DNA of 64,000 bases from Candidatus Nomurabacteria bacterium (GCA_023898465.1 CP060223.1:480001-544000), one strand, 5' to 3'. Shown: positions 1-64,000, counted from the first letter of the stretch. Translations and numbers: made by a program. The notes: generated by a model not told the origin, from the sequence alone.

Positions 1-59
1 AGCGCCGAGAAAAATTGGTGGCAAGTATTTGAATGTCTTATGAAAAAAATGTGACATTA

Positions 60-2012
60 CTACTCTACAAAAGTGAAAAAATTATAGTATCCCGTAGAAT
101 ATTCTAATCGAAATTTATCTTTTAATCGAGACTCTTCGACAATCTTCATCCTCAAATCTTGATCTTGAAAAAAATGATAAGAAGGGTCAAGTTGAGATTT
201 AATAATATCGGATCGACGATAATAGCTCGACTGCATATCCTCTTTTGTAAAAAGTGGGGCTAAACGCTGATAGTCAGGCTCTGCATTTGCGGTAATAAGA
301 TAGCGGACATGATACGCTTGCATTGTTTTTGCTAAACCACGAATAGCTATCGAATCTTCAAGTTTAGTTTCATCTAGAATATCAACATTTGCAAAACTGG
401 GACGCCCTGATCCTATCGTAAGTGTCATTACAAAACTCTCATCAATATATATATCATCTAAGTCCGTATGCTGACGTAAATATGTTAGTGCATCTAAGTA
501 TTCGGGACGTTGTTTTTCTAAGCGAACTTGAATTGCGTGCAGGTTTACTGGAAAGAGCCAGATGAAAGCATTAGCCAGAAAAAGAAGCATAAAAATCCTT
601 TTATTGAGAAGCTTGGCAATACCATACAAGGTCAAGGCTGCCGAAAAACACAAAAAAACTAGAATTATCAAGGTGTAATAATTATGAAAAAAGATTACCT
701 TGGAAGCGAGAATGAGATAAAAAACTGACGAAAATCCCAAAGTAATACCCATGTGCAAAATTCGCTTATTTGATTCTGTTTTTTGAAAAAAAATCAGAGG
801 ACTGCAAATTATCCCTGCTATTGCCAACCACGCTATTGGAGTTGTAACATACTCGCGCAATTGAGAAAGCAATTCTTTATACATCGGCCAATAGAGAATC
901 AATTGCCCGTCGGTCAAAAATTCTTTTACTGTATTTGAGTCTTTATTTTCCAACCAATAAAGAGTTATTCCTATAAAAACTAATCCGATACAAGCATACT
1001 TCCAAATTTGAAATTTTTGCACAAAAGCAACTATAGTTGCTATATATCTGGAAAAACGATGTCGGTAATGGATAAGGAGAAGTAAGGCGAGTAGCCAAAA
1101 AACAATAATAAAAGCGTCGCGTATGGGATAGCGCGGGAGACTAGATACAGCAGTCACAAGCATCCCGTATGGAATTGCCGCGATGAAAAAAAATGTAAGG
1201 CTTTGCTGAATAAAAAAAGAGATATTTTTTCGTTGTAACCAAAGCAACAATAGTGCAGCGGGAAGAAGCCACACACCAATAGAATCTTTCATCGTCAAAC
1301 CTAAACCAAAGCAAAGGCCAGCGGACATGATATAGACAGGATCTTTGGTTTTGAGTGACTCCGACAAAAAGGCTAAGGTTAAAAATGTACAAAGCAGCAA
1401 CAAATTATCATATACGGTAACAAAACTCGCAAAGCTAAGAATGGGATTTAACGCGAGTAAGCTTATTACTATTAACGAAGGGAATTTACTTATCCAATAT
1501 CGCAAAAAAATATATCCAGCGATTAAGGTGAGCATTCCGATCAAGTGTGTAAGTAAACGAGTATTCCATTCAAGCGAATTCTGAGGCAGCAGAGTATAAG
1601 TACCTGCTAAAGACCATTCCAAAACTGGAATGTGTGAAAAATCATTAAAAATTCCTTGGGGATTGCTTACGGGATTTGCTAAATATTTCCTTTGATGCCA
1701 AAAGGGATTTTTCATTTCAATCATGTGGAGCGCCGGCTCTACATAGGTGTTGTACTTTAATTCATGTTCACCAGTAAAATTGTATGAAAAATATGGAAGC
1801 TTAATCAGGGTCCAAGCGAATAGGATCAAGAAGAGAAACGTAAGGGCAATCCAGTTTTCACGAACGATAAAACGAAAAAACGATCCGAGGATAGGCAACT
1901 CCGCGAAACGTGGGAAGCGCGTCCTAAAGACCTCTACCCTCTTCGCGTCGTTCTGAGCCTCATTTTCACTTTCTTGCCCGATTTGTTTACCGAGCCTAGT
2001 TAGTACATTCAC
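60..2012 (-). CDS. Polytopic membrane glycosyltransferase of the GT-C superfamily (ArnT/PMT-like, GT39/GT83-like), about 12 TM helices plus a soluble C-terminal domain of about 150 aa
   Basis: Very hydrophobic N-terminal 450 aa with many predicted TM helices and a hydrophilic C-terminus. Sits at the end of a cluster with GT2, GtrA and UDP-sugar genes. Family assignment is by architecture and context only. Confidence 0.5.
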   Translation of the reverse strand: MNVLTRLGKQIGQESENEAQNDAKRVEVFRTRFPRFAELPILGSFFRFIVRENWIALTFLFLILFAWTLIKLPYFSYNFTGEHELKYNTYVEPALHMIEMKNPFWHQRKYLANPVSNPQGIFNDFSHIPVLEWSLAGTYTLLPQNSLEWNTRLLTHLIGMLTLIAGYIFLRYWISKFPSLIVISLLALNPILSFASFVTVYDNLLLLCTFLTLAFLSESLKTKDPVYIMSAGLCFGLGLTMKDSIGVWLLPAALLLLWLQRKNISFFIQQSLTFFFIAAIPYGMLVTAVSSLPRYPIRDAFIIVFWLLALLLLIHYRHRFSRYIATIVAFVQKFQIWKYACIGLVFIGITLYWLENKDSNTVKEFLTDGQLILYWPMYKELLSQLREYVTTPIAWLAIAGIICSPLIFFQKTESNKRILHMGITLGFSSVFYLILASKVIFFHNYYTLIILVFLCFSAALTLYGIAKLLNKRIFMLLFLANAFIWLFPVNLHAIQVRLEKQRPEYLDALTYLRQHTDLDDIYIDESFVMTLTIGSGRPSFANVDILDETKLEDSIAIRGLAKTMQAYHVRYLITANAEPDYQRLAPLFTKEDMQSSYYRRSDIIKSQLDPSYHFFQDQDLRMKIVEESRLKDKFRLEYSTGYYNFFTFVE

Positions 2013-2020
2013 AAAAACTC

Positions 2021-3367
2021 CTATCGCCCAATTCCTCGATAGTGCACGCCGGCCTTTTGCAAAGCAGACTTATCAAGCGCATTTTTACCGTCGATGAGGA
2101 CTTTTACATGATATTTCTTCCAGAGCTTGTTTGGGATATCGAGAAATGCCTGATGGTTTGTCACCAGAATCACTGCGTCTACCTTTGATAATAGAGCCTC
2201 TAGGCTCTCCACTGTGGATTTTTGTGGTACATGAGGGTCATACACCTCTACTTGCGCGCCAAGCTCTCTAAGACGCTCCTGAATGCGAAATGAGGGACTC
2301 TCGCGCACATCATCGATGTTGGCCTTATACGCTACCCCTAATATGCCTACTTTCGTACCCTTCACAGGCAGAGCAACTTGATTTAGTGCCTCTATGAGCT
2401 GCTTTACGGTATACTCTGGCATTCCATTATTAATCTCCCTCGCTAGCTTAAGGAACTTATGATCAAAGCCAATCTGCCTTGCTCGCTCAATGAGATAATA
2501 TGGATCAACGGGTATACAATGACCTCCAACGCCGCATGAAGGATAATGCGCTAAAAAGGCAAAAGGCTTTGTCTGAGCACCTTCAATAACATCTAAAATA
2601 TCAATGCCCAATTTGCTAAATGATTGTGCCATCTCATTCACAAAGGCAATATTAATATCGCGAAAAGAATTTTCCATTATCTTTGTCGCTTCCGCGGCCT
2701 TGAGAGATTCCATTGGCCGGATTGGCGCATCAATAATACTCTCATACAGCCGGATTGCCTTTGCTCTACCTTTTTTGGTATACGCGCCAATTACCCTGGG
2801 AATCGTTCGCACATTCCATTTTGCATTACCCGGATCAATTCGTTCAGGGCAATGCGCTAAGGTAAAATCTTTACCAGCATGAAGCCCAGATGTTTCTAAC
2901 ACGGGAAGGAGAACTTCTTCGCAAGTTCCAGGATTAATGGTGGACTCAATAATAATCAATTGTCCTTTGTGAAGATGCTTCGCAATTTTTTTACATGCAT
3001 CGATTACTGGACCATAATCAGGATTGTATGCGTGGTCAACTGGTGTAGGTACGCAAACAATTATAGCTTTTGCCTTTTTCACTACACTAAAATCAGTTGT
3101 AGCTAAGAAAGGATTCTTTTTTAAATTTTTACGGACTCGCACATCATCAATCGGAGATACACCAGCGCTGATCATTTCTGCTTTTTTTTGACTTCGAACG
3201 ACTCCCAGGACCTTATATCCCTTTTCAACAGCTAAGCATGCAAGTGGAAGACCAACATAACCCAATCCAACAACGGCTAAAGCCCCTTTCCTAGTTTTTT
3301 GTGAACGAATAGCACGCTTTTTACTTCGCATACTTTTGCTGCTTGAAAAACCAAGAGACTGTTTCAT
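2021..3367 (-). CDS. UDP-glucose/GDP-mannose dehydrogenase family enzyme (likely UDP-glucose 6-dehydrogenase). True start is probably an internal Met near 3331, which avoids overlap with the upstream gene.
   Basis: N-terminal Rossmann motif VVGLGYVGLPLA, typical of the UDPG/GMD dehydrogenase family; length 430-448 aa. Confidence 0.75.
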   Translation of the reverse strand: MKQSLGFSSSKSMRSKKRAIRSQKTRKGALAVVGLGYVGLPLACLAVEKGYKVLGVVRSQKKAEMISAGVSPIDDVRVRKNLKKNPFLATTDFSVVKKAKAIIVCVPTPVDHAYNPDYGPVIDACKKIAKHLHKGQLIIIESTINPGTCEEVLLPVLETSGLHAGKDFTLAHCPERIDPGNAKWNVRTIPRVIGAYTKKGRAKAIRLYESIIDAPIRPMESLKAAEATKIMENSFRDINIAFVNEMAQSFSKLGIDILDVIEGAQTKPFAFLAHYPSCGVGGHCIPVDPYYLIERARQIGFDHKFLKLAREINNGMPEYTVKQLIEALNQVALPVKGTKVGILGVAYKANIDDVRESPSFRIQERLRELGAQVEVYDPHVPQKSTVESLEALLSKVDAVILVTNHQAFLDIPNKLWKKYHVKVLIDGKNALDKSALQKAGVHYRGIGR

Positions 3368-4256
3368 TTATACCCATAGCAACATCAATGCTCGGCCCCC
3401 AATTCAACTCCTTGGCACTTTTTTGCACATCAAGACTACTCGCCATCAATTCACCGGGAATCTCCGGACCGTGCTTTGCTTCAAGATCGCTGTGCATGGA
3501 ATCTTTTATTAAGCTCCAAAGCTGGCTGATGCTGGTTTCTTGACTCGTACCAACGTTGAATATGCCGACACGATCCGAGTCAGCCGCCGCAATAAAAGCC
3601 CGCACAACGTCGGAAACGAATACGAAGTCTCGAGTTTGCGATCCGTCACCATTAATTTGCGGTGAACGATTGTGCAATACGTGATCAATAAATATTGCCA
3701 CTACACCCGCTTCACCCTTTGGATCTTGCCGAGGGCCGTATACATTTGCTAAGCGGAGTGCTGCGCTGGGCATCTTATACACTTTCGTATAAGCCGAAAG
3801 ATAATACTCAAAGGCCCGCTTCCCTATTCCGTACGGTGAAATAGGTGCAGCTAAACCAGTTTCTGGAGTTGGTCTTGCCTCATCTGCATCATAAATCGCC
3901 CCGCCGGTTGAGGCAAAGAGAAACTTCTCTACCTGTATTTCACGAGCCGCTTCAAGTAACTTAATACTACCAATAATATTAATATTGGCATCTTCGTCTG
4001 GATGTTCAAGTGAGTAGCGTAGATTTTTTTGCGCAGCTAAGTGAAATATCTGGTTCGGCTTAAACCTTTTAATTTCCTGAGCGGTCTTATCTTTACAGAT
4101 ATCAAGTTCTAAGAAATCAACCTCCGGATGCAAATACTCTTTATTGCCGGTGGACAAATCATCTATCACCAATACTCGATTACCCTGGGAGAGCAGCGCG
4201 TCAACCAAGTGAGAACCAATAAATCCAGCTCCCCCAGTTACGACGACTTTGCTCAT
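3321..4256 (-). CDS. NAD-dependent epimerase/dehydratase (UDP-sugar 4-epimerase-like SDR)
   Basis: [19 protein letters not shown] Rossmann motif followed by a YxxxK region; 311 aa, typical of GalE/UDP-xylose 4-epimerase-like extended SDRs. Confidence 0.7.
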
Positions 4257-5428
4257 AGGTATTTTTTGGCCGCCGATCGGAATTTAGCAGCTAAGGAGAG
4301 TTGCTCCCAACTAAAGCTTGCTTCTTTACGACCGAAGTGTCCATACGCTGCGGTTGGTCGATAAATAGGCCTACGTAAATTAAGGTGTTGGATAATACCA
4401 CCAGGAGTCAAATCCGCCACCTGGCGAACGATCTTTTCTAATTTACCATCGCTAATGACACCTGTGCCTTTTGTGTCGATAAGCACGCTGATAGGTTCAG
4501 CAACGCCAATGACGTAGGCGAGCTGTATTTCGCACTTCTTGGCAAGCTTTGCGCCGACAATATTTTTGGCAACATGTCTAGCCATGTATGAAGCTGATCG
4601 GTCAACCTTGGAAGGATCTTTACCAGAGAATGCTCCACCACCATGGCTACCGTGTCCTCCATAGGTATCGACAATAATTTTTCGTCCGGTCAAGCCTGCA
4701 TCAGCTGGAGGTCCACCCTTCACAAACTTTCCTGTCGCATTAATGAAGTGACGTGTTTTATTATCCATCCAGCGTCCTGCTATTGGTCGGATGACGTGCT
4801 TCATGACATCGCGCTCGACTTTTTTCTCGCTTACTTTTTCATTATGCTGCGTAGCAATAACAACAGTGTTTAAACGCTTTGCTTTACCATTTTCGTATTC
4901 GATCGCTACCTCAGTTTTACCATCCGGCCCTAAATAAGGCATTATTCCTTTCTTTCGCACGTATGCTAAGCGACGAGAAAGTTTATGAGACAGAATAATC
5001 GGCAATGGCATTAACTCAGGTGTTTCATCAGTGGCATAACCAAACATGAGTCCCTGATCACCTGCTCCTTGCTTTTTATACTTACCCTTACCCTCATCTA
5101 CACCCTGCGCAATATCAGCGCTCTGCTCATCAATTGCGACGATCACGCCGCAGTCCTGCCAATGAAATCCCATATTTGGATCAGTGTAGCCAATATCCCG
5201 AATAGTCTCTCGAGCTATTTTTGCAATATCAACATATCCCTTTGTCCTTATCTCTCCTGCAACAACAATCAAGCCGGTAGTTGCCATGGTTTCGACACCT
5301 GCGCGACTATGGGGATCCTGTCGTAATAATTCGTCAAGTATTGCGTCTGATATTTGATCGCACACCTTATCAGGGTGGCCTTCGGTTACTGACTCTGAAG
5401 TAAAGACATGATGTCGATTCGTTGACAT
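4253..5428 (-). CDS. metK: S-adenosylmethionine synthetase
   Basis: [16 protein letters not shown] signature, GGGAFSGKD motif, 391 aa. Confidence 0.9.
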
Positions 5429-5447
5429 GCTCCTAGTTCCTTAATTA

Positions 5448-6473
5448 TTACTGGTCTTTTGAAATACTAGCTGAAATATCAATATTTTTTGCGCCTTTAA
5501 AGTAATCAATGGTCCGGCGTAAGCCTTCTGATAAGGCCACTACTGGAAACCAGCCTAAGCGCTCTTTTGCCAAAGCTATATTAGGCACGCCCTGTATAAC
5601 TGTTGACTTAGTGTGTTCGGTAAAACGAGATCCTGATGTACTGCCCGTAAGTTCTTGAATGTACTTTACTACATCCTCTAGGCGATGTTGATCAGGACTA
5701 CCCAGATTAACTGGCCCTAACTCGCTTGATTTCATGAGTCGCAGTAAGCCCTCCACAATATCGCTGATGTAACAAAGAGTCGTGGTATCATCTGCTTTAC
5801 CGTATACCGTAATAGTTTCGTTACGCAACGCCGCATTAATCATTTCCGGCACCATTCTACCATCGTCTACGCGCAAGCGAGGACCATAGGTGTTAAAGAG
5901 TCGGGCGATTTTTGCCTTTAATGCGTATTTTTCTCGGTAGTGCACGGTTAAGCTTTCGGCAAAGCGCTTACCCTCACTAAAGGCCGATCGCGACCCAACC
6001 GGATTCACATAGCCCCAATATTCTTCTGGGTATGGAGTCCTTTCCATGGGTTCGCCATAAATGGCATCAGAAGAAGCCAAGAGAAAACTGGCTTGATATT
6101 TTTTCGCCATTTCAAGAGCATTCCGAGTTGCTTGAGCATTTGCTACCAGTGTTTCAACTGGCATCTGTAGATAATCCTTTGGTGAAGTCGGAGAGGCGAA
6201 ATGATAAATTTCCTGCACTCCTTGGAACTCCACTTGAAAAGGTTTAAGACCTGGCTCGTGATCAAGATCTATCGGATCAGACAAATCATGCTTCACAAAC
6301 TCAAAATTTGGATTTTGGAGAAGATGATTTATGTTTTCTTCTCGACCAGTTGAAAAATTGTCTAAACAAATAACCTTGTGTTGCTTCACCAGCTCATCAC
6401 AAAGATGAGATCCAATGAATCCTGCTCCACCTGTTACTAATATGTTTTTTCTTTCAAAAATGGGTCTGCTCAT
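5448..6473 (-). CDS. UDP-glucuronate decarboxylase (UDP-xylose synthase, UXS)-like extended SDR
   Basis: [19 protein letters not shown] motif and YGEPMERTPYPEEYWGYVNPVGSRSAFSEGKRFAESL, which closely resembles the UXS/ArnA-decarboxylase core. Adjacent to a Ugd-like gene. Confidence 0.7.
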   Translation of the reverse strand: MSRPIFERKNILVTGGAGFIGSHLCDELVKQHKVICLDNFSTGREENINHLLQNPNFEFVKHDLSDPIDLDHEPGLKPFQVEFQGVQEIYHFASPTSPKDYLQMPVETLVANAQATRNALEMAKKYQASFLLASSDAIYGEPMERTPYPEEYWGYVNPVGSRSAFSEGKRFAESLTVHYREKYALKAKIARLFNTYGPRLRVDDGRMVPEMINAALRNETITVYGKADDTTTLCYISDIVEGLLRLMKSSELGPVNLGSPDQHRLEDVVKYIQELTGSTSGSRFTEHTKSTVIQGVPNIALAKERLGWFPVVALSEGLRRTIDYFKGAKNIDISASISKDQ

Positions 6474-6482
6474 ACGCAGTAC

Positions 6483-7199
6483 TTAACGATAATGACCTAA
6501 AATGTCATGGTATCGAACACTAAGAAGCTCCCAAAAAGTTTTTATATAATCTGAGGGACGCACCTTACTAGCAAAATCATTCTTCCAAGTCACAGGAATT
6601 TCCTTCATCGTGAAGTGAAATTTTTTTGCCAGGAAAAGTATTTCAAAATCAAATCCCCACCCTCGTAGCTGCTGCTTTTGAAAAAGCATACGGCAGCGCT
6701 TACTATACAGTTTAAATCCGCATTGCGTATCTTCTATGCCGGACACTGCTAACCATTGAATCAACTTATTTCCAATTCGTCCCAGCGTTACCTTCACCGA
6801 AGATTGACGAACGGTAATATCAGCTTCGGGTAATGCTCGCGAGCCAATCAACACATCATACTGCTTACGCTCCGGCCAAAACTTAGCGAAATCTTGAATC
6901 GGAGTGGAGAGATCAGTATCGGTCAGCAACACCCAGACACCTCTTGCTTCTAGCATTCCAGCCTTAACGGCAGCACCTTTACCGCCATGTGGCACAGAAT
7001 GCACCCGGACCGGCTTCCCATAACCAGCTGCTAATCGAGCAGTACCATCCGTGCTACCATCATCCACCACCACTACCTCGTAGCTAAGATCGGGGTAGTG
7101 CTTGGGGAAATATTCAAGGATAGTTTCCAAGCTGGGAGGCAGGCGCTTCGCTTCATTATACGCCGGCAAAACAATGGAAAGCTCAACAGGATTTGACAT
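6483..7199 (-). CDS. GT2 family polyprenyl-phosphate glycosyltransferase (DPM1/ArnC/GtrB-like)
   Basis: LSIVLPAYNEAKRLP ... VVVVDDGSTDGT ... DxD-like region; 238 aa; directly followed by a GtrA-like gene. Confidence 0.7.
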   Translation of the reverse strand: MSNPVELSIVLPAYNEAKRLPPSLETILEYFPKHYPDLSYEVVVVDDGSTDGTARLAAGYGKPVRVHSVPHGGKGAAVKAGMLEARGVWVLLTDTDLSTPIQDFAKFWPERKQYDVLIGSRALPEADITVRQSSVKVTLGRIGNKLIQWLAVSGIEDTQCGFKLYSKRCRMLFQKQQLRGWGFDFEILFLAKKFHFTMKEIPVTWKNDFASKVRPSDYIKTFWELLSVRYHDILGHYR

Positions 7200-7299
7200 G
7201 ACTATTTCTTAATGTACGGCTCAATACTGAATAAAATGTGTACCGAGCTCGGCCGCTAGTATACCAATTTTTAAGCCTTTGGACAAGCAGGTCATATAC

Positions 7300-7731
7300 T
7301 TAATGCTGACGAAAGGTCCAAAATTTATTGGCAAAAAAATTCCAAAATAGCACAATGAGCACTGACACTATCTTTGCATAAATATCGTGCAATCCTACTA
7401 CGACAACAAAAAACCAAAGTCCTAATTCGGTTAGTACTGCGCCTACCGCACTCACAGCGACAAAGCGAGTGTATTGCCGACGAAAGGCTCTTTGACGATC
7501 ACGAAAAGTCCAGCGCTTATTTAAGGTAAAGCTTAAACTTACTGCGCTTAAAAATGCAACCGCGTTTGCTGCTAAAAAGGGAACGTGAAAAAAACGAGTG
7601 AGCGAAAAATAAATACTAAAGTCTAGGCAGGTATTCCCAAACCCAACAACACCAAACTTAATAAATTGCGCCAGGCCAGGCCGGCGCTCAATGAATGGGT
7701 GTTGGCGAATGTAGTTAACAAGCTGCTGCAT
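7300..7731 (-). CDS. GtrA-family small membrane protein (putative lipid-linked sugar translocase)
   Basis: 143 aa, 4 TM helices, FIKFGVVGFGNTCLDFSIYF GtrA-like N-terminus. Confidence 0.6.
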   Translation of the reverse strand: MQQLVNYIRQHPFIERRPGLAQFIKFGVVGFGNTCLDFSIYFSLTRFFHVPFLAANAVAFLSAVSLSFTLNKRWTFRDRQRAFRRQYTRFVAVSAVGAVLTELGLWFFVVVVGLHDIYAKIVSVLIVLFWNFFANKFWTFRQH

Positions 7732-10526
7732 TATCTTGGCTCAAAGTTTGCTCCAACGCTGATGCCACCGCGGAAAGCTGGATCAAAAGTAAACATTTGT
7801 TCAATGACACTTCCGTTACCATCAAAAACTCTCAGGTGTGGCCCTCCGCCAATCCCTGCACCCACAATGATATCGTCAGCCCCATCAGCATTCACATCCG
7901 CGCTCGCAATGCGTACTCCTCCGCGAAAATTCTCGGCAAAAGCGAAAAATTGAGACTGCACTTCCCCACTCGCATTAAATACTCGAACATGCGGTCCACC
8001 ATTACTTAAAGGAGCAACGACTATTTCTGATACGCCATTACCATCCACATCACCAACTGCCAGGTCTAAACCGATTCTAAAGTAGCTTGGGTAAGCGAAA
8101 AATTGAGAGACCAGTCCTCCACTCCCATTAAAAACACGCACATGTGGCCCACCGTTACTAATTGGCGCTACAACAATTTCAGGAATAGCATCCCCAGTCA
8201 CATCACCACATGCAACAGAGAGACCTATGCGAAAATATGATGGGTAGGCATAAAATTGACCGTATAAGCCTCCGCCGCTAAAAATGCGCACTTGGGGCGC
8301 TTTTCCTGCACCAGTACCCACAATAATTTCATCACGTCCATCACCATCCAAGTCGCAGGTTGCAATGCTTACTCCACCTCGATAACTTGGCGCATAGGCC
8401 ATAAACTGGTATTCCAAAGCCCCACGCGAGGAAAAGACGCGAATGTGTGGACCACCACTTGAAGCTGGCGCGCTTACAAATTCCATTAATCCATCTCGAT
8501 CAATATCACCTGAAGTAATATTCACTCCTCCAGTAAAGTTTGGAGCATAGGCCATTGTCTCCCATAGGAGACTCCCATCCTGACGCAAGGTTCGCACGGT
8601 TGGACTATGGTTGCTTAAAGGCGCGCTGAGTAGATTAACCCAAACGTCGTAGTTCATCGTATCAGTCGCTGTGCTCACTAACCCTGCCTGATCAGTGGCC
8701 TTCACTGTCACGGTGTTCAATCCCGGCCCTAAAGTAAGCACGCCGGAGTAGGTATTGCCATCACGAAAAGCAAGACGCCCATTCACGGTCACTTCAGCAA
8801 TTCCTGAATCATCGTCACGTGATACGCCAACGATATAATGACGTCGATTCCCGGTTGAGCTACCTGCAAAAGGATACGTTATGGTAACCGTTGGAGCCAG
8901 GGTGTCGATTTTTACTTCAAAGCTATGGGCACTTTCAATGTTGTCAGCAAGATCTTCGGCATAATATTCCACAGTTATATTACCTTTAGGCAAAGTCACT
9001 GCACTGGAGTATGTCTGCCAACTACCGCTATTAATGCGATAAAAAATTGCACTCACCCCAGCGGCATCATCGCTAGCGGACAATGTCATCTGCGGGGCTG
9101 TGCTATAAAAACCATTTTGGCCGTTTGGACTACTGGGACTGAGACTAGCTGAGGATACTGGCGGCGTAACATCAGTAGTGATAACAGACAAGCCGGCATC
9201 AATATCTAAAAGCCCGTATCCATACTCGAGATCATAGCCACTACTACCGAGGTCCTTAGCTGTTTCAGTAAGCACGCCTTTAGCATCAGCAGGATCAGCG
9301 CCGGCTGCTAAAAAGAGTGCTAAGGCAGCACTCACATGTGGAGTGGCCATCGACGTGCCCTGATAGCCCACATAACCAAAAGTGGTAAAATCAGCTGGTA
9401 GGCTATCCCCATCGAGGTTTGTGAATCCTTGCTGGATAATTGATGAGGAGCCATCCCCGCCTGGTGCAACCAAGGCGATATTTTGTCCATAATTAGAGTA
9501 CGAGGCGCGAGTATTTTGTGTGGTATTTCCGGTAGCTCCCACGGCAATAACTCCTGAGGTGCGAGCTGGGTATAGCAAGGTTGAGCTATTTGCATTTCCG
9601 GTAGCAGCGACCACTAGAATTCCCTGAGCAATAGCATCATTTACTGCGTCAGTCAGAGCCTGACTGTAGCTACTTGTTCCCAAGCTCATGGATATAATAT
9701 CAGCGCCGTGTGTTCGCGCATAATCAATCCCCTGCGCAATATCAGCAGTAGTACCATATCCATCTCTGGCTAAAACTTTAACCGGCATGATTGTGCTGTG
9801 ATATGCCAAACCCGCAGCGCCGAGGCTGTTATGTGTTGTCTCTGCTATGGTGCTACTTACATGTGTACCATGTCCATTATCATCATTCGGATGAGTATCT
9901 TCGTTTACAAAGTCATATCCAGTTGTGAAATTTGTGGCACTAAAATCTGGCGCTTTTGCATACTCTGCACCAGCTGATAAGCAATTACCCGGATTTTCTA
10001 CTAAACACTTCGCTGGGTTAGGGTCTGTATATGCTTGATAGGCAACGCCAGTATCTAAGACTGCGACGATAACACTCGGATCACCACCATGGGTTGGACT
10101 GCTCGTGTCATAATCCCAGGCCTGAGACGCTTTTACCTTTGTAAAATTCCATTGCTGGTTATACAAAGGATCATTAGGAGTGAAGGTTGCTCCTACTAAA
10201 TAATTTGGCTCTATATACCGAGTCTCAGGCAATGAGGCAAGTCTATCCTGCAAATCATTTGCCTCAGTTTCATTTGGTAATGAAAAAAGAAAACTCTGCG
10301 CACTTAATTGCTGCACAGTTAAGGAGGGAAAGGTCGAAAGTATAGTGGCGAGATGATCATTATCGGTAATAATGTCACCTTCCTCATTTGCACTTATACC
10401 AGTTGTGGTAAATCCCACAACCCGCTGACCAGGATATACAAACTGACTTTGCGCTTCTACTTGCGGACTAAAAAAACTGAAAATCCAAACTAGAACTATT
10501 CCGCCTATGAAGCGCCCCCATCTCAT
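7731..10526 (-). CDS. Secreted subtilisin-like serine protease (peptidase S8) with C-terminal FG-GAP/VCBS-like repeats
   Basis: Signal peptide; catalytic-triad motifs VAVLDTGV (Asp), HGTHVSSTIA (His) and GTSMATPHVSAALALF (Ser). The C-terminal 300 aa is a series of FxAYxxxxRGGVxxAxxDVxGDG repeats of FG-GAP type. Confidence 0.8.
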   Translation of the reverse strand: MRWGRFIGGIVLVWIFSFFSPQVEAQSQFVYPGQRVVGFTTTGISANEEGDIITDNDHLATILSTFPSLTVQQLSAQSFLFSLPNETEANDLQDRLASLPETRYIEPNYLVGATFTPNDPLYNQQWNFTKVKASQAWDYDTSSPTHGGDPSVIVAVLDTGVAYQAYTDPNPAKCLVENPGNCLSAGAEYAKAPDFSATNFTTGYDFVNEDTHPNDDNGHGTHVSSTIAETTHNSLGAAGLAYHSTIMPVKVLARDGYGTTADIAQGIDYARTHGADIISMSLGTSSYSQALTDAVNDAIAQGILVVAATGNANSSTLLYPARTSGVIAVGATGNTTQNTRASYSNYGQNIALVAPGGDGSSSIIQQGFTNLDGDSLPADFTTFGYVGYQGTSMATPHVSAALALFLAAGADPADAKGVLTETAKDLGSSGYDLEYGYGLLDIDAGLSVITTDVTPPVSSASLSPSSPNGQNGFYSTAPQMTLSASDDAAGVSAIFYRINSGSWQTYSSAVTLPKGNITVEYYAEDLADNIESAHSFEVKIDTLAPTVTITYPFAGSSTGNRRHYIVGVSRDDDSGIAEVTVNGRLAFRDGNTYSGVLTLGPGLNTVTVKATDQAGLVSTATDTMNYDVWVNLLSAPLSNHSPTVRTLRQDGSLLWETMAYAPNFTGGVNITSGDIDRDGLMEFVSAPASSGGPHIRVFSSRGALEYQFMAYAPSYRGGVSIATCDLDGDGRDEIIVGTGAGKAPQVRIFSGGGLYGQFYAYPSYFRIGLSVACGDVTGDAIPEIVVAPISNGGPHVRVFNGSGGLVSQFFAYPSYFRIGLDLAVGDVDGNGVSEIVVAPLSNGGPHVRVFNASGEVQSQFFAFAENFRGGVRIASADVNADGADDIIVGAGIGGGPHLRVFDGNGSVIEQMFTFDPAFRGGISVGANFEPR

Positions 10527-11743
10527 GTCGACAGTGAACTTAAGATAACTTTACTGTTTTGCGTTACACCGTCCCGTAAGTAATTTATATCCACTTCAGC
10601 GCCTATAGTCACGGACTGGAGTAATTGCTGCAAGCTGTGGGACTGGTCAATATTTTGACCATTCACGGAGATAATGATGTCGCCGTCTTGTAGACCCGCC
10701 TCGCTGGCCGGCCCACCCTCAACAACTGCTGGGTCAGCCGCGGTCCCTGCCAACAAAAACCCATCATTTCGCTGATTCGTTTGGCTCTCACTTAATCCTA
10801 CTGAGTTATGCAAATCATAACCATGCACACCTAATCGAGTCCGTGTGATAAGTCCTGAACTGGTATAGGCCTGAAGAGCTGTTCGTATATATACAACAGG
10901 GAAAATACGATTTGGATTTTCTTGTTGCAAATATATACCTTGCAGAGAACCGTTTTGATCAACCACAATTGACCCCGGGCTCACCGCCGCTTCTCCACTC
11001 AGCAAAATATCGTGGGATAAGACCTCGCTTGATTCAAGCGAAAGCGGATCACTGTTTATTGATGCATTTGCGCTGACTAACTGCGTACTACGAATTTGCG
11101 GCACTCCAAGTGATCGATTCGCACTTAAAATATATAGCCCTTGCCCGGCGTGCAAATCCGCAGCTACACCAAAGCTCAATACTTGGTATTGCTCTCCGCT
11201 CACTTGACCAAGGCTTAGATCGCTAATTGGATCATAGGCAAGAATACTTACGTCCAACTTTTTTCCTGCATTAGTATATGCGACAACCTGACCACTAATG
11301 GTACTTGCATTAACTTTTCCATCAAAAACAAAGATACCATCAGTGGTAACAAAAGCTCCTGTACCAAGGTACGTGTACTGAGTATCCTCAACTTGATATA
11401 CACTAAGGAGTGATTGAGTCACTCGGTCATAAAGCGCCTGCCTGTCTTGGTCAATCCGATCGGTGCTCCCTGTCTCCCGAATAATAACCTCTCGAGCCTC
11501 ATTTGAGGTTTCTGCGAGACGAATATCTCGCCAAAAAGGCCATTGAGGGTTCTGTTGATATAGACTATTGAGAAGTACCATCCCTACTGCCCCAGATAAC
11601 AAACCAAATAGAACCGTGAAAAGAAGAATAGAAATCCAAGAAACTCGTTTACTTGGTTGCTCAATTGTACTTTGGTTATAAAGCTTCTCAACTGAGGCTT
11701 CTTGGGAATATTTTGGGGATGTGGGAGCGATCTTTGGTTTCAT
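10523..11743 (-). CDS. Membrane-anchored trypsin-fold (HtrA/DegP-like) protein with a C-terminal PDZ domain; the catalytic His and GNSGG Ser motifs appear degenerate
   Basis: N-terminal TM helix. S1C-like core where the expected TNxHV is replaced by FVFDGKV and GNSGGP by GEAAVSPG. PDZ motif DGDIIISVNGQNI. Start overlaps the upstream stop by 4 nt. Confidence 0.5.
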   Translation of the reverse strand: MKPKIAPTSPKYSQEASVEKLYNQSTIEQPSKRVSWISILLFTVLFGLLSGAVGMVLLNSLYQQNPQWPFWRDIRLAETSNEAREVIIRETGSTDRIDQDRQALYDRVTQSLLSVYQVEDTQYTYLGTGAFVTTDGIFVFDGKVNASTISGQVVAYTNAGKKLDVSILAYDPISDLSLGQVSGEQYQVLSFGVAADLHAGQGLYILSANRSLGVPQIRSTQLVSANASINSDPLSLESSEVLSHDILLSGEAAVSPGSIVVDQNGSLQGIYLQQENPNRIFPVVYIRTALQAYTSSGLITRTRLGVHGYDLHNSVGLSESQTNQRNDGFLLAGTAADPAVVEGGPASEAGLQDGDIIISVNGQNIDQSHSLQQLLQSVTIGAEVDINYLRDGVTQNSKVILSSLST

Positions 11744-11753
11744 ACTTGTACAA

Positions 11754-12518
11754 CTAAACCCAGGAGGCGGTTCCTAATATAATCACGAGTAAGATAAATG
11801 ATAACACAAGAGGACGCAGTATCATGTTGCGTTCAATTTTCTCCTTTAATGCAGCCCGATGCATGGCCACCAAGGTGTAGTAAATGATTGTAATAACAGC
11901 TCCATTTACAATGAAATTTGTTGGAAAAAAGCTCATCACGATAAAGACCTCACTGAGCATGATGGAAAAAACAGCAAACCAGCGCCAACCCCGCACATCC
12001 AGGGTCTTTTTTACCCATAACATTTCATAAGAAACGCTCACGACTACTAAAACCCAAAAAGGCAAGAGCATGAACCAGTTAAATCCCAAAAAAACTATCA
12101 TTCCGTAAAGAGAGGCGCTGGCAAAGAACATAACCACTAACGCAAATCCATTTGAAAGGTTTTCTAAAGCAAAGGGTTGATATCTACCCGGCGAGTAGTG
12201 GTAATGAAAGATTTGTCGATAATAAAAACCAAGAGCAAACGGGATGATAATAGTGATGCCCCATCGAATAAATGACGAGGTGATAAACAAGACAATACTT
12301 TGACTACTGAGATATAACCAAAATGGCAGGATAAGAAGTGACCAAAAAGTTAGCGACCTCCACTGCCGTCCAGCTAGCAAATACACACTAAGGATATTCC
12401 ACACCGTGAGAATGGCGCCGATTATCCAAACTAAGCCAGGACGGAGAGTGAGGACAAACATCCCGCTAAGGAAGACTATTGTTGAAAAGGCTGGTAAAAA
12501 TCTAATAAACGCAAGCAT
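11754..12518 (-). CDS. Polytopic integral membrane protein (7-8 TM), unknown function
   Basis: 254 aa, almost entirely hydrophobic helices; tightly packed with the protease genes. Confidence 0.45.
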   Translation of the reverse strand: MLAFIRFLPAFSTIVFLSGMFVLTLRPGLVWIIGAILTVWNILSVYLLAGRQWRSLTFWSLLILPFWLYLSSQSIVLFITSSFIRWGITIIIPFALGFYYRQIFHYHYSPGRYQPFALENLSNGFALVVMFFASASLYGMIVFLGFNWFMLLPFWVLVVVSVSYEMLWVKKTLDVRGWRWFAVFSIMLSEVFIVMSFFPTNFIVNGAVITIIYYTLVAMHRAALKEKIERNMILRPLVLSFILLVIILGTASWV

Positions 12519-12519
12519 G

Positions 12520-13137
12520 CTATATTCTTCCTAAACCATTTGGGTTATAACCGTTTTTTACCTCTTCGCCATCACTAAAACCGTCACCATCGCTATCTTC
12601 TTCAGTCGGATCAGTTTGATATACATACACCTCTAGAAGGTCGTTTAAGCCATCACCATCGGTGTCGCTTTTCTCTGGGTCAGAGCCATATTGCGCCTCT
12701 AGACGATCGAGTAGTCCATCATTATCTGTATCGGTTCGATATGACACCGAGCTATTTACATTACTCGTATTCGTATTTTGATTTACTGCCCTACTGCTTG
12801 ATGTAGCACTCGTCTGAGTTTGCTGGACTTCACTTGCATTTGTTCCTGGTTGACGTTCAGGTAAAATTCGACGGATCGAATCTTGTAATGCATTCGTGGT
12901 GGAATTTGTTGTTGCTTCAGAGTCATCTTTTTTTGGCACGAGTAAAAGAATTCCACCCCCAACTATTACAATCCCGCTGAGAGAAAGGAGTAGCATGGTA
13001 AATACCCGAGGACTCTTGGGCGATATAACTTTCTTAACATCTGGCTCACTAAATGCGACTGGTTCATCAGGCAAACCAGGACTGTTCAGGGTCCCGCGAG
13101 AGTCGTCGTGCTCAAATTCTGAGTTGGTCTCGGGCAT
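12520..13137 (-). CDS. Membrane-anchored protein with a Thr/Asn/Ser-rich linker and C-terminal thrombospondin type-3-like Ca-binding repeats (DxDxDG); paralogue A
   Basis: TM helix LLLSLSGIVIVGGGILLLV; C-terminus DTDNDGLLDRLEAQYGSDPEKSDTDGDGLNDLLEVYVYQTDPTEEDSDGDGFSDGEEVKNGYNPNGLG. Confidence 0.6.
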   Translation of the reverse strand: MPETNSEFEHDDSRGTLNSPGLPDEPVAFSEPDVKKVISPKSPRVFTMLLLSLSGIVIVGGGILLLVPKKDDSEATTNSTTNALQDSIRRILPERQPGTNASEVQQTQTSATSSSRAVNQNTNTSNVNSSVSYRTDTDNDGLLDRLEAQYGSDPEKSDTDGDGLNDLLEVYVYQTDPTEEDSDGDGFSDGEEVKNGYNPNGLGRI

Positions 13138-13143
13138 AGCTCA

Positions 13144-13863
13144 TTAACTCTCGAGTCGACCGGATCCCAGAGGGCTATATCCGTTATTTACCTCTTCACC
13201 ATCCAAATAGCCGTCGCCATCGGAATCAGGGTTCAATGGATCGGTGTTATATATGTACACTTCTTTAAAATCGCCAAGATCGTCTCCATCGCTATCACTT
13301 AGGGTTGGATCAGTACCAAGAGCAGCCTCTTGCGTATCAGTTATGCCATCTCTGTCAGTATCAACGTTGGAATTTGTGTTTTGCGCACTGCTGTTTTGAT
13401 TCGACTGATTTGTACTTGTGTTCGTGTTTGACGTATTTGTAGCCTGATTAGCATTTGAGGTGTTTGTATTTGTGGTAAATTCGGTACCAGTATTCAAATT
13501 ACTCGTATTAGTATTGCTTGTGCGATTTACCACAGTGTTACTTGCCTGATTGCTTACCGTATTGGTCGTTTCTGTATTTACATTAGTATTGGTGTCGCTG
13601 GGTAAAAAGAAGAAGTAATATGCAGCCGCTCCACCCGCTACCACCACCAGGATAACGAGGAGTACCCAAAGCCAAGCCTTAGATCCTTTTTTAGGTGGAG
13701 GCGTTTGTGCCTGCCACTGAGGCTGAGGCGGAGTATTTTGATTTTGTTGCGGAATAAAGGGATTTTGAGGTGCTGGCGGAGGTGTAGCTTGTGGAAAACT
13801 TGGAGCTGCACGCATGCCTTGATCTGGCTGCGCTGTTGGTGTTGACTCTTGGTTCTCAAACAT
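13144..13863 (-). CDS. Paralogue B of the TSP3-repeat anchor protein (Pro/Gln-rich N-terminus, TM helix, TN-rich low-complexity linker, DxDxDG repeats). Start placed at the internal Met MFENQ.
   Basis: C-terminus DTDRDGITDTQEAALGTDPTLSDSDGDDLGDFKEVYIYNTDPLNPDSDGDGYLDGEEVNNGYSPLGSG is a near-duplicate of the neighbouring gene. The ORF-track N-terminal extension is probably spurious. Confidence 0.55.
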   Translation of the reverse strand: MFENQESTPTAQPDQGMRAAPSFPQATPPPAPQNPFIPQQNQNTPPQPQWQAQTPPPKKGSKAWLWVLLVILVVVAGGAAAYYFFFLPSDTNTNVNTETTNTVSNQASNTVVNRTSNTNTSNLNTGTEFTTNTNTSNANQATNTSNTNTSTNQSNQNSSAQNTNSNVDTDRDGITDTQEAALGTDPTLSDSDGDDLGDFKEVYIYNTDPLNPDSDGDGYLDGEEVNNGYSPLGSGRLES

Positions 13864-14032
13864 ACAAATCCCCTTTACATTAATTACAACGCCTTGAGTG
13901 TACCTGATTTTATAAAAAAAGACTAGAGAATAATATCGAGAGATTGTCAACTCTCTACCAAAAAGCCCCAGTTGGTACTGGAGCATGATTGGTATCGCCG
14001 GCTTACTAAGGAATTCGGCGAGAAGTTCTCAA

Positions 14033-14569
14033 CTAATGAAGATTGGTTTGCAACTGAGCCTTTTGTAGGAGCTTCATTGCCTCGCTAGTAATTACCTGCA
14101 CCTTTTCCTCCCCTTTATCAACTATTTTTTGTAGCACTTCAAAGGGGTGTAGCTTGGTAAAGTTTCCTTGCACCACTTTCTTTGTTTGCTTCTGAATTGC
14201 TCGCGGCATAACTTTTACGACATCATTCATCATATGCTGAGGGGAAAAGATATATGCTGCAGTAACCTTACCACTGTGCATAATCGTCTGCAGACTGCTC
14301 TCTAACTGACGGAGAAACTTCACTCGCAAGGAAGCCTCCACATCTTCTCGCACCGCGCCAGAAGCAAGAGTTTTTCCACCTCGGCGTTTGGCAAAATGGC
14401 CCTCCTTATCTGAGTATTCCGGCGCCTCGATTCTATATGAGAGCACGTTTTCTATTGTGCCATTCATTGCCTCATAGAGCTCGAGGGATTTTGTCCCAGT
14501 CACAATAAACAAGGCGCGCTCATTAGTAAACTGAGGCAGTGTTTGCGTAATATGTAATCTTCGTCGCAT
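14033..14569 (-). CDS. Hypothetical protein, possibly eRF1-like (Host_attach/baeRF-like) fold. Start placed at MRRRLH, which has GGAGGA 5 nt upstream.
   Basis: Pattern ...ALFIVTG...YSDKEGHFAKRRGG...VREDVEASLRVKFLRQL...AAYIFSPQHMM...KDLT-like tail. This recalls the host-attachment/bacterial eRF1-like family from memory; not verifiable here. Confidence 0.35.
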   Translation of the reverse strand: MRRRLHITQTLPQFTNERALFIVTGTKSLELYEAMNGTIENVLSYRIEAPEYSDKEGHFAKRRGGKTLASGAVREDVEASLRVKFLRQLESSLQTIMHSGKVTAAYIFSPQHMMNDVVKVMPRAIQKQTKKVVQGNFTKLHPFEVLQKIVDKGEEKVQVITSEAMKLLQKAQLQTNLH

Positions 14570-14776
14570 AGATCCTCCTACATAAGTTAATAGTTTGAAG
14601 CTATCTCTATATGTATTACCTGAGGGCGAAGAGCATTCTTTCACTTCCACAATGGGGATGAAAAAACCGAGGAGGCAGTTGGCGTTCACTCGGATTCCCC
14701 TGGCGCAGCTGGTGCTGTAGTTGCAGTCCTTTGCTGAATAGATTGTATGTTTAGGTTACTCGCCACAAAAGCACAT

Positions 14777-14788
14777 GTCAATATTGAC
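14777..14788. promoter_or_regulatory. Perfect 12-bp palindrome GTCAATATTGAC about 200 nt upstream of the baeRF-like/TSP3 operon and downstream of tRNA-Gln; candidate operator
   Basis: Seen directly in sequence; each half resembles a TTGACA -35 element. Confidence 0.3.
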
Positions 14789-14913
14789 GCTAGGTAAAAA
14801 CTCTTGTGCAATAATATTTTTTAGTTCGGGGAATCGAAAATCGCCTGCGAATGTTACAGCAGCTTCTTTGCTCTATGCAATTTACCCGTCTCAAGAAATA
14901 ATCTTCGCTGCGA

Positions 14914-14987
14914 TGGCTCGGGAGCAGGGACTCGAACCCCGGTTACTAGGGCCAGAACCTAGCGTCCTACCACTAGACGACTCCCGA
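14914..14987 (-). tRNA. tRNA-Gln (anticodon CUG), 74 nt with encoded CCA
   Basis: Manual fold of the reverse complement: acceptor TCGGGAG/CTCCCGA with U1-A72 and G73 (classic bacterial tRNA-Gln identity), D-stem GTCT/GGAC, anticodon stem CTAGG/CCTAG with loop TTCTGGC, T-loop TTCGAGT, 3' CCA. Confidence 0.85.
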
Positions 14988-15047
14988 ATCAACGCAGCGC
15001 GATAATGTACAGATTTCCCCTTATATCGTACAGAATACTACCCTACC

Positions 15048-16673
15048 TTATGCGCTAAAAGCCTGCAAGACCTTGTCCCAAGTGCTATCACCAGTCGAAA
15101 CCTCTGAGCGACTAGGGGCCGCTTTTGCAGGGGCCACGCGATCACTCGTATCAAGACTCACATCATCCAAGCGTTGAGGAATATCATCAGCCCGCGTGTA
15201 CTCTACTCGCTCAACCACCCCTTCAATTTTTAAGTCCTCGCCAGTCAATTCACGAAGTGCTTCAAGAAGCACTGCCCTATTTTTATGCTCAAGCAGCTGG
15301 TCACGATGAAATGGATAAGCTGCTGAAATAGTAAAAACCCCCTCCTCTTTGGCTTTTGGACGACACACTTTTAATACCACGGCCAAGCTATGTGAACTTT
15401 CGCTCACCTTTAACACTAATGACTCCCAGAGCTTTTGTACCCCCACGTCAGCAGGTAAAGAGGCTTTTACGGGTTTTTCTTTTTTTGCCTTAGGAGCTGG
15501 CGCTTCGGTTTTTTCCTCTACTTGAGGGATTTCCTCGGTGGGAGCACTAGGGGTTGAAGGAGGCTCAGGTGGGCTTGGCGGATCTTCAGGTGGACGACTT
15601 ATTGTCTCCCCTCCCTGGGATTGTTCAAGTATAAAAAGCTCTATTGGAAGCTCTGGCACTTGTACATCACGAAGCATGCCTTCCAGCTCCAATAATCCAC
15701 GCAACCAACTAGACAACATGCCTGGTCGTAATTTGGTTGAGAGTTCGGCTATATCACCTTTCTTTGCCTGTTTTTCCGCTGCTGTTTGGATTAAATCTTG
15801 CACCACGCCCAACATATCGAGATAGAACTGCTCAACGCGACTACCCGCCGCTAAGGCCTCACGCAATTCATTCCGTGCTTGCAGTGGATCCGCTTCAGTG
15901 ATTGCGGTAAAAACCTTAATAGCCCGCTCGCGGTCACGTCGAGGCAAAACCATTGCCGCAACCTCTTCAGTTATTTCCTTTTCTTCGAGGGAGAGAAGCT
16001 GACTTAAAAGACTCTCTGCATCGCGAATTGAACCGTCTGCTAAGTGAGCTACCTGCTCTAAGACTGAATCAACAACTTTTACCTTTTCCTTCTTACATAA
16101 ATCCTGCAGTCGATCGAGTAAATCTTCTGCCTCTAGACGGCGAAAATCAAAACGCTGACAACGTGAAATAATAGTTTCCGGAACCCGTTCAATGTCAGTT
16201 GTTGCAAAAATAAATACCACAAACTCAGGTGGCTCTTCAATTATCTTAAGTAGTGCGTTAAATGCTGAGGTCGACAGCATATGCACCTCATCGATAATAA
16301 ACACTTTATACGGAAAAACACTCGGACGAGTGCGTGCGTTTGGAATGATGTTCTCGCGCACATTATCTACCTGGGTATGAGAGGCCGCGTCCATTTCAAT
16401 GACATCCATTGCGCGATTCTCACGAAAGGCCTGACAATTTGCACACTTGGTACACGGCTCAGCTCCTTGGCGCTGTGCACAATTGATCGCCTTTGCAAAA
16501 ATGCGAGCAGTGGTTGTTTTACCAACCCCTCTCGGACCAGTGAACATATAGGCATGGCCAATACGGTCGCTGATGATCTCCCGCTCCAAAGGCAAACGAA
16601 TATGCTTTTGGTTCACTAAATCAGCAAAAGTCTGCGGTCGGTAGGTACGTGATAATGAGGTAGTTCCAGCCAT
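15048..16673 (-). CDS. dnaX: DNA polymerase III subunit gamma/tau
   Basis: N-terminus RPQTFADLVNQKHI...AYMFTGPRGVGKTTTARIFAKAINC (AAA+ clamp-loader Walker A, Zn-module Cys cluster), Pro-rich linker, 541 aa. Confidence 0.9.
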   Translation of the reverse strand: MAGTTSLSRTYRPQTFADLVNQKHIRLPLEREIISDRIGHAYMFTGPRGVGKTTTARIFAKAINCAQRQGAEPCTKCANCQAFRENRAMDVIEMDAASHTQVDNVRENIIPNARTRPSVFPYKVFIIDEVHMLSTSAFNALLKIIEEPPEFVVFIFATTDIERVPETIISRCQRFDFRRLEAEDLLDRLQDLCKKEKVKVVDSVLEQVAHLADGSIRDAESLLSQLLSLEEKEITEEVAAMVLPRRDRERAIKVFTAITEADPLQARNELREALAAGSRVEQFYLDMLGVVQDLIQTAAEKQAKKGDIAELSTKLRPGMLSSWLRGLLELEGMLRDVQVPELPIELFILEQSQGGETISRPPEDPPSPPEPPSTPSAPTEEIPQVEEKTEAPAPKAKKEKPVKASLPADVGVQKLWESLVLKVSESSHSLAVVLKVCRPKAKEEGVFTISAAYPFHRDQLLEHKNRAVLLEALRELTGEDLKIEGVVERVEYTRADDIPQRLDDVSLDTSDRVAPAKAAPSRSEVSTGDSTWDKVLQAFSA

Positions 16674-16742
16674 ACGATATGCAAAAGCTCACCCATTTTA
16701 GCGAAGGTGAAGTGTTTTGACAACGGAGCAGTGCTTTTGGCT

Positions 16743-17360
16743 CTAGACTGGGGAGTCTAGATCGTCTTCTGCCACTTCAGTCGGAAATTCTTCGAGTGGT
16801 GCTACTGGAGTACCGTCGGACTTTTTGATGATATTTTCCACAGCTGCCCACTGGCTATCCTTTTCTTTTGGCACCAAAATAACGATCTCATCGCCTACCT
16901 CGCCTTTAAAATACGTCACACTGGCCAAAAGCACTTTATATGCTCGATTGGCAGCCGCAACCTCGAATTCGCCACTGGTTTCATCGCGCAATAATTGACC
17001 AATGAGTCGTTGTCGCTCAGTTGGGCCAATCTGCTTATACACAAACGAACCATCGGTCATAATAGTGAGTTTAAGGCGATCGCCTTCAACTAGCTTGGAT
17101 TTTGAGGCATAGTTTGCCGGCACCGAGTACTGCTTGCCATCAGGTCCCAGCATATTTTGACCGTCAAAGAGGCCTTCAACTACTTTGGCGCCGTTTTCAA
17201 CAGTCATTTTACCGTTTTGACGAGCCTGAGCTAAGAGGTCGGTATTTGCGCCAACTGCCTCTGTGCCATCATCCTCAAGCATGGCCTTGGCTCTCGCTAG
17301 GCTCTGCTCGGCACTTTCAATCAATTGACGTATGATTTTTGCGTTATTTCCGTTACTCAT
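16743..17360 (-). CDS. Hypothetical soluble protein (start probably the internal Met MSNGNN)
   Basis: ORF only; no recognisable motif. Position between dnaX and a methyltransferase. Confidence 0.35.
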   Translation of the reverse strand: MSNGNNAKIIRQLIESAEQSLARAKAMLEDDGTEAVGANTDLLAQARQNGKMTVENGAKVVEGLFDGQNMLGPDGKQYSVPANYASKSKLVEGDRLKLTIMTDGSFVYKQIGPTERQRLIGQLLRDETSGEFEVAAANRAYKVLLASVTYFKGEVGDEIVILVPKEKDSQWAAVENIIKKSDGTPVAPLEEFPTEVAEDDLDSPV

Positions 17361-17407
17361 TTTGGCTTTCTTTGTGGAAACAGCATAGCAGCCTTTCCCC
17401 CCTGTCG

Positions 17408-17944
17408 TCAACGTATATAGAGGTAGACTGTCCCGCTCTTTGGATCAGGTTTATCAGCCTTTTTTGGAGAAATATTGGGGAAAGGAAAAGCATAGCTTAC
17501 TAAGCGACTTCCCGGTTTTGCCTCGGCTAACCACTTCTTTTCAAGCTTAGCCATGGCTTTTGGAGTAAGAAAACAGGCAATTAGATCGGCTTGATCAAGC
17601 TTCTGATGAAAAAAATCTCGGAAATGCATTTTTGCCTGTGATCGAGCTAAACCGCGCAAACGCCATAACGAGGCAAGGTAAGGAAGAAGCGAAATCTCAA
17701 AACCCTCCGCCCGAGCCTGATATTGCTTTACCGCATGAAGCAAAAAGCGGCCGTCACCGGCTCCCAGGTCCATGACAAGCTCGCCTGGCTGGACATTGCT
17801 TAACTGAAACATCCGCTCAACATCACGTTGACGAGTAGGAAGCCAAGGCGCTGCCCGCAAGCCAGCGAAAGCAGCGCTACCAAGAAATAAAATAAGAAAG
17901 ACAAAGAAGATGAAAATTGGCGATGTGGAAGCGAGGCTTACCAT
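17408..17944 (-). CDS. Class I SAM-dependent methyltransferase with an N-terminal TM anchor
   Basis: Motif I VMDLGAGDGRFL; 178 aa; N-terminal hydrophobic segment. Confidence 0.55.
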   Translation of the reverse strand: MVSLASTSPIFIFFVFLILFLGSAAFAGLRAAPWLPTRQRDVERMFQLSNVQPGELVMDLGAGDGRFLLHAVKQYQARAEGFEISLLPYLASLWRLRGLARSQAKMHFRDFFHQKLDQADLIACFLTPKAMAKLEKKWLAEAKPGSRLVSYAFPFPNISPKKADKPDPKSGTVYLYIR

Positions 17945-17955
17945 ATTAAGGCGAC

Positions 17956-20581
17956 CTATGCTTTACCATTAGCGAACCTTGGCCAAGGCCAAAGAGCACT
18001 ATGATACAAGTAATAAATCCCGTTGCGATAAGCGCAAAACCCACAGTAGACCCGCTCAAAATAAATACTCCATACCAAAGTGGGCTGACGAGACAATTCA
18101 CGGACCTGCTGTGCTGCTAATTCGGGGTTTGATGCGGTCGGCGGCAATGACTGCATATTAAAAGCACGAGCCGCAGTATTCTGTATCAAAAGCTTCACAT
18201 ACGCATTATAGCGCTCAATGTTAATCACATCATACTCATTAAAGACCGGTGAAAACTGTCGAGCAAAAACTTCTGCATCTTCCGCCCACCCGGAAAGCCA
18301 ACAAAGTCCCAACTGTACCCAAGACCGCGTCTCGCATGGTCGACTTACCGTCTTCAATAAGCTGACCTAGATATTGATGCGCAAGTGTTAAGCAGAGTCG
18401 ATACTTACGCGCTTCGGAAAGAATAGTTGCAATTGATGGCGTAATAAAATTTTGAAATTCATCAATGTACAGGTAAAAATCTTTGCGCTCTGTTTCAGGC
18501 AAAGCCGCCCGTGACATTGCGGCCATTTGAAGCTTGGTTACCAGGATAAGCCCAAGCAGATTAGAGTTCACTTCACCGGTCCGTCCCTTGGAGAGGTTCA
18601 CCAAGAGTATTTTTTGTTCATCCATTATTTTCCTAAAGTCAAACCCGGAGTGCGGTTGACCAATGATGTTGCGCATCATGCGGTTTTCTACAAAGCGACC
18701 GACTTTAGAAATAAGATAGCCAAGCATTTCGGACTTGTGGAAGTCTGAAGTCTGTGCCATTTCCTTTTCCCAAAAAGCCCGAACAACCGGATCTTGCACC
18801 TTACTCAACTTATATCGCTGGAAAGTCTTGTCAGTAAACATGCGTGGAATATCAACAATCGTTCCTGGTGCCTCGCGATCAGCCGCTAAAGTAAGCATAA
18901 CGTTACGCATATTATGCTCAAACATCGGGCCAATCATTTCTGGCGGGAAAAGCTTGTAGAAAATGGCAATCATTTCTTGTATAGCAAAGTCGATTTGCTC
19001 TTCTCCCTCAGCATCAAGCATATTCAAGCCAATGGGACGCTCAGTATCAGCCGGCTCAAACAATACCACATCCTTCATGCGTTCTTCTGGTATCGAGCCC
19101 AGTAAATGCTCAACTAAATCACCATGCGGATCAATCACGCAGACACCTTCACCGTTGCGAATATCCTGCTTGGCCATTTCCTGCATTTCAACCGATTTAC
19201 CTGTGCCGGTAATACCAATGATATAGGCATGACGGCGACGATCTTCTCGCGAAATACGTATGGGCGTGCGAGCGCCCCGATAGATATTTGTACCAAGTAA
19301 GAGACCTTCCTGTGGCACATTGACCGGTGGTGGCGCCTTACGAGCACCCAACCAAAGAATATTTGGAGTCTCAATCGTGGCTGAGGGCAGGTGATAAAGA
19401 CTGGCCAATTCCTCAGTATTTAACACATAGCGACGGCCCTCATTAAAACTACGATAAACAAAGTCCCGCACAAAACGAGTTTTAGAAAGGAGGGAGCGTT
19501 GTCGAAATCCATTACCTGATTCTGGTGAGGTGTATTGGGAAAAGGCATTCACCACGGCCTGATGAATCATGCGTGCTCGCGCTAGGGTTTGGGAGGCGGC
19601 AATGACACGTATATTCACATGAAAACCTGATTTAGAAGACTTTACCCCAATAGCCTCCACCTTACTCTGCTCAGCCGGCGTCATTTGATATGGAGTCATT
19701 TCCCGTTCCATCCGCTGCCGTCGATCAGCTTCACTTGTACCAGAGACGCTTGATTGCAAAGTACGGAAAGTGGCGCCCAGCACTGACATAGCACCTGAAT
19801 TACCTTGCCCAACCGGCTTACCATCCTGAATACGTCTGGCAATAGCATGTCCGCTCTTTTGCCAGCTCGTACCTGCCGGACGCAAGACCATTTGAATTGC
19901 CGCGCCTTCATTAGGGTCCAGCTTTGACATCACATTAGTTAATGCGTTCAGTGGATCAGACTCAAGTGTACGGTAGCTGCGTATTGGATAGGCGGAAGCT
20001 TTTGCGAGCGTCAAATAACTTCCCGCCACATAACCCTGCGGAGGGAAAATATTATAGTCAGGCACTTCCTCAATATGCGCCATGGGATATTGCGCTTGTA
20101 CTTGTGATTCGAGGAGCTGCTGCAAGTGTCTCGGTACGGCCATGTAAAACTTTATCAATCCCTTTTGCGCAACAATTTCAAACGCGAGATGATCGGTTCG
20201 GCCATAGAGAAAATTATACCAAGCGTTCGTAAGAATATTTGCGTGCTGTTCAGCCTTGATGCCAGCTAGGTTGGCATAGAGCGTTTCTGCCACGGAGAGG
20301 AGTTCGCGCGGATCACTTGGTTGATGTTCATCTTGCGCCGCCTCTTTAGGCACTGTTACGAGCAGTACTACATGCTCCAAAGCAACTGGCACACGATGCT
20401 TTGCTCGCACATACCAGCGAATTAACCAGAGGGCTAATACAACAACCAGCCCAAAAAGCACTATTGGCCATACTACTTGCACTATAGGTTGCTCAAAAAA
20501 ACTCTGGCTAATATCTTCAACCGAGGGGGTGGCTAAACTTCCACCTGGCCCGCCTATTTGTAATAATGCACCAAAAATCAT
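17956..20581 (-). pseudogene. Type IV secretion coupling-protein-like ATPase (TraD/TraG/VirD4-like DNA-binding-domain ATPase), interrupted by an apparent +1 frameshift near 18281-18292. Either a pseudogene or a sequencing indel.
   Basis: N-terminal TM helix; Walker A HAYIIGITGTGKS; Walker B FYLYIDEFQNF; LTLAHQYLGQL motif. The 780-aa frame ends ...LAFRVGGRCRS*, while the next frame continues ...(G)EDAEVFARQFSPVF... for 125 more residues (ORF 17956..18357). Skipping one nt in gggtgggcgga restores a continuous protein of about 875 aa. Confidence 0.6.
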
Positions 20582-21099
20582 AAATCCTTTTCTGGATGAC
20601 GTAAGCGCAAAATCTTATCTGTCTTAATTTTTGCTTCTTGCTCGAGATAATATTGACTCACGCCCGGGATAAATCGTAGCCAACGTAAAATAACCTTCGT
20701 TATGGCCTGTACCTTTACTTTTACCGCACTCAGCAATTCGGTAACCTTTTGAGCGGTTTTTTCTCCTTCTTGTTTGAAGCGCTGCTGCTGCTCAGGACTC
20801 ATCCCGCGAAAAACCTCTTGCAGATTTTCCTCCAAAATAGCCTCTACCTGCTGCGCTGGCGTACCATAAGGGAGGGCCGGCTCTATTTGACTGGTCTTAG
20901 TCTGCGGTTGAGCAATTCGTCGTCGAGATTCCGTATCAGAATGTATTTTTTCCTGCTCGTGTTGCGACTCACTTTCAAGAACCCTTTCAGGCTGCGGAGC
21001 CTGTTCAATCCCAAATTCAGGAGCTATCGCCTCGGGCTTTGCACGCTCTGGCGAAAAAGCCGGTGGTGCTTCTTGATGTTCCTTTGTTTGATCAGCCAC
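20578..21099 (-). CDS. Hypothetical acidic/charged protein with a helical C-terminus; start overlaps the T4CP-like gene (ATGA)
   Basis: ORF with 4-nt overlap coupling to the downstream ATPase; no recognisable domain. Confidence 0.4.
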   Translation of the reverse strand: MADQTKEHQEAPPAFSPERAKPEAIAPEFGIEQAPQPERVLESESQHEQEKIHSDTESRRRIAQPQTKTSQIEPALPYGTPAQQVEAILEENLQEVFRGMSPEQQQRFKQEGEKTAQKVTELLSAVKVKVQAITKVILRWLRFIPGVSQYYLEQEAKIKTDKILRLRHPEKDL

Positions 21100-21179
21100 G
21101 TGTGTTCCCCTATACCCCTTAAAACAAATGAAAGTATAACATTTTCATCTTGCTTTCTCAACTTGAAGAAAAAAGAAAA

Positions 21180-21265
21180 GCCCCGCTCCAATTTGTTCGG
21201 AAGACTCCTCGGGATGAGAAGTGCTCGGAACAAACCAGAGCGGAGCAGATAAGGCCTTACCCAAT
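21180..21265 (-). terminator. Long imperfect hairpin followed by a T-run on the minus strand, downstream of the 61-aa gene
   Basis: GCCCCGCTCC...GGAGCGGAGC outer stem with internal complementary arms, then TTTTCTTTTTT on the minus strand. Confidence 0.5.
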
Positions 21266-21272
21266 CAACGGC

Positions 21273-21458
21273 TTAGTATGCACCCATGTACACACTTGCA
21301 CCGACAGCCCATAAAAAGCTGAAAAGAATGAGTAGGGCAGAAAGTGTGACACCTTCCATAACTTCAACCAGGACATGTGGCTGTGCTTTAGCTTGGGCAG
21401 CAGCTGGCTGGTCAGTAGTTGAAGCTACCGGTGTGGTATTCATTTGTGATGGTTCCAT
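21273..21458 (-). CDS. Small membrane protein (61 aa) with a hydrophilic N-terminus and one C-terminal hydrophobic helix; pilin-like or T4SS-associated mini-protein candidate
   Basis: Strong RBS-like AAGGAAAAAG upstream and a strong terminator downstream; sequence ...LSALLILFSFLWAVGASVYMGAY. A 74-aa + strand ORF (21286..21510) is fully antisense to it and ends at a + strand hairpin/T8 at about 21487-21520, so the coding strand is not certain. Confidence 0.4.
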   Translation of the reverse strand: MEPSQMNTTPVASTTDQPAAAQAKAQPHVLVEVMEGVTLSALLILFSFLWAVGASVYMGAY

Positions 21459-21528
21459 TTTTCTTTTTCCTTTTTGCTCCGTTGTACTGAACGGAGATAA
21501 TTTTTTTTAAACCGACTCCCTTCGACCT

Positions 21529-22530
21529 TTATACGGGAACTTGGTTTCGAGATGATGAGGTGGGAAGTGTTGGCGCAATCTTAGGAGCATGCGCTTGCAG
21601 CTCTTCTTCCAGTCGGTTGTCCTTTTCCCACTCTTGGACAACGGTCAGAATATCAGATTCGATAACTGTTGGTACTTTGCCGTCTTGATTGTTCAGTGAC
21701 TCGAGTTTTACTTTGGCAGCCGCTTCATCAATCACATCAATTGCTTTATCCGGGAAATGACGGTTGCTTAATTTTTGATTAGAAAGTTGCACCGCATAAT
21801 TTAATGCCTCGTCGGTAATACGTACACCATGGTGCTTTTCATATCGCGAACGTAATCCATACAAAATTTTTAAAGTCATGTCGGCACTTGGCTCTTCAAT
21901 GGCAACCGGCTGGAAGCGTCGCTCTAGAGTACTGTCACGTGAAATATAATTTGTATACTCTTCAGGGGTAGAAGCGCCAATGACTTGTAACTCACCGCGT
22001 GCTAGAGCCGGCTTCAGAATATCGGCTGCATCAATTGCACCAGATGCCTCACCTGCCTCGGCTAAGGTATGAATCTCGTCGATGAACAAAATGATTGTTC
22101 GGTTCGCATGAATGATTTCATCGCGTAAAGTTTTTAAGCGCTTCTCAAATTCACCGCGATATTTTGTGCCAGCAACCAAGCCAGCTAAGTCGAGAGCTAG
22201 CACGCGTTTCCCTTTCAAAGTTTCGGGAACTTTTCCGTTGGCAATTTCGCTGGCTAACTCCTCAACTATAGCCGTCTTACCAACTCCTGAGTAACCGATC
22301 AACACGGGATTATTTTTTGTACGGCGTGAGAGAATTTGAATAAGTCGATGAATCTCATGACTGCGACCAATCACTGGATCTAATTTCCCTTGGCGTGCAA
22401 GGTGGGTTAAATCATTTGCGTATAAACCTAAAGTCGAGACATGATGGCCGCCATCCCTCTGTCCCTTAACGTAATAAAAAATTACCAGCAGTCCAATCAA
22501 CCCAATTCCGAGTGGTACAAATATTTCCAT
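21529..22530 (-). CDS. Membrane-anchored AAA+ ATPase equivalent to a ClpA/ClpB-type D1 module only (no Clp_N, no M-domain, no D2)
   Basis: N-terminal TM helix [21 protein letters not shown], then the canonical ClpB D1 signature [43 protein letters not shown], Walker [12 protein letters not shown] and sensor/arginine-finger region; 333 aa. Confidence 0.75.
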
Positions 22531-22578
22531 AACCTTTTTTGTTTTTCTTTTGCTTACAGCGCTTAACGCTGTACGTTT

Positions 22579-22842
22579 TTATTCTTCTGAGGTAACAAAG
22601 ACTTGATCTACGCCGAGCACTTCGCCATTGCGATATGTTTTTGTCGCGCTAGCGGTCGGGATAGTGTCTTGCTTCCCGCCTGTCCAAGTGTAGATGGCGG
22701 AAAAAAGAACTGAGCCAAGTACGATAACACCCACTGACACAACATAGAGCAGGGCTATTTTTTGACTTGTGCTTACTTGTGTAGTGGTTTGTACTGGGAT
22801 TGTTTTTTTATTTGGCATAAGGCCTCCTGGTTTGAAAAACAA
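22579..22842 (-). CDS. Small single-TM protein (87 aa)
   Basis: ORF with one hydrophobic helix; unknown function. Confidence 0.3.
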   Translation of the reverse strand: MFFKPGGLMPNKKTIPVQTTTQVSTSQKIALLYVVSVGVIVLGSVLFSAIYTWTGGKQDTIPTASATKTYRNGEVLGVDQVFVTSEE

Positions 22843-23183
22843 AGACCATATTCAGTCTTTGTGTTTCTTTTACATTTACTATTCTAGCACACTTTTTTAC
22901 TTTTTGCAAGCATAAAATAACGCGTCAATTGTTTCGGCAATGTTCAATTTAATATATTACCAAACTCCCTGGACTACCACGTTCAGGGAGAGCGCTTCTT
23001 CCGCGAAGGTGGTACTTCGCGGAATTGTAAAGGTGACTTTATTGCCCCCCCTCCCTTCCCTATTCCATGCACCGTCCAAGATAAATTCTTGGACTACGCG
23101 GTTATTATTTTCTCCTGCGTAGCGCAGGCGAAGAATTCATCTTCGCCATTCAGCATCGCTGGAGTTTATACAAAAACTTCAGG

Positions 23184-23224
23184 CAAAAGAAAGACGCCTG
23201 CACTCAAATGAGTAACAGGCGTCA
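23184..23224 (-). terminator. Intrinsic terminator for the lipoprotein pair
   Basis: Perfect 8-bp stem GACGCCTG/CAGGCGTC followed by a T-run on the minus strand. Confidence 0.6.
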
Positions 23225-23263
23225 TGGTGGTGAGTGAGTCGGGAAGATCATACTTCCTCCTCA

Positions 23264-23713
23264 CTACTGTCCGCGAACCGTGAAGTCCGGTCCGCCGTTG
23301 TTGTTGGTGCACACCGCGACGACCCAAGCGTACTTGCCCGTGAAACCGCGGACGGTTTCAACTTCGTAGATGCGCTCAGCCGTGATCGCCGGCACGTTGA
23401 TGGTGAAAGTACGAAACACACGATCACTGATCTGTGACTGATACACTTTGATAGTGTATCGCCCCTCGTTCAGGGTCATAGTCCCGTACTCATTGGGATG
23501 CACGGTCAGTCTTCGCGGCGGAGTACCGTCTTGCTCGTCCGCCGCTGCATGCCGAGTGATCTCGTACGACAAGGTGTAGTTCCAGTCGTTCGAGAAGATG
23601 CCTTCCGAACCTGCGAAATCCGGTCCCGTGAGCGTGAATGCACACCCAGAGAGGAGCGACGCTACGATGCCCAGAAGAGCAACGATAGCGAAGAAACGGT
23701 TGAACACCTGCAT
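23264..23713 (-). CDS. Lipoprotein (lipobox LLSGC), GC-rich gene
   Basis: MQVFNRFFAIVALLGIVASLLSGC signal with lipobox; local GC clearly higher (about 57%) than the surrounding genome. Confidence 0.5.
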   Translation of the reverse strand: MQVFNRFFAIVALLGIVASLLSGCAFTLTGPDFAGSEGIFSNDWNYTLSYEITRHAAADEQDGTPPRRLTVHPNEYGTMTLNEGRYTIKVYQSQISDRVFRTFTINVPAITAERIYEVETVRGFTGKYAWVVAVCTNNNGGPDFTVRGQ

Positions 23714-23719
23714 TGTTCA

Positions 23720-24142
23720 TTACCTCCCAATCACCACGCCAGCAGCGTAGCGATGGTTGTAGTAGCGGAAGCTCCGTCCTTGATATGGGACGAAGAACTT
23801 TCCGTCACGTGTCTTCTTCCCATCGACGTTGAAGGATGTCCAGAGATACTTGCCCTCCGGATACCACTTCACGAAAGTCGGACATGTTCCGTCCAACGTG
23901 AATTGGTCCAGAGGATTCCTGTCAGAATCGTAGACGATCACTCGTTGCGTGAAATCCCGAAGTGGACCAGTGTTGGCGAAGATGACTTCCCCGCCTCCAG
24001 TCGACTCCACCACCTCGTGTCCATGCGCGACAGGGTTGTCGCACACGAAAACTTCGTGACAGAAGCGAGCTGTCGGTCCGCAACCCGTGAGGAGGGTCAC
24101 GCCAGCAGTCAACAACATGATGACAAAGAGCGAGCGGTTCAT
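23720..24142 (-). CDS. Lipoprotein (lipobox LLTGC), GC-rich gene
   Basis: MNRSLFVIMLLTAGVTLLTGC signal; same GC-rich islet as the neighbour. Confidence 0.5.
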   Translation of the reverse strand: MNRSLFVIMLLTAGVTLLTGCGPTARFCHEVFVCDNPVAHGHEVVESTGGGEVIFANTGPLRDFTQRVIVYDSDRNPLDQFTLDGTCPTFVKWYPEGKYLWTSFNVDGKKTRDGKFFVPYQGRSFRYYNHRYAAGVVIGR

Positions 24143-24245
24143 TTTCCTTTCCTCCGTAGCTAGAGTGCTTCCAATTGTGAACAGAGCATGATAGCATATT
24201 TTCTCTATTTTGTCAAGAGGAGTAATAAATAACCTCCAACCGAAA

Positions 24246-24267
24246 GCTGAAGATGGCCATCTTCAGC
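24246..24267. promoter_or_regulatory. Perfect 22-bp palindrome GCTGAAGATGGCCATCTTCAGC in the divergent intergenic region between the lipoprotein gene and cysS
   Basis: Seen directly; no T-run follows, so it is more likely an operator or RNA hairpin than a terminator. Confidence 0.35.
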
Positions 24268-24316
24268 TGCGAATACTATTGCCCATGCACTCCTCTACTT
24301 GCTACACTTCCCCTAC

Positions 24317-25693
24317 ATGGAACTCCAGCTATTCAACACACTGACACGACAGAAAGAAATATTTACTCAACCAGACCAGAGTCCGGTAAAAATGTATTCA
24401 TGCGGACCAACGGTGTATGGCTTCGCGCACATTGGTAATCTCCGCACCTATGTGTTTAGCGACCTCCTCCGCCGAACTCTTGAGTACAATGGTTTCAAAG
24501 TTGCCCAAGTCATGAACAGCACCGACGTTGGACATCTCACCGACGATGCTGATCAGGGAGAAGATAAAGTCGAGCAACAAGCCAAACGTGAAGCAAAAAG
24601 TGCGCTCGAGCTCACTCGTTCCTATGAGGAAGCCTTTCTTCATGATTTAGATGCCCTGCATATCGAACGCCCTACCCAATGGCTACGTGCGAGCGAACAC
24701 ATCCAAGAACAAATTGCCTTGATTCAACAACTTGAGGCAAAAGGGGTTACCTATCAGACTAGCGATGGAATTTATTATGACACCAGCACCTTCCCCCGCT
24801 ACGGCGAATTCGCCCGACTACATACGGCCGGACAACAGGAAGGCGCCCGCGTGCAAGTGAATACTGAGAAGCGTCATCCGACTGACTTTGCTCTGTGGAA
24901 GTTCAGTCCAGCTAACCAACAGCGCCAAATGGAATGGGGTTCTCCTTGGGGAGTTGGCTTCCCGGGCTGGCATCTAGAGTGTTCAGCTATGGTGATGAAA
25001 GCCTTTGGACCGACTGCTGATATTCACACCGGCGGTATTGATCATATTCCTGTCCACCATACGAATGAAATTGCCCAGAGCGAAGCAGTGACCGGCCAAG
25101 CGCTGGCCCGTTTCTGGCTGCATGGCGAATTCCTTATAATAGACGAGGGTCGTATGGGTAAATCTGAAGGAAATGCGCTTACCTTAAAAACACTGCAGGC
25201 AAAGGCCTTTGATCCTATCGCCTACCGCTTCTGGCTATTGCAAACTCATTATCGCACCAAGTTAAACTTTACCTGGGAAGCTCTCGAGGCAGCCCAGCGA
25301 GGTTGGCAAAACATGACTGCCGAAATAGAGCGTTGGGGCGCTATAGAGCCGGGACAAAGGAATGAAGATTTTGAGCAGCGCTTCCACGAAGCCATCAACA
25401 ATGATTTAGATCTGCCAAAATCTATGGCTATAACTTGGGAGTTGTTGCGCTCGGAAATACCTACCAATGATAAACTGGCCACCCTCTTAGGTTTTGATCG
25501 AGTTCTTGGACTAGGTATTGAAAGCATCCGCCCAATTACGCTGCCTGAGGAATTAAACACCTTATTACAAGAGCGCGAAACAGCCAGACAGGCAAAGGAC
25601 TGGGAAAAGGCGGATACGCTTCGTCAGCAACTTCTCGATGCTGGGTATGTAGTTGAGGATCGACCAAGCGGCGCTTTTGTCCGCCGAGCCTAA
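24317..25693 (+). CDS. cysS: Cysteine--tRNA ligase
   Basis: MYSCGPTVYGFAHIGNLRTY (HIGH-class motif), KMSKS-like RMGKSEGN, CysRS Zn ligand region; start probably MELQLFNTLTRQKE. Confidence 0.9.
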   Translation: MELQLFNTLTRQKEIFTQPDQSPVKMYSCGPTVYGFAHIGNLRTYVFSDLLRRTLEYNGFKVAQVMNSTDVGHLTDDADQGEDKVEQQAKREAKSALELTRSYEEAFLHDLDALHIERPTQWLRASEHIQEQIALIQQLEAKGVTYQTSDGIYYDTSTFPRYGEFARLHTAGQQEGARVQVNTEKRHPTDFALWKFSPANQQRQMEWGSPWGVGFPGWHLECSAMVMKAFGPTADIHTGGIDHIPVHHTNEIAQSEAVTGQALARFWLHGEFLIIDEGRMGKSEGNALTLKTLQAKAFDPIAYRFWLLQTHYRTKLNFTWEALEAAQRGWQNMTAEIERWGAIEPGQRNEDFEQRFHEAINNDLDLPKSMAITWELLRSEIPTNDKLATLLGFDRVLGLGIESIRPITLPEELNTLLQERETARQAKDWEKADTLRQQLLDAGYVVEDRPSGAFVRRA

Positions 25694-26068
25694 TTACACT
25701 GAGACAAAGCTTTTTGCATAGGTGATGGCTTCATCCATGCCGCCTTCGTATTTCACCACGTACTGATCAGCCACTTCCCTACCTGCTTGCATATCCACGC
25801 GTGAACATAGGGAGCTAAGGAGTATTAAGGGGATGTGCTTTGTACGCTGGTCAGCTTTAATGCAACGAGCAGAGGCAATTCCATTCATCACTGGCATAAC
25901 AATATCTGAAATTATCAGGTCCGGCTTTTCATTCATAACTATAGATACCGGATCAGCACTTGGGTTAGTAAAGTGTCGCACCTCAAAGCCAGCTTGGCGC
26001 AGACGCTGGCCAAACTTTTCTGCAAAAGCTGGGTCATCTTCAAAATGAAGTACTCGAGGTTTAGACAC
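25694..26068 (-). CDS. Stand-alone CheY-like receiver domain protein
   Basis: HFEDDPAF acidic pair, DLIISDIVMP phospho-acceptor Asp, conserved Ser/Thr and Lys positions; 124 aa. Confidence 0.7.
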   Translation of the reverse strand: MSKPRVLHFEDDPAFAEKFGQRLRQAGFEVRHFTNPSADPVSIVMNEKPDLIISDIVMPVMNGIASARCIKADQRTKHIPLILLSSLCSRVDMQAGREVADQYVVKYEGGMDEAITYAKSFVSV

Positions 26069-26147
26069 AGAAGGAGTATAGCAAACTTTCTATATACTTA
26101 TGCTATAGTAAGACTGCTTAAATAATTGGATCATTTACGAGGGGAAA

Positions 26148-26834
26148 ATGAAAATACTACTCATCGAAGACAACCCAGAAATCCGTGAGTTTCTCAAGCC
26201 GGCTTTAGAAGCGGAGGCTTTTTCAGTTGATATTGCTGAGAATGGTAACATTGGTGCAAAAATGTCATGGGATCACACCTATGACTTGATTATTTTGGAC
26301 TACATGCTGCCGGATAAAAATGGCTGGGAAGTATGCCAAGAAATAAGAAATCGTGGAAATAAGGTACCTATTCTCGCACTTTCGGTGGTAAATGATACCG
26401 AAAAGAAAGTAGAATTTCTCAACTCAGGCGCTGATGACTATCTCACGAAACCTTTTTCCTTTAATGAATTATTAGCCAGAATTAGGGCACTTTTGCGTCG
26501 ACCCGATACTTTTGTGCACAATACACTGGCCGTTGGTGACCTTGAAATGGATCTCATTCAGCAAACAGTACGATGTGGGGGCCAAGAAGTATATCTAACT
26601 CGCAAAGAGTTTGAATTATTGGAGTATTTAATGCGAAACCCAGATCGTCCTTTATCCCGAGGAATGATTATTGAGCATGTCTGGGATATGGCAATTAATA
26701 CTTTTTCAAACACAATAGAAACGCATATTTTCAATTTGCGTCGGAAGCTCAATGAAAAAGCTTCGCGACAAATAATCGAAACACTCCCGGGTCGAGGTTA
26801 TAAAATAAGTTCAGTTTCCAAAATCACTTCTTAA
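26148..26834 (+). CDS. OmpR-family response regulator (receiver plus winged-helix)
   Basis: MKILLIEDNPEIREF, DLIILDYMLPDKNGWEV, C-terminal LTRKEFELLEYLMRNPDRPLSRGMIIEHVWD trans_reg_C. Confidence 0.85.
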   Translation: MKILLIEDNPEIREFLKPALEAEAFSVDIAENGNIGAKMSWDHTYDLIILDYMLPDKNGWEVCQEIRNRGNKVPILALSVVNDTEKKVEFLNSGADDYLTKPFSFNELLARIRALLRRPDTFVHNTLAVGDLEMDLIQQTVRCGGQEVYLTRKEFELLEYLMRNPDRPLSRGMIIEHVWDMAINTFSNTIETHIFNLRRKLNEKASRQIIETLPGRGYKISSVSKITS

Positions 26835-27051
26835 GATAAAGTTAAGCAATTCTTTATCTCACCTGCTCTATAGTACATGTGCGCCTTGCTGGTCGACATT
26901 GCGCAGTAGTACAAATTTAATAGGAATAAGCCACATGAGCACCTTACTGGAGCAAATGCTCAACCAAGTTGAGACGCGGGGGGAATTGCAGAGCACCGAA
27001 ATTGCTCTGCAGCAAAGTGAGTTCCAGCCCTGGTCTCCCTGATAGCGCAAA

Positions 27052-28506
27052 ATGAACGCTCCGACGCCTCAGTTTGGAAACGGCTTTTTTTCAAAACCGA
27101 ACTACCCGCGTAAGGGCGTTCATTTTTTTCGTCTGCTTTTTGCACTTAAATCCATTGATGAGGATAAGCGTCGTAAGGAATTTATTCTCCTTATTATTCT
27201 GACGACCTCCATACTTATTGTCCTAGCGCTGAATCTCAGCGTACTTATTCGATTACTGCAAAGCCCTGACTTCACCGATCTGCGAGTTGCCGTCCCTTTC
27301 ATCATACTTCTCGCCTTTGTTTTTCTCTTCTGGTTAATGAAAAAACAACACATTACGATTACATCGTACATTGTCGTTGGAGTATATTTCTTCAGTATAA
27401 GCTTTGCTGCTTATACTTGGGGTATTGATTTGCCGGCCGCACTACTGAGTTTTGGTGTCCTCCTTTTTATTTCCGGAATGCTTATTTCAGCTCGCTTTGG
27501 TATTGGCTTGGCTATTGCCACTGCGGCTATCTTGATTTATTTTGCGTATCTGGAAGAGCACGGTATACACACACCGGACCGAGCCTGGATACAACAAGGG
27601 ATACGAGTAAGCGATGCCATAAATTTTTCTATCATACTGCTCTTTTTAACTGTGATCTCATGGCTGGCTAACTCCCAAATCAATAAATCTTTGCAACGCG
27701 CTCGATATTCTGAGGAAGCCCTGAAACAAGAGAAAGACCTACTAGAAATTACGGTACAAAATCGCACAAAGGCTTTGCGAAAAATTGAGCTACAAAAAAT
27801 ATCCGAGCTGTCTCAATTTGCTGAATTTGGCCGACTAGCAGCAGGACTGTTTCATGATCTCATTAATCCACTTAATGGCCTGCTCTTAAATATCCATCGC
27901 CTCTAACAAAGTGATGAAGCAAAGCAAGGAGACACACAAGAACGTATACAGCAAGCCGTAAAAGTAGGAGCTAAATTACAAGAATTTATTCAAAGGATTA
28001 AAAAGCAAATTAGTCGGGAACAAAGCCATGAAATATTTTTCCCAGCAAATGAGATTAGCGATGTTATCGAGCTACTGCGATACCAAAGCACTGAAGCAAA
28101 GGTGCATATCGCCTGCGTGACCACTAGAGAAATTTCCATTTATGGCTCCCCTCTCCTGTTTAGACAGCTCATACTCAATCTCCTAACCAACGCGATTGAG
28201 GCGTATCAAGGAACTGAGCAAAAAGATAAAACTGTACTCATCACACTTCATGCAGATAATGCAAATAATGAACTGAGCGTCCGAGATCATGGAGTTGGTA
28301 TCCCGAAAGATAAGCTCTATAAAATATTTGAGCCATTTTATACGACCAAGCCTAGTGATACTGGGATAGGCATTGGACTATCCACCGTTAAAAGTATTGT
28401 TGAGCAAGAATTGGGAGGAAGTATTAAGGTGCAAAGCGGCGAATATACAACCTTTACCATTCGTTGGCCTCAAAACTCTTCACCGACGCGACATGGAGAA
28501 CACTAA
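27052..28506 (+). pseudogene. Sensor histidine kinase (multi-TM sensor, HisKA H-box, HATPase_c) interrupted by a single in-frame TAA at 27904-27906
   Basis: H-box LFHDLINPLNGL immediately before the stop. The same frame continues QSDEAKQ... to N-box LILNLLTNAIEA, G1 DHGVGIP and G2 GIGIGLSTV. The ORF track splits it into 27052..27906 and 28102..28506. Confidence 0.7.
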
Positions 28507-30439
28507 TGCGCAGATCATCAAACAAGGACTACGTTACCTACAAAACATACAAACAAAAGAAGGGGGCTTCCTCAGTCAATCAAGCCCACTAAGCGAAAAA
28601 AATCCCAGGGGAATTCCGCGCCTCACGAGTTTTTTTACTTCACATGTACTTTTTTGCCTTGCTCAACTTCGCGAGTACACTGAAACAGAACTCATCATTA
28701 AGAAAGCCGAGCATTTTTTACGTTCACAAATTAACGCGCAGGGTTCATTTAATTACTGGAATAGAACAAGTACAGAGGCTACACAAATCCCCTATCCGGA
28801 TGACCTCGATGATACGATATGTGGATGGAATGCGCTCCATCTACTTCACACCGACGGTCTAAGCGGCGCTGAGTTGGCCAAGCTCACTCAACTCCTTATT
28901 CATCAGGAAGAGCAACCCGGCGGACCCTACCGCACCTGGCTACTGAATTCTCACTCCCCTGATGGTGAATGGTCAGATACTGATTTGGCAGTCAATGCAC
29001 ATATCGCCCGCCTTTTACGTTACCTCGGAGTAAAAACACCGCGCCTAGATGCTTTTTTAGAAAATGCATTGCGACAGGAAGTTCTCCTCTCGCGATATTA
29101 TCCTAGCTCCTTCCCAATCCTCTATGCGCTCTCCTATCGTAGCCCTCAAAAACATTCAAGCTTTATTCTACGTCATATCAAGAAGCTCCAACTCCCTGAC
29201 GGCACCTGGGGTAATCCATTACATAACGCTTTAGCTATTGAAACGCTGAGGGAGCTTGGCATTCGAGAAAATGAATTCGATAGCACTCGTGCGCAACAGT
29301 CCTTACGGGAAGCTCAAGAAAAAGGAGCTTGGCCAGCCATTGCTTATTGTATTGATCCCTGCTTCGAGGGCGAACAAATGATTGCTCGATCGAGCGCCCT
29401 TACAACCGCATACTGCCTACTTGCACTACATCAAAAAGAGAAAAAATCTCCTGTAACTATCGCAAAGGCAAATGAAAGCGAGGCGCGCTTTCTGCATGAC
29501 GTCCATCAAATTCTTTCTTATAAAATTACTAGTCTTGCGCCAGAGTTACAAGATCAGGGTAAGCAAACAATACTGCACTTTATTGAAAAAAAAGAAAACG
29601 CACATATCGCACTCCTCTCTTTACTAAGTTACCGAGCACTTTCCTCAAATATACTTAGATCCGACTATGAGTATCTGCTACGTCTCGCAATAAATAATAT
29701 CTATGGATGGATTGCCTATGGCATTTACGATCACATTCTCGATGAAAAAGATCTCATTGAGAAGCTACCTCTCGCCAATGTTTTACTCCGCACTCTTCAA
29801 TCAGAATACACTAAGCTTTTGCAATATATCCCGGGAGGTATTACTTATCTCGAAAACACTCTTAATGCCATAGACGCGGCTAATGCATGGGAAATTGACC
29901 ATTGCCGACTACACGTTAATGAAAAAAAACTTAAGCTACCCCAACACTTGCCTGCATTTAAGGATCTTTCGCAGCTAGCACAAAAAAGCTTTGGACATGC
30001 ACTACCAGCAATAACGGTATTTGCGCTCCACGGCTATAGCTTAGAAGAAGCTCCCCTTCAACATTTGCAAAACTTTTTTAAACACTTCCTCATAGCACGT
30101 CAGTTAAACGATGATGCACATGACTGGCTTACTGACTTAACAAAAGGAAGAATCACGCCAGCCAACCTGCGGGTGATTAAAAAAATATCAACTAAAGAAA
30201 TTAACTTTCAAGAGGATCTTACAAAACTAAAAAAAATGTATTGGGAAGAATGTATCAATGATATTAGTCAAGAAATTCTTCAGCATATTGCTGAAGCAAA
30301 AAATGAGCTTGGACAAATTAATATAGCAAATCCTGAGTACCTCAGCTCACTTCTTCACTCCTCGGAAACTGCAGCTAAAGAGGCAAAAAAACAAAGTAAG
30401 CAAATACTAGGCTTTCTAAAAAACTTTCATCCAGCCTAG
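28493..30439 (+). CDS. Prenyltransferase/squalene-oxidase-repeat (alpha/alpha-toroid, terpene-cyclase-like) protein with a DxDDT motif, plus a C-terminal helical domain carrying a DDxxD-like motif. Start MENTNAQ overlaps the HK stop by 14 nt.
   Basis: Repeated Q..(D/E)GG(F/W) units: QTKEGGFLSQ, NAQGSFNYWN, EQPGGPYRTW, LPDGTWGNPLH, EKGAWPAIAYC. PYPDDLDDTICGWNAL resembles the class II terpene cyclase DxDDTA acid motif. The C-terminus has LIARQLNDDAHDWLTD. Confidence 0.45.
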   Translation: MENTNAQIIKQGLRYLQNIQTKEGGFLSQSSPLSEKNPRGIPRLTSFFTSHVLFCLAQLREYTETELIIKKAEHFLRSQINAQGSFNYWNRTSTEATQIPYPDDLDDTICGWNALHLLHTDGLSGAELAKLTQLLIHQEEQPGGPYRTWLLNSHSPDGEWSDTDLAVNAHIARLLRYLGVKTPRLDAFLENALRQEVLLSRYYPSSFPILYALSYRSPQKHSSFILRHIKKLQLPDGTWGNPLHNALAIETLRELGIRENEFDSTRAQQSLREAQEKGAWPAIAYCIDPCFEGEQMIARSSALTTAYCLLALHQKEKKSPVTIAKANESEARFLHDVHQILSYKITSLAPELQDQGKQTILHFIEKKENAHIALLSLLSYRALSSNILRSDYEYLLRLAINNIYGWIAYGIYDHILDEKDLIEKLPLANVLLRTLQSEYTKLLQYIPGGITYLENTLNAIDAANAWEIDHCRLHVNEKKLKLPQHLPAFKDLSQLAQKSFGHALPAITVFALHGYSLEEAPLQHLQNFFKHFLIARQLNDDAHDWLTDLTKGRITPANLRVIKKISTKEINFQEDLTKLKKMYWEECINDISQEILQHIAEAKNELGQINIANPEYLSSLLHSSETAAKEAKKQSKQILGFLKNFHPA

Positions 30440-30463
30440 AACTGTGAAAACTTCCTGGCGCTC

Positions 30464-31108
30464 TTAATTTTTCACGCTAATCCCGCCAAACATAGCCGTA
30501 CCCTGAATTGTCAGAGTCTTGCTCGCATTTGGATCGGGTTGTGATTTATCCTCTGAGCCACCTAAGATCGGTGTTACATTCATCACCACCCGCACATTTT
30601 TTGGCACAATAATATCAATACCAGCAAAACTGGCTGATGCGTTCAGGACTGATTGCTCAGCCAAATCTGCTTCGCGAAAATCTAACTTAATGCCACCGAA
30701 CCAGGCTGAGCTTTGTCCTTCCTTAAAATGACCAGTCACTTTGCGTTCTATACCGCTAAATACCACGCTTGCATCAGCTGACCCTTGATCCTCCTTCATC
30801 CTTCCATCCCATTGCTTTCCCATGACGATCCGGGCACCAAAGACAATGATAATGATTGGCCAGAATAAGGTCCAGGCAGATTTCGCAAAGAGATCGAGTT
30901 GATCAATAAACAATAATAAGCCAACTAAAATAATGAGGGCCGGACCAAACCACATGCGACGATTATTATTCAATGCGTAAAAACCTACTGCGATTATTGC
31001 CAAGGACCACCAAAAATTTGGTAGATTGTCTGCCCAAGCAAGATCAAGCTGCTGCAGGAGAAAACCCAAGCCTAATAAAATCAAGAAAAAACCTATAAGT
31101 TTGCGCAT
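30464..31108 (-). CDS. LiaF/YvqF-like membrane protein (DUF2154-type cell-envelope stress-response domain)
   Basis: N-terminal 4 TM helices plus a C-terminal beta-rich domain FAGIDIIVPKNVRVVMNVTPILGGSEDKS...TLTIQGTAMFGGISVKN. Confidence 0.55.
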   Translation of the reverse strand: MRKLIGFFLILLGLGFLLQQLDLAWADNLPNFWWSLAIIAVGFYALNNNRRMWFGPALIILVGLLLFIDQLDLFAKSAWTLFWPIIIIVFGARIVMGKQWDGRMKEDQGSADASVVFSGIERKVTGHFKEGQSSAWFGGIKLDFREADLAEQSVLNASASFAGIDIIVPKNVRVVMNVTPILGGSEDKSQPDPNASKTLTIQGTAMFGGISVKN

Positions 31109-31162
31109 ACTACATCCATTAAGATTCTGATACTATAAGCATACACCTCTCAGTACAGCTGT

Positions 31163-31825
31163 CTATAGGGTATCAAGATGCCGGTTCTGTCGAAACCATT
31201 GCTTCTGTAGCTGGTAATTCGGCAAAATACTGGCGACCCGCTGCCAAAATTTCTTGCTGTGATTATGCTCAAGTAGATGGGCTAACTCATGTACGAGCAC
31301 ATAATCAATTGCTTCGGAGGGTAATAAGATAAGACGCCAGCTCAAAGCGATATTTCCACCCAGACTGCAGGAACCCCAGCGTGTTTTAGCGCTGCTCAAA
31401 CGAAGTTTTTTATACTTTAAGCCGGTCCGCTCGCTCCATTCCTGAATTCGTGAAAAAAGATATTCTCGCGCCTCTCTCTTGTACCATTCGTGCACTAGTT
31501 TTTTTGCCTGAAGTCTTTTTTGTGTTGGTAGAAGCAAAACATCATCTCGGAGAGTTGCTTTTTTTATTGAGGAAAAATGTAGGGTAAATATTTTACCTTT
31601 ATAGTTAAAACGCTCCCCTTCTTGATATTGTTTTACTTTTCTCGGTCCACCGTTCTTTCTTATCCGTTGGAGATGCTGCTCAATCCAGGTCGACTTCTGT
31701 CGTAGGAGTTCTTCGATTTTTTCTACCGGGAATTGAAGAGGAGCTCGGATCAGCAATTGCGCTTCGGGCGTAATCAATACTGCCACACTTCTTCGGCGTG
31801 ACCGAATAAGGCGATACGTATGCAT
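31163..31825 (-). CDS. YgjP/DUF45-family metal-dependent hydrolase (WLM/SprT-like HExxH)
   Basis: YVLVHELAHLLEHNHSKKFW motif. Confidence 0.65.
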   Translation of the reverse strand: MHTYRLIRSRRRSVAVLITPEAQLLIRAPLQFPVEKIEELLRQKSTWIEQHLQRIRKNGGPRKVKQYQEGERFNYKGKIFTLHFSSIKKATLRDDVLLLPTQKRLQAKKLVHEWYKREAREYLFSRIQEWSERTGLKYKKLRLSSAKTRWGSCSLGGNIALSWRLILLPSEAIDYVLVHELAHLLEHNHSKKFWQRVASILPNYQLQKQWFRQNRHLDTL

Positions 31826-32191
31826 TTATTTCCCGGACTTTACTTTTAACTCACGCAAACGATGAGTAAGTAGCTGACGGAGTAGACTAAGAGGAATCTT
31901 GGAATCGAAAGGAAACTGTAGTGTGGCTTTACCTGTTTGATACGGTGCGAGTTTCTTTGCCCATTTTGAATCAGAACGCATGCTCGACATAACAAAGAAG
32001 CTCACATGATCACGAAATGCAGCAAAATATGCTAGACGACCATTCCAGTCATAATAAGGCATACCATAGCTTATCTTTTCTTCCGCCTTAGGTGCTACGG
32101 TTGTTATTAATTTCCGTATTTGCCGTAGCATTGGCTGGGCTTTCTTCGGCGCTGCACTAATATATGCACTTACTGTTTTAGCTTTTTGCAT
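31826..32191 (-). CDS. DUF1801 (YdhG-like) domain protein
   Basis: MQKAKTVSAYISAAPKKAQPMLRQIRKLI... characteristic N-terminus; 121 aa. Confidence 0.55.
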   Translation of the reverse strand: MQKAKTVSAYISAAPKKAQPMLRQIRKLITTVAPKAEEKISYGMPYYDWNGRLAYFAAFRDHVSFFVMSSMRSDSKWAKKLAPYQTGKATLQFPFDSKIPLSLLRQLLTHRLRELKVKSGK

Positions 32192-32193
32192 AG

Positions 32194-32514
32194 CTACTTC
32201 TTTCTTGCGGTTTTCTTATTTCGTTTCTCAAGTATCCCTCGTACTGAAGGACTAACTGCTTTATCTTTTCTATGAATACAGCCTAACCAACAACATGGAC
32301 GTCGCATACCTTCCTTTAGCTCACTCACCACTCGTCGGACATGCTCCTTTCTCGTTTCTTCCTTTTTCACAAAGGTGGTCCAACAAATCCACTCATTACG
32401 AGCAAGTGGTGTAAGTTTCTCCCATAATCCAAGAGCGGCCTTATCAGCGCTTAATGCTTTTTGTAGGTCAGGTGGAACTGTATGAGCTGTTCCAGGGGAA
32501 ATTTTTTGAGACAT
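32194..32514 (-). CDS. YdeI/OmpD-associated family protein
   Basis: DLQKALSADKAALGLWEKLTPLARNEWICWTTFVKKEETRKEHVRRVV pattern; 106 aa. Confidence 0.5.
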   Translation of the reverse strand: MSQKISPGTAHTVPPDLQKALSADKAALGLWEKLTPLARNEWICWTTFVKKEETRKEHVRRVVSELKEGMRRPCCWLGCIHRKDKAVSPSVRGILEKRNKKTARKK

Positions 32515-32567
32515 TTTAGTCGTAGTGTTTATTTCTTCACTTCTGATATTAACACATGCAAGATGTA

Positions 32568-32813
32568 TTATGAAATATCAATTTCAGCTTGGTAACCCGC
32601 TTCGCGAACCGCTTGAATAAGCTGGTCAGCCTTTACCTCATCACCGTGCGTAACCTCGGTGCGTGCTTTCGCATAATTAGTTTTTGAAGAATCAACACCA
32701 GGCAAATCCTCAATACTATCATCAATGGTCATGCTACATGAAGTACAATGCATACCACTAATTTTTAGAAGGGTCTTTTGCCTATCGCTTTGTTTTTTAC
32801 GTTGAAAAAACAT
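32568..32813 (-). CDS. copZ: Heavy-metal-associated (HMA) copper chaperone
   Basis: GMHCTSC metal-binding motif; 81 aa. Confidence 0.8.
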   Translation of the reverse strand: MFFQRKKQSDRQKTLLKISGMHCTSCSMTIDDSIEDLPGVDSSKTNYAKARTEVTHGDEVKADQLIQAVREAGYQAEIDIS

Positions 32814-32829
32814 AATTGGATATTGTGAA

Positions 32830-33876
32830 TTAAATAACTTCCATCACGCCTGTATACATACCCATAGAACATGAATATGTATATCGGCCCGGTTGCGTTG
32901 GAGTAAATTGAAAACTTTGTCGGTCAGTGGGACGCAAAAAAGTGTCAATACCAAATTGTCGAAAAGTAAAAGCAACCGCACAAGAATATACGTCATTACT
33001 CTGCAATATCAACTCCACTGGCTTATTCTTTTCAACCGCAAAATATCGGGGCGAGTACCCTTGACCCAACACGTTAATGGTTACTCGCTGCACACCGTTA
33101 GTAAGTACCACTTCATCACTAACAGCCTTTGGTGTGCTTGTGTTCTGAAATTTTGCAATAATTTTTTCATACGTAATTGGTGCATCATACACATTAAGGA
33201 TCCCGTTGAAGCTGATAAGCGACAAGACAATCAAAATAGCAGCGGCAGTTTTTTGAAACCATCCATGCATCGTATCTGAGAGCTTCGCGGTCATGACGCC
33301 AAGTAAGGTAAAAATTGGTGAAGTACCAAGCACAAAGAAAAACATAATAAGGGCTCCAGCTATAGGACTGCCACTAGTAACTGCCACCACTTCCATTGCC
33401 TGAGTAACGCCGCAAGGGATAAAGACGGTCAAGACCCCTAATACTGCGGGGGCAAATAAAGTATCGCTCTTACTTGATTTCTTCACAAAGCGCTGCAGCC
33501 AACGCGGTGGCTGAAATGCTAAGAAGCGAAAGATTGGATGCACGTTTAATAAGTTCATTGCTGTAGCAAACATAAACAACGCTGCAGCAAGTTGAAAAGC
33601 GATACGCACATTTAATCCTATCGCTAACACTGAACCAAGCCAGCCAAGCAAAAAACCAAAGGCGGTGTGTACAATTAATTTCGCTAGTAAAAAAATACCT
33701 ACTGGCCAAATATCTGTTCCGCGGATTCGTGCATCGCTAGATTTTAGTGATGTTTTTCCGTTTTCAGATCGTTCCTTCTGATTAGCTATCACGCCTGCCA
33801 ACAACCCCCCTTGGACAGCTAGGCAGGTTAAGCCACCGGTAGTTAAGCCTGCTAAGAAAAAAACCCAATAATTCAT
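32830..33876 (-). CDS. Polytopic membrane protein (TauE/DsbD-like core) fused to a C-terminal cupredoxin-like domain; putative copper handling
   Basis: Eight or so TM helices, then a soluble beta domain ...[17 protein letters not shown] with cupredoxin-like Cys/Met spacing; sits between copA and copZ. Confidence 0.5.
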
Positions 33877-36104
33877 ATGTGTGATCGAAACGTTTTTAAT
33901 CGTAAGGCATTAAGCACAACTGAAACACTTGAAAAGGCCATTGCAGCGCCTGCCCAAATTGGATTGATAGTAATTCCCCAAATCGGCGCTAATGCTCCCA
34001 TGGCAACGGGTATGAGAAGAACATTATAACCAAAAGCCCAAGCAAGATTTTGCCAAATATTCTTCATAGTTGCTCGAGAAAGCGCAAGAGTCACTGGAAT
34101 TAACCGTAAGTCTGGACGAAGTAACACAACTCCAGCGGTCGCAATAGCAACATCAGTTCCCTGCCCCATTGCAATACTTAGATCCGCCGCTGCCAAGGCA
34201 GGCGCGTCGTTAATTCCATCCCCAATCATTGCGACGCCTTTTTTCTGCTGCTGCAGCTCTTTTATTCGCTGCTCTTTTTCTTGTGGAAGCACCTGTCCGA
34301 TAACTTGCGAAAGTTTAAGCTCACGCTGCACGTGCTGCGCTGCTTCTCTAGTATCACCAGTGAGCATTATGGTCTGTATGCCCTGATGATTTAAGGCGGC
34401 AATTACGCTGGCGGATTCCTCACGTATCGTATCAGCAATACTAAAGGAGACGAGGGCTTCATGATTGTCGGCCACATATACACGAGACATATTCACTGGC
34501 ATGAATTGAGCCTGGTCTGCATCGATTTGGATATTCTCTTGAGCCAACAGTGAGGCACTACCAATATTCATTTGACCGATAGTATCCTTAGCCCGAACTC
34601 CTTTTCCGGGCACATCAATTATTTCAGGCGCTGTTTCTGCGCTAGGTATTCCTTTGTCATTGATATACTGCGCAATAGCTTTTGCTAAAGGATGATTTGA
34701 GCGTTCTTCAATTGTCCGGACACGGCCAAGTAACTCTTGCTGCTCCTGGACGGAAAAAGTACGCATCATTTGTATATCTTGTACACGGGGCTTGCCTTCC
34801 GTTAAGGTGCCAGTTTTATCAAACACAATGGTCTGCACACGTCTCCCCAATTCAAGCGCTTCAGCATTTTTTATAAGTATCCCAAGCTCTGAACCCTTAC
34901 CAATGCCGACCATAATTGAAGTGGGAGTGGCTAAGCCGAGCGCGCAGGGACAAGCAATAATAAGCACACTCACCATGCTTACAAGTGCGTGTGCCCAAAC
35001 TGGATCTGGTCCAAAAAATAACCAAAGTCCAAAAGTGAGCAATGAAAGAGCGATAACAATTGGCACGAAATATGCTGAGATCTTGTCAGCTAAATTCTGT
35101 ACCGGGGGTCGAGATCCTTGCGCTTCTTCAACTAAGCGTACGATTTGTGCCAGCATAGTTTCATCACCCACTCGTCTTGCTTCCATCTCAAAAGCACCGC
35201 TAGTATTCATAGTTGCGCCAATTACCTGGTCTCCTGCCTTTTTCTCTACTGGCAAGCCTTCCCCAGTCACCATGCTTTCGTCTACCGCAGAGGATCCAGA
35301 CACAATATTCCCATCAACAGGAACTTTTTCACCTGGCTTCACTAAAATACGGTCTCCTACACGCACGTCAGTAAGGGGAAGATCCTGCCAAGTTTTTTTT
35401 TGAAATACATGCGCTATTTTTGCCTCTAGCTTCAACAAACGCTTCATTGCTGTAGCTGCCTGACCTTTTGCTCGCAACTCGAGAAATTTACCCAGTAACA
35501 CTAATGTAATTACCGTAGCTGAAGTTTCAAAGTACGCTAGCTGACTAATACCTAATGCCGCTAATTGATTTTCGTAAACTATTGAGAATGCTGAGGAGGC
35601 ATAGGCTACGCTAGTTCCTAAGGCGATAAGCGTATCCATATTGGCCGTGCGATTTTTCAGCGCAGACCAAGCGCTCAGGTAATAGTTTTTTCCAGCCCAA
35701 AACTGTACCGGGGTGGCAAGTATCCACATCAACCATGACTGACGCAGCCAATCAGGCGCTCCTGGCACCATCGCGCCAATAAGCAATAGTACAGTGAGTG
35801 GGAAAGAAACAAACAATCTCTGTCTCAACTGACGCAACTCTTCGACTCGTTCCTTTTCCGTAAGATCGCCGTGATCATGTACGCCTATGTGCGCTTTATA
35901 ACCCAACTTTGCAACGGTTTGCCCTATTTCATACTCTGGAGTTGCATGAGGGTCGAAGCTAACTGCTGCTTGATGATTTCCATAATTTACCGTTGCCTCT
36001 TTTACACCTGGAAGTTTCTTTAGACGACGTTGGATATTTGCCGCACAGCTTGCGCAATGCATGCCAGACACATGAAAATTGATCTGTTGGACATTATTTG
36101 GCAT
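33873..36104 (-). CDS. copA: Copper-translocating P1B-type ATPase (start at the internal Met MPNNVQQ)
   Basis: N-terminal [18 protein letters not shown] motif [20 protein letters not shown] phosphorylation site, [10 protein letters not shown] hinge. Confidence 0.9.
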
Positions 36105-36615
36105 ATTTTCCTGGATTTTTTTGAAAAGCCTTTTTACATCCACTCGCGCAAAAATAATATTTCTTCCCCTGATATTGCATGGCCGCGCCGGCCGTACTCG
36201 GAGAGACACGCATGTGACATACAGGGTCATGCACGATTGGCATAAGATCCTTCATTGTCCTACTGAATTCATCAGGTTTTTTATCGCCCTGTTGAACAAC
36301 AATAATGTCGCGAATAAGTTGACTCGCCTTAGCAAAATTCGGATGAGCTAAATGGTATCGAAGACGCTTTCCCAGCCGATGATAACTTACCGCTCCAGCA
36401 TCACGAAGTATTTTAAGATGCTGACTGAGATTTGCTTGTGGCAAACCAAGCATGTCTTGCATTTCCTCAACCGTTGCTGGGCCTTCTTTTAGTAAATGTA
36501 AAACCTCCAAACGGCGCGGATGTGCAAGCGCTTTTAAAAGCTTGGCGTGGAGTTTAAAAACTTGTTCATACATATTCGCTATTTCGAATATATATACTTC
36601 AGAAAAAACTGTCAA
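36094..36615 (-). CDS. ArsR/SmtB-family metalloregulator fused to a C-terminal YHS/TRASH metal-binding domain
   Basis: [48 protein letters not shown]; C-terminus VCHMRV...[12 protein letters not shown]. Confidence 0.75.
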
Positions 36616-36623
36616 GAAATCCC

Positions 36624-37880
36624 CTATCGAATGTAGACGACCGCGCCTGTGCTAAAGGTGTTTATATCTTTACACGCCTGACCTGGAAAAACCTCAGCCC
36701 GTAATTTACGACTCTCCAGCATCTCTACCATAAAACATCCAGCTGAACTTGTTCCTGAACGCAGCTCCAGAGTGCTGCTCAAACTTGATCTATCCCAAAC
36801 TTGGCCATCAGCGTAATAGACTTGCTCGTAAAGGTCATAGGCTACCCGGCCGTTTTCTGGACTAATATCAACTGGCTTAGCAGCGTCGTGAGCAATAGTG
36901 AACTGTGAAGCGCCATCTGGCCAGTTACCTATTGAAATTACCGTAGCGCTAGGGTCGAGATGATCTGGAGCGATCGCGAGATGGGTAGTCCAATACGCAG
37001 ACGGATCATTGCCCGCATAACCATTTGTGGTCCCATCAGGATTCATCACAAACCAGGTGCCAATTAACCGTCCATCAATATCATAGTCAATCTTGCCGCT
37101 ACGTGGTTCAACTGTACGTAAATACTGGGTCAAAGCTAGGGAGCGAAGTTCTTCAGTGTAGTACGGCAGCGGATCAACAGTATGAATCTTCCACGATTCA
37201 CGCTCATAATGCTCCGGCACCACGAAGCCGCTAAGCTCGCTCTCTGTATCCCAAACAGCAAAATCGAGAGTCTGCCCGCCGATACTCCCTATACGTTGTC
37301 CAGCCTTCACAGGTAAATCAATACTATTCCCCTGCTGCTGATAGGCACTAAGTATATCAGGTGCTAAACCAGTGACTAAATCATAGTAGTAAAATAGATG
37401 ACAACTCATGCTGAATACTATCCGAAAGTCTGTCACGGTCTTGTTCGCATTTTGCCCCTGACCAGAGTGGGTACGCGTCCCTATATCAACAATCCGCGCA
37501 TCGGCCATTGCGTATACTGGATAGGCATCAATAGGTGAATCAAAAGGCTCGGGTGAGAAGTATTGATGATCAATTGGGGTGACGTGCCCACCGATCATTA
37601 ATCCGTATGGGATAATAAATCCAACATCGCTAGGGTCCATGGGATAATCGGTAAGCAAGGGTTTGTCGGTTCCCTGACAATGTCCATGACTTAATTCCTG
37701 ACCAGCTACATCAGCCGGCGTCCTCGCCTGCTCTTGTGTATTGATATTTTCTTCATTTTGCATTGAGGAGTTTTGATTTTGACTAACAGTATTGTCGTTA
37801 TTTCTACGAGTGAATAGCACAATAAGCACTGCCAGAAGAATGAGGACAGCGATGATGACGAGCGTCGCTACTTTTTTCAT
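36624..37880 (-). CDS. Secreted/anchored hypothetical protein (418 aa)
   Basis: N-terminal TM/signal sequence plus a large soluble domain with no recognised motifs. Confidence 0.4.
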   Translation of the reverse strand: MKKVATLVIIAVLILLAVLIVLFTRRNNDNTVSQNQNSSMQNEENINTQEQARTPADVAGQELSHGHCQGTDKPLLTDYPMDPSDVGFIIPYGLMIGGHVTPIDHQYFSPEPFDSPIDAYPVYAMADARIVDIGTRTHSGQGQNANKTVTDFRIVFSMSCHLFYYYDLVTGLAPDILSAYQQQGNSIDLPVKAGQRIGSIGGQTLDFAVWDTESELSGFVVPEHYERESWKIHTVDPLPYYTEELRSLALTQYLRTVEPRSGKIDYDIDGRLIGTWFVMNPDGTTNGYAGNDPSAYWTTHLAIAPDHLDPSATVISIGNWPDGASQFTIAHDAAKPVDISPENGRVAYDLYEQVYYADGQVWDRSSLSSTLELRSGTSSAGCFMVEMLESRKLRAEVFPGQACKDINTFSTGAVVYIR

Positions 37881-37969
37881 ATGGGTAAGTATAGCATAGA
37901 AAAAATAGCTTACTCAGTATGAGTAGATTTTAATAGGCATTAAAAGGATTTTCGCTGTAAAATATCTCT

Positions 37970-38446
37970 TTACTGCCCTTGCTCGAAATCCTTCAGGATA
38001 CGCAAGTATTTTGCTTGAGTATCACTACCAATTTGTGGATGCGTAAAAACCGGCATTACACCGGTTATTGCTATGATATTTCTTACTTCATCAAAATAGA
38101 ATCCATCCAACGTTGCAATAAAGAGCCAAGAAGGATTCCAAGACTTAGCCATCCGTTTAGCATCTATAAGCACATATTCAGGACTTAGTTGTTTTTGATA
38201 TTTTACCTCTATCAATCTGACTTCGCTTGTTGCATGATCAATGACAGCGAAATCTGGCGCGGTACGTAAAATATTAACTGTTGGATTATCTTGTGAATAA
38301 CCCTGCTGGATAAGCTCAGGGATAATTTTTTCATACCCAAATTCGAGTACTGTAAATTGGCGTGATTCGCGAAACATTTGTGCAAATATCGTTTCAGCAA
38401 TTTTACCTTTAATGAGATTGTGAGTGAATTCTGTTGAGGTAGACAT
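37970..38446 (-). CDS. Small hypothetical protein with a PD-(D/E)xK nuclease-like motif
   Basis: APDFAVID ...(17 aa)... LIEVKYQ spacing matches the PD...(D/E)xK core; 158 aa. Confidence 0.3.
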   Translation of the reverse strand: MSTSTEFTHNLIKGKIAETIFAQMFRESRQFTVLEFGYEKIIPELIQQGYSQDNPTVNILRTAPDFAVIDHATSEVRLIEVKYQKQLSPEYVLIDAKRMAKSWNPSWLFIATLDGFYFDEVRNIIAITGVMPVFTHPQIGSDTQAKYLRILKDFEQGQ

Positions 38447-38455
38447 TATTTTTTC

Positions 38456-38598
38456 TTAATAAACTTTTTCAACTTTACTTGAATGTAGGTTGCCGCAATA
38501 GTAAACAGAAGTATTATTCCAAAAGCAGGAAGAAATACTTTCAGCATTATTCCCATAAACCTACTTGTACCTTCAACAAGCTGAGGATCGGCAGGCAT
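38456..38598 (-). CDS. Unlisted mini-ORF, 51 aa, single-TM protein (MPADPQLVEG...ILLFTIAATYIQVKLKKFIKKK)
   Basis: Found by manual translation of the minus strand between two annotated ORFs; below the 60-aa track cutoff. Confidence 0.25.
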
Positions 38599-38784
38599 TT
38601 ATCTTGTTTTCTTCTTATAGCAGCTATAACAAAGCGAACGATCGCGGGAAATAACTGTACCACAACTCCGGCACTTTTTCGTGCCATACTTTTTTACACT
38701 CGAAGACTTTTTCTTAGTCTGGCATGAGTAGCACAGTGTATACGTTCCTGTTGTTTTTGTTCCACAGCGGCTGCATTTAGGCAT
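38599..38784 (-). CDS. Double zinc-ribbon mini-protein (start MPKCSRCG)
   Basis: CSRCG...CYSC and CRSCG...CYSC CxxC pairs; Lys-rich. Confidence 0.5.
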   Translation of the reverse strand: MPKCSRCGTKTTGTYTLCYSCQTKKKSSSVKKYGTKKCRSCGTVISRDRSLCYSCYKKKTR

Positions 38785-38789
38785 ACTTA

Positions 38790-38966
38790 CTACGCCCCCA
38801 AAAACTTCAGCGCCTCGTAGACAAAGAAAACGGGCCAGATAATCGCTTTTAACAAACCGAGTACGCCAATCCAAAATGAAGTCGCTACCGAGATATAGTA
38901 GATAGCGGCACCGATCAGACCGAGACCATAGAAAGCCCCACTACTCCCTGCATTTGCCTTATTCAT
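38790..38966 (-). CDS. Unlisted mini-ORF, 59 aa, two-TM protein (MNKANAGSSGAFYGLGLIGAAIYYISVATSFWIGVLGLLKAIIWPVFFVYEALKFLGA)
   Basis: Manual translation. It fits exactly between the Zn-ribbon gene and the next ORF, and displaces the spurious N-terminal extension of ORF 38599..38874. Confidence 0.35.
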   Translation of the reverse strand: MNKANAGSSGAFYGLGLIGAAIYYISVATSFWIGVLGLLKAIIWPVFFVYEALKFLGA

Positions 38967-39000
38967 ATAACTCCTTAACTAATTATGTTTACAGGACAAA

Positions 39001-39258
39001 TTATACCACTTCGCGACGAACATAAAATAGACAACAAAGGGATACAGTCGCCGGAAACAAATATACCAAATCAAACCACCCTATTTGATCAGTGATAGTC
39101 AAAAAAATATTCAACAACATGAGTAGAGCAAGCATCCAGTAGGCCCACTTCTTTTTCAATCGTAATTGCCAAGTAAGTAAGAAGAGCGCAAAAGCATTTA
39201 CTAACGCAAAGCTAGAATAAAAGAAGCGGTAATCTGAGTCGCGAAATAACCAAAACAA
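39001..39258 (-). CDS. Small membrane protein (85 aa, 3 TM)
   Basis: ORF; hydrophobic. Confidence 0.35.
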   Translation of the reverse strand: MFWLFRDSDYRFFYSSFALVNAFALFLLTWQLRLKKKWAYWMLALLMLLNIFLTITDQIGWFDLVYLFPATVSLCCLFYVRREVV

Positions 39259-39391
39259 CGCAAAGCATACCCAGAAGGCCGCAATGCTATAGAGTAGTCG
39301 AATGGTAAAAGTGAAATAATTTATAGTCGAAGCATATTATTGATAAGTGGAAAGGAAAAGCCGCCGGTAAAGACCAACGGCTAGATGAAAT

Positions 39392-39877
39392 CTAGGCCGC
39401 TCGTTGCTCAGTCCTCAGGATAGCAGAAGCACGACGATACGCTTTGTCTCGCACCGCCTTTGGTACATCCTGCTCTCTTAAGGCACCTTGAATCGAGCCT
39501 AGCTGCACCTCATTCCCCTTACGATAAAAGGTGAGCACAAAGCCTTCAGCGCCTATTTCCACTCGACCATGTAGACGATCAACCTCCAGCACCTCGGTCT
39601 CTGCATCTTGTTCACCCATATGAGCCTCCTGGTCGGGAAAAAGCTCTTCTTGGATTGGTCGCATGTGTCTTTCACGCATATATATATTGTACGCCTCAAG
39701 CAGGAAAAGTAAAAGTAGTCTTGACGAGCCCAAGGCTCGGGGTTTATTATAGCGACACTTCTCAAGCCGACAGAGAAGTTGTCTCAGAATCCGTTTTGTC
39801 GGCACTCTCGCGTGAATGTTTCGCGGTTCATCGAGAGCGTAGAACGGCGATAGGCTGATGGGACCGATCCCACTCAA
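39392..39877 (-). CDS. Hypothetical protein (true start possibly the internal Met MRPIQEE)
   Basis: ORF only; a convergent + strand promoter-like TTGACG-17-TATTAT lies inside its 5' part (about 39721-39755), so gene boundaries are uncertain. Confidence 0.25.
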   Translation of the reverse strand: MSGIGPISLSPFYALDEPRNIHARVPTKRILRQLLCRLEKCRYNKPRALGSSRLLLLFLLEAYNIYMRERHMRPIQEELFPDQEAHMGEQDAETEVLEVDRLHGRVEIGAEGFVLTFYRKGNEVQLGSIQGALREQDVPKAVRDKAYRRASAILRTEQRAA

Positions 39878-40034
39878 AAGCCGAAAAAAAACGGGATCCT
39901 GCCCCAGGCATCAATACTTGTCGCCCGAATTCCAATCGGGAAACATAGATGCGCTGGGGCTCCATTTTTTTATAGATACCTAAAAGCCAGGAGCTGCCCT
40001 CTCCTGGCCTTTGAGGCTGAAAGGAGGAATGAGC

Positions 40035-41186
40035 CTAATTATCTATTTCAAAATCCCAGAGTGCTTGTACCTGCGACGCGCTTAGGCCGGTGCGTGTCGC
40101 AATCTCTTGAGCCAAACTTGAGGTGCTGGTATTTGCAGAGGTCCACTCATAGCGCTGTGTATCACCACGGCGGGCTTTAATTTCTGTGCCATCTTCACGT
40201 ACCCGGACTTCTATTTCCCATTGGGCTTCTTCTTCATCGCCGTGATCCTCTGAATCGTTTGAATTACTATTACTGTTATGTGAATTGGTATCATCATTCA
40301 CATTTCCTTCATGAGAGTTGGTTGCATCTACATGCGTATTCTTATTATCATTTCCATGATCATCATTGGTGTCAGAATGGTCATCACTGCTATTGGCATT
40401 TTGCAGATCTACACCATCATACTCAATTTTGATAGCTGCCCGAACTTGGGCTTCGCTTAAGCCTAAACGGTCGGTAACTGCTTTAATAATTTCTTCACGA
40501 TCAGTCGTAGTCAGGGTAAACTCACTGTGCTGATTTGCTACTTCAGCCTGAACAAAGGCTTGTGCACCAGCTACGTGCACTTCAATTTCAATTCGCTGAA
40601 GACTATGACTGTTTTGTGCGTCTTCAATCTCACGCAGTTTTACTTCAACGTTACTTAGCGTCGCTGCAGCATGCTCATTTTCTTTGGCTTCTAATTCATC
40701 GCGCACTTCAGCTACGGTTTGTTGCGCATTTTGCAGAGCGGAATTTACATGATCAGCAGCATCTCGAGCTAGTTGCTCCTTTTGCTCTTGCTCTAACTCA
40801 GCTAGCTCTTTTGCTCGCTCAGCTGCAATCTCAGCCTGGATGCGGAGTCGCGCCTCAGCTGAGGTGGCTAAATTTAAACGGACTTGCTCGACGGCTTGAT
40901 CAATACCAAAGAGCCAATCTCCTGGCTTGGCATTATTCGCTGCGAGGACAGTGCCGGTGCCGCTGCCTAATAACACGATAGCGATAAGGATGCTTGCAAT
41001 CATATTTTTGTGATTAAGGAAAAAACCTGATCGCTGCTTATATCGATCAGCTTCCGGGACTGTTACGCTCGATGCAGCCATACGCAAACGAGCCTCAATA
41101 CGTTCACGGGCAGCCGGAGATAAAGACTGAGAATGAGACATCTTTAACAGCTTGATAATTTCTTTTGATGAAAAATGTTTCGACAT
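40035..41186 (-). CDS. Putative anti-sigma factor (single TM, coiled-coil periplasmic part, low-complexity His/Asn/Asp-rich tail)
   Basis: Immediately downstream of, and co-oriented with, the ECF sigma gene; N-terminal cytoplasmic segment plus one TM helix; 383 aa. Confidence 0.5.
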   Translation of the reverse strand: MSKHFSSKEIIKLLKMSHSQSLSPAARERIEARLRMAASSVTVPEADRYKQRSGFFLNHKNMIASILIAIVLLGSGTGTVLAANNAKPGDWLFGIDQAVEQVRLNLATSAEARLRIQAEIAAERAKELAELEQEQKEQLARDAADHVNSALQNAQQTVAEVRDELEAKENEHAAATLSNVEVKLREIEDAQNSHSLQRIEIEVHVAGAQAFVQAEVANQHSEFTLTTTDREEIIKAVTDRLGLSEAQVRAAIKIEYDGVDLQNANSSDDHSDTNDDHGNDNKNTHVDATNSHEGNVNDDTNSHNSNSNSNDSEDHGDEEEAQWEIEVRVREDGTEIKARRGDTQRYEWTSANTSTSSLAQEIATRTGLSASQVQALWDFEIDN

Positions 41187-41190
41187 ATAT

Positions 41191-41736
41191 TTACGAATAA
41201 GAGAGTTGTTCCATTTCCTTGCGTAAGGCTTGCAAAGCCCTATGTTTCAATACGCGCACATTGAGAGCACTGATCTGCATTACTTTTGCCACTTCACTTA
41301 TACTTAGATCCTCTCGATAAAGCATATGGAGCAGAGTTGCGTAGCGTTCAGGAAGGCGGGTTAAGGCTGATTCCATTTCCCGCTCCATTATTACATCTGG
41401 CATCTCATCCGGATCACTTGATAAAGTATGACTCACGCTCTCAATATCAACCTGGGTGCGTTGGCCACGATAATGATCAATCAAGCGGAAACGGGCAATT
41501 TGAAAAAGCCAGGTAGAGAATTTTGCATGTTTCTGCTCCTTATATCGGGGCAATGAGCGAATCATTTCAAGAAAAACAGTTTGGGTTAAATCCTCAGCTG
41601 TTTCCTGACTACTGACCCGCATAAGCAAGAAACGGAACACCCGGTCTCCGAAAAGGTGGAAAAGTTCGGCCACCCCTTCTTGATCCCCTTGTTGCGCTCT
41701 GGCGACGATTTCCTGTACTTGGCTTTCGTGTTGCAT
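41191..41736 (-). CDS. ECF-type RNA polymerase sigma-70 family factor
   Basis: Region 2 DLTQTVFLEMIRSLPRYKEQKHAKFSTWLFQIARFRLIDHYR; region 4 DLSISEVAKVMQISALNVRVLKHRALQALR. Confidence 0.85.
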   Translation of the reverse strand: MQHESQVQEIVARAQQGDQEGVAELFHLFGDRVFRFLLMRVSSQETAEDLTQTVFLEMIRSLPRYKEQKHAKFSTWLFQIARFRLIDHYRGQRTQVDIESVSHTLSSDPDEMPDVIMEREMESALTRLPERYATLLHMLYREDLSISEVAKVMQISALNVRVLKHRALQALRKEMEQLSYS

Positions 41737-41798
41737 AGCGTATATTAGTATATCGGAAATAGGATTATTTTGTTACATCTACCAAGAAATGCTATTAC

Positions 41799-41827
41799 TT
41801 GACATTTTTTCATATCTAGTCTAGTAT
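41799..41827 (+). promoter_or_regulatory. Sigma-70-like promoter (TTGACA-17 nt-TAGTAT) driving a + strand transcript with no ORF
   Basis: Seen in sequence; predicted TSS about 41834. Confidence 0.45.
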
Positions 41828-41833
41828 ATGCAC

Positions 41834-42192
41834 TCGATGTTCATTAGAAATGAGAGAGAGGCGGGATGAGATAGGTGTCCCCCCAGACACCTCGCTACCT
41901 TCATACAGCGGTAGTTGCATCATCCCACTGCCCGAAGCGGCTCCCCACCCTTGTTACTACTTGTACTGGCTTCATCCCTAAGGATCCCCCGCCAGTCTGG
42001 TGCTGACATGTTCGGCGTCATATCCTTATGGTCTATTGGCTGCAAAGCTGATCACCTTTTGTGATGATGACTCACCGATGCTTCGGCTCAGATGCCTCTC
42101 TCTCCACCTACGCCTGCGCACCTGAGCACTCCCCCAGGCTCACTGCGCATGTGCCCCCGTCGTGTCGTTGTACCGACGGGGGTGCTTTTTTA
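41834..42192 (+). ncRNA. Candidate structured ncRNA of about 360 nt, GC-rich, unknown family
   Basis: No ORF of 60 aa or more in any frame across about 500 nt despite high GC. Hairpins GGTGTC-CCCCCA-GACACC, GC-UUCG-GC tetraloop, long-range GGGATGA/TCATCCC pairing. Ends in a canonical intrinsic terminator. Confidence 0.35.
42152..42192 (+). terminator. Intrinsic terminator CCCCCGTCG...CGACGGGGG followed by T6
   Basis: Seen in sequence. Confidence 0.7.
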
Positions 42193-42226
42193 TAAAAAGA
42201 AATCCCCAGGCCGATTGGTCTGGGGA
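42192..42226 (-). terminator. Intrinsic terminator for the minus-strand gene at 42233 (CCCCAG...CTGGGG followed by a T-run on the minus strand)
   Basis: Seen in sequence; back-to-back with the + strand terminator. Confidence 0.6.
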
Positions 42227-42232
42227 TGAGAA

Positions 42233-42679
42233 CTAGAACTGTTGTGCTGAACGCATCCGATGAAGCGTGCTACACACCAGTCCAATACCAGAGCGACGCT
42301 CTACACAGAACTGATACACCCGTTGCGCCGCCATGAGCTTTTCATAGAGCGCCTGACCATGCTTAGTGGCTAGTTCGTTTCGCATCTCCCGGTCTAGACC
42401 TTGGTAATACGAACCAAGCAGCAGATAGCGCACTAGAAGCCACCCCAGTAACCCGGAGCTGAGCAGCATCGCTGTTAAAGCACCGGGCAGAGTCAGATAC
42501 CCGAGCAAATCCTCCAGTCTTGCCCAGTAGTACACTGCAACAAGCTCAAATAGCAGAAACGCTAGCGTGGCTATAGTTGACCCTATCCGGATAAACAGGC
42601 GCCACCTTTTCACTCTCTCGCACAACTCTAGAATCTCTTCTTCTTGAACACTGAGTTGCGCGTAGAGGAAATTCGACAT
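42233..42679 (-). CDS. Hypothetical membrane protein (GC-rich; start probably MSNFLYAQ)
   Basis: Two or three TM helices; GC content like the adjacent ncRNA region rather than the flanking genes. Confidence 0.4.
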   Translation of the reverse strand: MSNFLYAQLSVQEEEILELCERVKRWRLFIRIGSTIATLAFLLFELVAVYYWARLEDLLGYLTLPGALTAMLLSSGLLGWLLVRYLLLGSYYQGLDREMRNELATKHGQALYEKLMAAQRVYQFCVERRSGIGLVCSTLHRMRSAQQF

Positions 42680-42745
42680 ATGCACCTCCCTCTTGCATAC
42701 CCAAAAGCAGTCTACACCCGCTGCACTGCAGGTCAAGCATTCAGG

Positions 42746-43528
42746 TTAAGGCCGGAGAGTACCGGAAAACATTTGCCAGGCTAGAGCTGATTTCGCCACC
42801 AGGGACAAAATCATATAGGCCTTTTCACCGTAGAGATAGTCCTGCCATTTCCCTATCTTCTTATACTGCAGGACCATGTTAATCGCGAAGATGTTAAAGG
42901 TGACAAAGATGGTGGCCACAATGAAATAAACAAAGGTAGGAATCTCCACTCCGGTCGACTGTACCGCGCCAATGAAGAAAGCAACAATGACCAGCCAGGG
43001 AATTAAGCCAGCCAAAACTCCTATCCAGTACGAAAGCCAATTCGTATGCTTGGTCGTCTGATTATGTACTTCCATCATCAAGCCCATGAGATTCATAATC
43101 GCATTCAAGGCAAACAGCGAAATGAGTAGCCAAAGATCGTACACACCACAAAGCATGGCAATAACTACAATCATAACTGACGAGGATAAGGCATACTCAG
43201 CCCAACGCAGCTTGTTGATGCCCTTTTTCAAATTCTCCTCATACCATTCCCGCAAAGGTCCGGCTAGAAGGAAATGCGCAAAAGCAGAAAGGAAGAGAAA
43301 GACCGCTACGGTGGGGCCTAAGCGTAAGTCAAACAAATGCTCAGGAAGTGGAGCTACACCAAAAACTGGATTATTTGGATCGATTTTCAGGTATGAAGTA
43401 ACAACTGGTAAAGATGAATTATTGCTTATCAAAACCATAATGACGCCTTGCACGAAGTGAAGGGCGGCCATTGACCAATTCCAGACTTGTAGTTTTTTTA
43501 ACTGCTCTTTTTGACTACGCATTTTCAT
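42746..43528 (-). CDS. Heliorhodopsin (7TM retinal protein with inverted topology)
   Basis: Strong similarity to heliorhodopsin 48C12 as recalled: LQVWNWSMAALHFVQG..., RWAEYALSSSVMIVVIA (counterion Glu), IPWLVIV, and C-terminal YLYGEKAYMILSLVAKSALAWQMFSG with the Schiff-base Lys. Both conserved His (LHFVQ, FAHFLL) are present; 260 aa. Confidence 0.9.
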   Translation of the reverse strand: MKMRSQKEQLKKLQVWNWSMAALHFVQGVIMVLISNNSSLPVVTSYLKIDPNNPVFGVAPLPEHLFDLRLGPTVAVFLFLSAFAHFLLAGPLREWYEENLKKGINKLRWAEYALSSSVMIVVIAMLCGVYDLWLLISLFALNAIMNLMGLMMEVHNQTTKHTNWLSYWIGVLAGLIPWLVIVAFFIGAVQSTGVEIPTFVYFIVATIFVTFNIFAINMVLQYKKIGKWQDYLYGEKAYMILSLVAKSALAWQMFSGTLRP

Positions 43529-43546
43529 ACCCCCCCCTTTTTTTCT

Positions 43547-43885
43547 TTACTTAAACCGTTTGCCTAGCCACGCGCCAATCCAAACGGCAAAAAGAATAAT
43601 ACCAAAAAGAATAAGTTGCCACAACCATTGTTCGCTTTCACGCCATAGCATTAGTAGCACGAATAGTGCAGCTGGTACTAGCCAAATACCCGTCCACGCT
43701 TTCCAAAGTGATGGAAACGCAAAAGTAAAGCCAGCGCTAAAAAGCAAGTACACTGCAAAAATTATTGCTCCAGCAACTATGTAATCATTTATCCCGGCGC
43801 TATCAGAAAAAAGCACATTCAGGACGAGAAAAAATCCAAAGAGGCAGCTAAGTAGACAGGCAAGGATAATCAAAAACGTACGCAT
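43547..43885 (-). CDS. Small 4-TM membrane protein, 18 nt upstream of and co-directional with the heliorhodopsin gene (likely co-transcribed)
   Basis: 112 aa, four hydrophobic helices; 18-nt spacing to the heliorhodopsin start. Confidence 0.5.
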   Translation of the reverse strand: MRTFLIILACLLSCLFGFFLVLNVLFSDSAGINDYIVAGAIIFAVYLLFSAGFTFAFPSLWKAWTGIWLVPAALFVLLMLWRESEQWLWQLILFGIILFAVWIGAWLGKRFK

Positions 43886-43925
43886 ATACTAAAGTATATC
43901 ACTTGCCTCGGTCTTTGCGTAGTAC

Positions 43926-45614
43926 TTACTTAGGCTCTGCTACTGGATCTGTAAGCGACGCTCCTGCTGCTGCCATCTCTTCGTGTTCAGCGTCTCTAGG
44001 TAAGAAGAAGGATGCAATGAGGGTGAGTAAGGTAAAAGCAGCTGCGTAATTCATCACATCTTTGTTTGAATCAACGATTGCCTCGTACTGTAGACGGGAT
44101 AACTGCGGCAGCAGTTCAGCTGGGATGTTAGAGGTATCACCCGGTTCAGCGTTACCGAAAGTACGAGCCTGCTCCTCAATCGCTTCAATCAACTGAGGCT
44201 TCATTGCCTCAGGGATATTTACCAAGTCCTGGACGCCTGTTTCAACATGAGAGAGTAAGGAGCTTAAGAGAATCGTCCCAATAATAGCCGTACCAAGTGC
44301 CTGGCCCACAGTACGGAAGGTGGTATTTAAACCTGACGCTTGGCCAGAAAACTGCAGTGGAATAGTGGCTAAAGTAAGATTGGTAATCTGGGACATGATT
44401 AATCCAAAACCAAAGCCATACAAGGCAAGACCGGGAATCAAATCCCATTGACTCATATCAACTGAGAACTCGCTCTTGAGCACAAAAGCACTGATGAAAG
44501 AGATGAGAATGCCGAGCTGAATAATGTAGCGAGCGTGGAAGCGACCAGTGAAACGTGAGAAAAGCCCAGCGGCGATAAACAAGGCGATCGACATCGGCAT
44601 CAATGCTAGGCCCGTATCAAAGGCGCTTAAACCCAAAATAGCCTGTAGTAAAACTGGAATGGTAAAGAAGATGCCAGATTGAGCTAATACGAGAATGGTC
44701 AATGTCACAATGCCAGTGGAAAAAGCTCGATTCTGCAATATCACTGGATTCATAAGGGGCACTAAACCATCTGCACGTTGTGAACGATGTAAGCGTCGCT
44801 GCCAAAAACCAAAAAAGATGAGTATGAGCACGCCAAGGGCTACTGCTATTGGGGTAATGGAAAGGTCAAAAGGATGTATAGCAATATCGCCCATAGAATA
44901 AATCTCTTTTGCCTTCCACCAACCGTACTGACTTGCTTCCAAGAGGCCAAACACCACCGAACCAAGACCAAACGCTGACAGGATGGCGCCTAAATAATCA
45001 AGCTTCTCGCGTGAAGCATCATGCGTGCGTGGATCACGAATATAGCGAGCCAGAGCGAGAATAACTATGACAATAATCACCTCAGTAGCAAAAGCCCAGC
45101 GCCAGCTAAAATGCGTAGTCATATAACCGCCGAATAGTGGTCCAAGTGCTGCAGTCGCGCCAGCGGTGCCGCCCCAGATGCCGAAGGCAATGCGCAAATC
45201 CCTGCCGCGGTAATTCGCCAAAATAAGCGAAACAGTAGCTGGCATCATCAATGCCGCTCCAATGCCCTCAATAATTGACCAGCCTAATATCAACACATTT
45301 ACGTTCGGACTGAGTGCGGCAGTGATAGTGCCGGTCGCATACACCACTACGCCGATAAGGAAAAGCTTTTTGCGGCCATACATATCACCTATTCTGCCAC
45401 CAGTGAGCATAAAGGCTGCCATAACAAGAGAATAGATGGTGATGGCCCACTGCACATTTCGCAAGCTTGTACCGAGATCATGCACAACGTTTCGAATAGA
45501 AACATTAAGCATGGTGGTATCAAAGATGATAATCACCAAAGCAAGGCTAAGTACAACTACTAGGCCCCACTTCTGGAACCAAGCGCGAATAGGATGTGAA
45601 GTATTTGTTTCCAT
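43926..45614 (-). CDS. MFS transporter, 14-TM DHA2-like drug:H+ antiporter family
   Basis: Approximately 14 hydrophobic helices; MFS motif-A-like GRIGDMYGRKK; start probably the internal Met. Confidence 0.75.
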   Translation of the reverse strand: METNTSHPIRAWFQKWGLVVVLSLALVIIIFDTTMLNVSIRNVVHDLGTSLRNVQWAITIYSLVMAAFMLTGGRIGDMYGRKKLFLIGVVVYATGTITAALSPNVNVLILGWSIIEGIGAALMMPATVSLILANYRGRDLRIAFGIWGGTAGATAALGPLFGGYMTTHFSWRWAFATEVIIVIVILALARYIRDPRTHDASREKLDYLGAILSAFGLGSVVFGLLEASQYGWWKAKEIYSMGDIAIHPFDLSITPIAVALGVLILIFFGFWQRRLHRSQRADGLVPLMNPVILQNRAFSTGIVTLTILVLAQSGIFFTIPVLLQAILGLSAFDTGLALMPMSIALFIAAGLFSRFTGRFHARYIIQLGILISFISAFVLKSEFSVDMSQWDLIPGLALYGFGFGLIMSQITNLTLATIPLQFSGQASGLNTTFRTVGQALGTAIIGTILLSSLLSHVETGVQDLVNIPEAMKPQLIEAIEEQARTFGNAEPGDTSNIPAELLPQLSRLQYEAIVDSNKDVMNYAAAFTLLTLIASFFLPRDAEHEEMAAAGASLTDPVAEPK

Positions 45615-45715
45615 AATTGCAAAAAAATGAATGGCCGTACTCACCCGGAGCACTCCCGGATAATAACGTAACGTCAAGTATACTCGCCGCTCAATAACTT
45701 GTCGAGACTACGGCA

Positions 45716-46222
45716 TCATATCTTCCGAGCGTCATAGGCCCAGTGTAGCAGCGCCTGACGTTGCCGACGGCGACAAGCCATATCACGAGGCGCGCAATAC
45801 TTCTTGATTTGACCAACGTGACGACGAATAGCTTTCCAGCGCTTTATTTGACGCTCATCCTCCCTGGGAATACGACGGCCTGAATAATAGCGACAGTACC
45901 ATTGAAACCAACCTCGTGGATCCTCTGGATAAATCCAGCCTTTGCGCTGCCACTCTGCTAAAGATTGACTAGCGTCGACAGCAAAGAAATTGAGGTGGGG
46001 ATTATGGGTGGAGGATAATCGTGCGCCGCGAAACCATGAAGCGGGAAATTCTTTTTGACAATCATTGAGGTACTTACCCCCAAAAACACCTAGTCGCAGC
46101 ATCTGCGCAGGACTTAATTCAGGCGTAAACTCTGGAGCAAAGTTTCGGCCAGGCGCTTCTGTCCGGTAGTATGTGTAGGCCTGCTGAAAGCTATCGTTTA
46201 CTTTAACTTTTTTCTTCATAAT
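45716..46222 (-). CDS. Hypothetical basic, Cys/Trp-rich protein
   Basis: ORF; no recognised motif. Confidence 0.35.
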   Translation of the reverse strand: MMKKKVKVNDSFQQAYTYYRTEAPGRNFAPEFTPELSPAQMLRLGVFGGKYLNDCQKEFPASWFRGARLSSTHNPHLNFFAVDASQSLAEWQRKGWIYPEDPRGWFQWYCRYYSGRRIPREDERQIKRWKAIRRHVGQIKKYCAPRDMACRRRQRQALLHWAYDARKI

Positions 46223-46541
46223 CCCCTGTTGAAGCTTGCCGCACCCAGCGCTGCTCAATATAGAGCACTCGCCACCACCATCGCCCTAAGAAATACCCAC
46301 CAATCGCTCCAAGTAGTAACAAGCCAATTTGAATGTATGGTGGAAGCGCACATCCCCAGGTCCAATGTATAACCTGTCCATTTTTCTCAGCCCAGCTTAA
46401 ATACCACTGCTCAATTCCTAAATGTAACAGCAAACTTAACAGCACGCCGAACACAGTAGCGCTAATGAGATAAAGTGCATGTTTGAACGGGGTTGCTTTA
46501 AGTGGTCCGCGATGAAACATATTTAGAAAAGATTTAACCAA
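46203..46541 (-). CDS. Small membrane protein (112 aa)
   Basis: Two or three TM helices; overlaps neighbours by a few nt on both sides (operon-like). Confidence 0.4.
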   Translation of the reverse strand: MVKSFLNMFHRGPLKATPFKHALYLISATVFGVLLSLLLHLGIEQWYLSWAEKNGQVIHWTWGCALPPYIQIGLLLLGAIGGYFLGRWWWRVLYIEQRWVRQASTGDYEEKS

Positions 46542-49500
46542 CCAAAGAGGTCTTGCACTGATCCTAGGATTACCTGCACAACTGTTTGTTCTTGCTGTGG
46601 AGTAAGAATAGTCAGAGGCTCAGACACCGAGGTCTGTCCACTGGAATCCGTGCTCTCCACCTTGAACTGATACACCGAACCTGGCTCAAAACTTGTCAAA
46701 ACGACAACGTGCCGTTTCGTATAGTTTGTATCAAGTGGCGTGGCTTCGGTAATTGCTTCATCAGCACTGGCAACACCCTGTCGATAGTACACTCGACTAG
46801 TGGCTGGCTCATTTGTTAGCCAGCTGATGATGGTTTGGACTTTAGTATCACGGCCCGGGGAAAGGGCTGAGTCAGTTTGAATCTGCGAGATAAGCGGAGG
46901 CGCATTCTCATCGCCGGTCACAAAGGAGTCAAGCGTCTTGGAAACCGTATTGCCATCTGCATCAACACTTACCAACTCAATTGCGTAAGTCACTCCAGAC
47001 TCAAAACTATCTACAGTCACCTGATGAATAATGGTTTGCGTATCATCTCGAACACTGCTTAACTCATCGACCGCTTTGATGTTATTGCGATAAGGTATCA
47101 CCCGTACAGTGGCATCTGCATCACGAGTGGTGGTCCAGCGGAATACCGCTTCCTCGCTTGATATTTTTTCGACGGCATAATTTTGAATATCAAAAACCTG
47201 CGGATCAGTAGTGAAACTAAAGTCTGCACTTTGCGTTGTCTGGCTAATCTTTGTTCGACTACGCACTTGGTAATGATAGGTTGTATCAGGCTGTAAGTTG
47301 TAAACCGTAACTGAATGGGTCGTGCTATAGGTTTCCGCATCACCCACCACCTGAGTATACTGTTGTGCCAGAGCAAAGTCAGCATCTGAAGCGTAAGCTA
47401 CCAGGGCATTAGAGTCTTTATCAGTTCTCCATTGGATAGTGACTGAAGTTGGACCAACATCCACGCGAGGCTCTCCACTAATAAGCGGAGTAGGAATTAT
47501 TTTTGATAACTCCTCGATGAGTTGATACTGCTCTTCTAAACTTAGCTCTAAAATATCAATGCTAACATTGCCATAGAGATCATTCAGTAGATCAAGATTT
47601 TCTTCAAGGATATTCTTAATCTCATCAGGATTGTTTCTATCGATTGGTGCAGTGCCAGACGTAGTGAATGTTTTATCGCCGGTAATCGACGTGTTGCCGC
47701 TTGCATCAACGGAAATAACTCGATAATGATAAGTAGACCCACTGTTTAATTGTTGCAGAGTAAGGCTATGACTGGTGGCATAAGTCCAGTCACCATAAAT
47801 AGTTCCGTAAACTGTGGTAAGGCCAAATTGAATAAAGCTATTCGCTTCCTCACTTGTAGTCCAACGCACAGTGGCAGCGCTATCGCTAATGTTTACCACC
47901 TCGATGCCGGTTATGCTTGGATTTGTCTCATCCTTACTACCATCAATAGCATCTTGTTCACGTTGCTCTACATCTGATTCCTCAGACAGCATTTCTAAAG
48001 TGCTAAAGGATTTTTCTGTACTCGTTGTGCTATTACCTGAAGCATCAACTGACGAAACAGTGTAATAGTATGTCGTCTTAGGGCTGAGATTACTTAAGGT
48101 AACTAAATGGGTTAGGTTGAGACTTTCGTCTAAGCTCGTTGTAACCGTATAATTTCCCGAGCTTGTCCCATAACGCAATTGAGATGTTGCTCGCTCGTTA
48201 CTTAGCCAGGTAACTACTGCTCGAGTGTCAATGACCGGATCGGCCTGTATATTTGATAAGACTGGTGGCACTGTATCACTAGTCGTAACAAAGGAGTAAT
48301 ATTCACCACCGTTGTTATCAAAAGCTACGCCTGAGGTTACATAGTAGTAATACAGGGTACCGTTTGTCAGTCCTGATAACTTCACTAAATGATTCATCGT
48401 TGGTGGAGTATCCAGACCAACCTCAATGGCATCACTCATATCTGAATTCACTGAATAGAAGACGTGTGAATCAGACTCTACATCAGTTAACCAGCTTATA
48501 CTCGCTTCAGTATTACTCACCTCTTGCGTACTTACATTAGAAATTGCTGGACCACTTAAGGTTGTTACCGTATATCCATCACCTCCGTCAGAGTCAGTTG
48601 CCGAGTTCCCACCCGGATCCTCTGAACGAACTCTGAAATAGTACGTTGTCGAGGGATCGAGTCCGGTAAGTATGACTCGGTGAACACCAACACCTGCTTC
48701 ATTATCCATCAGAGTTGCAACACCGATAGTCGTACCAAAATCAGCTGGGGTATCTGAATATCCAATAGTAGAATCAGAGAGCTCATCTGTCTCCCAGGTA
48801 ATAGTGACCGTCTGAGTACCTATCTGACTGGTTGCTACATTTGAAATAGTTGGAGGCGTACTATCAGTACCTCCTTGTCCGTTGGCAGACTCTGAGACAA
48901 CCGCCGAGTAGTAAGAAAAATTTCCATCGCTATCTTCGCTTGATATCTTATACCAATAGCTTGTATCTGCTGTAACACTTTGATCGAGATAATAGTTAAT
49001 TGCTCTATCGCTTATGTGGCTAATCGTACTATAGCTCGTGCCGTCTGTTGAACGATACACCGTGTATTCGCTAAAGCCTGGGTCGGGCAGTGCTACTGCC
49101 TTCCAAGAAATAAAGAGTTGATAGGCATCAGCTTCTACATTACTAATATCACGAATAATCACTGTTGTTGGTGTTTCTGGTGTTACCGCTGATGCACTAC
49201 TGCTGGTATTTTTGTACGCATCACGGAAACGGACATAGACTGTATCTGGATCAGTAACCAAGGAAATAGTTGAGGAAGAGGCATAGCTTACCCACGTCGC
49301 GCCAACAAAGTCACTCCGCAAAGATACTTGCATTTCAAGGCTGCTATCATCAGAGCCGGAGAGATCGAGAGAAGCGGGGTCAGTACGTGCGTCCACCACA
49401 ATTGCCGGACTACCGAGGACTGGGTCTTTTACATCAAGAGTAAAGGCGCTTGTTTCATCGCTGGCTGTATTATTTGCTAATTCCCCATCATCAATAGTGA

Positions 49501-51943
49501 CTCTAATTAAGGTAGTGGTGCTATAGGTCCCATCGATTTGGGCTTTTGCGTTCCAGCTTGCACTATATTCAGTGTAATTAGTTTCATCGATGTCTTTAGG
49601 ATCGGTTGCCCCGGATGATAGCCCTGTGGTCACGTTAAACCAATCAAGGCCATTATTTAACGAATATTCAAAACTCGGGGTCACCTGTCCTGAGCCAGAG
49701 CTGCCATCTGGGTCACGAACTGAGTAAGTGATAAGCACGCTACCATCACTGCTTTGCTGGGTAGCTGTTGGTGCGCCCTCAAACTCAGGCGGTGCATTTA
49801 CCACATACACCATAGTTGCATCATACAGTGTTGGCGCCGCATAACCGTTTGAAGACTCTAGCCATACCTTATACTGCATCCACTGATCATTCGTACTATC
49901 GGTATGAGTGCTATTCACCGTCTCTCCGCCACTTGGATCAGTATAATAATCCCCTGTGCCGCTAGGACCAAGCCAGCTTGACCAAGTACCAGGAGATCCT
50001 GAGCTATCTGGAGCGGTCCGAATCTGAAATTTGATTTCAGTACCACTCGGTAGATTTTCTGTCCAGCGCATACCCCCCAGCGCATTTAATGCATCGGTGC
50101 TATCAAAAGCAGATGAGGTCAGTGTTTGTGATGATGGGTATTGTTGATAACCGATGCTAATGTCTTCAAAGTGCGGCGAAGCACTAGTATCACTCGTCGA
50201 CATACTCACTCGATATTGAATGTATTGCTCACCATCCGTGACGCAAGCGTCAGAACTAATATCATTCCCGCTCGTTAAATTACCGCATCCGGACCAATCA
50301 GGTGCTCCACTCATGCCTGAATCATTTGAGGTACGAGCCTGAACAGTTAAAGTGGTGCTTCCTGGAACGGTAGCATTCCAACTTAAGGTATCAAAAACAG
50401 TGTTTCCGTTTGTATTAAGTGCCGCTGAGGTGAAAGTGCCCGGTGTAAGATAGGTTGAAGGAATATTAATGGCTAATCCGCTTGCACCATCAGCCATATA
50501 GCTAGTGGTGCCTGATTGCAACACATGTTTTCCGAGCGCGGTAAGTGCGGTGCTGCTCACTTCTGATGGAGAGGTTGGATTGCTCACATCAAGCACTTTT
50601 AAGCTTGCGTCATCAATAATGTACAAGTCTGTGCCTACCGCCTCTACTGAACGCACATCAGTCAAACCTGTACTATAAGCCCCTATGCGAACCGGGACAG
50701 ATGGATTACTAATATCAATAATAGTGACACCAACCGAGGAGTCTGCGGTATATGCGTAGCTACCTACTATAGCTACATCATATCCTTCATCAAAGGCTTC
50801 AAAATCATACGAATATCCTCGTACACCGCTAATAGAACCCGGGGTTCCAATATTGTATATGTTTAAACTCGCAGCCTCTCCGTAATCATCGTACCCAACC
50901 CCATATAAGTAATCACCATCAGCAACCAGGCGATACGGTCTTGCTTGATATGAAACGTTTGACGCACTGAGACTTGGGTTTACCGGATCCGCCAAAGACA
51001 ACACATAAATGCGCATCACACGACAAAAACCTGAACAACCTCCTACTGCAAAACCGGCATACAAATATGATCCACGAAGGTATACGCTGTACACCTCTCC
51101 CGTGCTTGTATATTGCCCTACTAAGCTCGGCGCATTTTTGTTGCTAATATCCACTACACGAACATCACCGGTATAGTCAGCAAGATACGCATAGTTGCCT
51201 GAAACGGTAACGTCTCGCGCGTCGTTTGTGTCGACACTACCAAGGGGCTGAGGTGATAAAGGATTCGAAATATCAAAAATTTTCAAACCATCAACGCCAT
51301 CGGCAATATAGGCATAATTACCGTCGACAAAAACTCCTTTTGCGTCAGTGGTGTCGGAATAGGCAGTGCCACCACTTGATTGGGCCAACTCAACATAGGC
51401 CCCACTTCCCGATCCCGTGACTTGAGTGCTACTCGTGGTACCTGTACCAAAATCAGCATCACTCGTTTGCACGAGAGACTGCGACGTGGTAGTTAAGCTT
51501 AGTTCCGTGCCAATGTTAAGGTTTGCATCAGCTGCTGAGTACTCATTCCAACCTGTCTGATCACCTGGATGCTGAGCAGTATTTGCAGTTTGACCACCGC
51601 TCCAGTCTGTCTGCACCCAATAATAAGTGGCCGCTCGAGAGGAACCAATAGTGAGAGCCCAAAATGTCACGCTAATGAGTAAAACAGACGAAATAATTGC
51701 TCCTGCGTAACGTCGAGAACTTTTAAAAGGCTTTATTACCTTTTGCGCTACCTTTTTATTACGTTTTAAGGAAATGGCAAGTACCCATCCAAAATATAAT
51801 GGGATAAACGCGGTATAAGGACGCTGCTTCTTGCGTTTCGCGCGAAGAAGCGTTGTTTTTTTCTGTAAGCTGGCTGATAAAGAAAATATTCCGAAACCAG
51901 CTCTTTTTGGGGGGCTTTTTTTCGCCGACCTTTTTTTGGTCAC
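46523..51943 (-). CDS. Giant cell-surface protein (about 1800 aa): signal/anchor, LVIVD-repeat beta-propeller region, then at least 6 fibronectin type III-like domains
   Basis: LVIVD-type repeats GNYAYIADGVDGLKIFDISNPLSPQPLG / GNYAYLADYTGDVRVVDISNKNAPSLVG; FN3 units TPPTISNVATSQIGTQTVTITWETDELSDSTIGYS...YYFRVRSEDPGGN repeated. The annotated Met start lies in a Lys/Arg-rich extension, so the real start may be a downstream GTG/TTG before the hydrophobic signal. Confidence 0.7.
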   Translation of the reverse strand: MTKKRSAKKSPPKRAGFGIFSLSASLQKKTTLLRAKRKKQRPYTAFIPLYFGWVLAISLKRNKKVAQKVIKPFKSSRRYAGAIISSVLLISVTFWALTIGSSRAATYYWVQTDWSGGQTANTAQHPGDQTGWNEYSAADANLNIGTELSLTTTSQSLVQTSDADFGTGTTSSTQVTGSGSGAYVELAQSSGGTAYSDTTDAKGVFVDGNYAYIADGVDGLKIFDISNPLSPQPLGSVDTNDARDVTVSGNYAYLADYTGDVRVVDISNKNAPSLVGQYTSTGEVYSVYLRGSYLYAGFAVGGCSGFCRVMRIYVLSLADPVNPSLSASNVSYQARPYRLVADGDYLYGVGYDDYGEAASLNIYNIGTPGSISGVRGYSYDFEAFDEGYDVAIVGSYAYTADSSVGVTIIDISNPSVPVRIGAYSTGLTDVRSVEAVGTDLYIIDDASLKVLDVSNPTSPSEVSSTALTALGKHVLQSGTTSYMADGASGLAINIPSTYLTPGTFTSAALNTNGNTVFDTLSWNATVPGSTTLTVQARTSNDSGMSGAPDWSGCGNLTSGNDISSDACVTDGEQYIQYRVSMSTSDTSASPHFEDISIGYQQYPSSQTLTSSAFDSTDALNALGGMRWTENLPSGTEIKFQIRTAPDSSGSPGTWSSWLGPSGTGDYYTDPSGGETVNSTHTDSTNDQWMQYKVWLESSNGYAAPTLYDATMVYVVNAPPEFEGAPTATQQSSDGSVLITYSVRDPDGSSGSGQVTPSFEYSLNNGLDWFNVTTGLSSGATDPKDIDETNYTEYSASWNAKAQIDGTYSTTTLIRVTIDDGELANNTASDETSAFTLDVKDPVLGSPAIVVDARTDPASLDLSGSDDSSLEMQVSLRSDFVGATWVSYASSSTISLVTDPDTVYVRFRDAYKNTSSSASAVTPETPTTVIIRDISNVEADAYQLFISWKAVALPDPGFSEYTVYRSTDGTSYSTISHISDRAINYYLDQSVTADTSYWYKISSEDSDGNFSYYSAVVSESANGQGGTDSTPPTISNVATSQIGTQTVTITWETDELSDSTIGYSDTPADFGTTIGVATLMDNEAGVGVHRVILTGLDPSTTYYFRVRSEDPGGNSATDSDGGDGYTVTTLSGPAISNVSTQEVSNTEASISWLTDVESDSHVFYSVNSDMSDAIEVGLDTPPTMNHLVKLSGLTNGTLYYYYVTSGVAFDNNGGEYYSFVTTSDTVPPVLSNIQADPVIDTRAVVTWLSNERATSQLRYGTSSGNYTVTTSLDESLNLTHLVTLSNLSPKTTYYYTVSSVDASGNSTTSTEKSFSTLEMLSEESDVEQREQDAIDGSKDETNPSITGIEVVNISDSAATVRWTTSEEANSFIQFGLTTVYGTIYGDWTYATSHSLTLQQLNSGSTYHYRVISVDASGNTSITGDKTFTTSGTAPIDRNNPDEIKNILEENLDLLNDLYGNVSIDILELSLEEQYQLIEELSKIIPTPLISGEPRVDVGPTSVTIQWRTDKDSNALVAYASDADFALAQQYTQVVGDAETYSTTHSVTVYNLQPDTTYHYQVRSRTKISQTTQSADFSFTTDPQVFDIQNYAVEKISSEEAVFRWTTTRDADATVRVIPYRNNIKAVDELSSVRDDTQTIIHQVTVDSFESGVTYAIELVSVDADGNTVSKTLDSFVTGDENAPPLISQIQTDSALSPGRDTKVQTIISWLTNEPATSRVYYRQGVASADEAITEATPLDTNYTKRHVVVLTSFEPGSVYQFKVESTDSSGQTSVSEPLTILTPQQEQTVVQVILGSVQDLFGWLNLF

Positions 51944-51988
51944 GACAAAATTATCCCACTTTTTCCACTATTGAGCAAGTGAAAACTA

Positions 51989-53188
51989 TTACTTATATCG
52001 CAGCGCTTCCAATGGATCCATATTTGCAGCGCGACGTGAAGGAAAAATACCAGTTAAGAAACCGATGAAGGTGGAAAAAACAATAATAACCACAACAAAC
52101 CACAGTGGTTCATAAAATAAATCTAAAGAGCGTCCACCTAAGCGCATCGCCAGGAAATTTAATCCAACATTAGTAATTTGACCAGCCAAAAATCCTAATA
52201 ATACGCCACCCAGACCACCGAGAAAGCCCATCAACATTGACTCGATTAAAAACATCTTACGAATATCCGCTCGCGTAACACCAACCGAGCGCATAATACC
52301 TATTTCATTAATACGTTCGAGTAAGGCAATTGTCATGGTATTAAACATACCAATTGCTGAAACAACTAAGGCAATTAATCCAAAGAGACCGAGGATGATT
52401 TGTAGCACGTTAAATATCTGATTTGCCTGGGAGATGATGTCGGATAATGAGGAAACAAGGTATCCACGAGCAATAATTTGATCACGAACAGTCGCCAGCG
52501 CATCCTGCTCAGCTACTTTCACCTTTACTAGGTCATAGGACTCAATGTCATCAATGCCCAACTCTTGAAGCGGCACATAGGCAAAACTTGATGTTTCATC
52601 TTCAATAATTCCCTGAACTGTGAAGCTCTGCTCCACCTCACGCACATCAACGGTTTCAAAACCCTGCTCATCAAGCTGTGCCACATATACGGTCATAGTC
52701 ACTTCTTGATGCAACATCTCGTCAGCACTCTTATTAAAGAGCTTAGCGGCAGCACTTGATAACACAATTGCCTGACTTGCCTCACTGCTAAATATTTCAC
52801 CTTGATCGACTTGCAAGCCATGTAGTCTGAAAAAATTTGGGTCTACTGCTTGTAAAAGGGAGTCACTGCTCAAGCCCTGGAAGTGGATCTGGCCGGAAAA
52901 GCTCTTCAAACGCGCAGTTTCTGTTACCTCTGGTAAATCCTCTAGATTCTTTAAGGATGCGTCATCCAACACAACCAAGCCGGAATCTCCAGGGGCAACA
53001 TCTAAGCTTAACAATGCATCGGCGGTGGTAATTTGGCTTAAAATAACTCTTTGTAAACCATAGCCTAGCGATACGAGGAAGAGCACTGCGCCAATACCGA
53101 TACCCACGCCTAAGATCGTTAAAAAGGTCCGCATTGGACGGGTAGTAAACATACGCGTCGAAAGTGAAAGGAGATCCGGAATACGCAT
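51989..53188 (-). CDS. ABC transporter permease, FtsX/MacB-like (4 TM with a large extracytoplasmic loop)
   Basis: Architecture plus C-terminal IGIMRSVGVTRADIRKMFLIESMLMGFLGG FtsX-like motif. Confidence 0.8.
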   Translation of the reverse strand: MRIPDLLSLSTRMFTTRPMRTFLTILGVGIGIGAVLFLVSLGYGLQRVILSQITTADALLSLDVAPGDSGLVVLDDASLKNLEDLPEVTETARLKSFSGQIHFQGLSSDSLLQAVDPNFFRLHGLQVDQGEIFSSEASQAIVLSSAAAKLFNKSADEMLHQEVTMTVYVAQLDEQGFETVDVREVEQSFTVQGIIEDETSSFAYVPLQELGIDDIESYDLVKVKVAEQDALATVRDQIIARGYLVSSLSDIISQANQIFNVLQIILGLFGLIALVVSAIGMFNTMTIALLERINEIGIMRSVGVTRADIRKMFLIESMLMGFLGGLGGVLLGFLAGQITNVGLNFLAMRLGGRSLDLFYEPLWFVVVIIVFSTFIGFLTGIFPSRRAANMDPLEALRYK

Positions 53189-53190
53189 AC

Positions 53191-54537
53191 TTACTCGACC
53201 TGATACTTACCTAACATAATTAGTTCTAGACGGCGAGCTAATTTACGAGCTGTTTGTCTGTTATATCCTAAGCCGCCCTCATCCCACGGTAAATCAAATT
53301 GACGAAAAGCTTCTTTTTGATCAATAACACCCTGTAAACGATTTTGAAGTACTGTATTGAAACGACGCAGTTCATCCGCGCTCCTCATATGAATAGCAAA
53401 CACATCGAGGAGATAATGTCGAATTGTGTGCACTCGTTCTTCTTCGCTTGTAGCTTGCGCTTCGCCCTCTCTTTGCTGAAGTAGTTTAATTTCCTCGACA
53501 AGCTGGGCGATCTTTTCAGTCATCTTTTCTGCGGTGCGATGATCCAAGCCAAAGCCGCCGTCCTCAATATTGAGGTCAAGTAACTGTTCTAAACGCTGAT
53601 CCTCACGCAGCCCGCTCATCAACATGTGCTGCACTTGCTCCTCTAGCTTTGACAATTGAGGAAGTGTTAATCCTGTCAGCACCTCGGTAACAATCTCACG
53701 CGACTTATAGGGCAGAAGCAAATGTTCAATATGCTGAGGCTCTAAGGTGGTATATGATCGCAGGAGTAATTCGAGATTATGCGGCACAACGGGCGGCACC
53801 TCTTTTACCTCTTTCACGCCGGGATGAATAGCTCGGTTCACTTTCGTCTGAATGATCTGCCCATCCTTCATATAAAAAACCCGATGGGCTAAATGCAAAT
53901 GGGCCGGATTATGCGTGACGAGAATAATCGTCTTATTTCTTTTCTCATTTAGCTCATGAATCAAATCCATCACATCATTGGCTGACTTTGAATCAAGGTT
54001 TCCAACCGGCTCATCCGCAAGCACAATGTCGGGATTATTTACTAGAGCGCGACAAATAGCCACTCGTTGCTGCTGACCACCAGAAAGCTCTGTTGGCAAT
54101 TTTTCAGCCTGGGTAATCACGCCAAAGTGCTTGAGAAGCTCGTTAGCAAGCTTAGTTCGCTCGGCCACCGCAGTATGAATTGCCATTTGCGGCAAAAGTA
54201 CATTTTTGCGAACTGATAAGGTTGGTATCAAATAGAAGGCTTGAAAAATCATGCCAATCTTATGCTGGCGATACTCAGCAATCTCTCGCATGGTCAGATG
54301 AGCAATGTCTTTTTTATCTACTGAAATATTTCCATGCGTATGGGTTTCTAGGCCAGCAATTGAATAGAGTAAGGTAGACTTTCCACAACCCGAAGGGCCA
54401 AAGAAAATAATAAATTCACCTGGATAAATTTCCAGGTTAATACGCTGAAGTGCTTTCACTTCATTCTTGCGACCCATAAAATAGGTCACGTTAAGGTCTT
54501 TTACTTCAATAATTGGCTGTAGTACTTGCTTGCCCAC
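53191..54537 (-). CDS. ABC transporter ATP-binding protein with an unusual C-terminal extension of about 200 aa containing two tandem EDGGFGL/DEGGLGY repeat modules
   Basis: Walker A GPSGCGKST, signature LSGGQQQRVAICRAL, Walker B ILADEP. C-terminal repeats LNIEDGGFGLDHRTAEKMTEKIAQL and FDLPWDEGGLGYNRQTARKLARRLELI. Confidence 0.85.
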   Translation of the reverse strand: MGKQVLQPIIEVKDLNVTYFMGRKNEVKALQRINLEIYPGEFIIFFGPSGCGKSTLLYSIAGLETHTHGNISVDKKDIAHLTMREIAEYRQHKIGMIFQAFYLIPTLSVRKNVLLPQMAIHTAVAERTKLANELLKHFGVITQAEKLPTELSGGQQQRVAICRALVNNPDIVLADEPVGNLDSKSANDVMDLIHELNEKRNKTIILVTHNPAHLHLAHRVFYMKDGQIIQTKVNRAIHPGVKEVKEVPPVVPHNLELLLRSYTTLEPQHIEHLLLPYKSREIVTEVLTGLTLPQLSKLEEQVQHMLMSGLREDQRLEQLLDLNIEDGGFGLDHRTAEKMTEKIAQLVEEIKLLQQREGEAQATSEEERVHTIRHYLLDVFAIHMRSADELRRFNTVLQNRLQGVIDQKEAFRQFDLPWDEGGLGYNRQTARKLARRLELIMLGKYQVE

Positions 54538-54597
54538 CTTCGCGTATACTCCGACAGCTGAATAAAACTCTTTTAAGTATACGCTTTTTTGAGGAAC

Positions 54598-55734
54598 TTA
54601 TCTAGTTTTTGCCTGCCAAATAGGCATTTGCGCAAGTTCCGCCATTGCTTCACTTGCCTCAATAATTCCCCCTCCAATAAGCTCATCCCCTTGATAAAAC
54701 ACGATGAACTGTCCTGGCGTGACTGCACGCTGTGCTGTAGTGAAAGAAACGCGCAAGTGCCCATCCTGCTTCTCAATCACGCAATCCTGGGCTGGCTGAC
54801 GGTAACGAATGCGAGCCTGGCAATGATAAGGAAATTCTGGCTCTCTCATTGTCCAACTTGGCTCAATCATGCTCAGCCAGGTAGAGTAAAGCAAAGGGTG
54901 CTTATTCCCCTGCACGGCAATAAGACGATTATGCTCGGTATCTTTTACTGCCACATAGTACGGAATACCCGTGCCGCTCACCCCTAGGCCTTCTCGCTGG
55001 CCAATGGTGGCAAATATACTTCCCTGGTGCTGACCAATAACCTTACCCTCTGGAGTTATCACCTCGCCGGGCTGCTTGTGCAAGCGTGTTTGTAAAAATT
55101 CAGCGATATTCACTGGACCAACAAAGCAGATACCCTGGCTGTCTTTTTTCTCCGCTGTGCGCAGTCCGGCTTCTCGCGCCATCTTTCGCACTTCAGGTTT
55201 TGTATACTCACCGATTGGAAAAAACGCGTAGGGCAAACTGCGCTGATCTAAACTCATGAGAAAATACGACTGATCTTTGTTGCTATCTAAACCCTGGAGA
55301 AGATGAGACCCATCTGCATCATGACGCACTCGGGCATAATGTCCGGTTGCAACTGCATCATATCCTTCGGCAAGCGCCCGTTGTAAAAATAATCCAAACT
55401 TAATCTCCTTATTACAAAGAATATCAGGATTTGGCGTGCGACCTGCAGCGTATTCTGCAAAGAAGATATCCATAACCCGTTGACGATACTCTTCTTCAAA
55501 ATCCCAGACTTCGAAAGGAATGCCTAACTGGGTAGCAACCCGGACCGCATCTTTGCGATCAGCTTCTTCTGAGCAGTATGGCGAAATCTTGGACTTGGTC
55601 CAGTTTTTCATAAATACGCCCGTGATGTCATATCCTTGGTCTCGCAATAAAAGTGCGGCAACCGAAGAATCAACCCCACCGGACATACCTACGGCGATTT
55701 TTTTCTTCTTCGTCATAGCGACGCAATGTACCAC
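54598..55734 (-). CDS. mnmA: tRNA-specific 2-thiouridylase
   Basis: PP-loop KKIAVGMSGGVDSSVAALLL, catalytic Cys region, 378 aa. Confidence 0.9.
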   Translation of the reverse strand: MVHCVAMTKKKKIAVGMSGGVDSSVAALLLRDQGYDITGVFMKNWTKSKISPYCSEEADRKDAVRVATQLGIPFEVWDFEEEYRQRVMDIFFAEYAAGRTPNPDILCNKEIKFGLFLQRALAEGYDAVATGHYARVRHDADGSHLLQGLDSNKDQSYFLMSLDQRSLPYAFFPIGEYTKPEVRKMAREAGLRTAEKKDSQGICFVGPVNIAEFLQTRLHKQPGEVITPEGKVIGQHQGSIFATIGQREGLGVSGTGIPYYVAVKDTEHNRLIAVQGNKHPLLYSTWLSMIEPSWTMREPEFPYHCQARIRYRQPAQDCVIEKQDGHLRVSFTTAQRAVTPGQFIVFYQGDELIGGGIIEASEAMAELAQMPIWQAKTR

Positions 55735-55759
55735 ATGCCGAAGCCTGATGCAAGCATCT

Positions 55760-56905
55760 TTACTTGCCTAGCGCGGTATAGAGGTCATAGACATCAGTCG
55801 TACCCTCTCGCAAAACTTCAACATACATACGGACGCTCCCATCGCTCTGCGTAATAACTTCCGGCTGTCGAATACTGCGATTGTTTGGACCGAGCAATAC
55901 GGCTTGATTGGTTTTCGTAAAAGTGAGTCCATCACTGCTCTCGGCTTGGAAAATTGCCAAGCTTTGTACAATGTTCCCGTCTTGCGAAATGTCACTTCGC
56001 GGCGCAGCGTAATAGAGAATGTAATCCTCCCCTAGGTAGTGAAGCGCTGGATCATATACCGTTGCGGCTATGCGTTCACCTTCCCAGATCCAGTCCTGAC
56101 CAACATTTTCTGAAAGCATGCTCACAATTCGATCACCCTGAGACTCATATACCATACGCAAGTTGCCATTTGGGAGAAGCAGGAGATCAGGACTACTCAA
56201 CAAGCCTGCATCATTACGAGCACCATCAACAATTTTGCCGTGCTGGCTAAAACGCAATCCATCAGAAGAAAAGGCTACATAAAAAGCGCGAGGTTGATCA
56301 ATCTGCGGCACTTCAATTTTTTGTCGAGGTGATAACTCATACACCATGATGAAATACTCACTCGAAATTTGAAGCACTGCTGGATTATGAATTTCCGGAC
56401 GGCGATCAAAAGGAATGCTAGTGTCCTCAGAAATGCCGGTTGACTCGGGATCACCAAATTCTACCCCATCTTGAGAAGTTCTCCGATAAATATTCCCATC
56501 CTGCACATAGTAGAGTGCGATCGTGCCATCGGGGTACACAATACTTGAAACATTAGTAATACCTCGTAAGATCGGCTCATCACTGAGGGTCCAGCTTTGT
56601 GGCGCGTCAAGGTCAGGCGCTTCTGGTATGACAAAGGAATAATCGTTTTCTGCGCTTGAGGTATTGGTGATAGGCCCCGGGGTTAATGTAGTTCCAGGGT
56701 TATACCAACGGGTGAGCAGAGCTATGCTAAAAAGGACAATTGAAAGCACAAGTGTCTGCCAATACAAACGCGGAATACTATACAACTTTGTTTTTTTGTT
56801 TCGCGTCGACCTAATCCGATTCCTCAAGGTCGTCCCAGCGACCGAGGATTTCCTTTTGGGTCTGCTGGAGGCACGACGCGCAGTAGTCTTCACTGCCCTC
56901 CTCAT
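55760..56905 (-). CDS. Secreted/anchored beta-propeller-like protein with Asp-box-like SxDGxxF repeats (possible glycoside hydrolase or BNR-like protein)
   Basis: SQDGVEFG, SSDGLRFS, SSDGLTFT motifs; N-terminal basic extension plus TM. Confidence 0.35.
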   Translation of the reverse strand: MRRAVKTTARRASSRPKRKSSVAGTTLRNRIRSTRNKKTKLYSIPRLYWQTLVLSIVLFSIALLTRWYNPGTTLTPGPITNTSSAENDYSFVIPEAPDLDAPQSWTLSDEPILRGITNVSSIVYPDGTIALYYVQDGNIYRRTSQDGVEFGDPESTGISEDTSIPFDRRPEIHNPAVLQISSEYFIMVYELSPRQKIEVPQIDQPRAFYVAFSSDGLRFSQHGKIVDGARNDAGLLSSPDLLLLPNGNLRMVYESQGDRIVSMLSENVGQDWIWEGERIAATVYDPALHYLGEDYILYYAAPRSDISQDGNIVQSLAIFQAESSDGLTFTKTNQAVLLGPNNRSIRQPEVITQSDGSVRMYVEVLREGTTDVYDLYTALGK

Positions 56906-57023
56906 ATTTTTTCTTGCACTGTTTACAAGTTTTCACTGACTCAGTATAACAGAAATCTTTTTTTAGCCCAAAAAAACCAAAGTGGCATGGAAAGAAACAA
57001 TACGTTATACTGCTCGTATGCAT
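56811..57023 (-). CDS. Small Zn-ribbon protein (CKQCKK...CASC)
   Basis: Two CxxC pairs; overlaps the 5' extension of the downstream ORF, so one of the two starts is mis-set. Confidence 0.3.
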   Translation of the reverse strand: MHTSSITYCFFPCHFGFFGLKKDFCYTESVKTCKQCKKKYEEGSEDYCASCLQQTQKEILGRWDDLEESD

Positions 57024-57398
57024 ATTATTTTTCGTTGGATTCTTAACGCACTCGCCCTCCTCCTGGTCGCCTATCTCCTGCCTGGATTTGCGGTTGATTC
57101 TTTTTATGCCGCGCTTATTACCGCGCTTATCCTAGGCATCCTGAACGCGGTTATCCGACCGCTGCTCATCATCCTCACCCTGCCCGTTACCATCCTCACT
57201 CTCGGACTTTTCACCTTTGTGATTAATGCCCTGCTTATCTGGTTTGTAGCGAGCTTTGTGCAAGGATTTCAGGTTGATGGATTTGGACCTGCTTTCCTAG
57301 CTGGATTACTACTTTGGATTATTTCTTGGTTCACCAACGGACTTACAAAAAAGCGCAACACAAAACCAAAAGTGGAAGTATTAGGTCAACCTAAATAG
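57018..57398 (+). CDS. DUF360/phage-holin-4-like (YvlD-type) small 4-TM membrane protein
   Basis: ILGILNAVIRPLLIILTLPVTILTLGLFTFVINALLIWFVA is characteristic of the family; start probably MHIIFRW. Confidence 0.55.
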   Translation: MHIIFRWILNALALLLVAYLLPGFAVDSFYAALITALILGILNAVIRPLLIILTLPVTILTLGLFTFVINALLIWFVASFVQGFQVDGFGPAFLAGLLLWIISWFTNGLTKKRNTKPKVEVLGQPK

Positions 57399-57404
57399 CC
57401 CTGC

Positions 57405-58886
57405 ATGCAACGCGCCTCCGGAGTCTTACTGCCGGTCTCTTCACTACCTAGTCCCTATGGCATTGGTGATTTTGGGCCATCTGCGTATACCTATGTAGAT
57501 TGGCTGCAGGAAGCAGGTCAGAGATACTGGACCATCCTGCCTCTCCTTATCCCTGACTCGCTGGGGTCACCCTTTAATACCGTTTCCGCCTTTGCGCTGA
57601 ATTGGCAACTTATTAGCCCGGAACTTCTGGTACAACAGAAACTCCTTGATGCAAAAACTGCTCGTGCGCTACAGAGTGATGCAAAACGAGTTCGCCATCG
57701 TGAGGTAGCGCAAACAAAACGCCGAATTTTGCACCAAGCTTGGAAATATTTCCTTCTTCATGCAAGCGCTCAGCAACGGCGTGACTTTGCTGCTTTTCAA
57801 AAGCAAGAAAAAGACTGGCTAGACGATTTTGCGCTTTATATGGCAATCAAAGAAACGCAGCGAGGTCGACCCTGGTTTCGTTGGATCAACGTCTATCGAG
57901 AACGAGATTTTAAAGCACTGCAAAAGTTTCGCGAGAAACAAAGCGATAGGATACAGCAGCACGCTTTTGGCCAATGGGTTGCTACTCAACAATGGCAGTC
58001 ATTAAAAGACTATGCCAATAAAAAAGGTGTGCGTATTTTTGGCGATCTCCCTTTCGCCGTAGCGCATGACAGCGTTGATGTTTGGAGTCATCCAGAACTT
58101 TTTTACATAAGCCCGCAGGGTAAATCCCTCCAAGTACTTGGAGTTCCACCTGATAGTTTTTCTAAAACCGGACAACTGTGGGGTTCACCGGCTTATAAGT
58201 GGAAAAAACACGCAGCTACTCACTTCCAGTGGTGGGTGCAACGCTTTGCTAAAGCAAGTCAGCTCTATGACATGCTCCGGCTCGATCATTTCCGTGGTTA
58301 CGCAGCGAACTGGGTTATTCCTGGAAAAGCAAAAACAGCCAAGGGTGGACACTGGGAAAAAGTGCCTGGTAAAAAACTCTTCCGCGCAATTCAGAAAAAG
58401 GCTCAACACCTACACTGTGTGGCCGAAGACCTGGGTGTCATAACACCGGATGTGATTGCGCTAAGGAATGCTCTTCAATTTCCCGGCATGCGCATACTTG
58501 AATTTGGCCTAAGTGATGGCAAGCGAAGTGTGCACCATCCTGATAATTATCCAATAAACTGTGTAGCCTATACCGGCACCCACGACCTCCCTCCACTCAA
58601 ACAGTGGTTCCACAATGCAAAGCGCACAAGTAAAATGAATGCGACACGCTATGGGCAGAGCGACACCCAACACATTGGGCAAAATCTCATCCACGCCCTG
58701 CTATGGAACAAAGCGAAAATAGTAATCATACAAATGCAAGACCTGCTTGCGCTTGGCCAGGGCAGCCGTATAAACACCCCAGCCACCAAGCGAAATAACT
58801 GGAGCTGGAGATTGACTTCGACCTCTCTCAGCAAAAAAACAGCGCGAGAGCTAAAAAGTCTGCTCAAAGAAACGCGTCGGATCTAG
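57405..58886 (+). CDS. malQ: 4-alpha-glucanotransferase (amylomaltase, GH77)
   Basis: N-terminus RASGVLLPVSSLPSPYGIGDFGPSAYTYVDWL, typical of MalQ; 493 aa. Confidence 0.85.
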   Translation: MQRASGVLLPVSSLPSPYGIGDFGPSAYTYVDWLQEAGQRYWTILPLLIPDSLGSPFNTVSAFALNWQLISPELLVQQKLLDAKTARALQSDAKRVRHREVAQTKRRILHQAWKYFLLHASAQQRRDFAAFQKQEKDWLDDFALYMAIKETQRGRPWFRWINVYRERDFKALQKFREKQSDRIQQHAFGQWVATQQWQSLKDYANKKGVRIFGDLPFAVAHDSVDVWSHPELFYISPQGKSLQVLGVPPDSFSKTGQLWGSPAYKWKKHAATHFQWWVQRFAKASQLYDMLRLDHFRGYAANWVIPGKAKTAKGGHWEKVPGKKLFRAIQKKAQHLHCVAEDLGVITPDVIALRNALQFPGMRILEFGLSDGKRSVHHPDNYPINCVAYTGTHDLPPLKQWFHNAKRTSKMNATRYGQSDTQHIGQNLIHALLWNKAKIVIIQMQDLLALGQGSRINTPATKRNNWSWRLTSTSLSKKTARELKSLLKETRRI

Positions 58887-58963
58887 TCTTTACTTTTCTT
58901 GTAGAATGCGATAAGTATTGTACAGATTTTGGATAGGTCGCACATTAAAATGGAGGTAATCGG

Positions 58964-59563
58964 ATGTCGCTTATTCAGGCTCGTGTACACGAGCAAATAG
59001 CCTTCAGCAATCAAGCTGATTTCACACGACTACTGCAGCGCTATCTCGTCGCGGACCAAATCCAGCCGGGGCATCAGAACGGTACAGCTGAAGTCTCGGA
59101 AAGGCCGCGGGTGGTTCGTTTTCCTGGATGCCTGGTAGTGACGGCCGCCTATCGAAACCTCGCAGTTGGAGGGATCGACCGGTCAGACCTGCACAGACTG
59201 CATCACTTGCACGCATCACTTCGCGCCGAGCTGTATGAACCTGATGAGCTGGCCCGGGTTGGATTCTGGTCGCAGACTGATCCGGCTGCCGTCGTCACTC
59301 TCACAGCCCTGGGTGGCGGGATTCAAGAGGTTCGCTTCTTCGAATCCGAATGGCAAAGGTGCGATCAAATTCCACTCTTCTTCCAACGACTCCGTGAAGA
59401 GCATGGCGATGACGCAAATATCATCGTGCTAGAAGCGGCAGCTGCGAAGGAGATGCTCGAACTGGGCATCACGCCAAAGAGCTTGCAGTGTTTCTTGGTC
59501 CAGATCGATGCCCACCGGGTTTCTGTCGTCGACAACTTCATGCCAACTTTCGTGCCCAAGTAG
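58964..59563 (+). CDS. Hypothetical protein in a GC-rich islet
   Basis: ORF with GGAGG RBS; GC about 58%; terminator follows at about 59574-59610. Confidence 0.4.
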   Translation: MSLIQARVHEQIAFSNQADFTRLLQRYLVADQIQPGHQNGTAEVSERPRVVRFPGCLVVTAAYRNLAVGGIDRSDLHRLHHLHASLRAELYEPDELARVGFWSQTDPAAVVTLTALGGGIQEVRFFESEWQRCDQIPLFFQRLREEHGDDANIIVLEAAAAKEMLELGITPKSLQCFLVQIDAHRVSVVDNFMPTFVPK

Positions 59564-59621
59564 GAGGATCTCCCAGGCCCTGAGGTAAACACTTCAGGGC
59601 CTTTTTTATTTTACGTATGAC

Positions 59622-59649
59622 TTGACAAAAGCCCTCTTTTTAGTATACT
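59622..59649 (+). promoter_or_regulatory. Near-consensus sigma-70 promoter TTGACA-16 nt-TATACT upstream of the CBM/T9SS-CTD gene
   Basis: Seen in sequence, about 70 nt upstream of the GTG start, which has GAGGAGG 8 nt upstream. Confidence 0.5.
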
Positions 59650-59718
59650 GGCCGGTCTAGAAATAGTAGTAGCTATCGAACGGAACGTATATTCACAAAG
59701 GGAAGAGGAGGCTCAAAC

Positions 59719-61161
59719 GTGGTGCAGAAGACTGCCACGGCTTGGGTCGTGGCATTCATTCTTCTGTTCTGCCACGCTCAAGCCTCGACTGCTACAGTCA
59801 CTCATTTCGTTTTTGGCATGCGCGGCAACGCGAATGTCGACGTGTGTGACAACGGCGACCTTCGCCAGTTTCACACCACGCCGGCAGGTGGACTCGTATT
59901 CACCAGTATGGGAGGTGGCGAATTCGAGATCGGTCTCGAGGGTCAAGTCAGCTGCAGTCGTGATGGAGGAGGTGGAGAAAACCTCATCCAAAACGGCGCT
60001 TTTGACCAGGGCACTTGCTCAGAATGGGAATTGGAGGACCCCAATGGACGCGCTGCAGCATCCTGTAGCAATGAGGGTCGCGTCACCGTGCAGAGTAGCG
60101 GACAATACTACGAAGTCCAGCTCAAGCAATCGATCCCGCTGATCAATGGTCAATGGTATCGTCTGAGCTTCGACGGCGACAGTAGCGTTCGCCACATCAT
60201 ACCGGTCGGAATTATCAATCCGGCCAGCTATGATTCGATCGGCCTCTGGGCTGATTGCGATCTGCACACCGATCGACGCAGCTTCGAATACCTTTTTCGC
60301 TCCAGTGAGACCATCTCTGATGCACGCTTCAGTTTCTACATTGGTGAACATCCGGCGACCTATCGTTTCGACAACGTAACGATAGTGCCGGTTGATCCCA
60401 GTGCAGACTGTTTCCGTGCTCCAGGTGAACTCATTGTGAACGGAGGGTTCGAGTGCGATCAGGTCTGCCAGCACGCTTGGCGATTCGAGGATCACTTTGG
60501 ACCCGGCTATGCTCTGTGCGATGCTGTGTCCCATAGTGGTGCTCACTCAGCCAAGCTACGACCAGCTCAAGCGGGTCAGTACTACGAAACGCAGTATCAG
60601 CAGCTTGTCACTGTCCAACAGGGACAACGCTATGAATTGCGTTTCTACGCCCGGACCAATCGTGACCCGCAGACTATTGTGGTCGAGCTGGTTGACCCAC
60701 AGAGCTTTGCGAACCGCGGACTCGTCTTTGGTCCCGTGCTCAACAGTAGCTGGACTGAGGTGCGACAAAGCTTCACTGCCAATCGTAGTGGTGTTGCTCG
60801 TCTCGGTTTTGCGGTTGGTAACTGGGACCCTGGTACTCCGGTCTGGATCGACGACGTCAGCTTGCGTCCGGTACTTAGCGTCGGAGGCGGTGACGCACAA
60901 AGCGCGACACCATCAGCCCTGGCCACCCAAGCGAACGCTGCAGTCTTTGCTCTAGAGCAACGAGCTGATGTTCGTATCAACGTCTTTGACGTGGGAGGAC
61001 GTCAAATTGCTGGCGAGTCTCGCTCCTTGTCTGCCGGGACTCATACCTACATCTGGGACGGATTGCTGCACAGCGGTGTCCGTGCTCCCAGCGGCATTTA
61101 CTTTGTCCAGGTCACCGGCGCTAGTGTCCATGCCATCAAACGCATTGTAATGGTGCGTTAG
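59719..61161 (+). CDS. Secreted protein with two CBM4/9-like (galactose-binding-like) domains and a C-terminal T9SS-type sorting domain (Por_Secre_tail-like)
   Basis: Signal peptide; LIQNGAFDQGTCSEWELED... and LIVNGGFECDQVCQHAWRFED... CBM-like starts; C-terminus ...RINVFDVGGRQIAGESRSLSAGTHTYIWDGLLHSGVRAPSGIYFVQVTGASVHAIKRIVMVR matches the T9SS CTD pattern. GC about 58%. Confidence 0.6.
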   Translation: MVQKTATAWVVAFILLFCHAQASTATVTHFVFGMRGNANVDVCDNGDLRQFHTTPAGGLVFTSMGGGEFEIGLEGQVSCSRDGGGGENLIQNGAFDQGTCSEWELEDPNGRAAASCSNEGRVTVQSSGQYYEVQLKQSIPLINGQWYRLSFDGDSSVRHIIPVGIINPASYDSIGLWADCDLHTDRRSFEYLFRSSETISDARFSFYIGEHPATYRFDNVTIVPVDPSADCFRAPGELIVNGGFECDQVCQHAWRFEDHFGPGYALCDAVSHSGAHSAKLRPAQAGQYYETQYQQLVTVQQGQRYELRFYARTNRDPQTIVVELVDPQSFANRGLVFGPVLNSSWTEVRQSFTANRSGVARLGFAVGNWDPGTPVWIDDVSLRPVLSVGGGDAQSATPSALATQANAAVFALEQRADVRINVFDVGGRQIAGESRSLSAGTHTYIWDGLLHSGVRAPSGIYFVQVTGASVHAIKRIVMVR

Positions 61162-61193
61162 AGGCTGGAACCATGCGTCAACACATCTACAAC

Positions 61194-61231
61194 AGCGCCT
61201 GAAGAGATTTACTCTCTCAGGCGCTTTTTTG
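61194..61231 (+). terminator. Intrinsic terminator GCGCCTGA...TCAGGCGC followed by T6
   Basis: Seen in sequence. Confidence 0.7.
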
Positions 61232-61287
61232 TATATGAAAAGCCGCCAAAGTTCCGAAGAAGCTTGGCGGCGAGAGACGAGGAGGGA

Positions 61288-61611
61288 TCAGGCGCCCTCA
61301 GTACTGACCTCCTCCTTCCCGCAAAGATGCAGGATGAATGACAATAGCGTGAGGAACCCGAGGATCCCGCCTGCAATAAGCAGGAACCAGCGGCCGAGGT
61401 CTCCGAAGAAACCCCGATAGACTCCTTCGATGAAGGGACGATGACCCGTGCCTTCAAACACGAGTACCGTGGGGAATCCTCCCCAAAACATGAGGAGGGA
61501 GATGATCGCAAGAGTCGCCACCGACACACCCATGGCAAAGGGCGACAGAATGATCGCCAGTCCCATGTGCTTTCCGACCAGCTTGAGCAAACCCGTAAAC
61601 AAGCGTGCCAT
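61288..61611 (-). CDS. Small membrane protein (GC-rich; start MARLFTG)
   Basis: Three TM helices; ORF. Confidence 0.4.
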   Translation of the reverse strand: MARLFTGLLKLVGKHMGLAIILSPFAMGVSVATLAIISLLMFWGGFPTVLVFEGTGHRPFIEGVYRGFFGDLGRWFLLIAGGILGFLTLLSFILHLCGKEEVSTEGA

Positions 61612-61721
61612 AATAGTATTCCTCGTATGTACCGACCTCAAAAGGTCGAGTTTGAGTCAATGTACAAAACGTATCTGGGCAATATAATAGCACATTTCGT
61701 TTATTTTGTCAATATATAAAG

Positions 61722-62996
61722 CTAAAATCTTGCTAATCTTGGCGAATTATCATGCAATACTGTGCTTGCTGCAATAGTTTTACGGAAGCCCACTCGCTCT
61801 TGCGCATGCTTCCGTACATTCCACATTGCTCCCCAACGCAACATATACGCACCATAACGCTCATGCACTCGATCAATCACTGCTTCAACAGCATCGTGAT
61901 TTACCTCGGGCCAAATCTTGAGCTGACCGCTCCTTGGGCGTAAGCGAAAAGTGCCTATGCCTAAAAAAGTAAGGAAGCGTCCATGAACTTCTGGTGCTAA
62001 CATATCCCAGGCCAATTGAAAAAGCTTTCGCCCTTCGCGTAGCCCATCACCTAACTTACGCTGTCCACCGTGTGAAGCGCCTTCAGCCATACGGGTATAT
62101 TCACTTGGCACACTGCGAGCCATTGCCCAGATGCCATGGGCTTCTAAGTTCTTCTGGCGCAATTCCCGAGCAGTCTTTTCGCAAAGCTTCATCAACACCG
62201 CTCGGTGAAAAGTGTGATCGCGCGTACGTTCACGCAAGACATGCGTATGTCCAATTGACTTCGGGTCTCGCTCCTCCTGCACACCGCCTAATTCAATCCC
62301 TTGCACATTTGCCCAGAGCTCATAGCCACGCACTCCGAGAGCCTCCATTAGATTAGTAACTGGATAGCGATAAAGATCCTCGAGAGTAAAAATACCTAAA
62401 GCATGCAGGCGACGTTCATAGCCCTTATTAATCCCCCAAGCCTCAGTCACTGGTCGGCCGGCCAAGTAGCTTGGCACCTGGCGCCGCTCAAGCACAACCG
62501 TCCCACCCTTTGGCGCAATATCAGAGGCGAACTTAGCTAACCAGCGAGTTGGTGCTACCCCAATGGAACACCGCAGCCACTCGCCCACCTCGCGAAAAAT
62601 ACGCTGACGAAAAGCCTCACCTATCTTCGCCACTTCATCAAGTGAATGGGCGTCACCAGTGAAATCAACAAAAGCCTCGTCAATTGAGTAAGGCTCGATA
62701 TCCTCAGAGTACTCAGCCATGATACGAAAAATTGCTTCAGTGGTGGAATGATACTTTGGTGGATCAACCTCTACCACCTTCAGGGCAGGATAAATGTGCA
62801 AACCATCCTTCACCCGCATACCAGTCACAATGCCTAACGCTTTTGCTTCTCGTGAAGTGGCAATCATGCAGCCTCCCGGCGCCATGGTGGCGGCAATGCC
62901 GACCGGCCGACCTCGCAACTTCGGATTCGCCTGCTGCTCGACTGAGGCGAAATACGAGTTCATATCGAAATGGAGAATGAGGCGAGAATGAGACAT
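61722..62996 (-). CDS. dinB: Y-family DNA polymerase (DNA polymerase IV-like)
   Basis: ILHFDMNSYFASVEQQANPKLRGRPVGIAA with catalytic D-x-D...E, little-finger region; 424 aa. Confidence 0.85.
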   Translation of the reverse strand: MSHSRLILHFDMNSYFASVEQQANPKLRGRPVGIAATMAPGGCMIATSREAKALGIVTGMRVKDGLHIYPALKVVEVDPPKYHSTTEAIFRIMAEYSEDIEPYSIDEAFVDFTGDAHSLDEVAKIGEAFRQRIFREVGEWLRCSIGVAPTRWLAKFASDIAPKGGTVVLERRQVPSYLAGRPVTEAWGINKGYERRLHALGIFTLEDLYRYPVTNLMEALGVRGYELWANVQGIELGGVQEERDPKSIGHTHVLRERTRDHTFHRAVLMKLCEKTARELRQKNLEAHGIWAMARSVPSEYTRMAEGASHGGQRKLGDGLREGRKLFQLAWDMLAPEVHGRFLTFLGIGTFRLRPRSGQLKIWPEVNHDAVEAVIDRVHERYGAYMLRWGAMWNVRKHAQERVGFRKTIAASTVLHDNSPRLARF

Positions 62997-63136
62997 ACGA
63001 TTACTTAACTAGATTGACAAAACAAGCTTATGGGTGGTAAGTAAGAGGACTGTCTGATGCCCCTGAATCGGGTGTCTGTGAGCACTTACTCACATCCGTG
63101 GTGGAGACAGTGTTCCTTACACAGGAGGTAAAACCT

Positions 63137-63655
63137 ATGAGTCGCAAGAGTGCTCACCAAACGAGGACTCCATCAGACATCAACGAAGAATCACCCTTTC
63201 TCAGAACGCTCTACTATTCCTTGATGAAGTGGAGTACGGTCCCGAGGAAAGAGATCGTGCCCGAACTACAGGACGAAATGAGACTGCGAGCTGAGACAAT
63301 GGGTCTCAGCGTCACTCTCTCCAGCGGCGTTCAGGGACCGAGCTACACCGACGTCGTGCTTGGGCTTTACGTCCTGCTGACCCGTAGCTACGTCGAGAGG
63401 TCTATCCAGAACATCATCTGGGGAGTCCTGGGTCACTGCACAAATCATCAGTTCGCCAAGTTCATCCGTTTGACCAACGCGCGGCACAACCCTAATCCCG
63501 AGAGCAGGACAAGGGCGATGAGGGCGCTCTATGAAATCGCTTCATTGGGCCATAGTCGCTGGCTCAATGTTGGGAAGTCCTGGCAACGGGGCGCGAGGTG
63601 GCGCATGAACGAGCTGATCAACTCTGGTCGCTTCGAGGCCCCAATCTATTGGTAA
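63137..63655 (+). CDS. Hypothetical protein (GC-rich; start MSRKSAHQ with AGGAGG RBS), followed by an intrinsic terminator at about 63666-63700
   Basis: ORF, RBS, terminator AGCCCAG...CTGGGCT followed by T7. Confidence 0.4.
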   Translation: MSRKSAHQTRTPSDINEESPFLRTLYYSLMKWSTVPRKEIVPELQDEMRLRAETMGLSVTLSSGVQGPSYTDVVLGLYVLLTRSYVERSIQNIIWGVLGHCTNHQFAKFIRLTNARHNPNPESRTRAMRALYEIASLGHSRWLNVGKSWQRGARWRMNELINSGRFEAPIYW

Positions 63656-63698
63656 GGAAGCTACATAGCCCAGACACTCCGGTGTGCTGGGCTTTTTT

Positions 63699-63884
63699 CT
63701 ACTTCACAAACTCCACCTTTTCACACTCACTGCAATACATAGGCTTCATCGCATGCGTCACAAAGGAAGGTAAAGCACGCATAGGCTTAGCGCATTGACT
63801 GCAGCGCTTTGTGCCCCGCTCCTGTTTTGTTTCTCGAATCGTACGCGGTGTCATATATTTTCGTTTGCCCTCCATAGACACCAT
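63699..63884 (-). CDS. Small Zn-ribbon protein (CSQC...CSEC)
   Basis: Two CxxC pairs; 61 aa. Confidence 0.3.
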   Translation of the reverse strand: MVSMEGKRKYMTPRTIRETKQERGTKRCSQCAKPMRALPSFVTHAMKPMYCSECEKVEFVK

Positions 63885-64000
63885 TCCAAGCGTATGGTGT
63901 CAAAACAAAGATCAAAAGTGTTGTCCTGGCTTGAAACAGCAAAATGATAATAAAGCTTATTGCCATCTCGGCGCCGATAGGTCAGATTCACCCGCTCCAC

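What the first reader, a model, noticed from the sequence alone, without database searches (positions are those of the whole stretch)
58950..61700. GC-rich islets carrying secreted and lipoproteins, one with a T9SS-type C-terminal sorting domain, in an otherwise low-GC, monoderm-like genome
At least four segments are visibly GC-enriched (about 55-58% against about 42-48%): about 22950-24200 (two lipoproteins plus a hairpin-dense leader), about 41860-42740 (ncRNA plus membrane protein), about 58950-61700 (a hypothetical protein, a CBM4/9 x2 protein with a Por_Secre_tail-like CTD, and a membrane protein) and about 63100-63700. Each is bracketed by intrinsic terminators and has good sigma-70 promoters or RBSs. 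A T9SS sorting tail is meaningful only in diderm FCB-type bacteria, whereas heliorhodopsin and the overall gene content point to a monoderm or CPR-like host. This indicates horizontal acquisition from a higher-GC diderm donor, or a chimeric contig.
Basis: partly seen in the sequence, partly recalled or inferred. Interest (0 to 1): 0.55.

Follow-up and report, generated by a model that had tools for sequence, protein, structure and literature searches.

The report
Acquired GC-rich gene islets in CPR bacterium
A tiny, outer-membrane-less "Candidatus Nomurabacteria" genome carries small GC-rich gene cassettes inserted between conserved genes. One encodes a secreted sugar-binding protein whose tail resembles the sorting signal of a secretion system this bacterium should not have. 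This is real horizontal gene gain, not an assembly error, and of a kind already documented in this group.

Summary
Eight ORFs in GC-rich islets have GC3 of 0.56-0.70, against 0.410±0.046 for 53 backbone genes (z 3.2-6.3).

The window is a closed Ca. Nomurabacteria (Patescibacteria/CPR) chromosome that also encodes a heliorhodopsin.

The contig is not chimeric:
- Three short-read contigs from the source samples match at 99.9-100%.
- An 85-90%-identical lineage from another sample is collinear across the malQ/islet junction.

A more distant relative (L007) has malQ and dinB 43 nt apart. In the window, 2.8 kb with three GC-rich genes lies between them. So the islets are lineage-specific insertions. 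They show no mobility hallmarks.

The 480-aa protein has a signal peptide, a small N-terminal domain, two CBM_4_9 domains, a linker and a C-terminal Ig-like domain. That tail passes the FlgD_ig threshold and is borderline for the T9SS type A model (20.5 or 25.1 bits against a cutoff of 23). Its named relatives are T9SS sorting domains of FCB candidate phyla.

The tail is under purifying selection (dN/dS 0.095). It therefore most likely works without a T9SS, as a structural or adhesion module.

The direct donor is unknown, and a higher-GC Patescibacterium is as plausible as a diderm. Gene islands of this kind are already documented in this phylum, so interest is modest.

The parts
58964..59563 (+). 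hyp199: GC-rich orphan ORF of 199 aa with no signal peptide and no family match. It is the first gene of the islet.
   Evidence: GC3 0.595, z 4.0. No Pfam, NCBIfam, PHROG or PADLOC hit. The ortholog in L003 is 64% identical with dN/dS 0.165, so it is a real gene. Absent from L007 and L008.
59575..59602 (+). Intrinsic terminator after hyp199.
   Evidence: 12-bp stem followed by a T-run. Folding energy -21.7 kcal/mol, z -5.8.
59622..59649 (+). Sigma-70-like promoter of the CBM gene (TTGACA-16-TATACT). An SD sequence GAGGAGG follows at about 59705-59711.
   Evidence: 11/12 match. The -35 box CTTGACAAAA, the SD and the GTG start are conserved in L003 and in the distant homologue's contig L005.
59719..61161 (+). 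CBM480: a secreted tandem-CBM glycan-binding protein of 480 aa. It starts at a GTG; NCBI calls it as 470 aa.
   Evidence: Pfam CBM_4_9 x2 and FlgD_ig. AlphaFold model pLDDT 72.9, with best fold matches to tandem CBM22, B. thetaiotaomicron SGBP-B and CBM4. dN/dS 0.081 against L003. GC3 0.565.
59719..59784 (+). Sec-type signal peptide, residues 1-22 (MVQK / TATAWVVAFILLFC / HAQA|S).
   Evidence: Read from the sequence. An N-terminal helix spans residues 4-17 in the model. Cys18 is invariant in P0017, but the lipobox is non-canonical, so lipidation is uncertain.
59977..60402 (+). CBM_4_9 domain 1, residues about 87-228.
   Evidence: Pfam reports two stretches. pLDDT 80-90 with a beta-jelly-roll fold. 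44% identical to P0017.
60403..60873 (+). CBM_4_9 domain 2, residues about 229-385.
   Evidence: The best Pfam stretch is residues 237-366. CBM4 structures 1gui and 2y64 align with target TM-scores of 0.72-0.75.
60931..61158 (+). C-terminal Ig-like domain, residues 405-480, of the FlgD_ig / T9SS type-A sorting-domain superfamily.
61194..61231 (+). Intrinsic terminator after the CBM gene.
   Evidence: Hairpin of -24.1 kcal/mol, z -7.3, followed by UUUUUU.
61242..61271 (-). Intrinsic terminator of the minus-strand membrane ORF.
   Evidence: Hairpin of -18.5 kcal/mol, z -3.4, followed by UUUU.
61288..61641 (-). memb117: GC-rich small membrane ORF (117 aa; 107 aa as called in Logan).
   Evidence: GC3 0.669, z 5.7. 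Two to three hydrophobic 19-mers. The L003 counterpart is only 29% identical, so turnover is rapid or the gene was replaced. Not annotated at NCBI.
61684..61712 (-). Sigma-70-like promoter of the membrane ORF (TTGACA-17-TATTAT, with extended TG).
   Evidence: 11/12 match.
57405..58886 (+). malQ (GH77 4-alpha-glucanotransferase): the backbone gene on the left of the islet.
   Evidence: PF02446, 518 bits. GC3 0.443. In L007 it lies tail-to-tail with dinB, 43 nt away.
61722..62996 (-). dinB (Y-family DNA polymerase IV): the backbone gene between two islets.
   Evidence: IMS 130.7 bits and IMS_C. GC3 0.475. The closest relatives (65% and about 50% identity) are all Patescibacteria.
63098..63655 (+). 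hyp185: a second GC-rich orphan islet, between dinB and the conserved 58-aa and 86-aa genes.
   Evidence: GC3 0.683, z 5.9. Missing in L003, where 359 nt stand in place of 728 nt, and missing in L007, which has a 219-nt gap.
23264..24142 (-). Islet with two GC-rich orphan lipoproteins (149 and 140 aa).
   Evidence: GC3 0.70 and 0.66. Lipoboxes LLSGC and LLTGC. No family hits.
42233..42736 (-). Islet with a GC-rich small membrane ORF, next to the heliorhodopsin gene.
   Evidence: GC3 0.565. Hydrophobic segments. Contiguity confirmed at 99.9% by Logan contigs L070 and L071.

Best explanation
The GC-rich segments are small gene cassettes gained in this lineage. Each carries its own expression signals. 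They sit in intergenic gaps of a conserved backbone (mnmA-hyp381-holin-malQ | dinB | 58aa-86aa | TrwB) in a Candidatus Nomurabacteria (Patescibacteria) chromosome.

They were most likely acquired by horizontal transfer from donors of about 55-60% GC. The main islet was acquired before the window lineage and the L003 lineage split. hyp185 is present in the window lineage only.

The main cargo is a Sec-exported, non-catalytic glycan-binding protein. It consists of a signal peptide, a small beta domain, two CBM_4_9 jelly-rolls, a Ser/Ala/Gly linker and a C-terminal Ig-like beta-sandwich.

The tail descends from the FlgD_ig / T9SS type-A sorting-domain family typical of FCB-group diderms. In this host it is inferred to work without a T9SS, as a structural, oligomerisation or surface-adhesion module of an extracellular lectin. 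Such a lectin plausibly acts in glycan capture or in attachment to a partner cell.

**Shown:** the composition anomaly, contiguity, insertion relative to relatives, the domain architecture and purifying selection.

**Inferred:** horizontal transfer as the mode of gain, the donor type, glycan binding, and the T9SS-independent role of the tail.
For: - **Composition.** Islet GC3 lies 3.2-6.3 sd above 53 backbone genes, and the tetranucleotide signature is atypical.
- **Host identity.** NCBI labels the proteins Candidatus Nomurabacteria. The nearest DinB relatives are Patescibacteria. Heliorhodopsin is present.
- **Contiguity.** L001 shows 0 mismatches over 5124 nt and continues into SecDF, sigma-70 and TrwB genes of normal GC. 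L004, L070 and L071 match at 99.9-100%. L003, from another sample, is collinear across the malQ/islet junction.
- **Insertion.** In L007, dinB (2359-3633) and malQ (3677-5161, reverse strand) are 43 nt apart and there is no hyp185. L008 has 119 nt where the window carries the GC-rich 132-aa ORF.
- **Real, functional genes.** dN/dS is 0.081 for CBM480, 0.095 for its tail and 0.165 for hyp199.
- **Architecture.**
- **Tail family.**
- **Cysteines.** Cys43, Cys79, Cys231 and Cys246 are invariant between P0001 and P0017. This fits an extracytoplasmic, disulfide-bonded protein.
- **Precedent.** HGT and genomic islands are documented in Patescibacteria, with Bacteroidota over-represented among outside donors (PMC12455944).
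Against: - No integrase, transposase, tRNA, flanking direct repeats or phage, plasmid or viral relatives mark the islets, so the insertion mechanism is unknown.
- No donor was found. The full-length family has only two 90%-identity clusters in 5.8 billion proteins.
- Loss in L007 and L008, rather than gain here, is not formally excluded.
- Glycan binding and the role of the tail rest on homology only.
- The whole genome could not be screened for T9SS or outer-membrane genes.
- The tail's TIGR04183 score straddles the cutoff, so calling it a sorting domain is itself borderline.
Confidence: 0.68

Rival explanations
1. The contig is chimeric or misassembled. On this reading the GC-rich segments belong to another, higher-GC organism and were joined to the CPR genome by the assembler.
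For: The composition shifts abruptly at the malQ stop. Both Logan contigs L001 and L002 begin exactly at window 58877. The deposited record's ends appear to fall inside the islet, judging from accession order.
Against: - L001 links the islet at 100% identity to 6 kb of normal-GC CPR genes (TrwB, DUF8128, sigma-70, SecF, SecD).
- L003, from an unrelated sample and assembly, spans malQ, hyp199, CBM, dinB and beyond in the same order with the same GC step.
- L071 spans islet 2.
- Backbone genes (dinB, 58aa, 86aa) are interleaved with the GC-rich ORFs.
Confidence: 0.02
2. The gene came recently and directly from an FCB-group diderm that has a T9SS. On this reading the sorting tail is a decaying, functionless relic in the new host.
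For: The profile of the tail retrieves proteins that NCBI names 'T9SS type A sorting domain' from KSB1, Cloacimonadota, Marinimicrobia and Zixibacteria. All 19 aligned relatives hit TIGR04183. The subfamily's PNPF motif is lost here. Bacteroidota are known donors to Patescibacteria (PMC12455944).
Against: - The tail is the best-conserved part of the protein between the two lineages (97% identity, dN/dS 0.095). It is 41% identical to P0017, the same as the CBMs.
- The cassette is not recent. It is shared by lineages with dS 0.33-1.5.
- The promoter -35 box, the SD and the GTG start are conserved with the 42%-identical homologue.
- No close diderm homologue exists. The next best hits are 26-34% identical.
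Confidence: 0.12
3. The genes are native and only unusual in composition. The islets would be old residents, or ORFs born de novo from GC-rich spacers, that relatives have lost. High GC3 would reflect local mutation or selection bias rather than transfer.
For: - There are no mobility hallmarks.
- All the islet ORFs except CBM480 are orphans.
- GC-rich DNA generates long ORFs by chance.
- GC varies widely within the clade: L007 0.435 and L008 0.541.
Against: - GC3 of 0.56-0.70 in eight separate ORFs, against a backbone maximum of 0.513, is hard to produce in place.
- CBM480 has clear distant homologues and a modular architecture.
- hyp185 differs in presence or absence between lineages about 90% identical.
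- The syntenic sites are empty in both available relatives.
Confidence: 0.15
4. The host does have an outer membrane and a T9SS, so the tail is a working sorting signal.
For: The tail lies at the extreme C-terminus behind a flexible linker, follows a Sec signal peptide, and is under purifying selection. This is exactly the layout of T9SS cargo.
Against: - The host is a 1.08-Mb Patescibacterium.
- Heliorhodopsins are reported absent from diderms (10.1101/356287).
- The T9SS is described as confined to the FCB superphylum (PMC12398890).
- No T9SS or outer-membrane family appears among about 60 proteins in 71 kb.
- No other tail-bearing ORF appears in the window or in about 300 kb of related Patescibacteria loci.
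Confidence: 0.02

Closest known systems
T9SS type A C-terminal sorting domains (TIGR04183 / PF18962), in the FlgD_ig-like subclass found in FCB candidate phyla (KSB1, Cloacimonadota, Marinimicrobia, Zixibacteria)
   Same: - Sits at the extreme C-terminus behind a linker, on a protein with a Sec signal.
- About 75 residues forming an Ig-like beta-sandwich.
- Shares the motifs G-x-H-x3-WDG, SG-x-YF and a terminal K-x4-R/K.
- The isolated domain scores 25.1 bits against a cutoff of 23.
- The profile hits the CTDs of PorU, PorZ, NucA and RgpB.
   Different: - The full-length score is below the cutoffs (20.5 against 23; Pfam 13.9 against 27).
- The N-terminal PNPF strand motif is missing.
- The host is a Patescibacterium, in which no T9SS is expected.
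- No second tail-bearing protein was found nearby.
FlgD Ig-like domain (PF13860) of the flagellar hook-cap protein
   Different: There is no FlgD N-terminal domain and no flagellar gene in the neighbourhood. The domain is appended to carbohydrate-binding modules on a secreted protein.
Non-catalytic tandem-CBM surface glycan-binding proteins, such as B. thetaiotaomicron SGBP-B (7kwb) and the CBM22-1/CBM22-2 tandem of Paenibacillus Xyn10C (4xup)
   Same: Two consecutive CBM4/9/22-type jelly-rolls with no catalytic domain, exported to the cell exterior. These are the top Foldseek hits.
   Different: Sequence identity is only 13-16%. The ligand is unknown. There is no SusC/D context, lipoprotein anchor or glycoside hydrolase partner beyond the unrelated neighbouring malQ.
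Horizontally acquired genomic islands and single-gene transfers in Patescibacteria (PMC12455944)
   Same: Compositionally atypical accessory genes in a streamlined CPR genome. The cargo is surface or membrane biased. An FCB-type domain fits the reported Bacteroidota-to-Patescibacteria transfers.
   Different: The units here are very small (0.5-2.8 kb, one to three genes). They lack integrases or other mobility genes. They are scattered in several intergenic gaps rather than forming one island.

Membership tests
T9SS type A sorting domain (TIGR04183 / PF18962) | HMM score at or above the curated cutoff | tested here: inconclusive
   TIGR04183 gives 20.5 bits in the full protein and 25.1 bits for the isolated residues 395-480, against a cutoff of 23. 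Pfam PF18962 gives 13.9 bits against a GA of 27.
T9SS type A sorting domain (TIGR04183 / PF18962) | Domain at the extreme C-terminus of a protein that has an N-terminal Sec signal peptide | tested here: met
   The domain ends at the last residue (480), after a low-confidence linker at 387-404. The signal peptide was read from the sequence (MVQK, a hydrophobic core, then AQA|S). No dedicated predictor was available.
T9SS type A sorting domain (TIGR04183 / PF18962) | Ig-like beta-sandwich fold like solved T9SS CTDs | tested here: met
T9SS type A sorting domain (TIGR04183 / PF18962) | Host encodes the T9SS machinery (GldK/L/M/N, SprA/Sov, PorV, PorU) and an outer membrane | not testable with these tools
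   Only 71 kb of the 1.08-Mb genome could be read, and it holds none of these. The host is labelled Ca. Nomurabacteria. By established knowledge, CPR bacteria lack an outer membrane and the T9SS is confined to the FCB group (PMC12398890).
T9SS type A sorting domain, FCB candidate-phyla subclass | Conserved N-terminal (Y)PNPF(N) strand motif | tested here: not met
   The motif is present in 14 of the 19 aligned tails. It is replaced by PSALATQAN in P0001 and by ESKLPVTAS in P0017.
FlgD_ig (PF13860) | Pfam gathering score | tested here: met
   29.6 bits against a GA of 27, over residues 405-468.
Flagellar hook-cap protein FlgD | FlgD N-terminal domain and a flagellar gene context | tested here: not met
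   Only the Ig-like part matches (NF005176 22.8 bits against a cutoff of 230). There are no flagellar families in the window.
CBM_4_9 (PF02018) carbohydrate-binding module | Pfam gathering score and a jelly-roll fold | tested here: met
   61.4 bits against a GA of 25.9, in two stretches. Fold matches to CBM4 and CBM22 structures have target TM-scores of 0.7-0.75. Ligand binding was not tested.
Horizontally acquired genomic island | Atypical composition relative to the host genome | tested here: met
   GC3 z of 3.2-6.3, and the lowest tetranucleotide correlation in the window.
Horizontally acquired genomic island | Absent from the syntenic site in related genomes | tested here: met
   In L007, malQ and dinB are 43 nt apart. 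hyp185 is absent from L003 and L007. The 132-aa ORF is absent from L008.
Horizontally acquired genomic island | Mobility hallmarks: integrase or transposase, adjacent tRNA, flanking direct repeats | tested here: not met
   There are no such Pfam families. The only tRNA is at 14.9 kb. No flanking repeats rise above chance. There are no phage, plasmid or viral relatives.
Horizontally acquired genomic island | An identifiable donor lineage | tested here: not met
   Only one distant full-length homologue exists, on a contig of unknown taxonomy. Scans of genome, metagenome and viral collections found none.

The most novel reading that the evidence does not exclude
The T9SS-type tail is not a passive leftover. 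A Patescibacterial episymbiont would keep it because it still engages T9SS-related surface biology. One option is that it docks onto PorV, A-LPS or the T9SS-decorated surface of an FCB-group host cell, so the lectin would bridge symbiont and host. More broadly, FlgD_ig/T9SS-A-like tails may be a recurrent, T9SS-independent surface module in CPR bacteria. An M23-peptidase-CBM_4_9-tail protein in a 33%-GC contig with CPR-like gene content hints at this, but that contig's taxonomy is unresolved.
Probability: 0.07. Interest if true: 0.75.

Novelty: new member of a known kind. Interest (0 to 1): 0.33.

Why it matters
This is a clean, well-bounded example of how ultra-small CPR genomes renew their cell-surface repertoire. 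Single-gene cassettes of foreign composition, each with its own promoter and terminator, drop into intergenic gaps of an otherwise syntenic backbone without any visible mobile-element machinery.

The CBM-CTD protein shows that a domain normally read as a T9SS sorting signal can persist under purifying selection in a bacterium expected to have neither an outer membrane nor a T9SS. Two cautions follow. Secretion systems or diderm status should not be inferred from such tails in metagenome bins. Nor should such genes be used as evidence of bin contamination.

If the lectin mediates attachment, it could point to the still unknown partner of this Nomurabacteria lineage.

Tried and rejected
- **Genome-contig scans.** With alignment A2 it found no relative, not even the source genome.
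- **Metagenome-contig scan.** With A2 it returned only remote CBM hits of 23-34% identity.
- **Mobile-element searches.** Viral-contig scans with A2, hyp199 and hyp185 found nothing. BLAST of the islet DNA and the CBM protein against plasmids and phages found nothing. PHROG and PADLOC scans of all islet ORFs gave only one marginal hit of unknown function.
- **Repeat search.** No target-site duplications or terminal inverted repeats turned up, only chance-level matches.
- **Exact look-ups.** malQ and the holin are not on record in the contig index, so the source record's coordinates could not be read.
- **Taxonomy of the nearest CBM-CTD relatives' contigs (L072, L073/L075).**
  - Cluster look-ups returned no organism names.
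  - No tRNAs were found.
  - tBLASTn against the held loci was uninformative.
- **SD-motif frequency as a phylum discriminator.** Dropped, because the window itself scores only 11 of 51 with crude ORF starts.
- **TrwB as a transferred gene.** It is 87% identical to L008 at the amino-acid level, but its GC3 is native (0.42) and nucleotide identity is only 75%. Rejected.
- **Fold searches.** They do not separate FlgD from T9SS CTDs. The afdb50 library was unavailable.
- **Literature.** Searches found no report of T9SS-type tails in CPR bacteria.

Full report

Yes. In 1-kb windows GC rises from about 0.45-0.48 to 0.51-0.56 between 58.5 and 61.5 kb. There are further rises at 23-24.5 kb, 41.5-43 kb and 62-64 kb.

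The signal is at synonymous sites. 53 backbone genes in the window plus its 7-kb extension have GC3 of 0.410±0.046, with a maximum of 0.513. The ORFs in the islets reach 0.56-0.70, which is z 3.2-6.3.

The correlation of tetranucleotide z-scores with the rest of the sequence is lowest at 57-66 kb (0.27-0.34, against 0.44±0.07). The GC-rich zone extends about 1 kb beyond the window end.

**2. What organism is this?**

Exact-sequence look-ups identify the window's proteins as USN53991-USN54044 and USN53053. All are 'MAG... [Candidatus Nomurabacteria bacterium]' on a single 1,082,586-bp contig. This is a closed Patescibacteria (CPR) chromosome.

The gene content fits:
- a heliorhodopsin (329 bits);
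- TrwB/VirD4-like ATPases and PMT_2 glycosyltransferases;
- LiaF, a holin, large LVIVD/fn3 and S8/FG-GAP surface proteins, and many ORFans.

Heliorhodopsins are reported absent from diderms (bioRxiv 10.1101/356287). The closest DinB relatives in 185,579 species genomes are all Patescibacteria, at 65% and about 50% identity.

**3. Is the contig chimeric?**

No.
- Logan contig L001 (SRR12358676, 18.4 kb) equals window 58877-64000 with 0 mismatches over 5124 nt. It continues through TrwB, DUF8128, a sigma-70 factor, SecF and SecD at normal GC.
- L004 and L002 are 100% identical over their overlaps.
- L070 and L071 match 40981-47047 at 99.9%, including the islet next to the heliorhodopsin gene.
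- L003 comes from a different sample (SRR17818317) and is 85-90% identical at the nucleotide level. It is collinear from inside malQ through hyp199, the CBM gene, a small membrane ORF and dinB, and it shows the same GC step.

Accession order suggests that the deposited record's two ends lie between the CBM gene and dinB. The Logan contigs bridge that point.

**4. The islets are insertions.**

Relative L007 (JAZDMR010000009.1, GC 0.435) keeps the backbone order 86aa-58aa-dinB-malQ-holin-hyp381-mnmA. There, dinB (2359-3633) and malQ (3677-5161, reverse strand) are tail-to-tail only 43 nt apart. In the window, 2,835 nt with three GC-rich genes lie between the two stop codons.

The other gaps show the same pattern:
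- L007 has 219 nt between the 58-aa-like ORF and dinB, and L003 has 359 nt. The window carries the 185-aa GC-rich ORF there.
- L008 (CAZWTD010000001.1, GC 0.541) has secF-sigma-DUF8128-TrwB-86aa-dinB, with 119 nt where the window lineage carries a GC-rich 132-aa ORF.

Three separate intergenic gaps of a conserved backbone therefore each hold GC-rich orphan cargo.

No integrase, transposase, nearby tRNA or flanking repeat accompanies the islets. There are no PHROG or PADLOC families and no phage, plasmid or viral relatives.

**5. The cassettes are expressed units and real genes.**
- A 12-bp terminator follows hyp199 (-21.7 kcal/mol, z -5.8).
- An 11/12 TTGACA-16-TATACT promoter and a GAGGAGG SD precede the GTG start of the CBM gene.
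- A strong terminator follows the CBM gene (-24.1 kcal/mol, z -7.3).
- The convergent membrane ORF has its own 11/12 promoter and its own terminator.
- There is no terminator between malQ and hyp199, so 'bracketed by terminators' is only partly true.

Against L003, dN/dS is 0.165 for hyp199 (dS 1.46), 0.081 for the CBM gene (dS 0.33), 0.065 for dinB and 0.086 for malQ. The membrane ORF is only 29% identical to its L003 counterpart.

Identity along the locus is mosaic:

| Segment | Nucleotide identity to L003 |
|---|---|
| hyp199 | 67-71% |
| CBM gene | 88-97% |
| membrane ORF | 41-60% |
| dinB | 81-96% |
| hyp185 | absent from L003 |

This marks the locus as a hotspot of turnover.

**6. The 480-aa protein.**

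Reading the sequence together with the AlphaFold model (pLDDT 72.9) gives this layout:

| Residues | Feature |
|---|---|
| 1-22 | signal peptide (AQA\|S) |
| 26-73 | small, poorly predicted beta domain |
| about 87-228 | CBM_4_9 jelly-roll 1 |
| about 229-385 | CBM_4_9 jelly-roll 2 |
| 386-404 | disordered Ser/Ala/Gly linker |
| 405-480 | beta-sandwich |

Pfam scores the CBM_4_9 pair at 61.4 bits. Foldseek's best matches are the CBM22 tandem of Xyn10C, SGBP-B of B. thetaiotaomicron and CBM4 modules.

There is no catalytic domain, transmembrane helix or LPXTG motif. Four cysteines outside the signal peptide are invariant in the 42%-identical homologue. This fits an extracytoplasmic, disulfide-bonded protein.

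The most likely function is a secreted or surface-associated lectin.

**7. The C-terminal domain.**

Sequence scores:
- Pfam FlgD_ig 29.6 bits (GA 27) and Por_Secre_tail 13.9 bits (GA 27).
- TIGR04183 20.5 bits in the full protein and 25.1 bits for the isolated domain, against a cutoff of 23.

In a 19-sequence alignment with the tails of the nearest hits, it shares G-x-H-x3-WDG, SG-x-YF and the terminal K-x4-R. It lacks the PNPF motif.

The alignment profile gives:
- all 19 members hitting TIGR04183 and the PorU CTD;
- PDB hits to FlgD (E 5e-9), PorU (1e-5), T9SS cargo CTDs 8glk and 8glj, PorZ and RgpB;
- 962 database proteins, of which the named ones are 'T9SS type A sorting domain-containing protein' from KSB1, Cloacimonadota, Marinimicrobia and Zixibacteria.

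Among the homologues, the domain occurs singly at the extreme C-terminus in 29 proteins and as internal tandem repeats in 7 giant proteins. It also serves as a general Ig-like building block.

**8. Selection and rarity.**

The tail is the most conserved part of the protein between the two Nomurabacteria lineages (97% identity, dN/dS 0.095). It is as conserved as the CBMs in the distant homologue P0017, at 41%.

The full-length family is tiny. It consists of the P0001 cluster (four near-identical members) and P0017, out of 5.8 billion clustered proteins and 1.84 billion representatives. No member was found in the genome, metagenome or viral collection scans.

P0017 lies on 2.2-kb contigs of 58% GC (gene GC3 0.71). 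These share the -35 box, SD sequence and GTG start.

No other tail-bearing ORF occurs in about 1 Mb of fetched loci, which includes about 300 kb from Patescibacteria.

**9. Interpretation.**

The islets are horizontally gained accessory cassettes, biased towards envelope proteins (two lipoproteins, two small membrane proteins and the lectin).

The proximal donor is unknown. It could equally be a higher-GC Patescibacterium, for two reasons:
- L008 shows that such relatives exist.
- Published work finds 83% of transfers into Patescibacteria to be intra-phylum, with Bacteroidota and Omnitrophota the over-represented outsiders (PMC12455944).

The T9SS is described as specific to the FCB superphylum (PMC12398890), and CPR bacteria lack an outer membrane by established knowledge. 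The conserved tail is therefore best read as a T9SS-independent structural or adhesion module.

Whole-genome absence of T9SS genes could not be tested here.

**10. Novelty.**

Genomic islands and HGT in Patescibacteria are documented, so this is a new member of a known kind.

The modestly surprising element is a T9SS-type tail kept under purifying selection in a CPR bacterium. No paper in the searchable library reports this.

There is a hint of wider use. An M23 peptidase-CBM_4_9-tail protein sits in a 33%-GC contig that also has type IV pilins, PilD, GatCA and many ORFans. Its taxonomy is unresolved.

Noticed in passing
window 61162-61721: NCBI accession order puts the CBM protein last (USN54044) and DinB first (USN53053). 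The window therefore seems to wrap around the two ends of the deposited circular record inside the islet. The 117-aa membrane ORF at 61288-61641 is not annotated at NCBI, probably because it straddles or abuts the junction. Logan contigs L001 and L004 span it at 100% identity.
   Followed up: partly
window 63851-64000, continuing to L001 5235 (L001 4975-5235, minus strand): An 86-aa ORF with no Pfam match lies just upstream of dinB in 17 of the 18 full-length Patescibacteria dinB loci fetched. It is 98.8% identical to its L003 counterpart (dN/dS 0.02). It is a candidate conserved DinB-associated factor in CPR bacteria.
   Followed up: partly
window 18239-20581; L001 5820-9011; L008 5843-8485 and 18544-20955: TrwB/VirD4-like coupling-protein genes recur in this genome. 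In L001 and L008 each is paired with a DUF8128 gene. One copy lies right next to the GC-rich zone, and L008 has two pairs. The first 420 residues are 87% identical to L008, while neighbouring genes are about 60% identical.
   Followed up: partly
No Rfam family reaches its gathering score there. The only RNA gene found in the window is tRNA-Gln at 14914-14987.
   Followed up: partly
window 27052-30439: A 284-aa ORF with no Pfam hit, a 134-aa ORF that is only an HATPase_c domain, and an overlapping 688-aa ORF lie next to two response regulators. This may be a split or frameshifted histidine kinase, or wrong ORF starts.
   Followed up: no
L073 10001-12610; L075 17213-19822: An 869-aa protein combining an M23 peptidase, CBM_4_9 and a Por_Secre_tail-like tail sits in a 33%-GC contig. 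That contig also has type IV pilins, PilD, LigA, GatC/A, LGT and many ORFans. The gene content looks CPR-like, but the taxonomy could not be established. If it is CPR, such tails would be recurrent in the phylum.
   Followed up: partly
window 58877: Both Logan contigs from the source samples (L001, L002) start at exactly this base, 10 nt before the malQ stop. This indicates a branch in the assembly graph at the islet's left edge. The likely cause is strain microdiversity, since L070 and L071 differ from the window by about 0.1%.
   Followed up: partly
window 58153-64768 compared with L003: Divergence between the two lineages is mosaic. dS is about 1.0-1.5 for malQ and hyp199, but 0.33-0.47 for the CBM gene and dinB, and 0.20 for the 86-aa gene. 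This suggests recombination between lineages or very different constraints along the locus.
   Followed up: partly
window 59770-59772 (Cys18 of the 480-aa protein): The cysteine at the end of the signal-peptide hydrophobic core is invariant in P0017 (LLFC and ISLC). These are non-canonical lipoboxes. N-terminal lipid anchoring cannot be excluded, and it would solve the question of how the protein stays on the cell.
   Followed up: no
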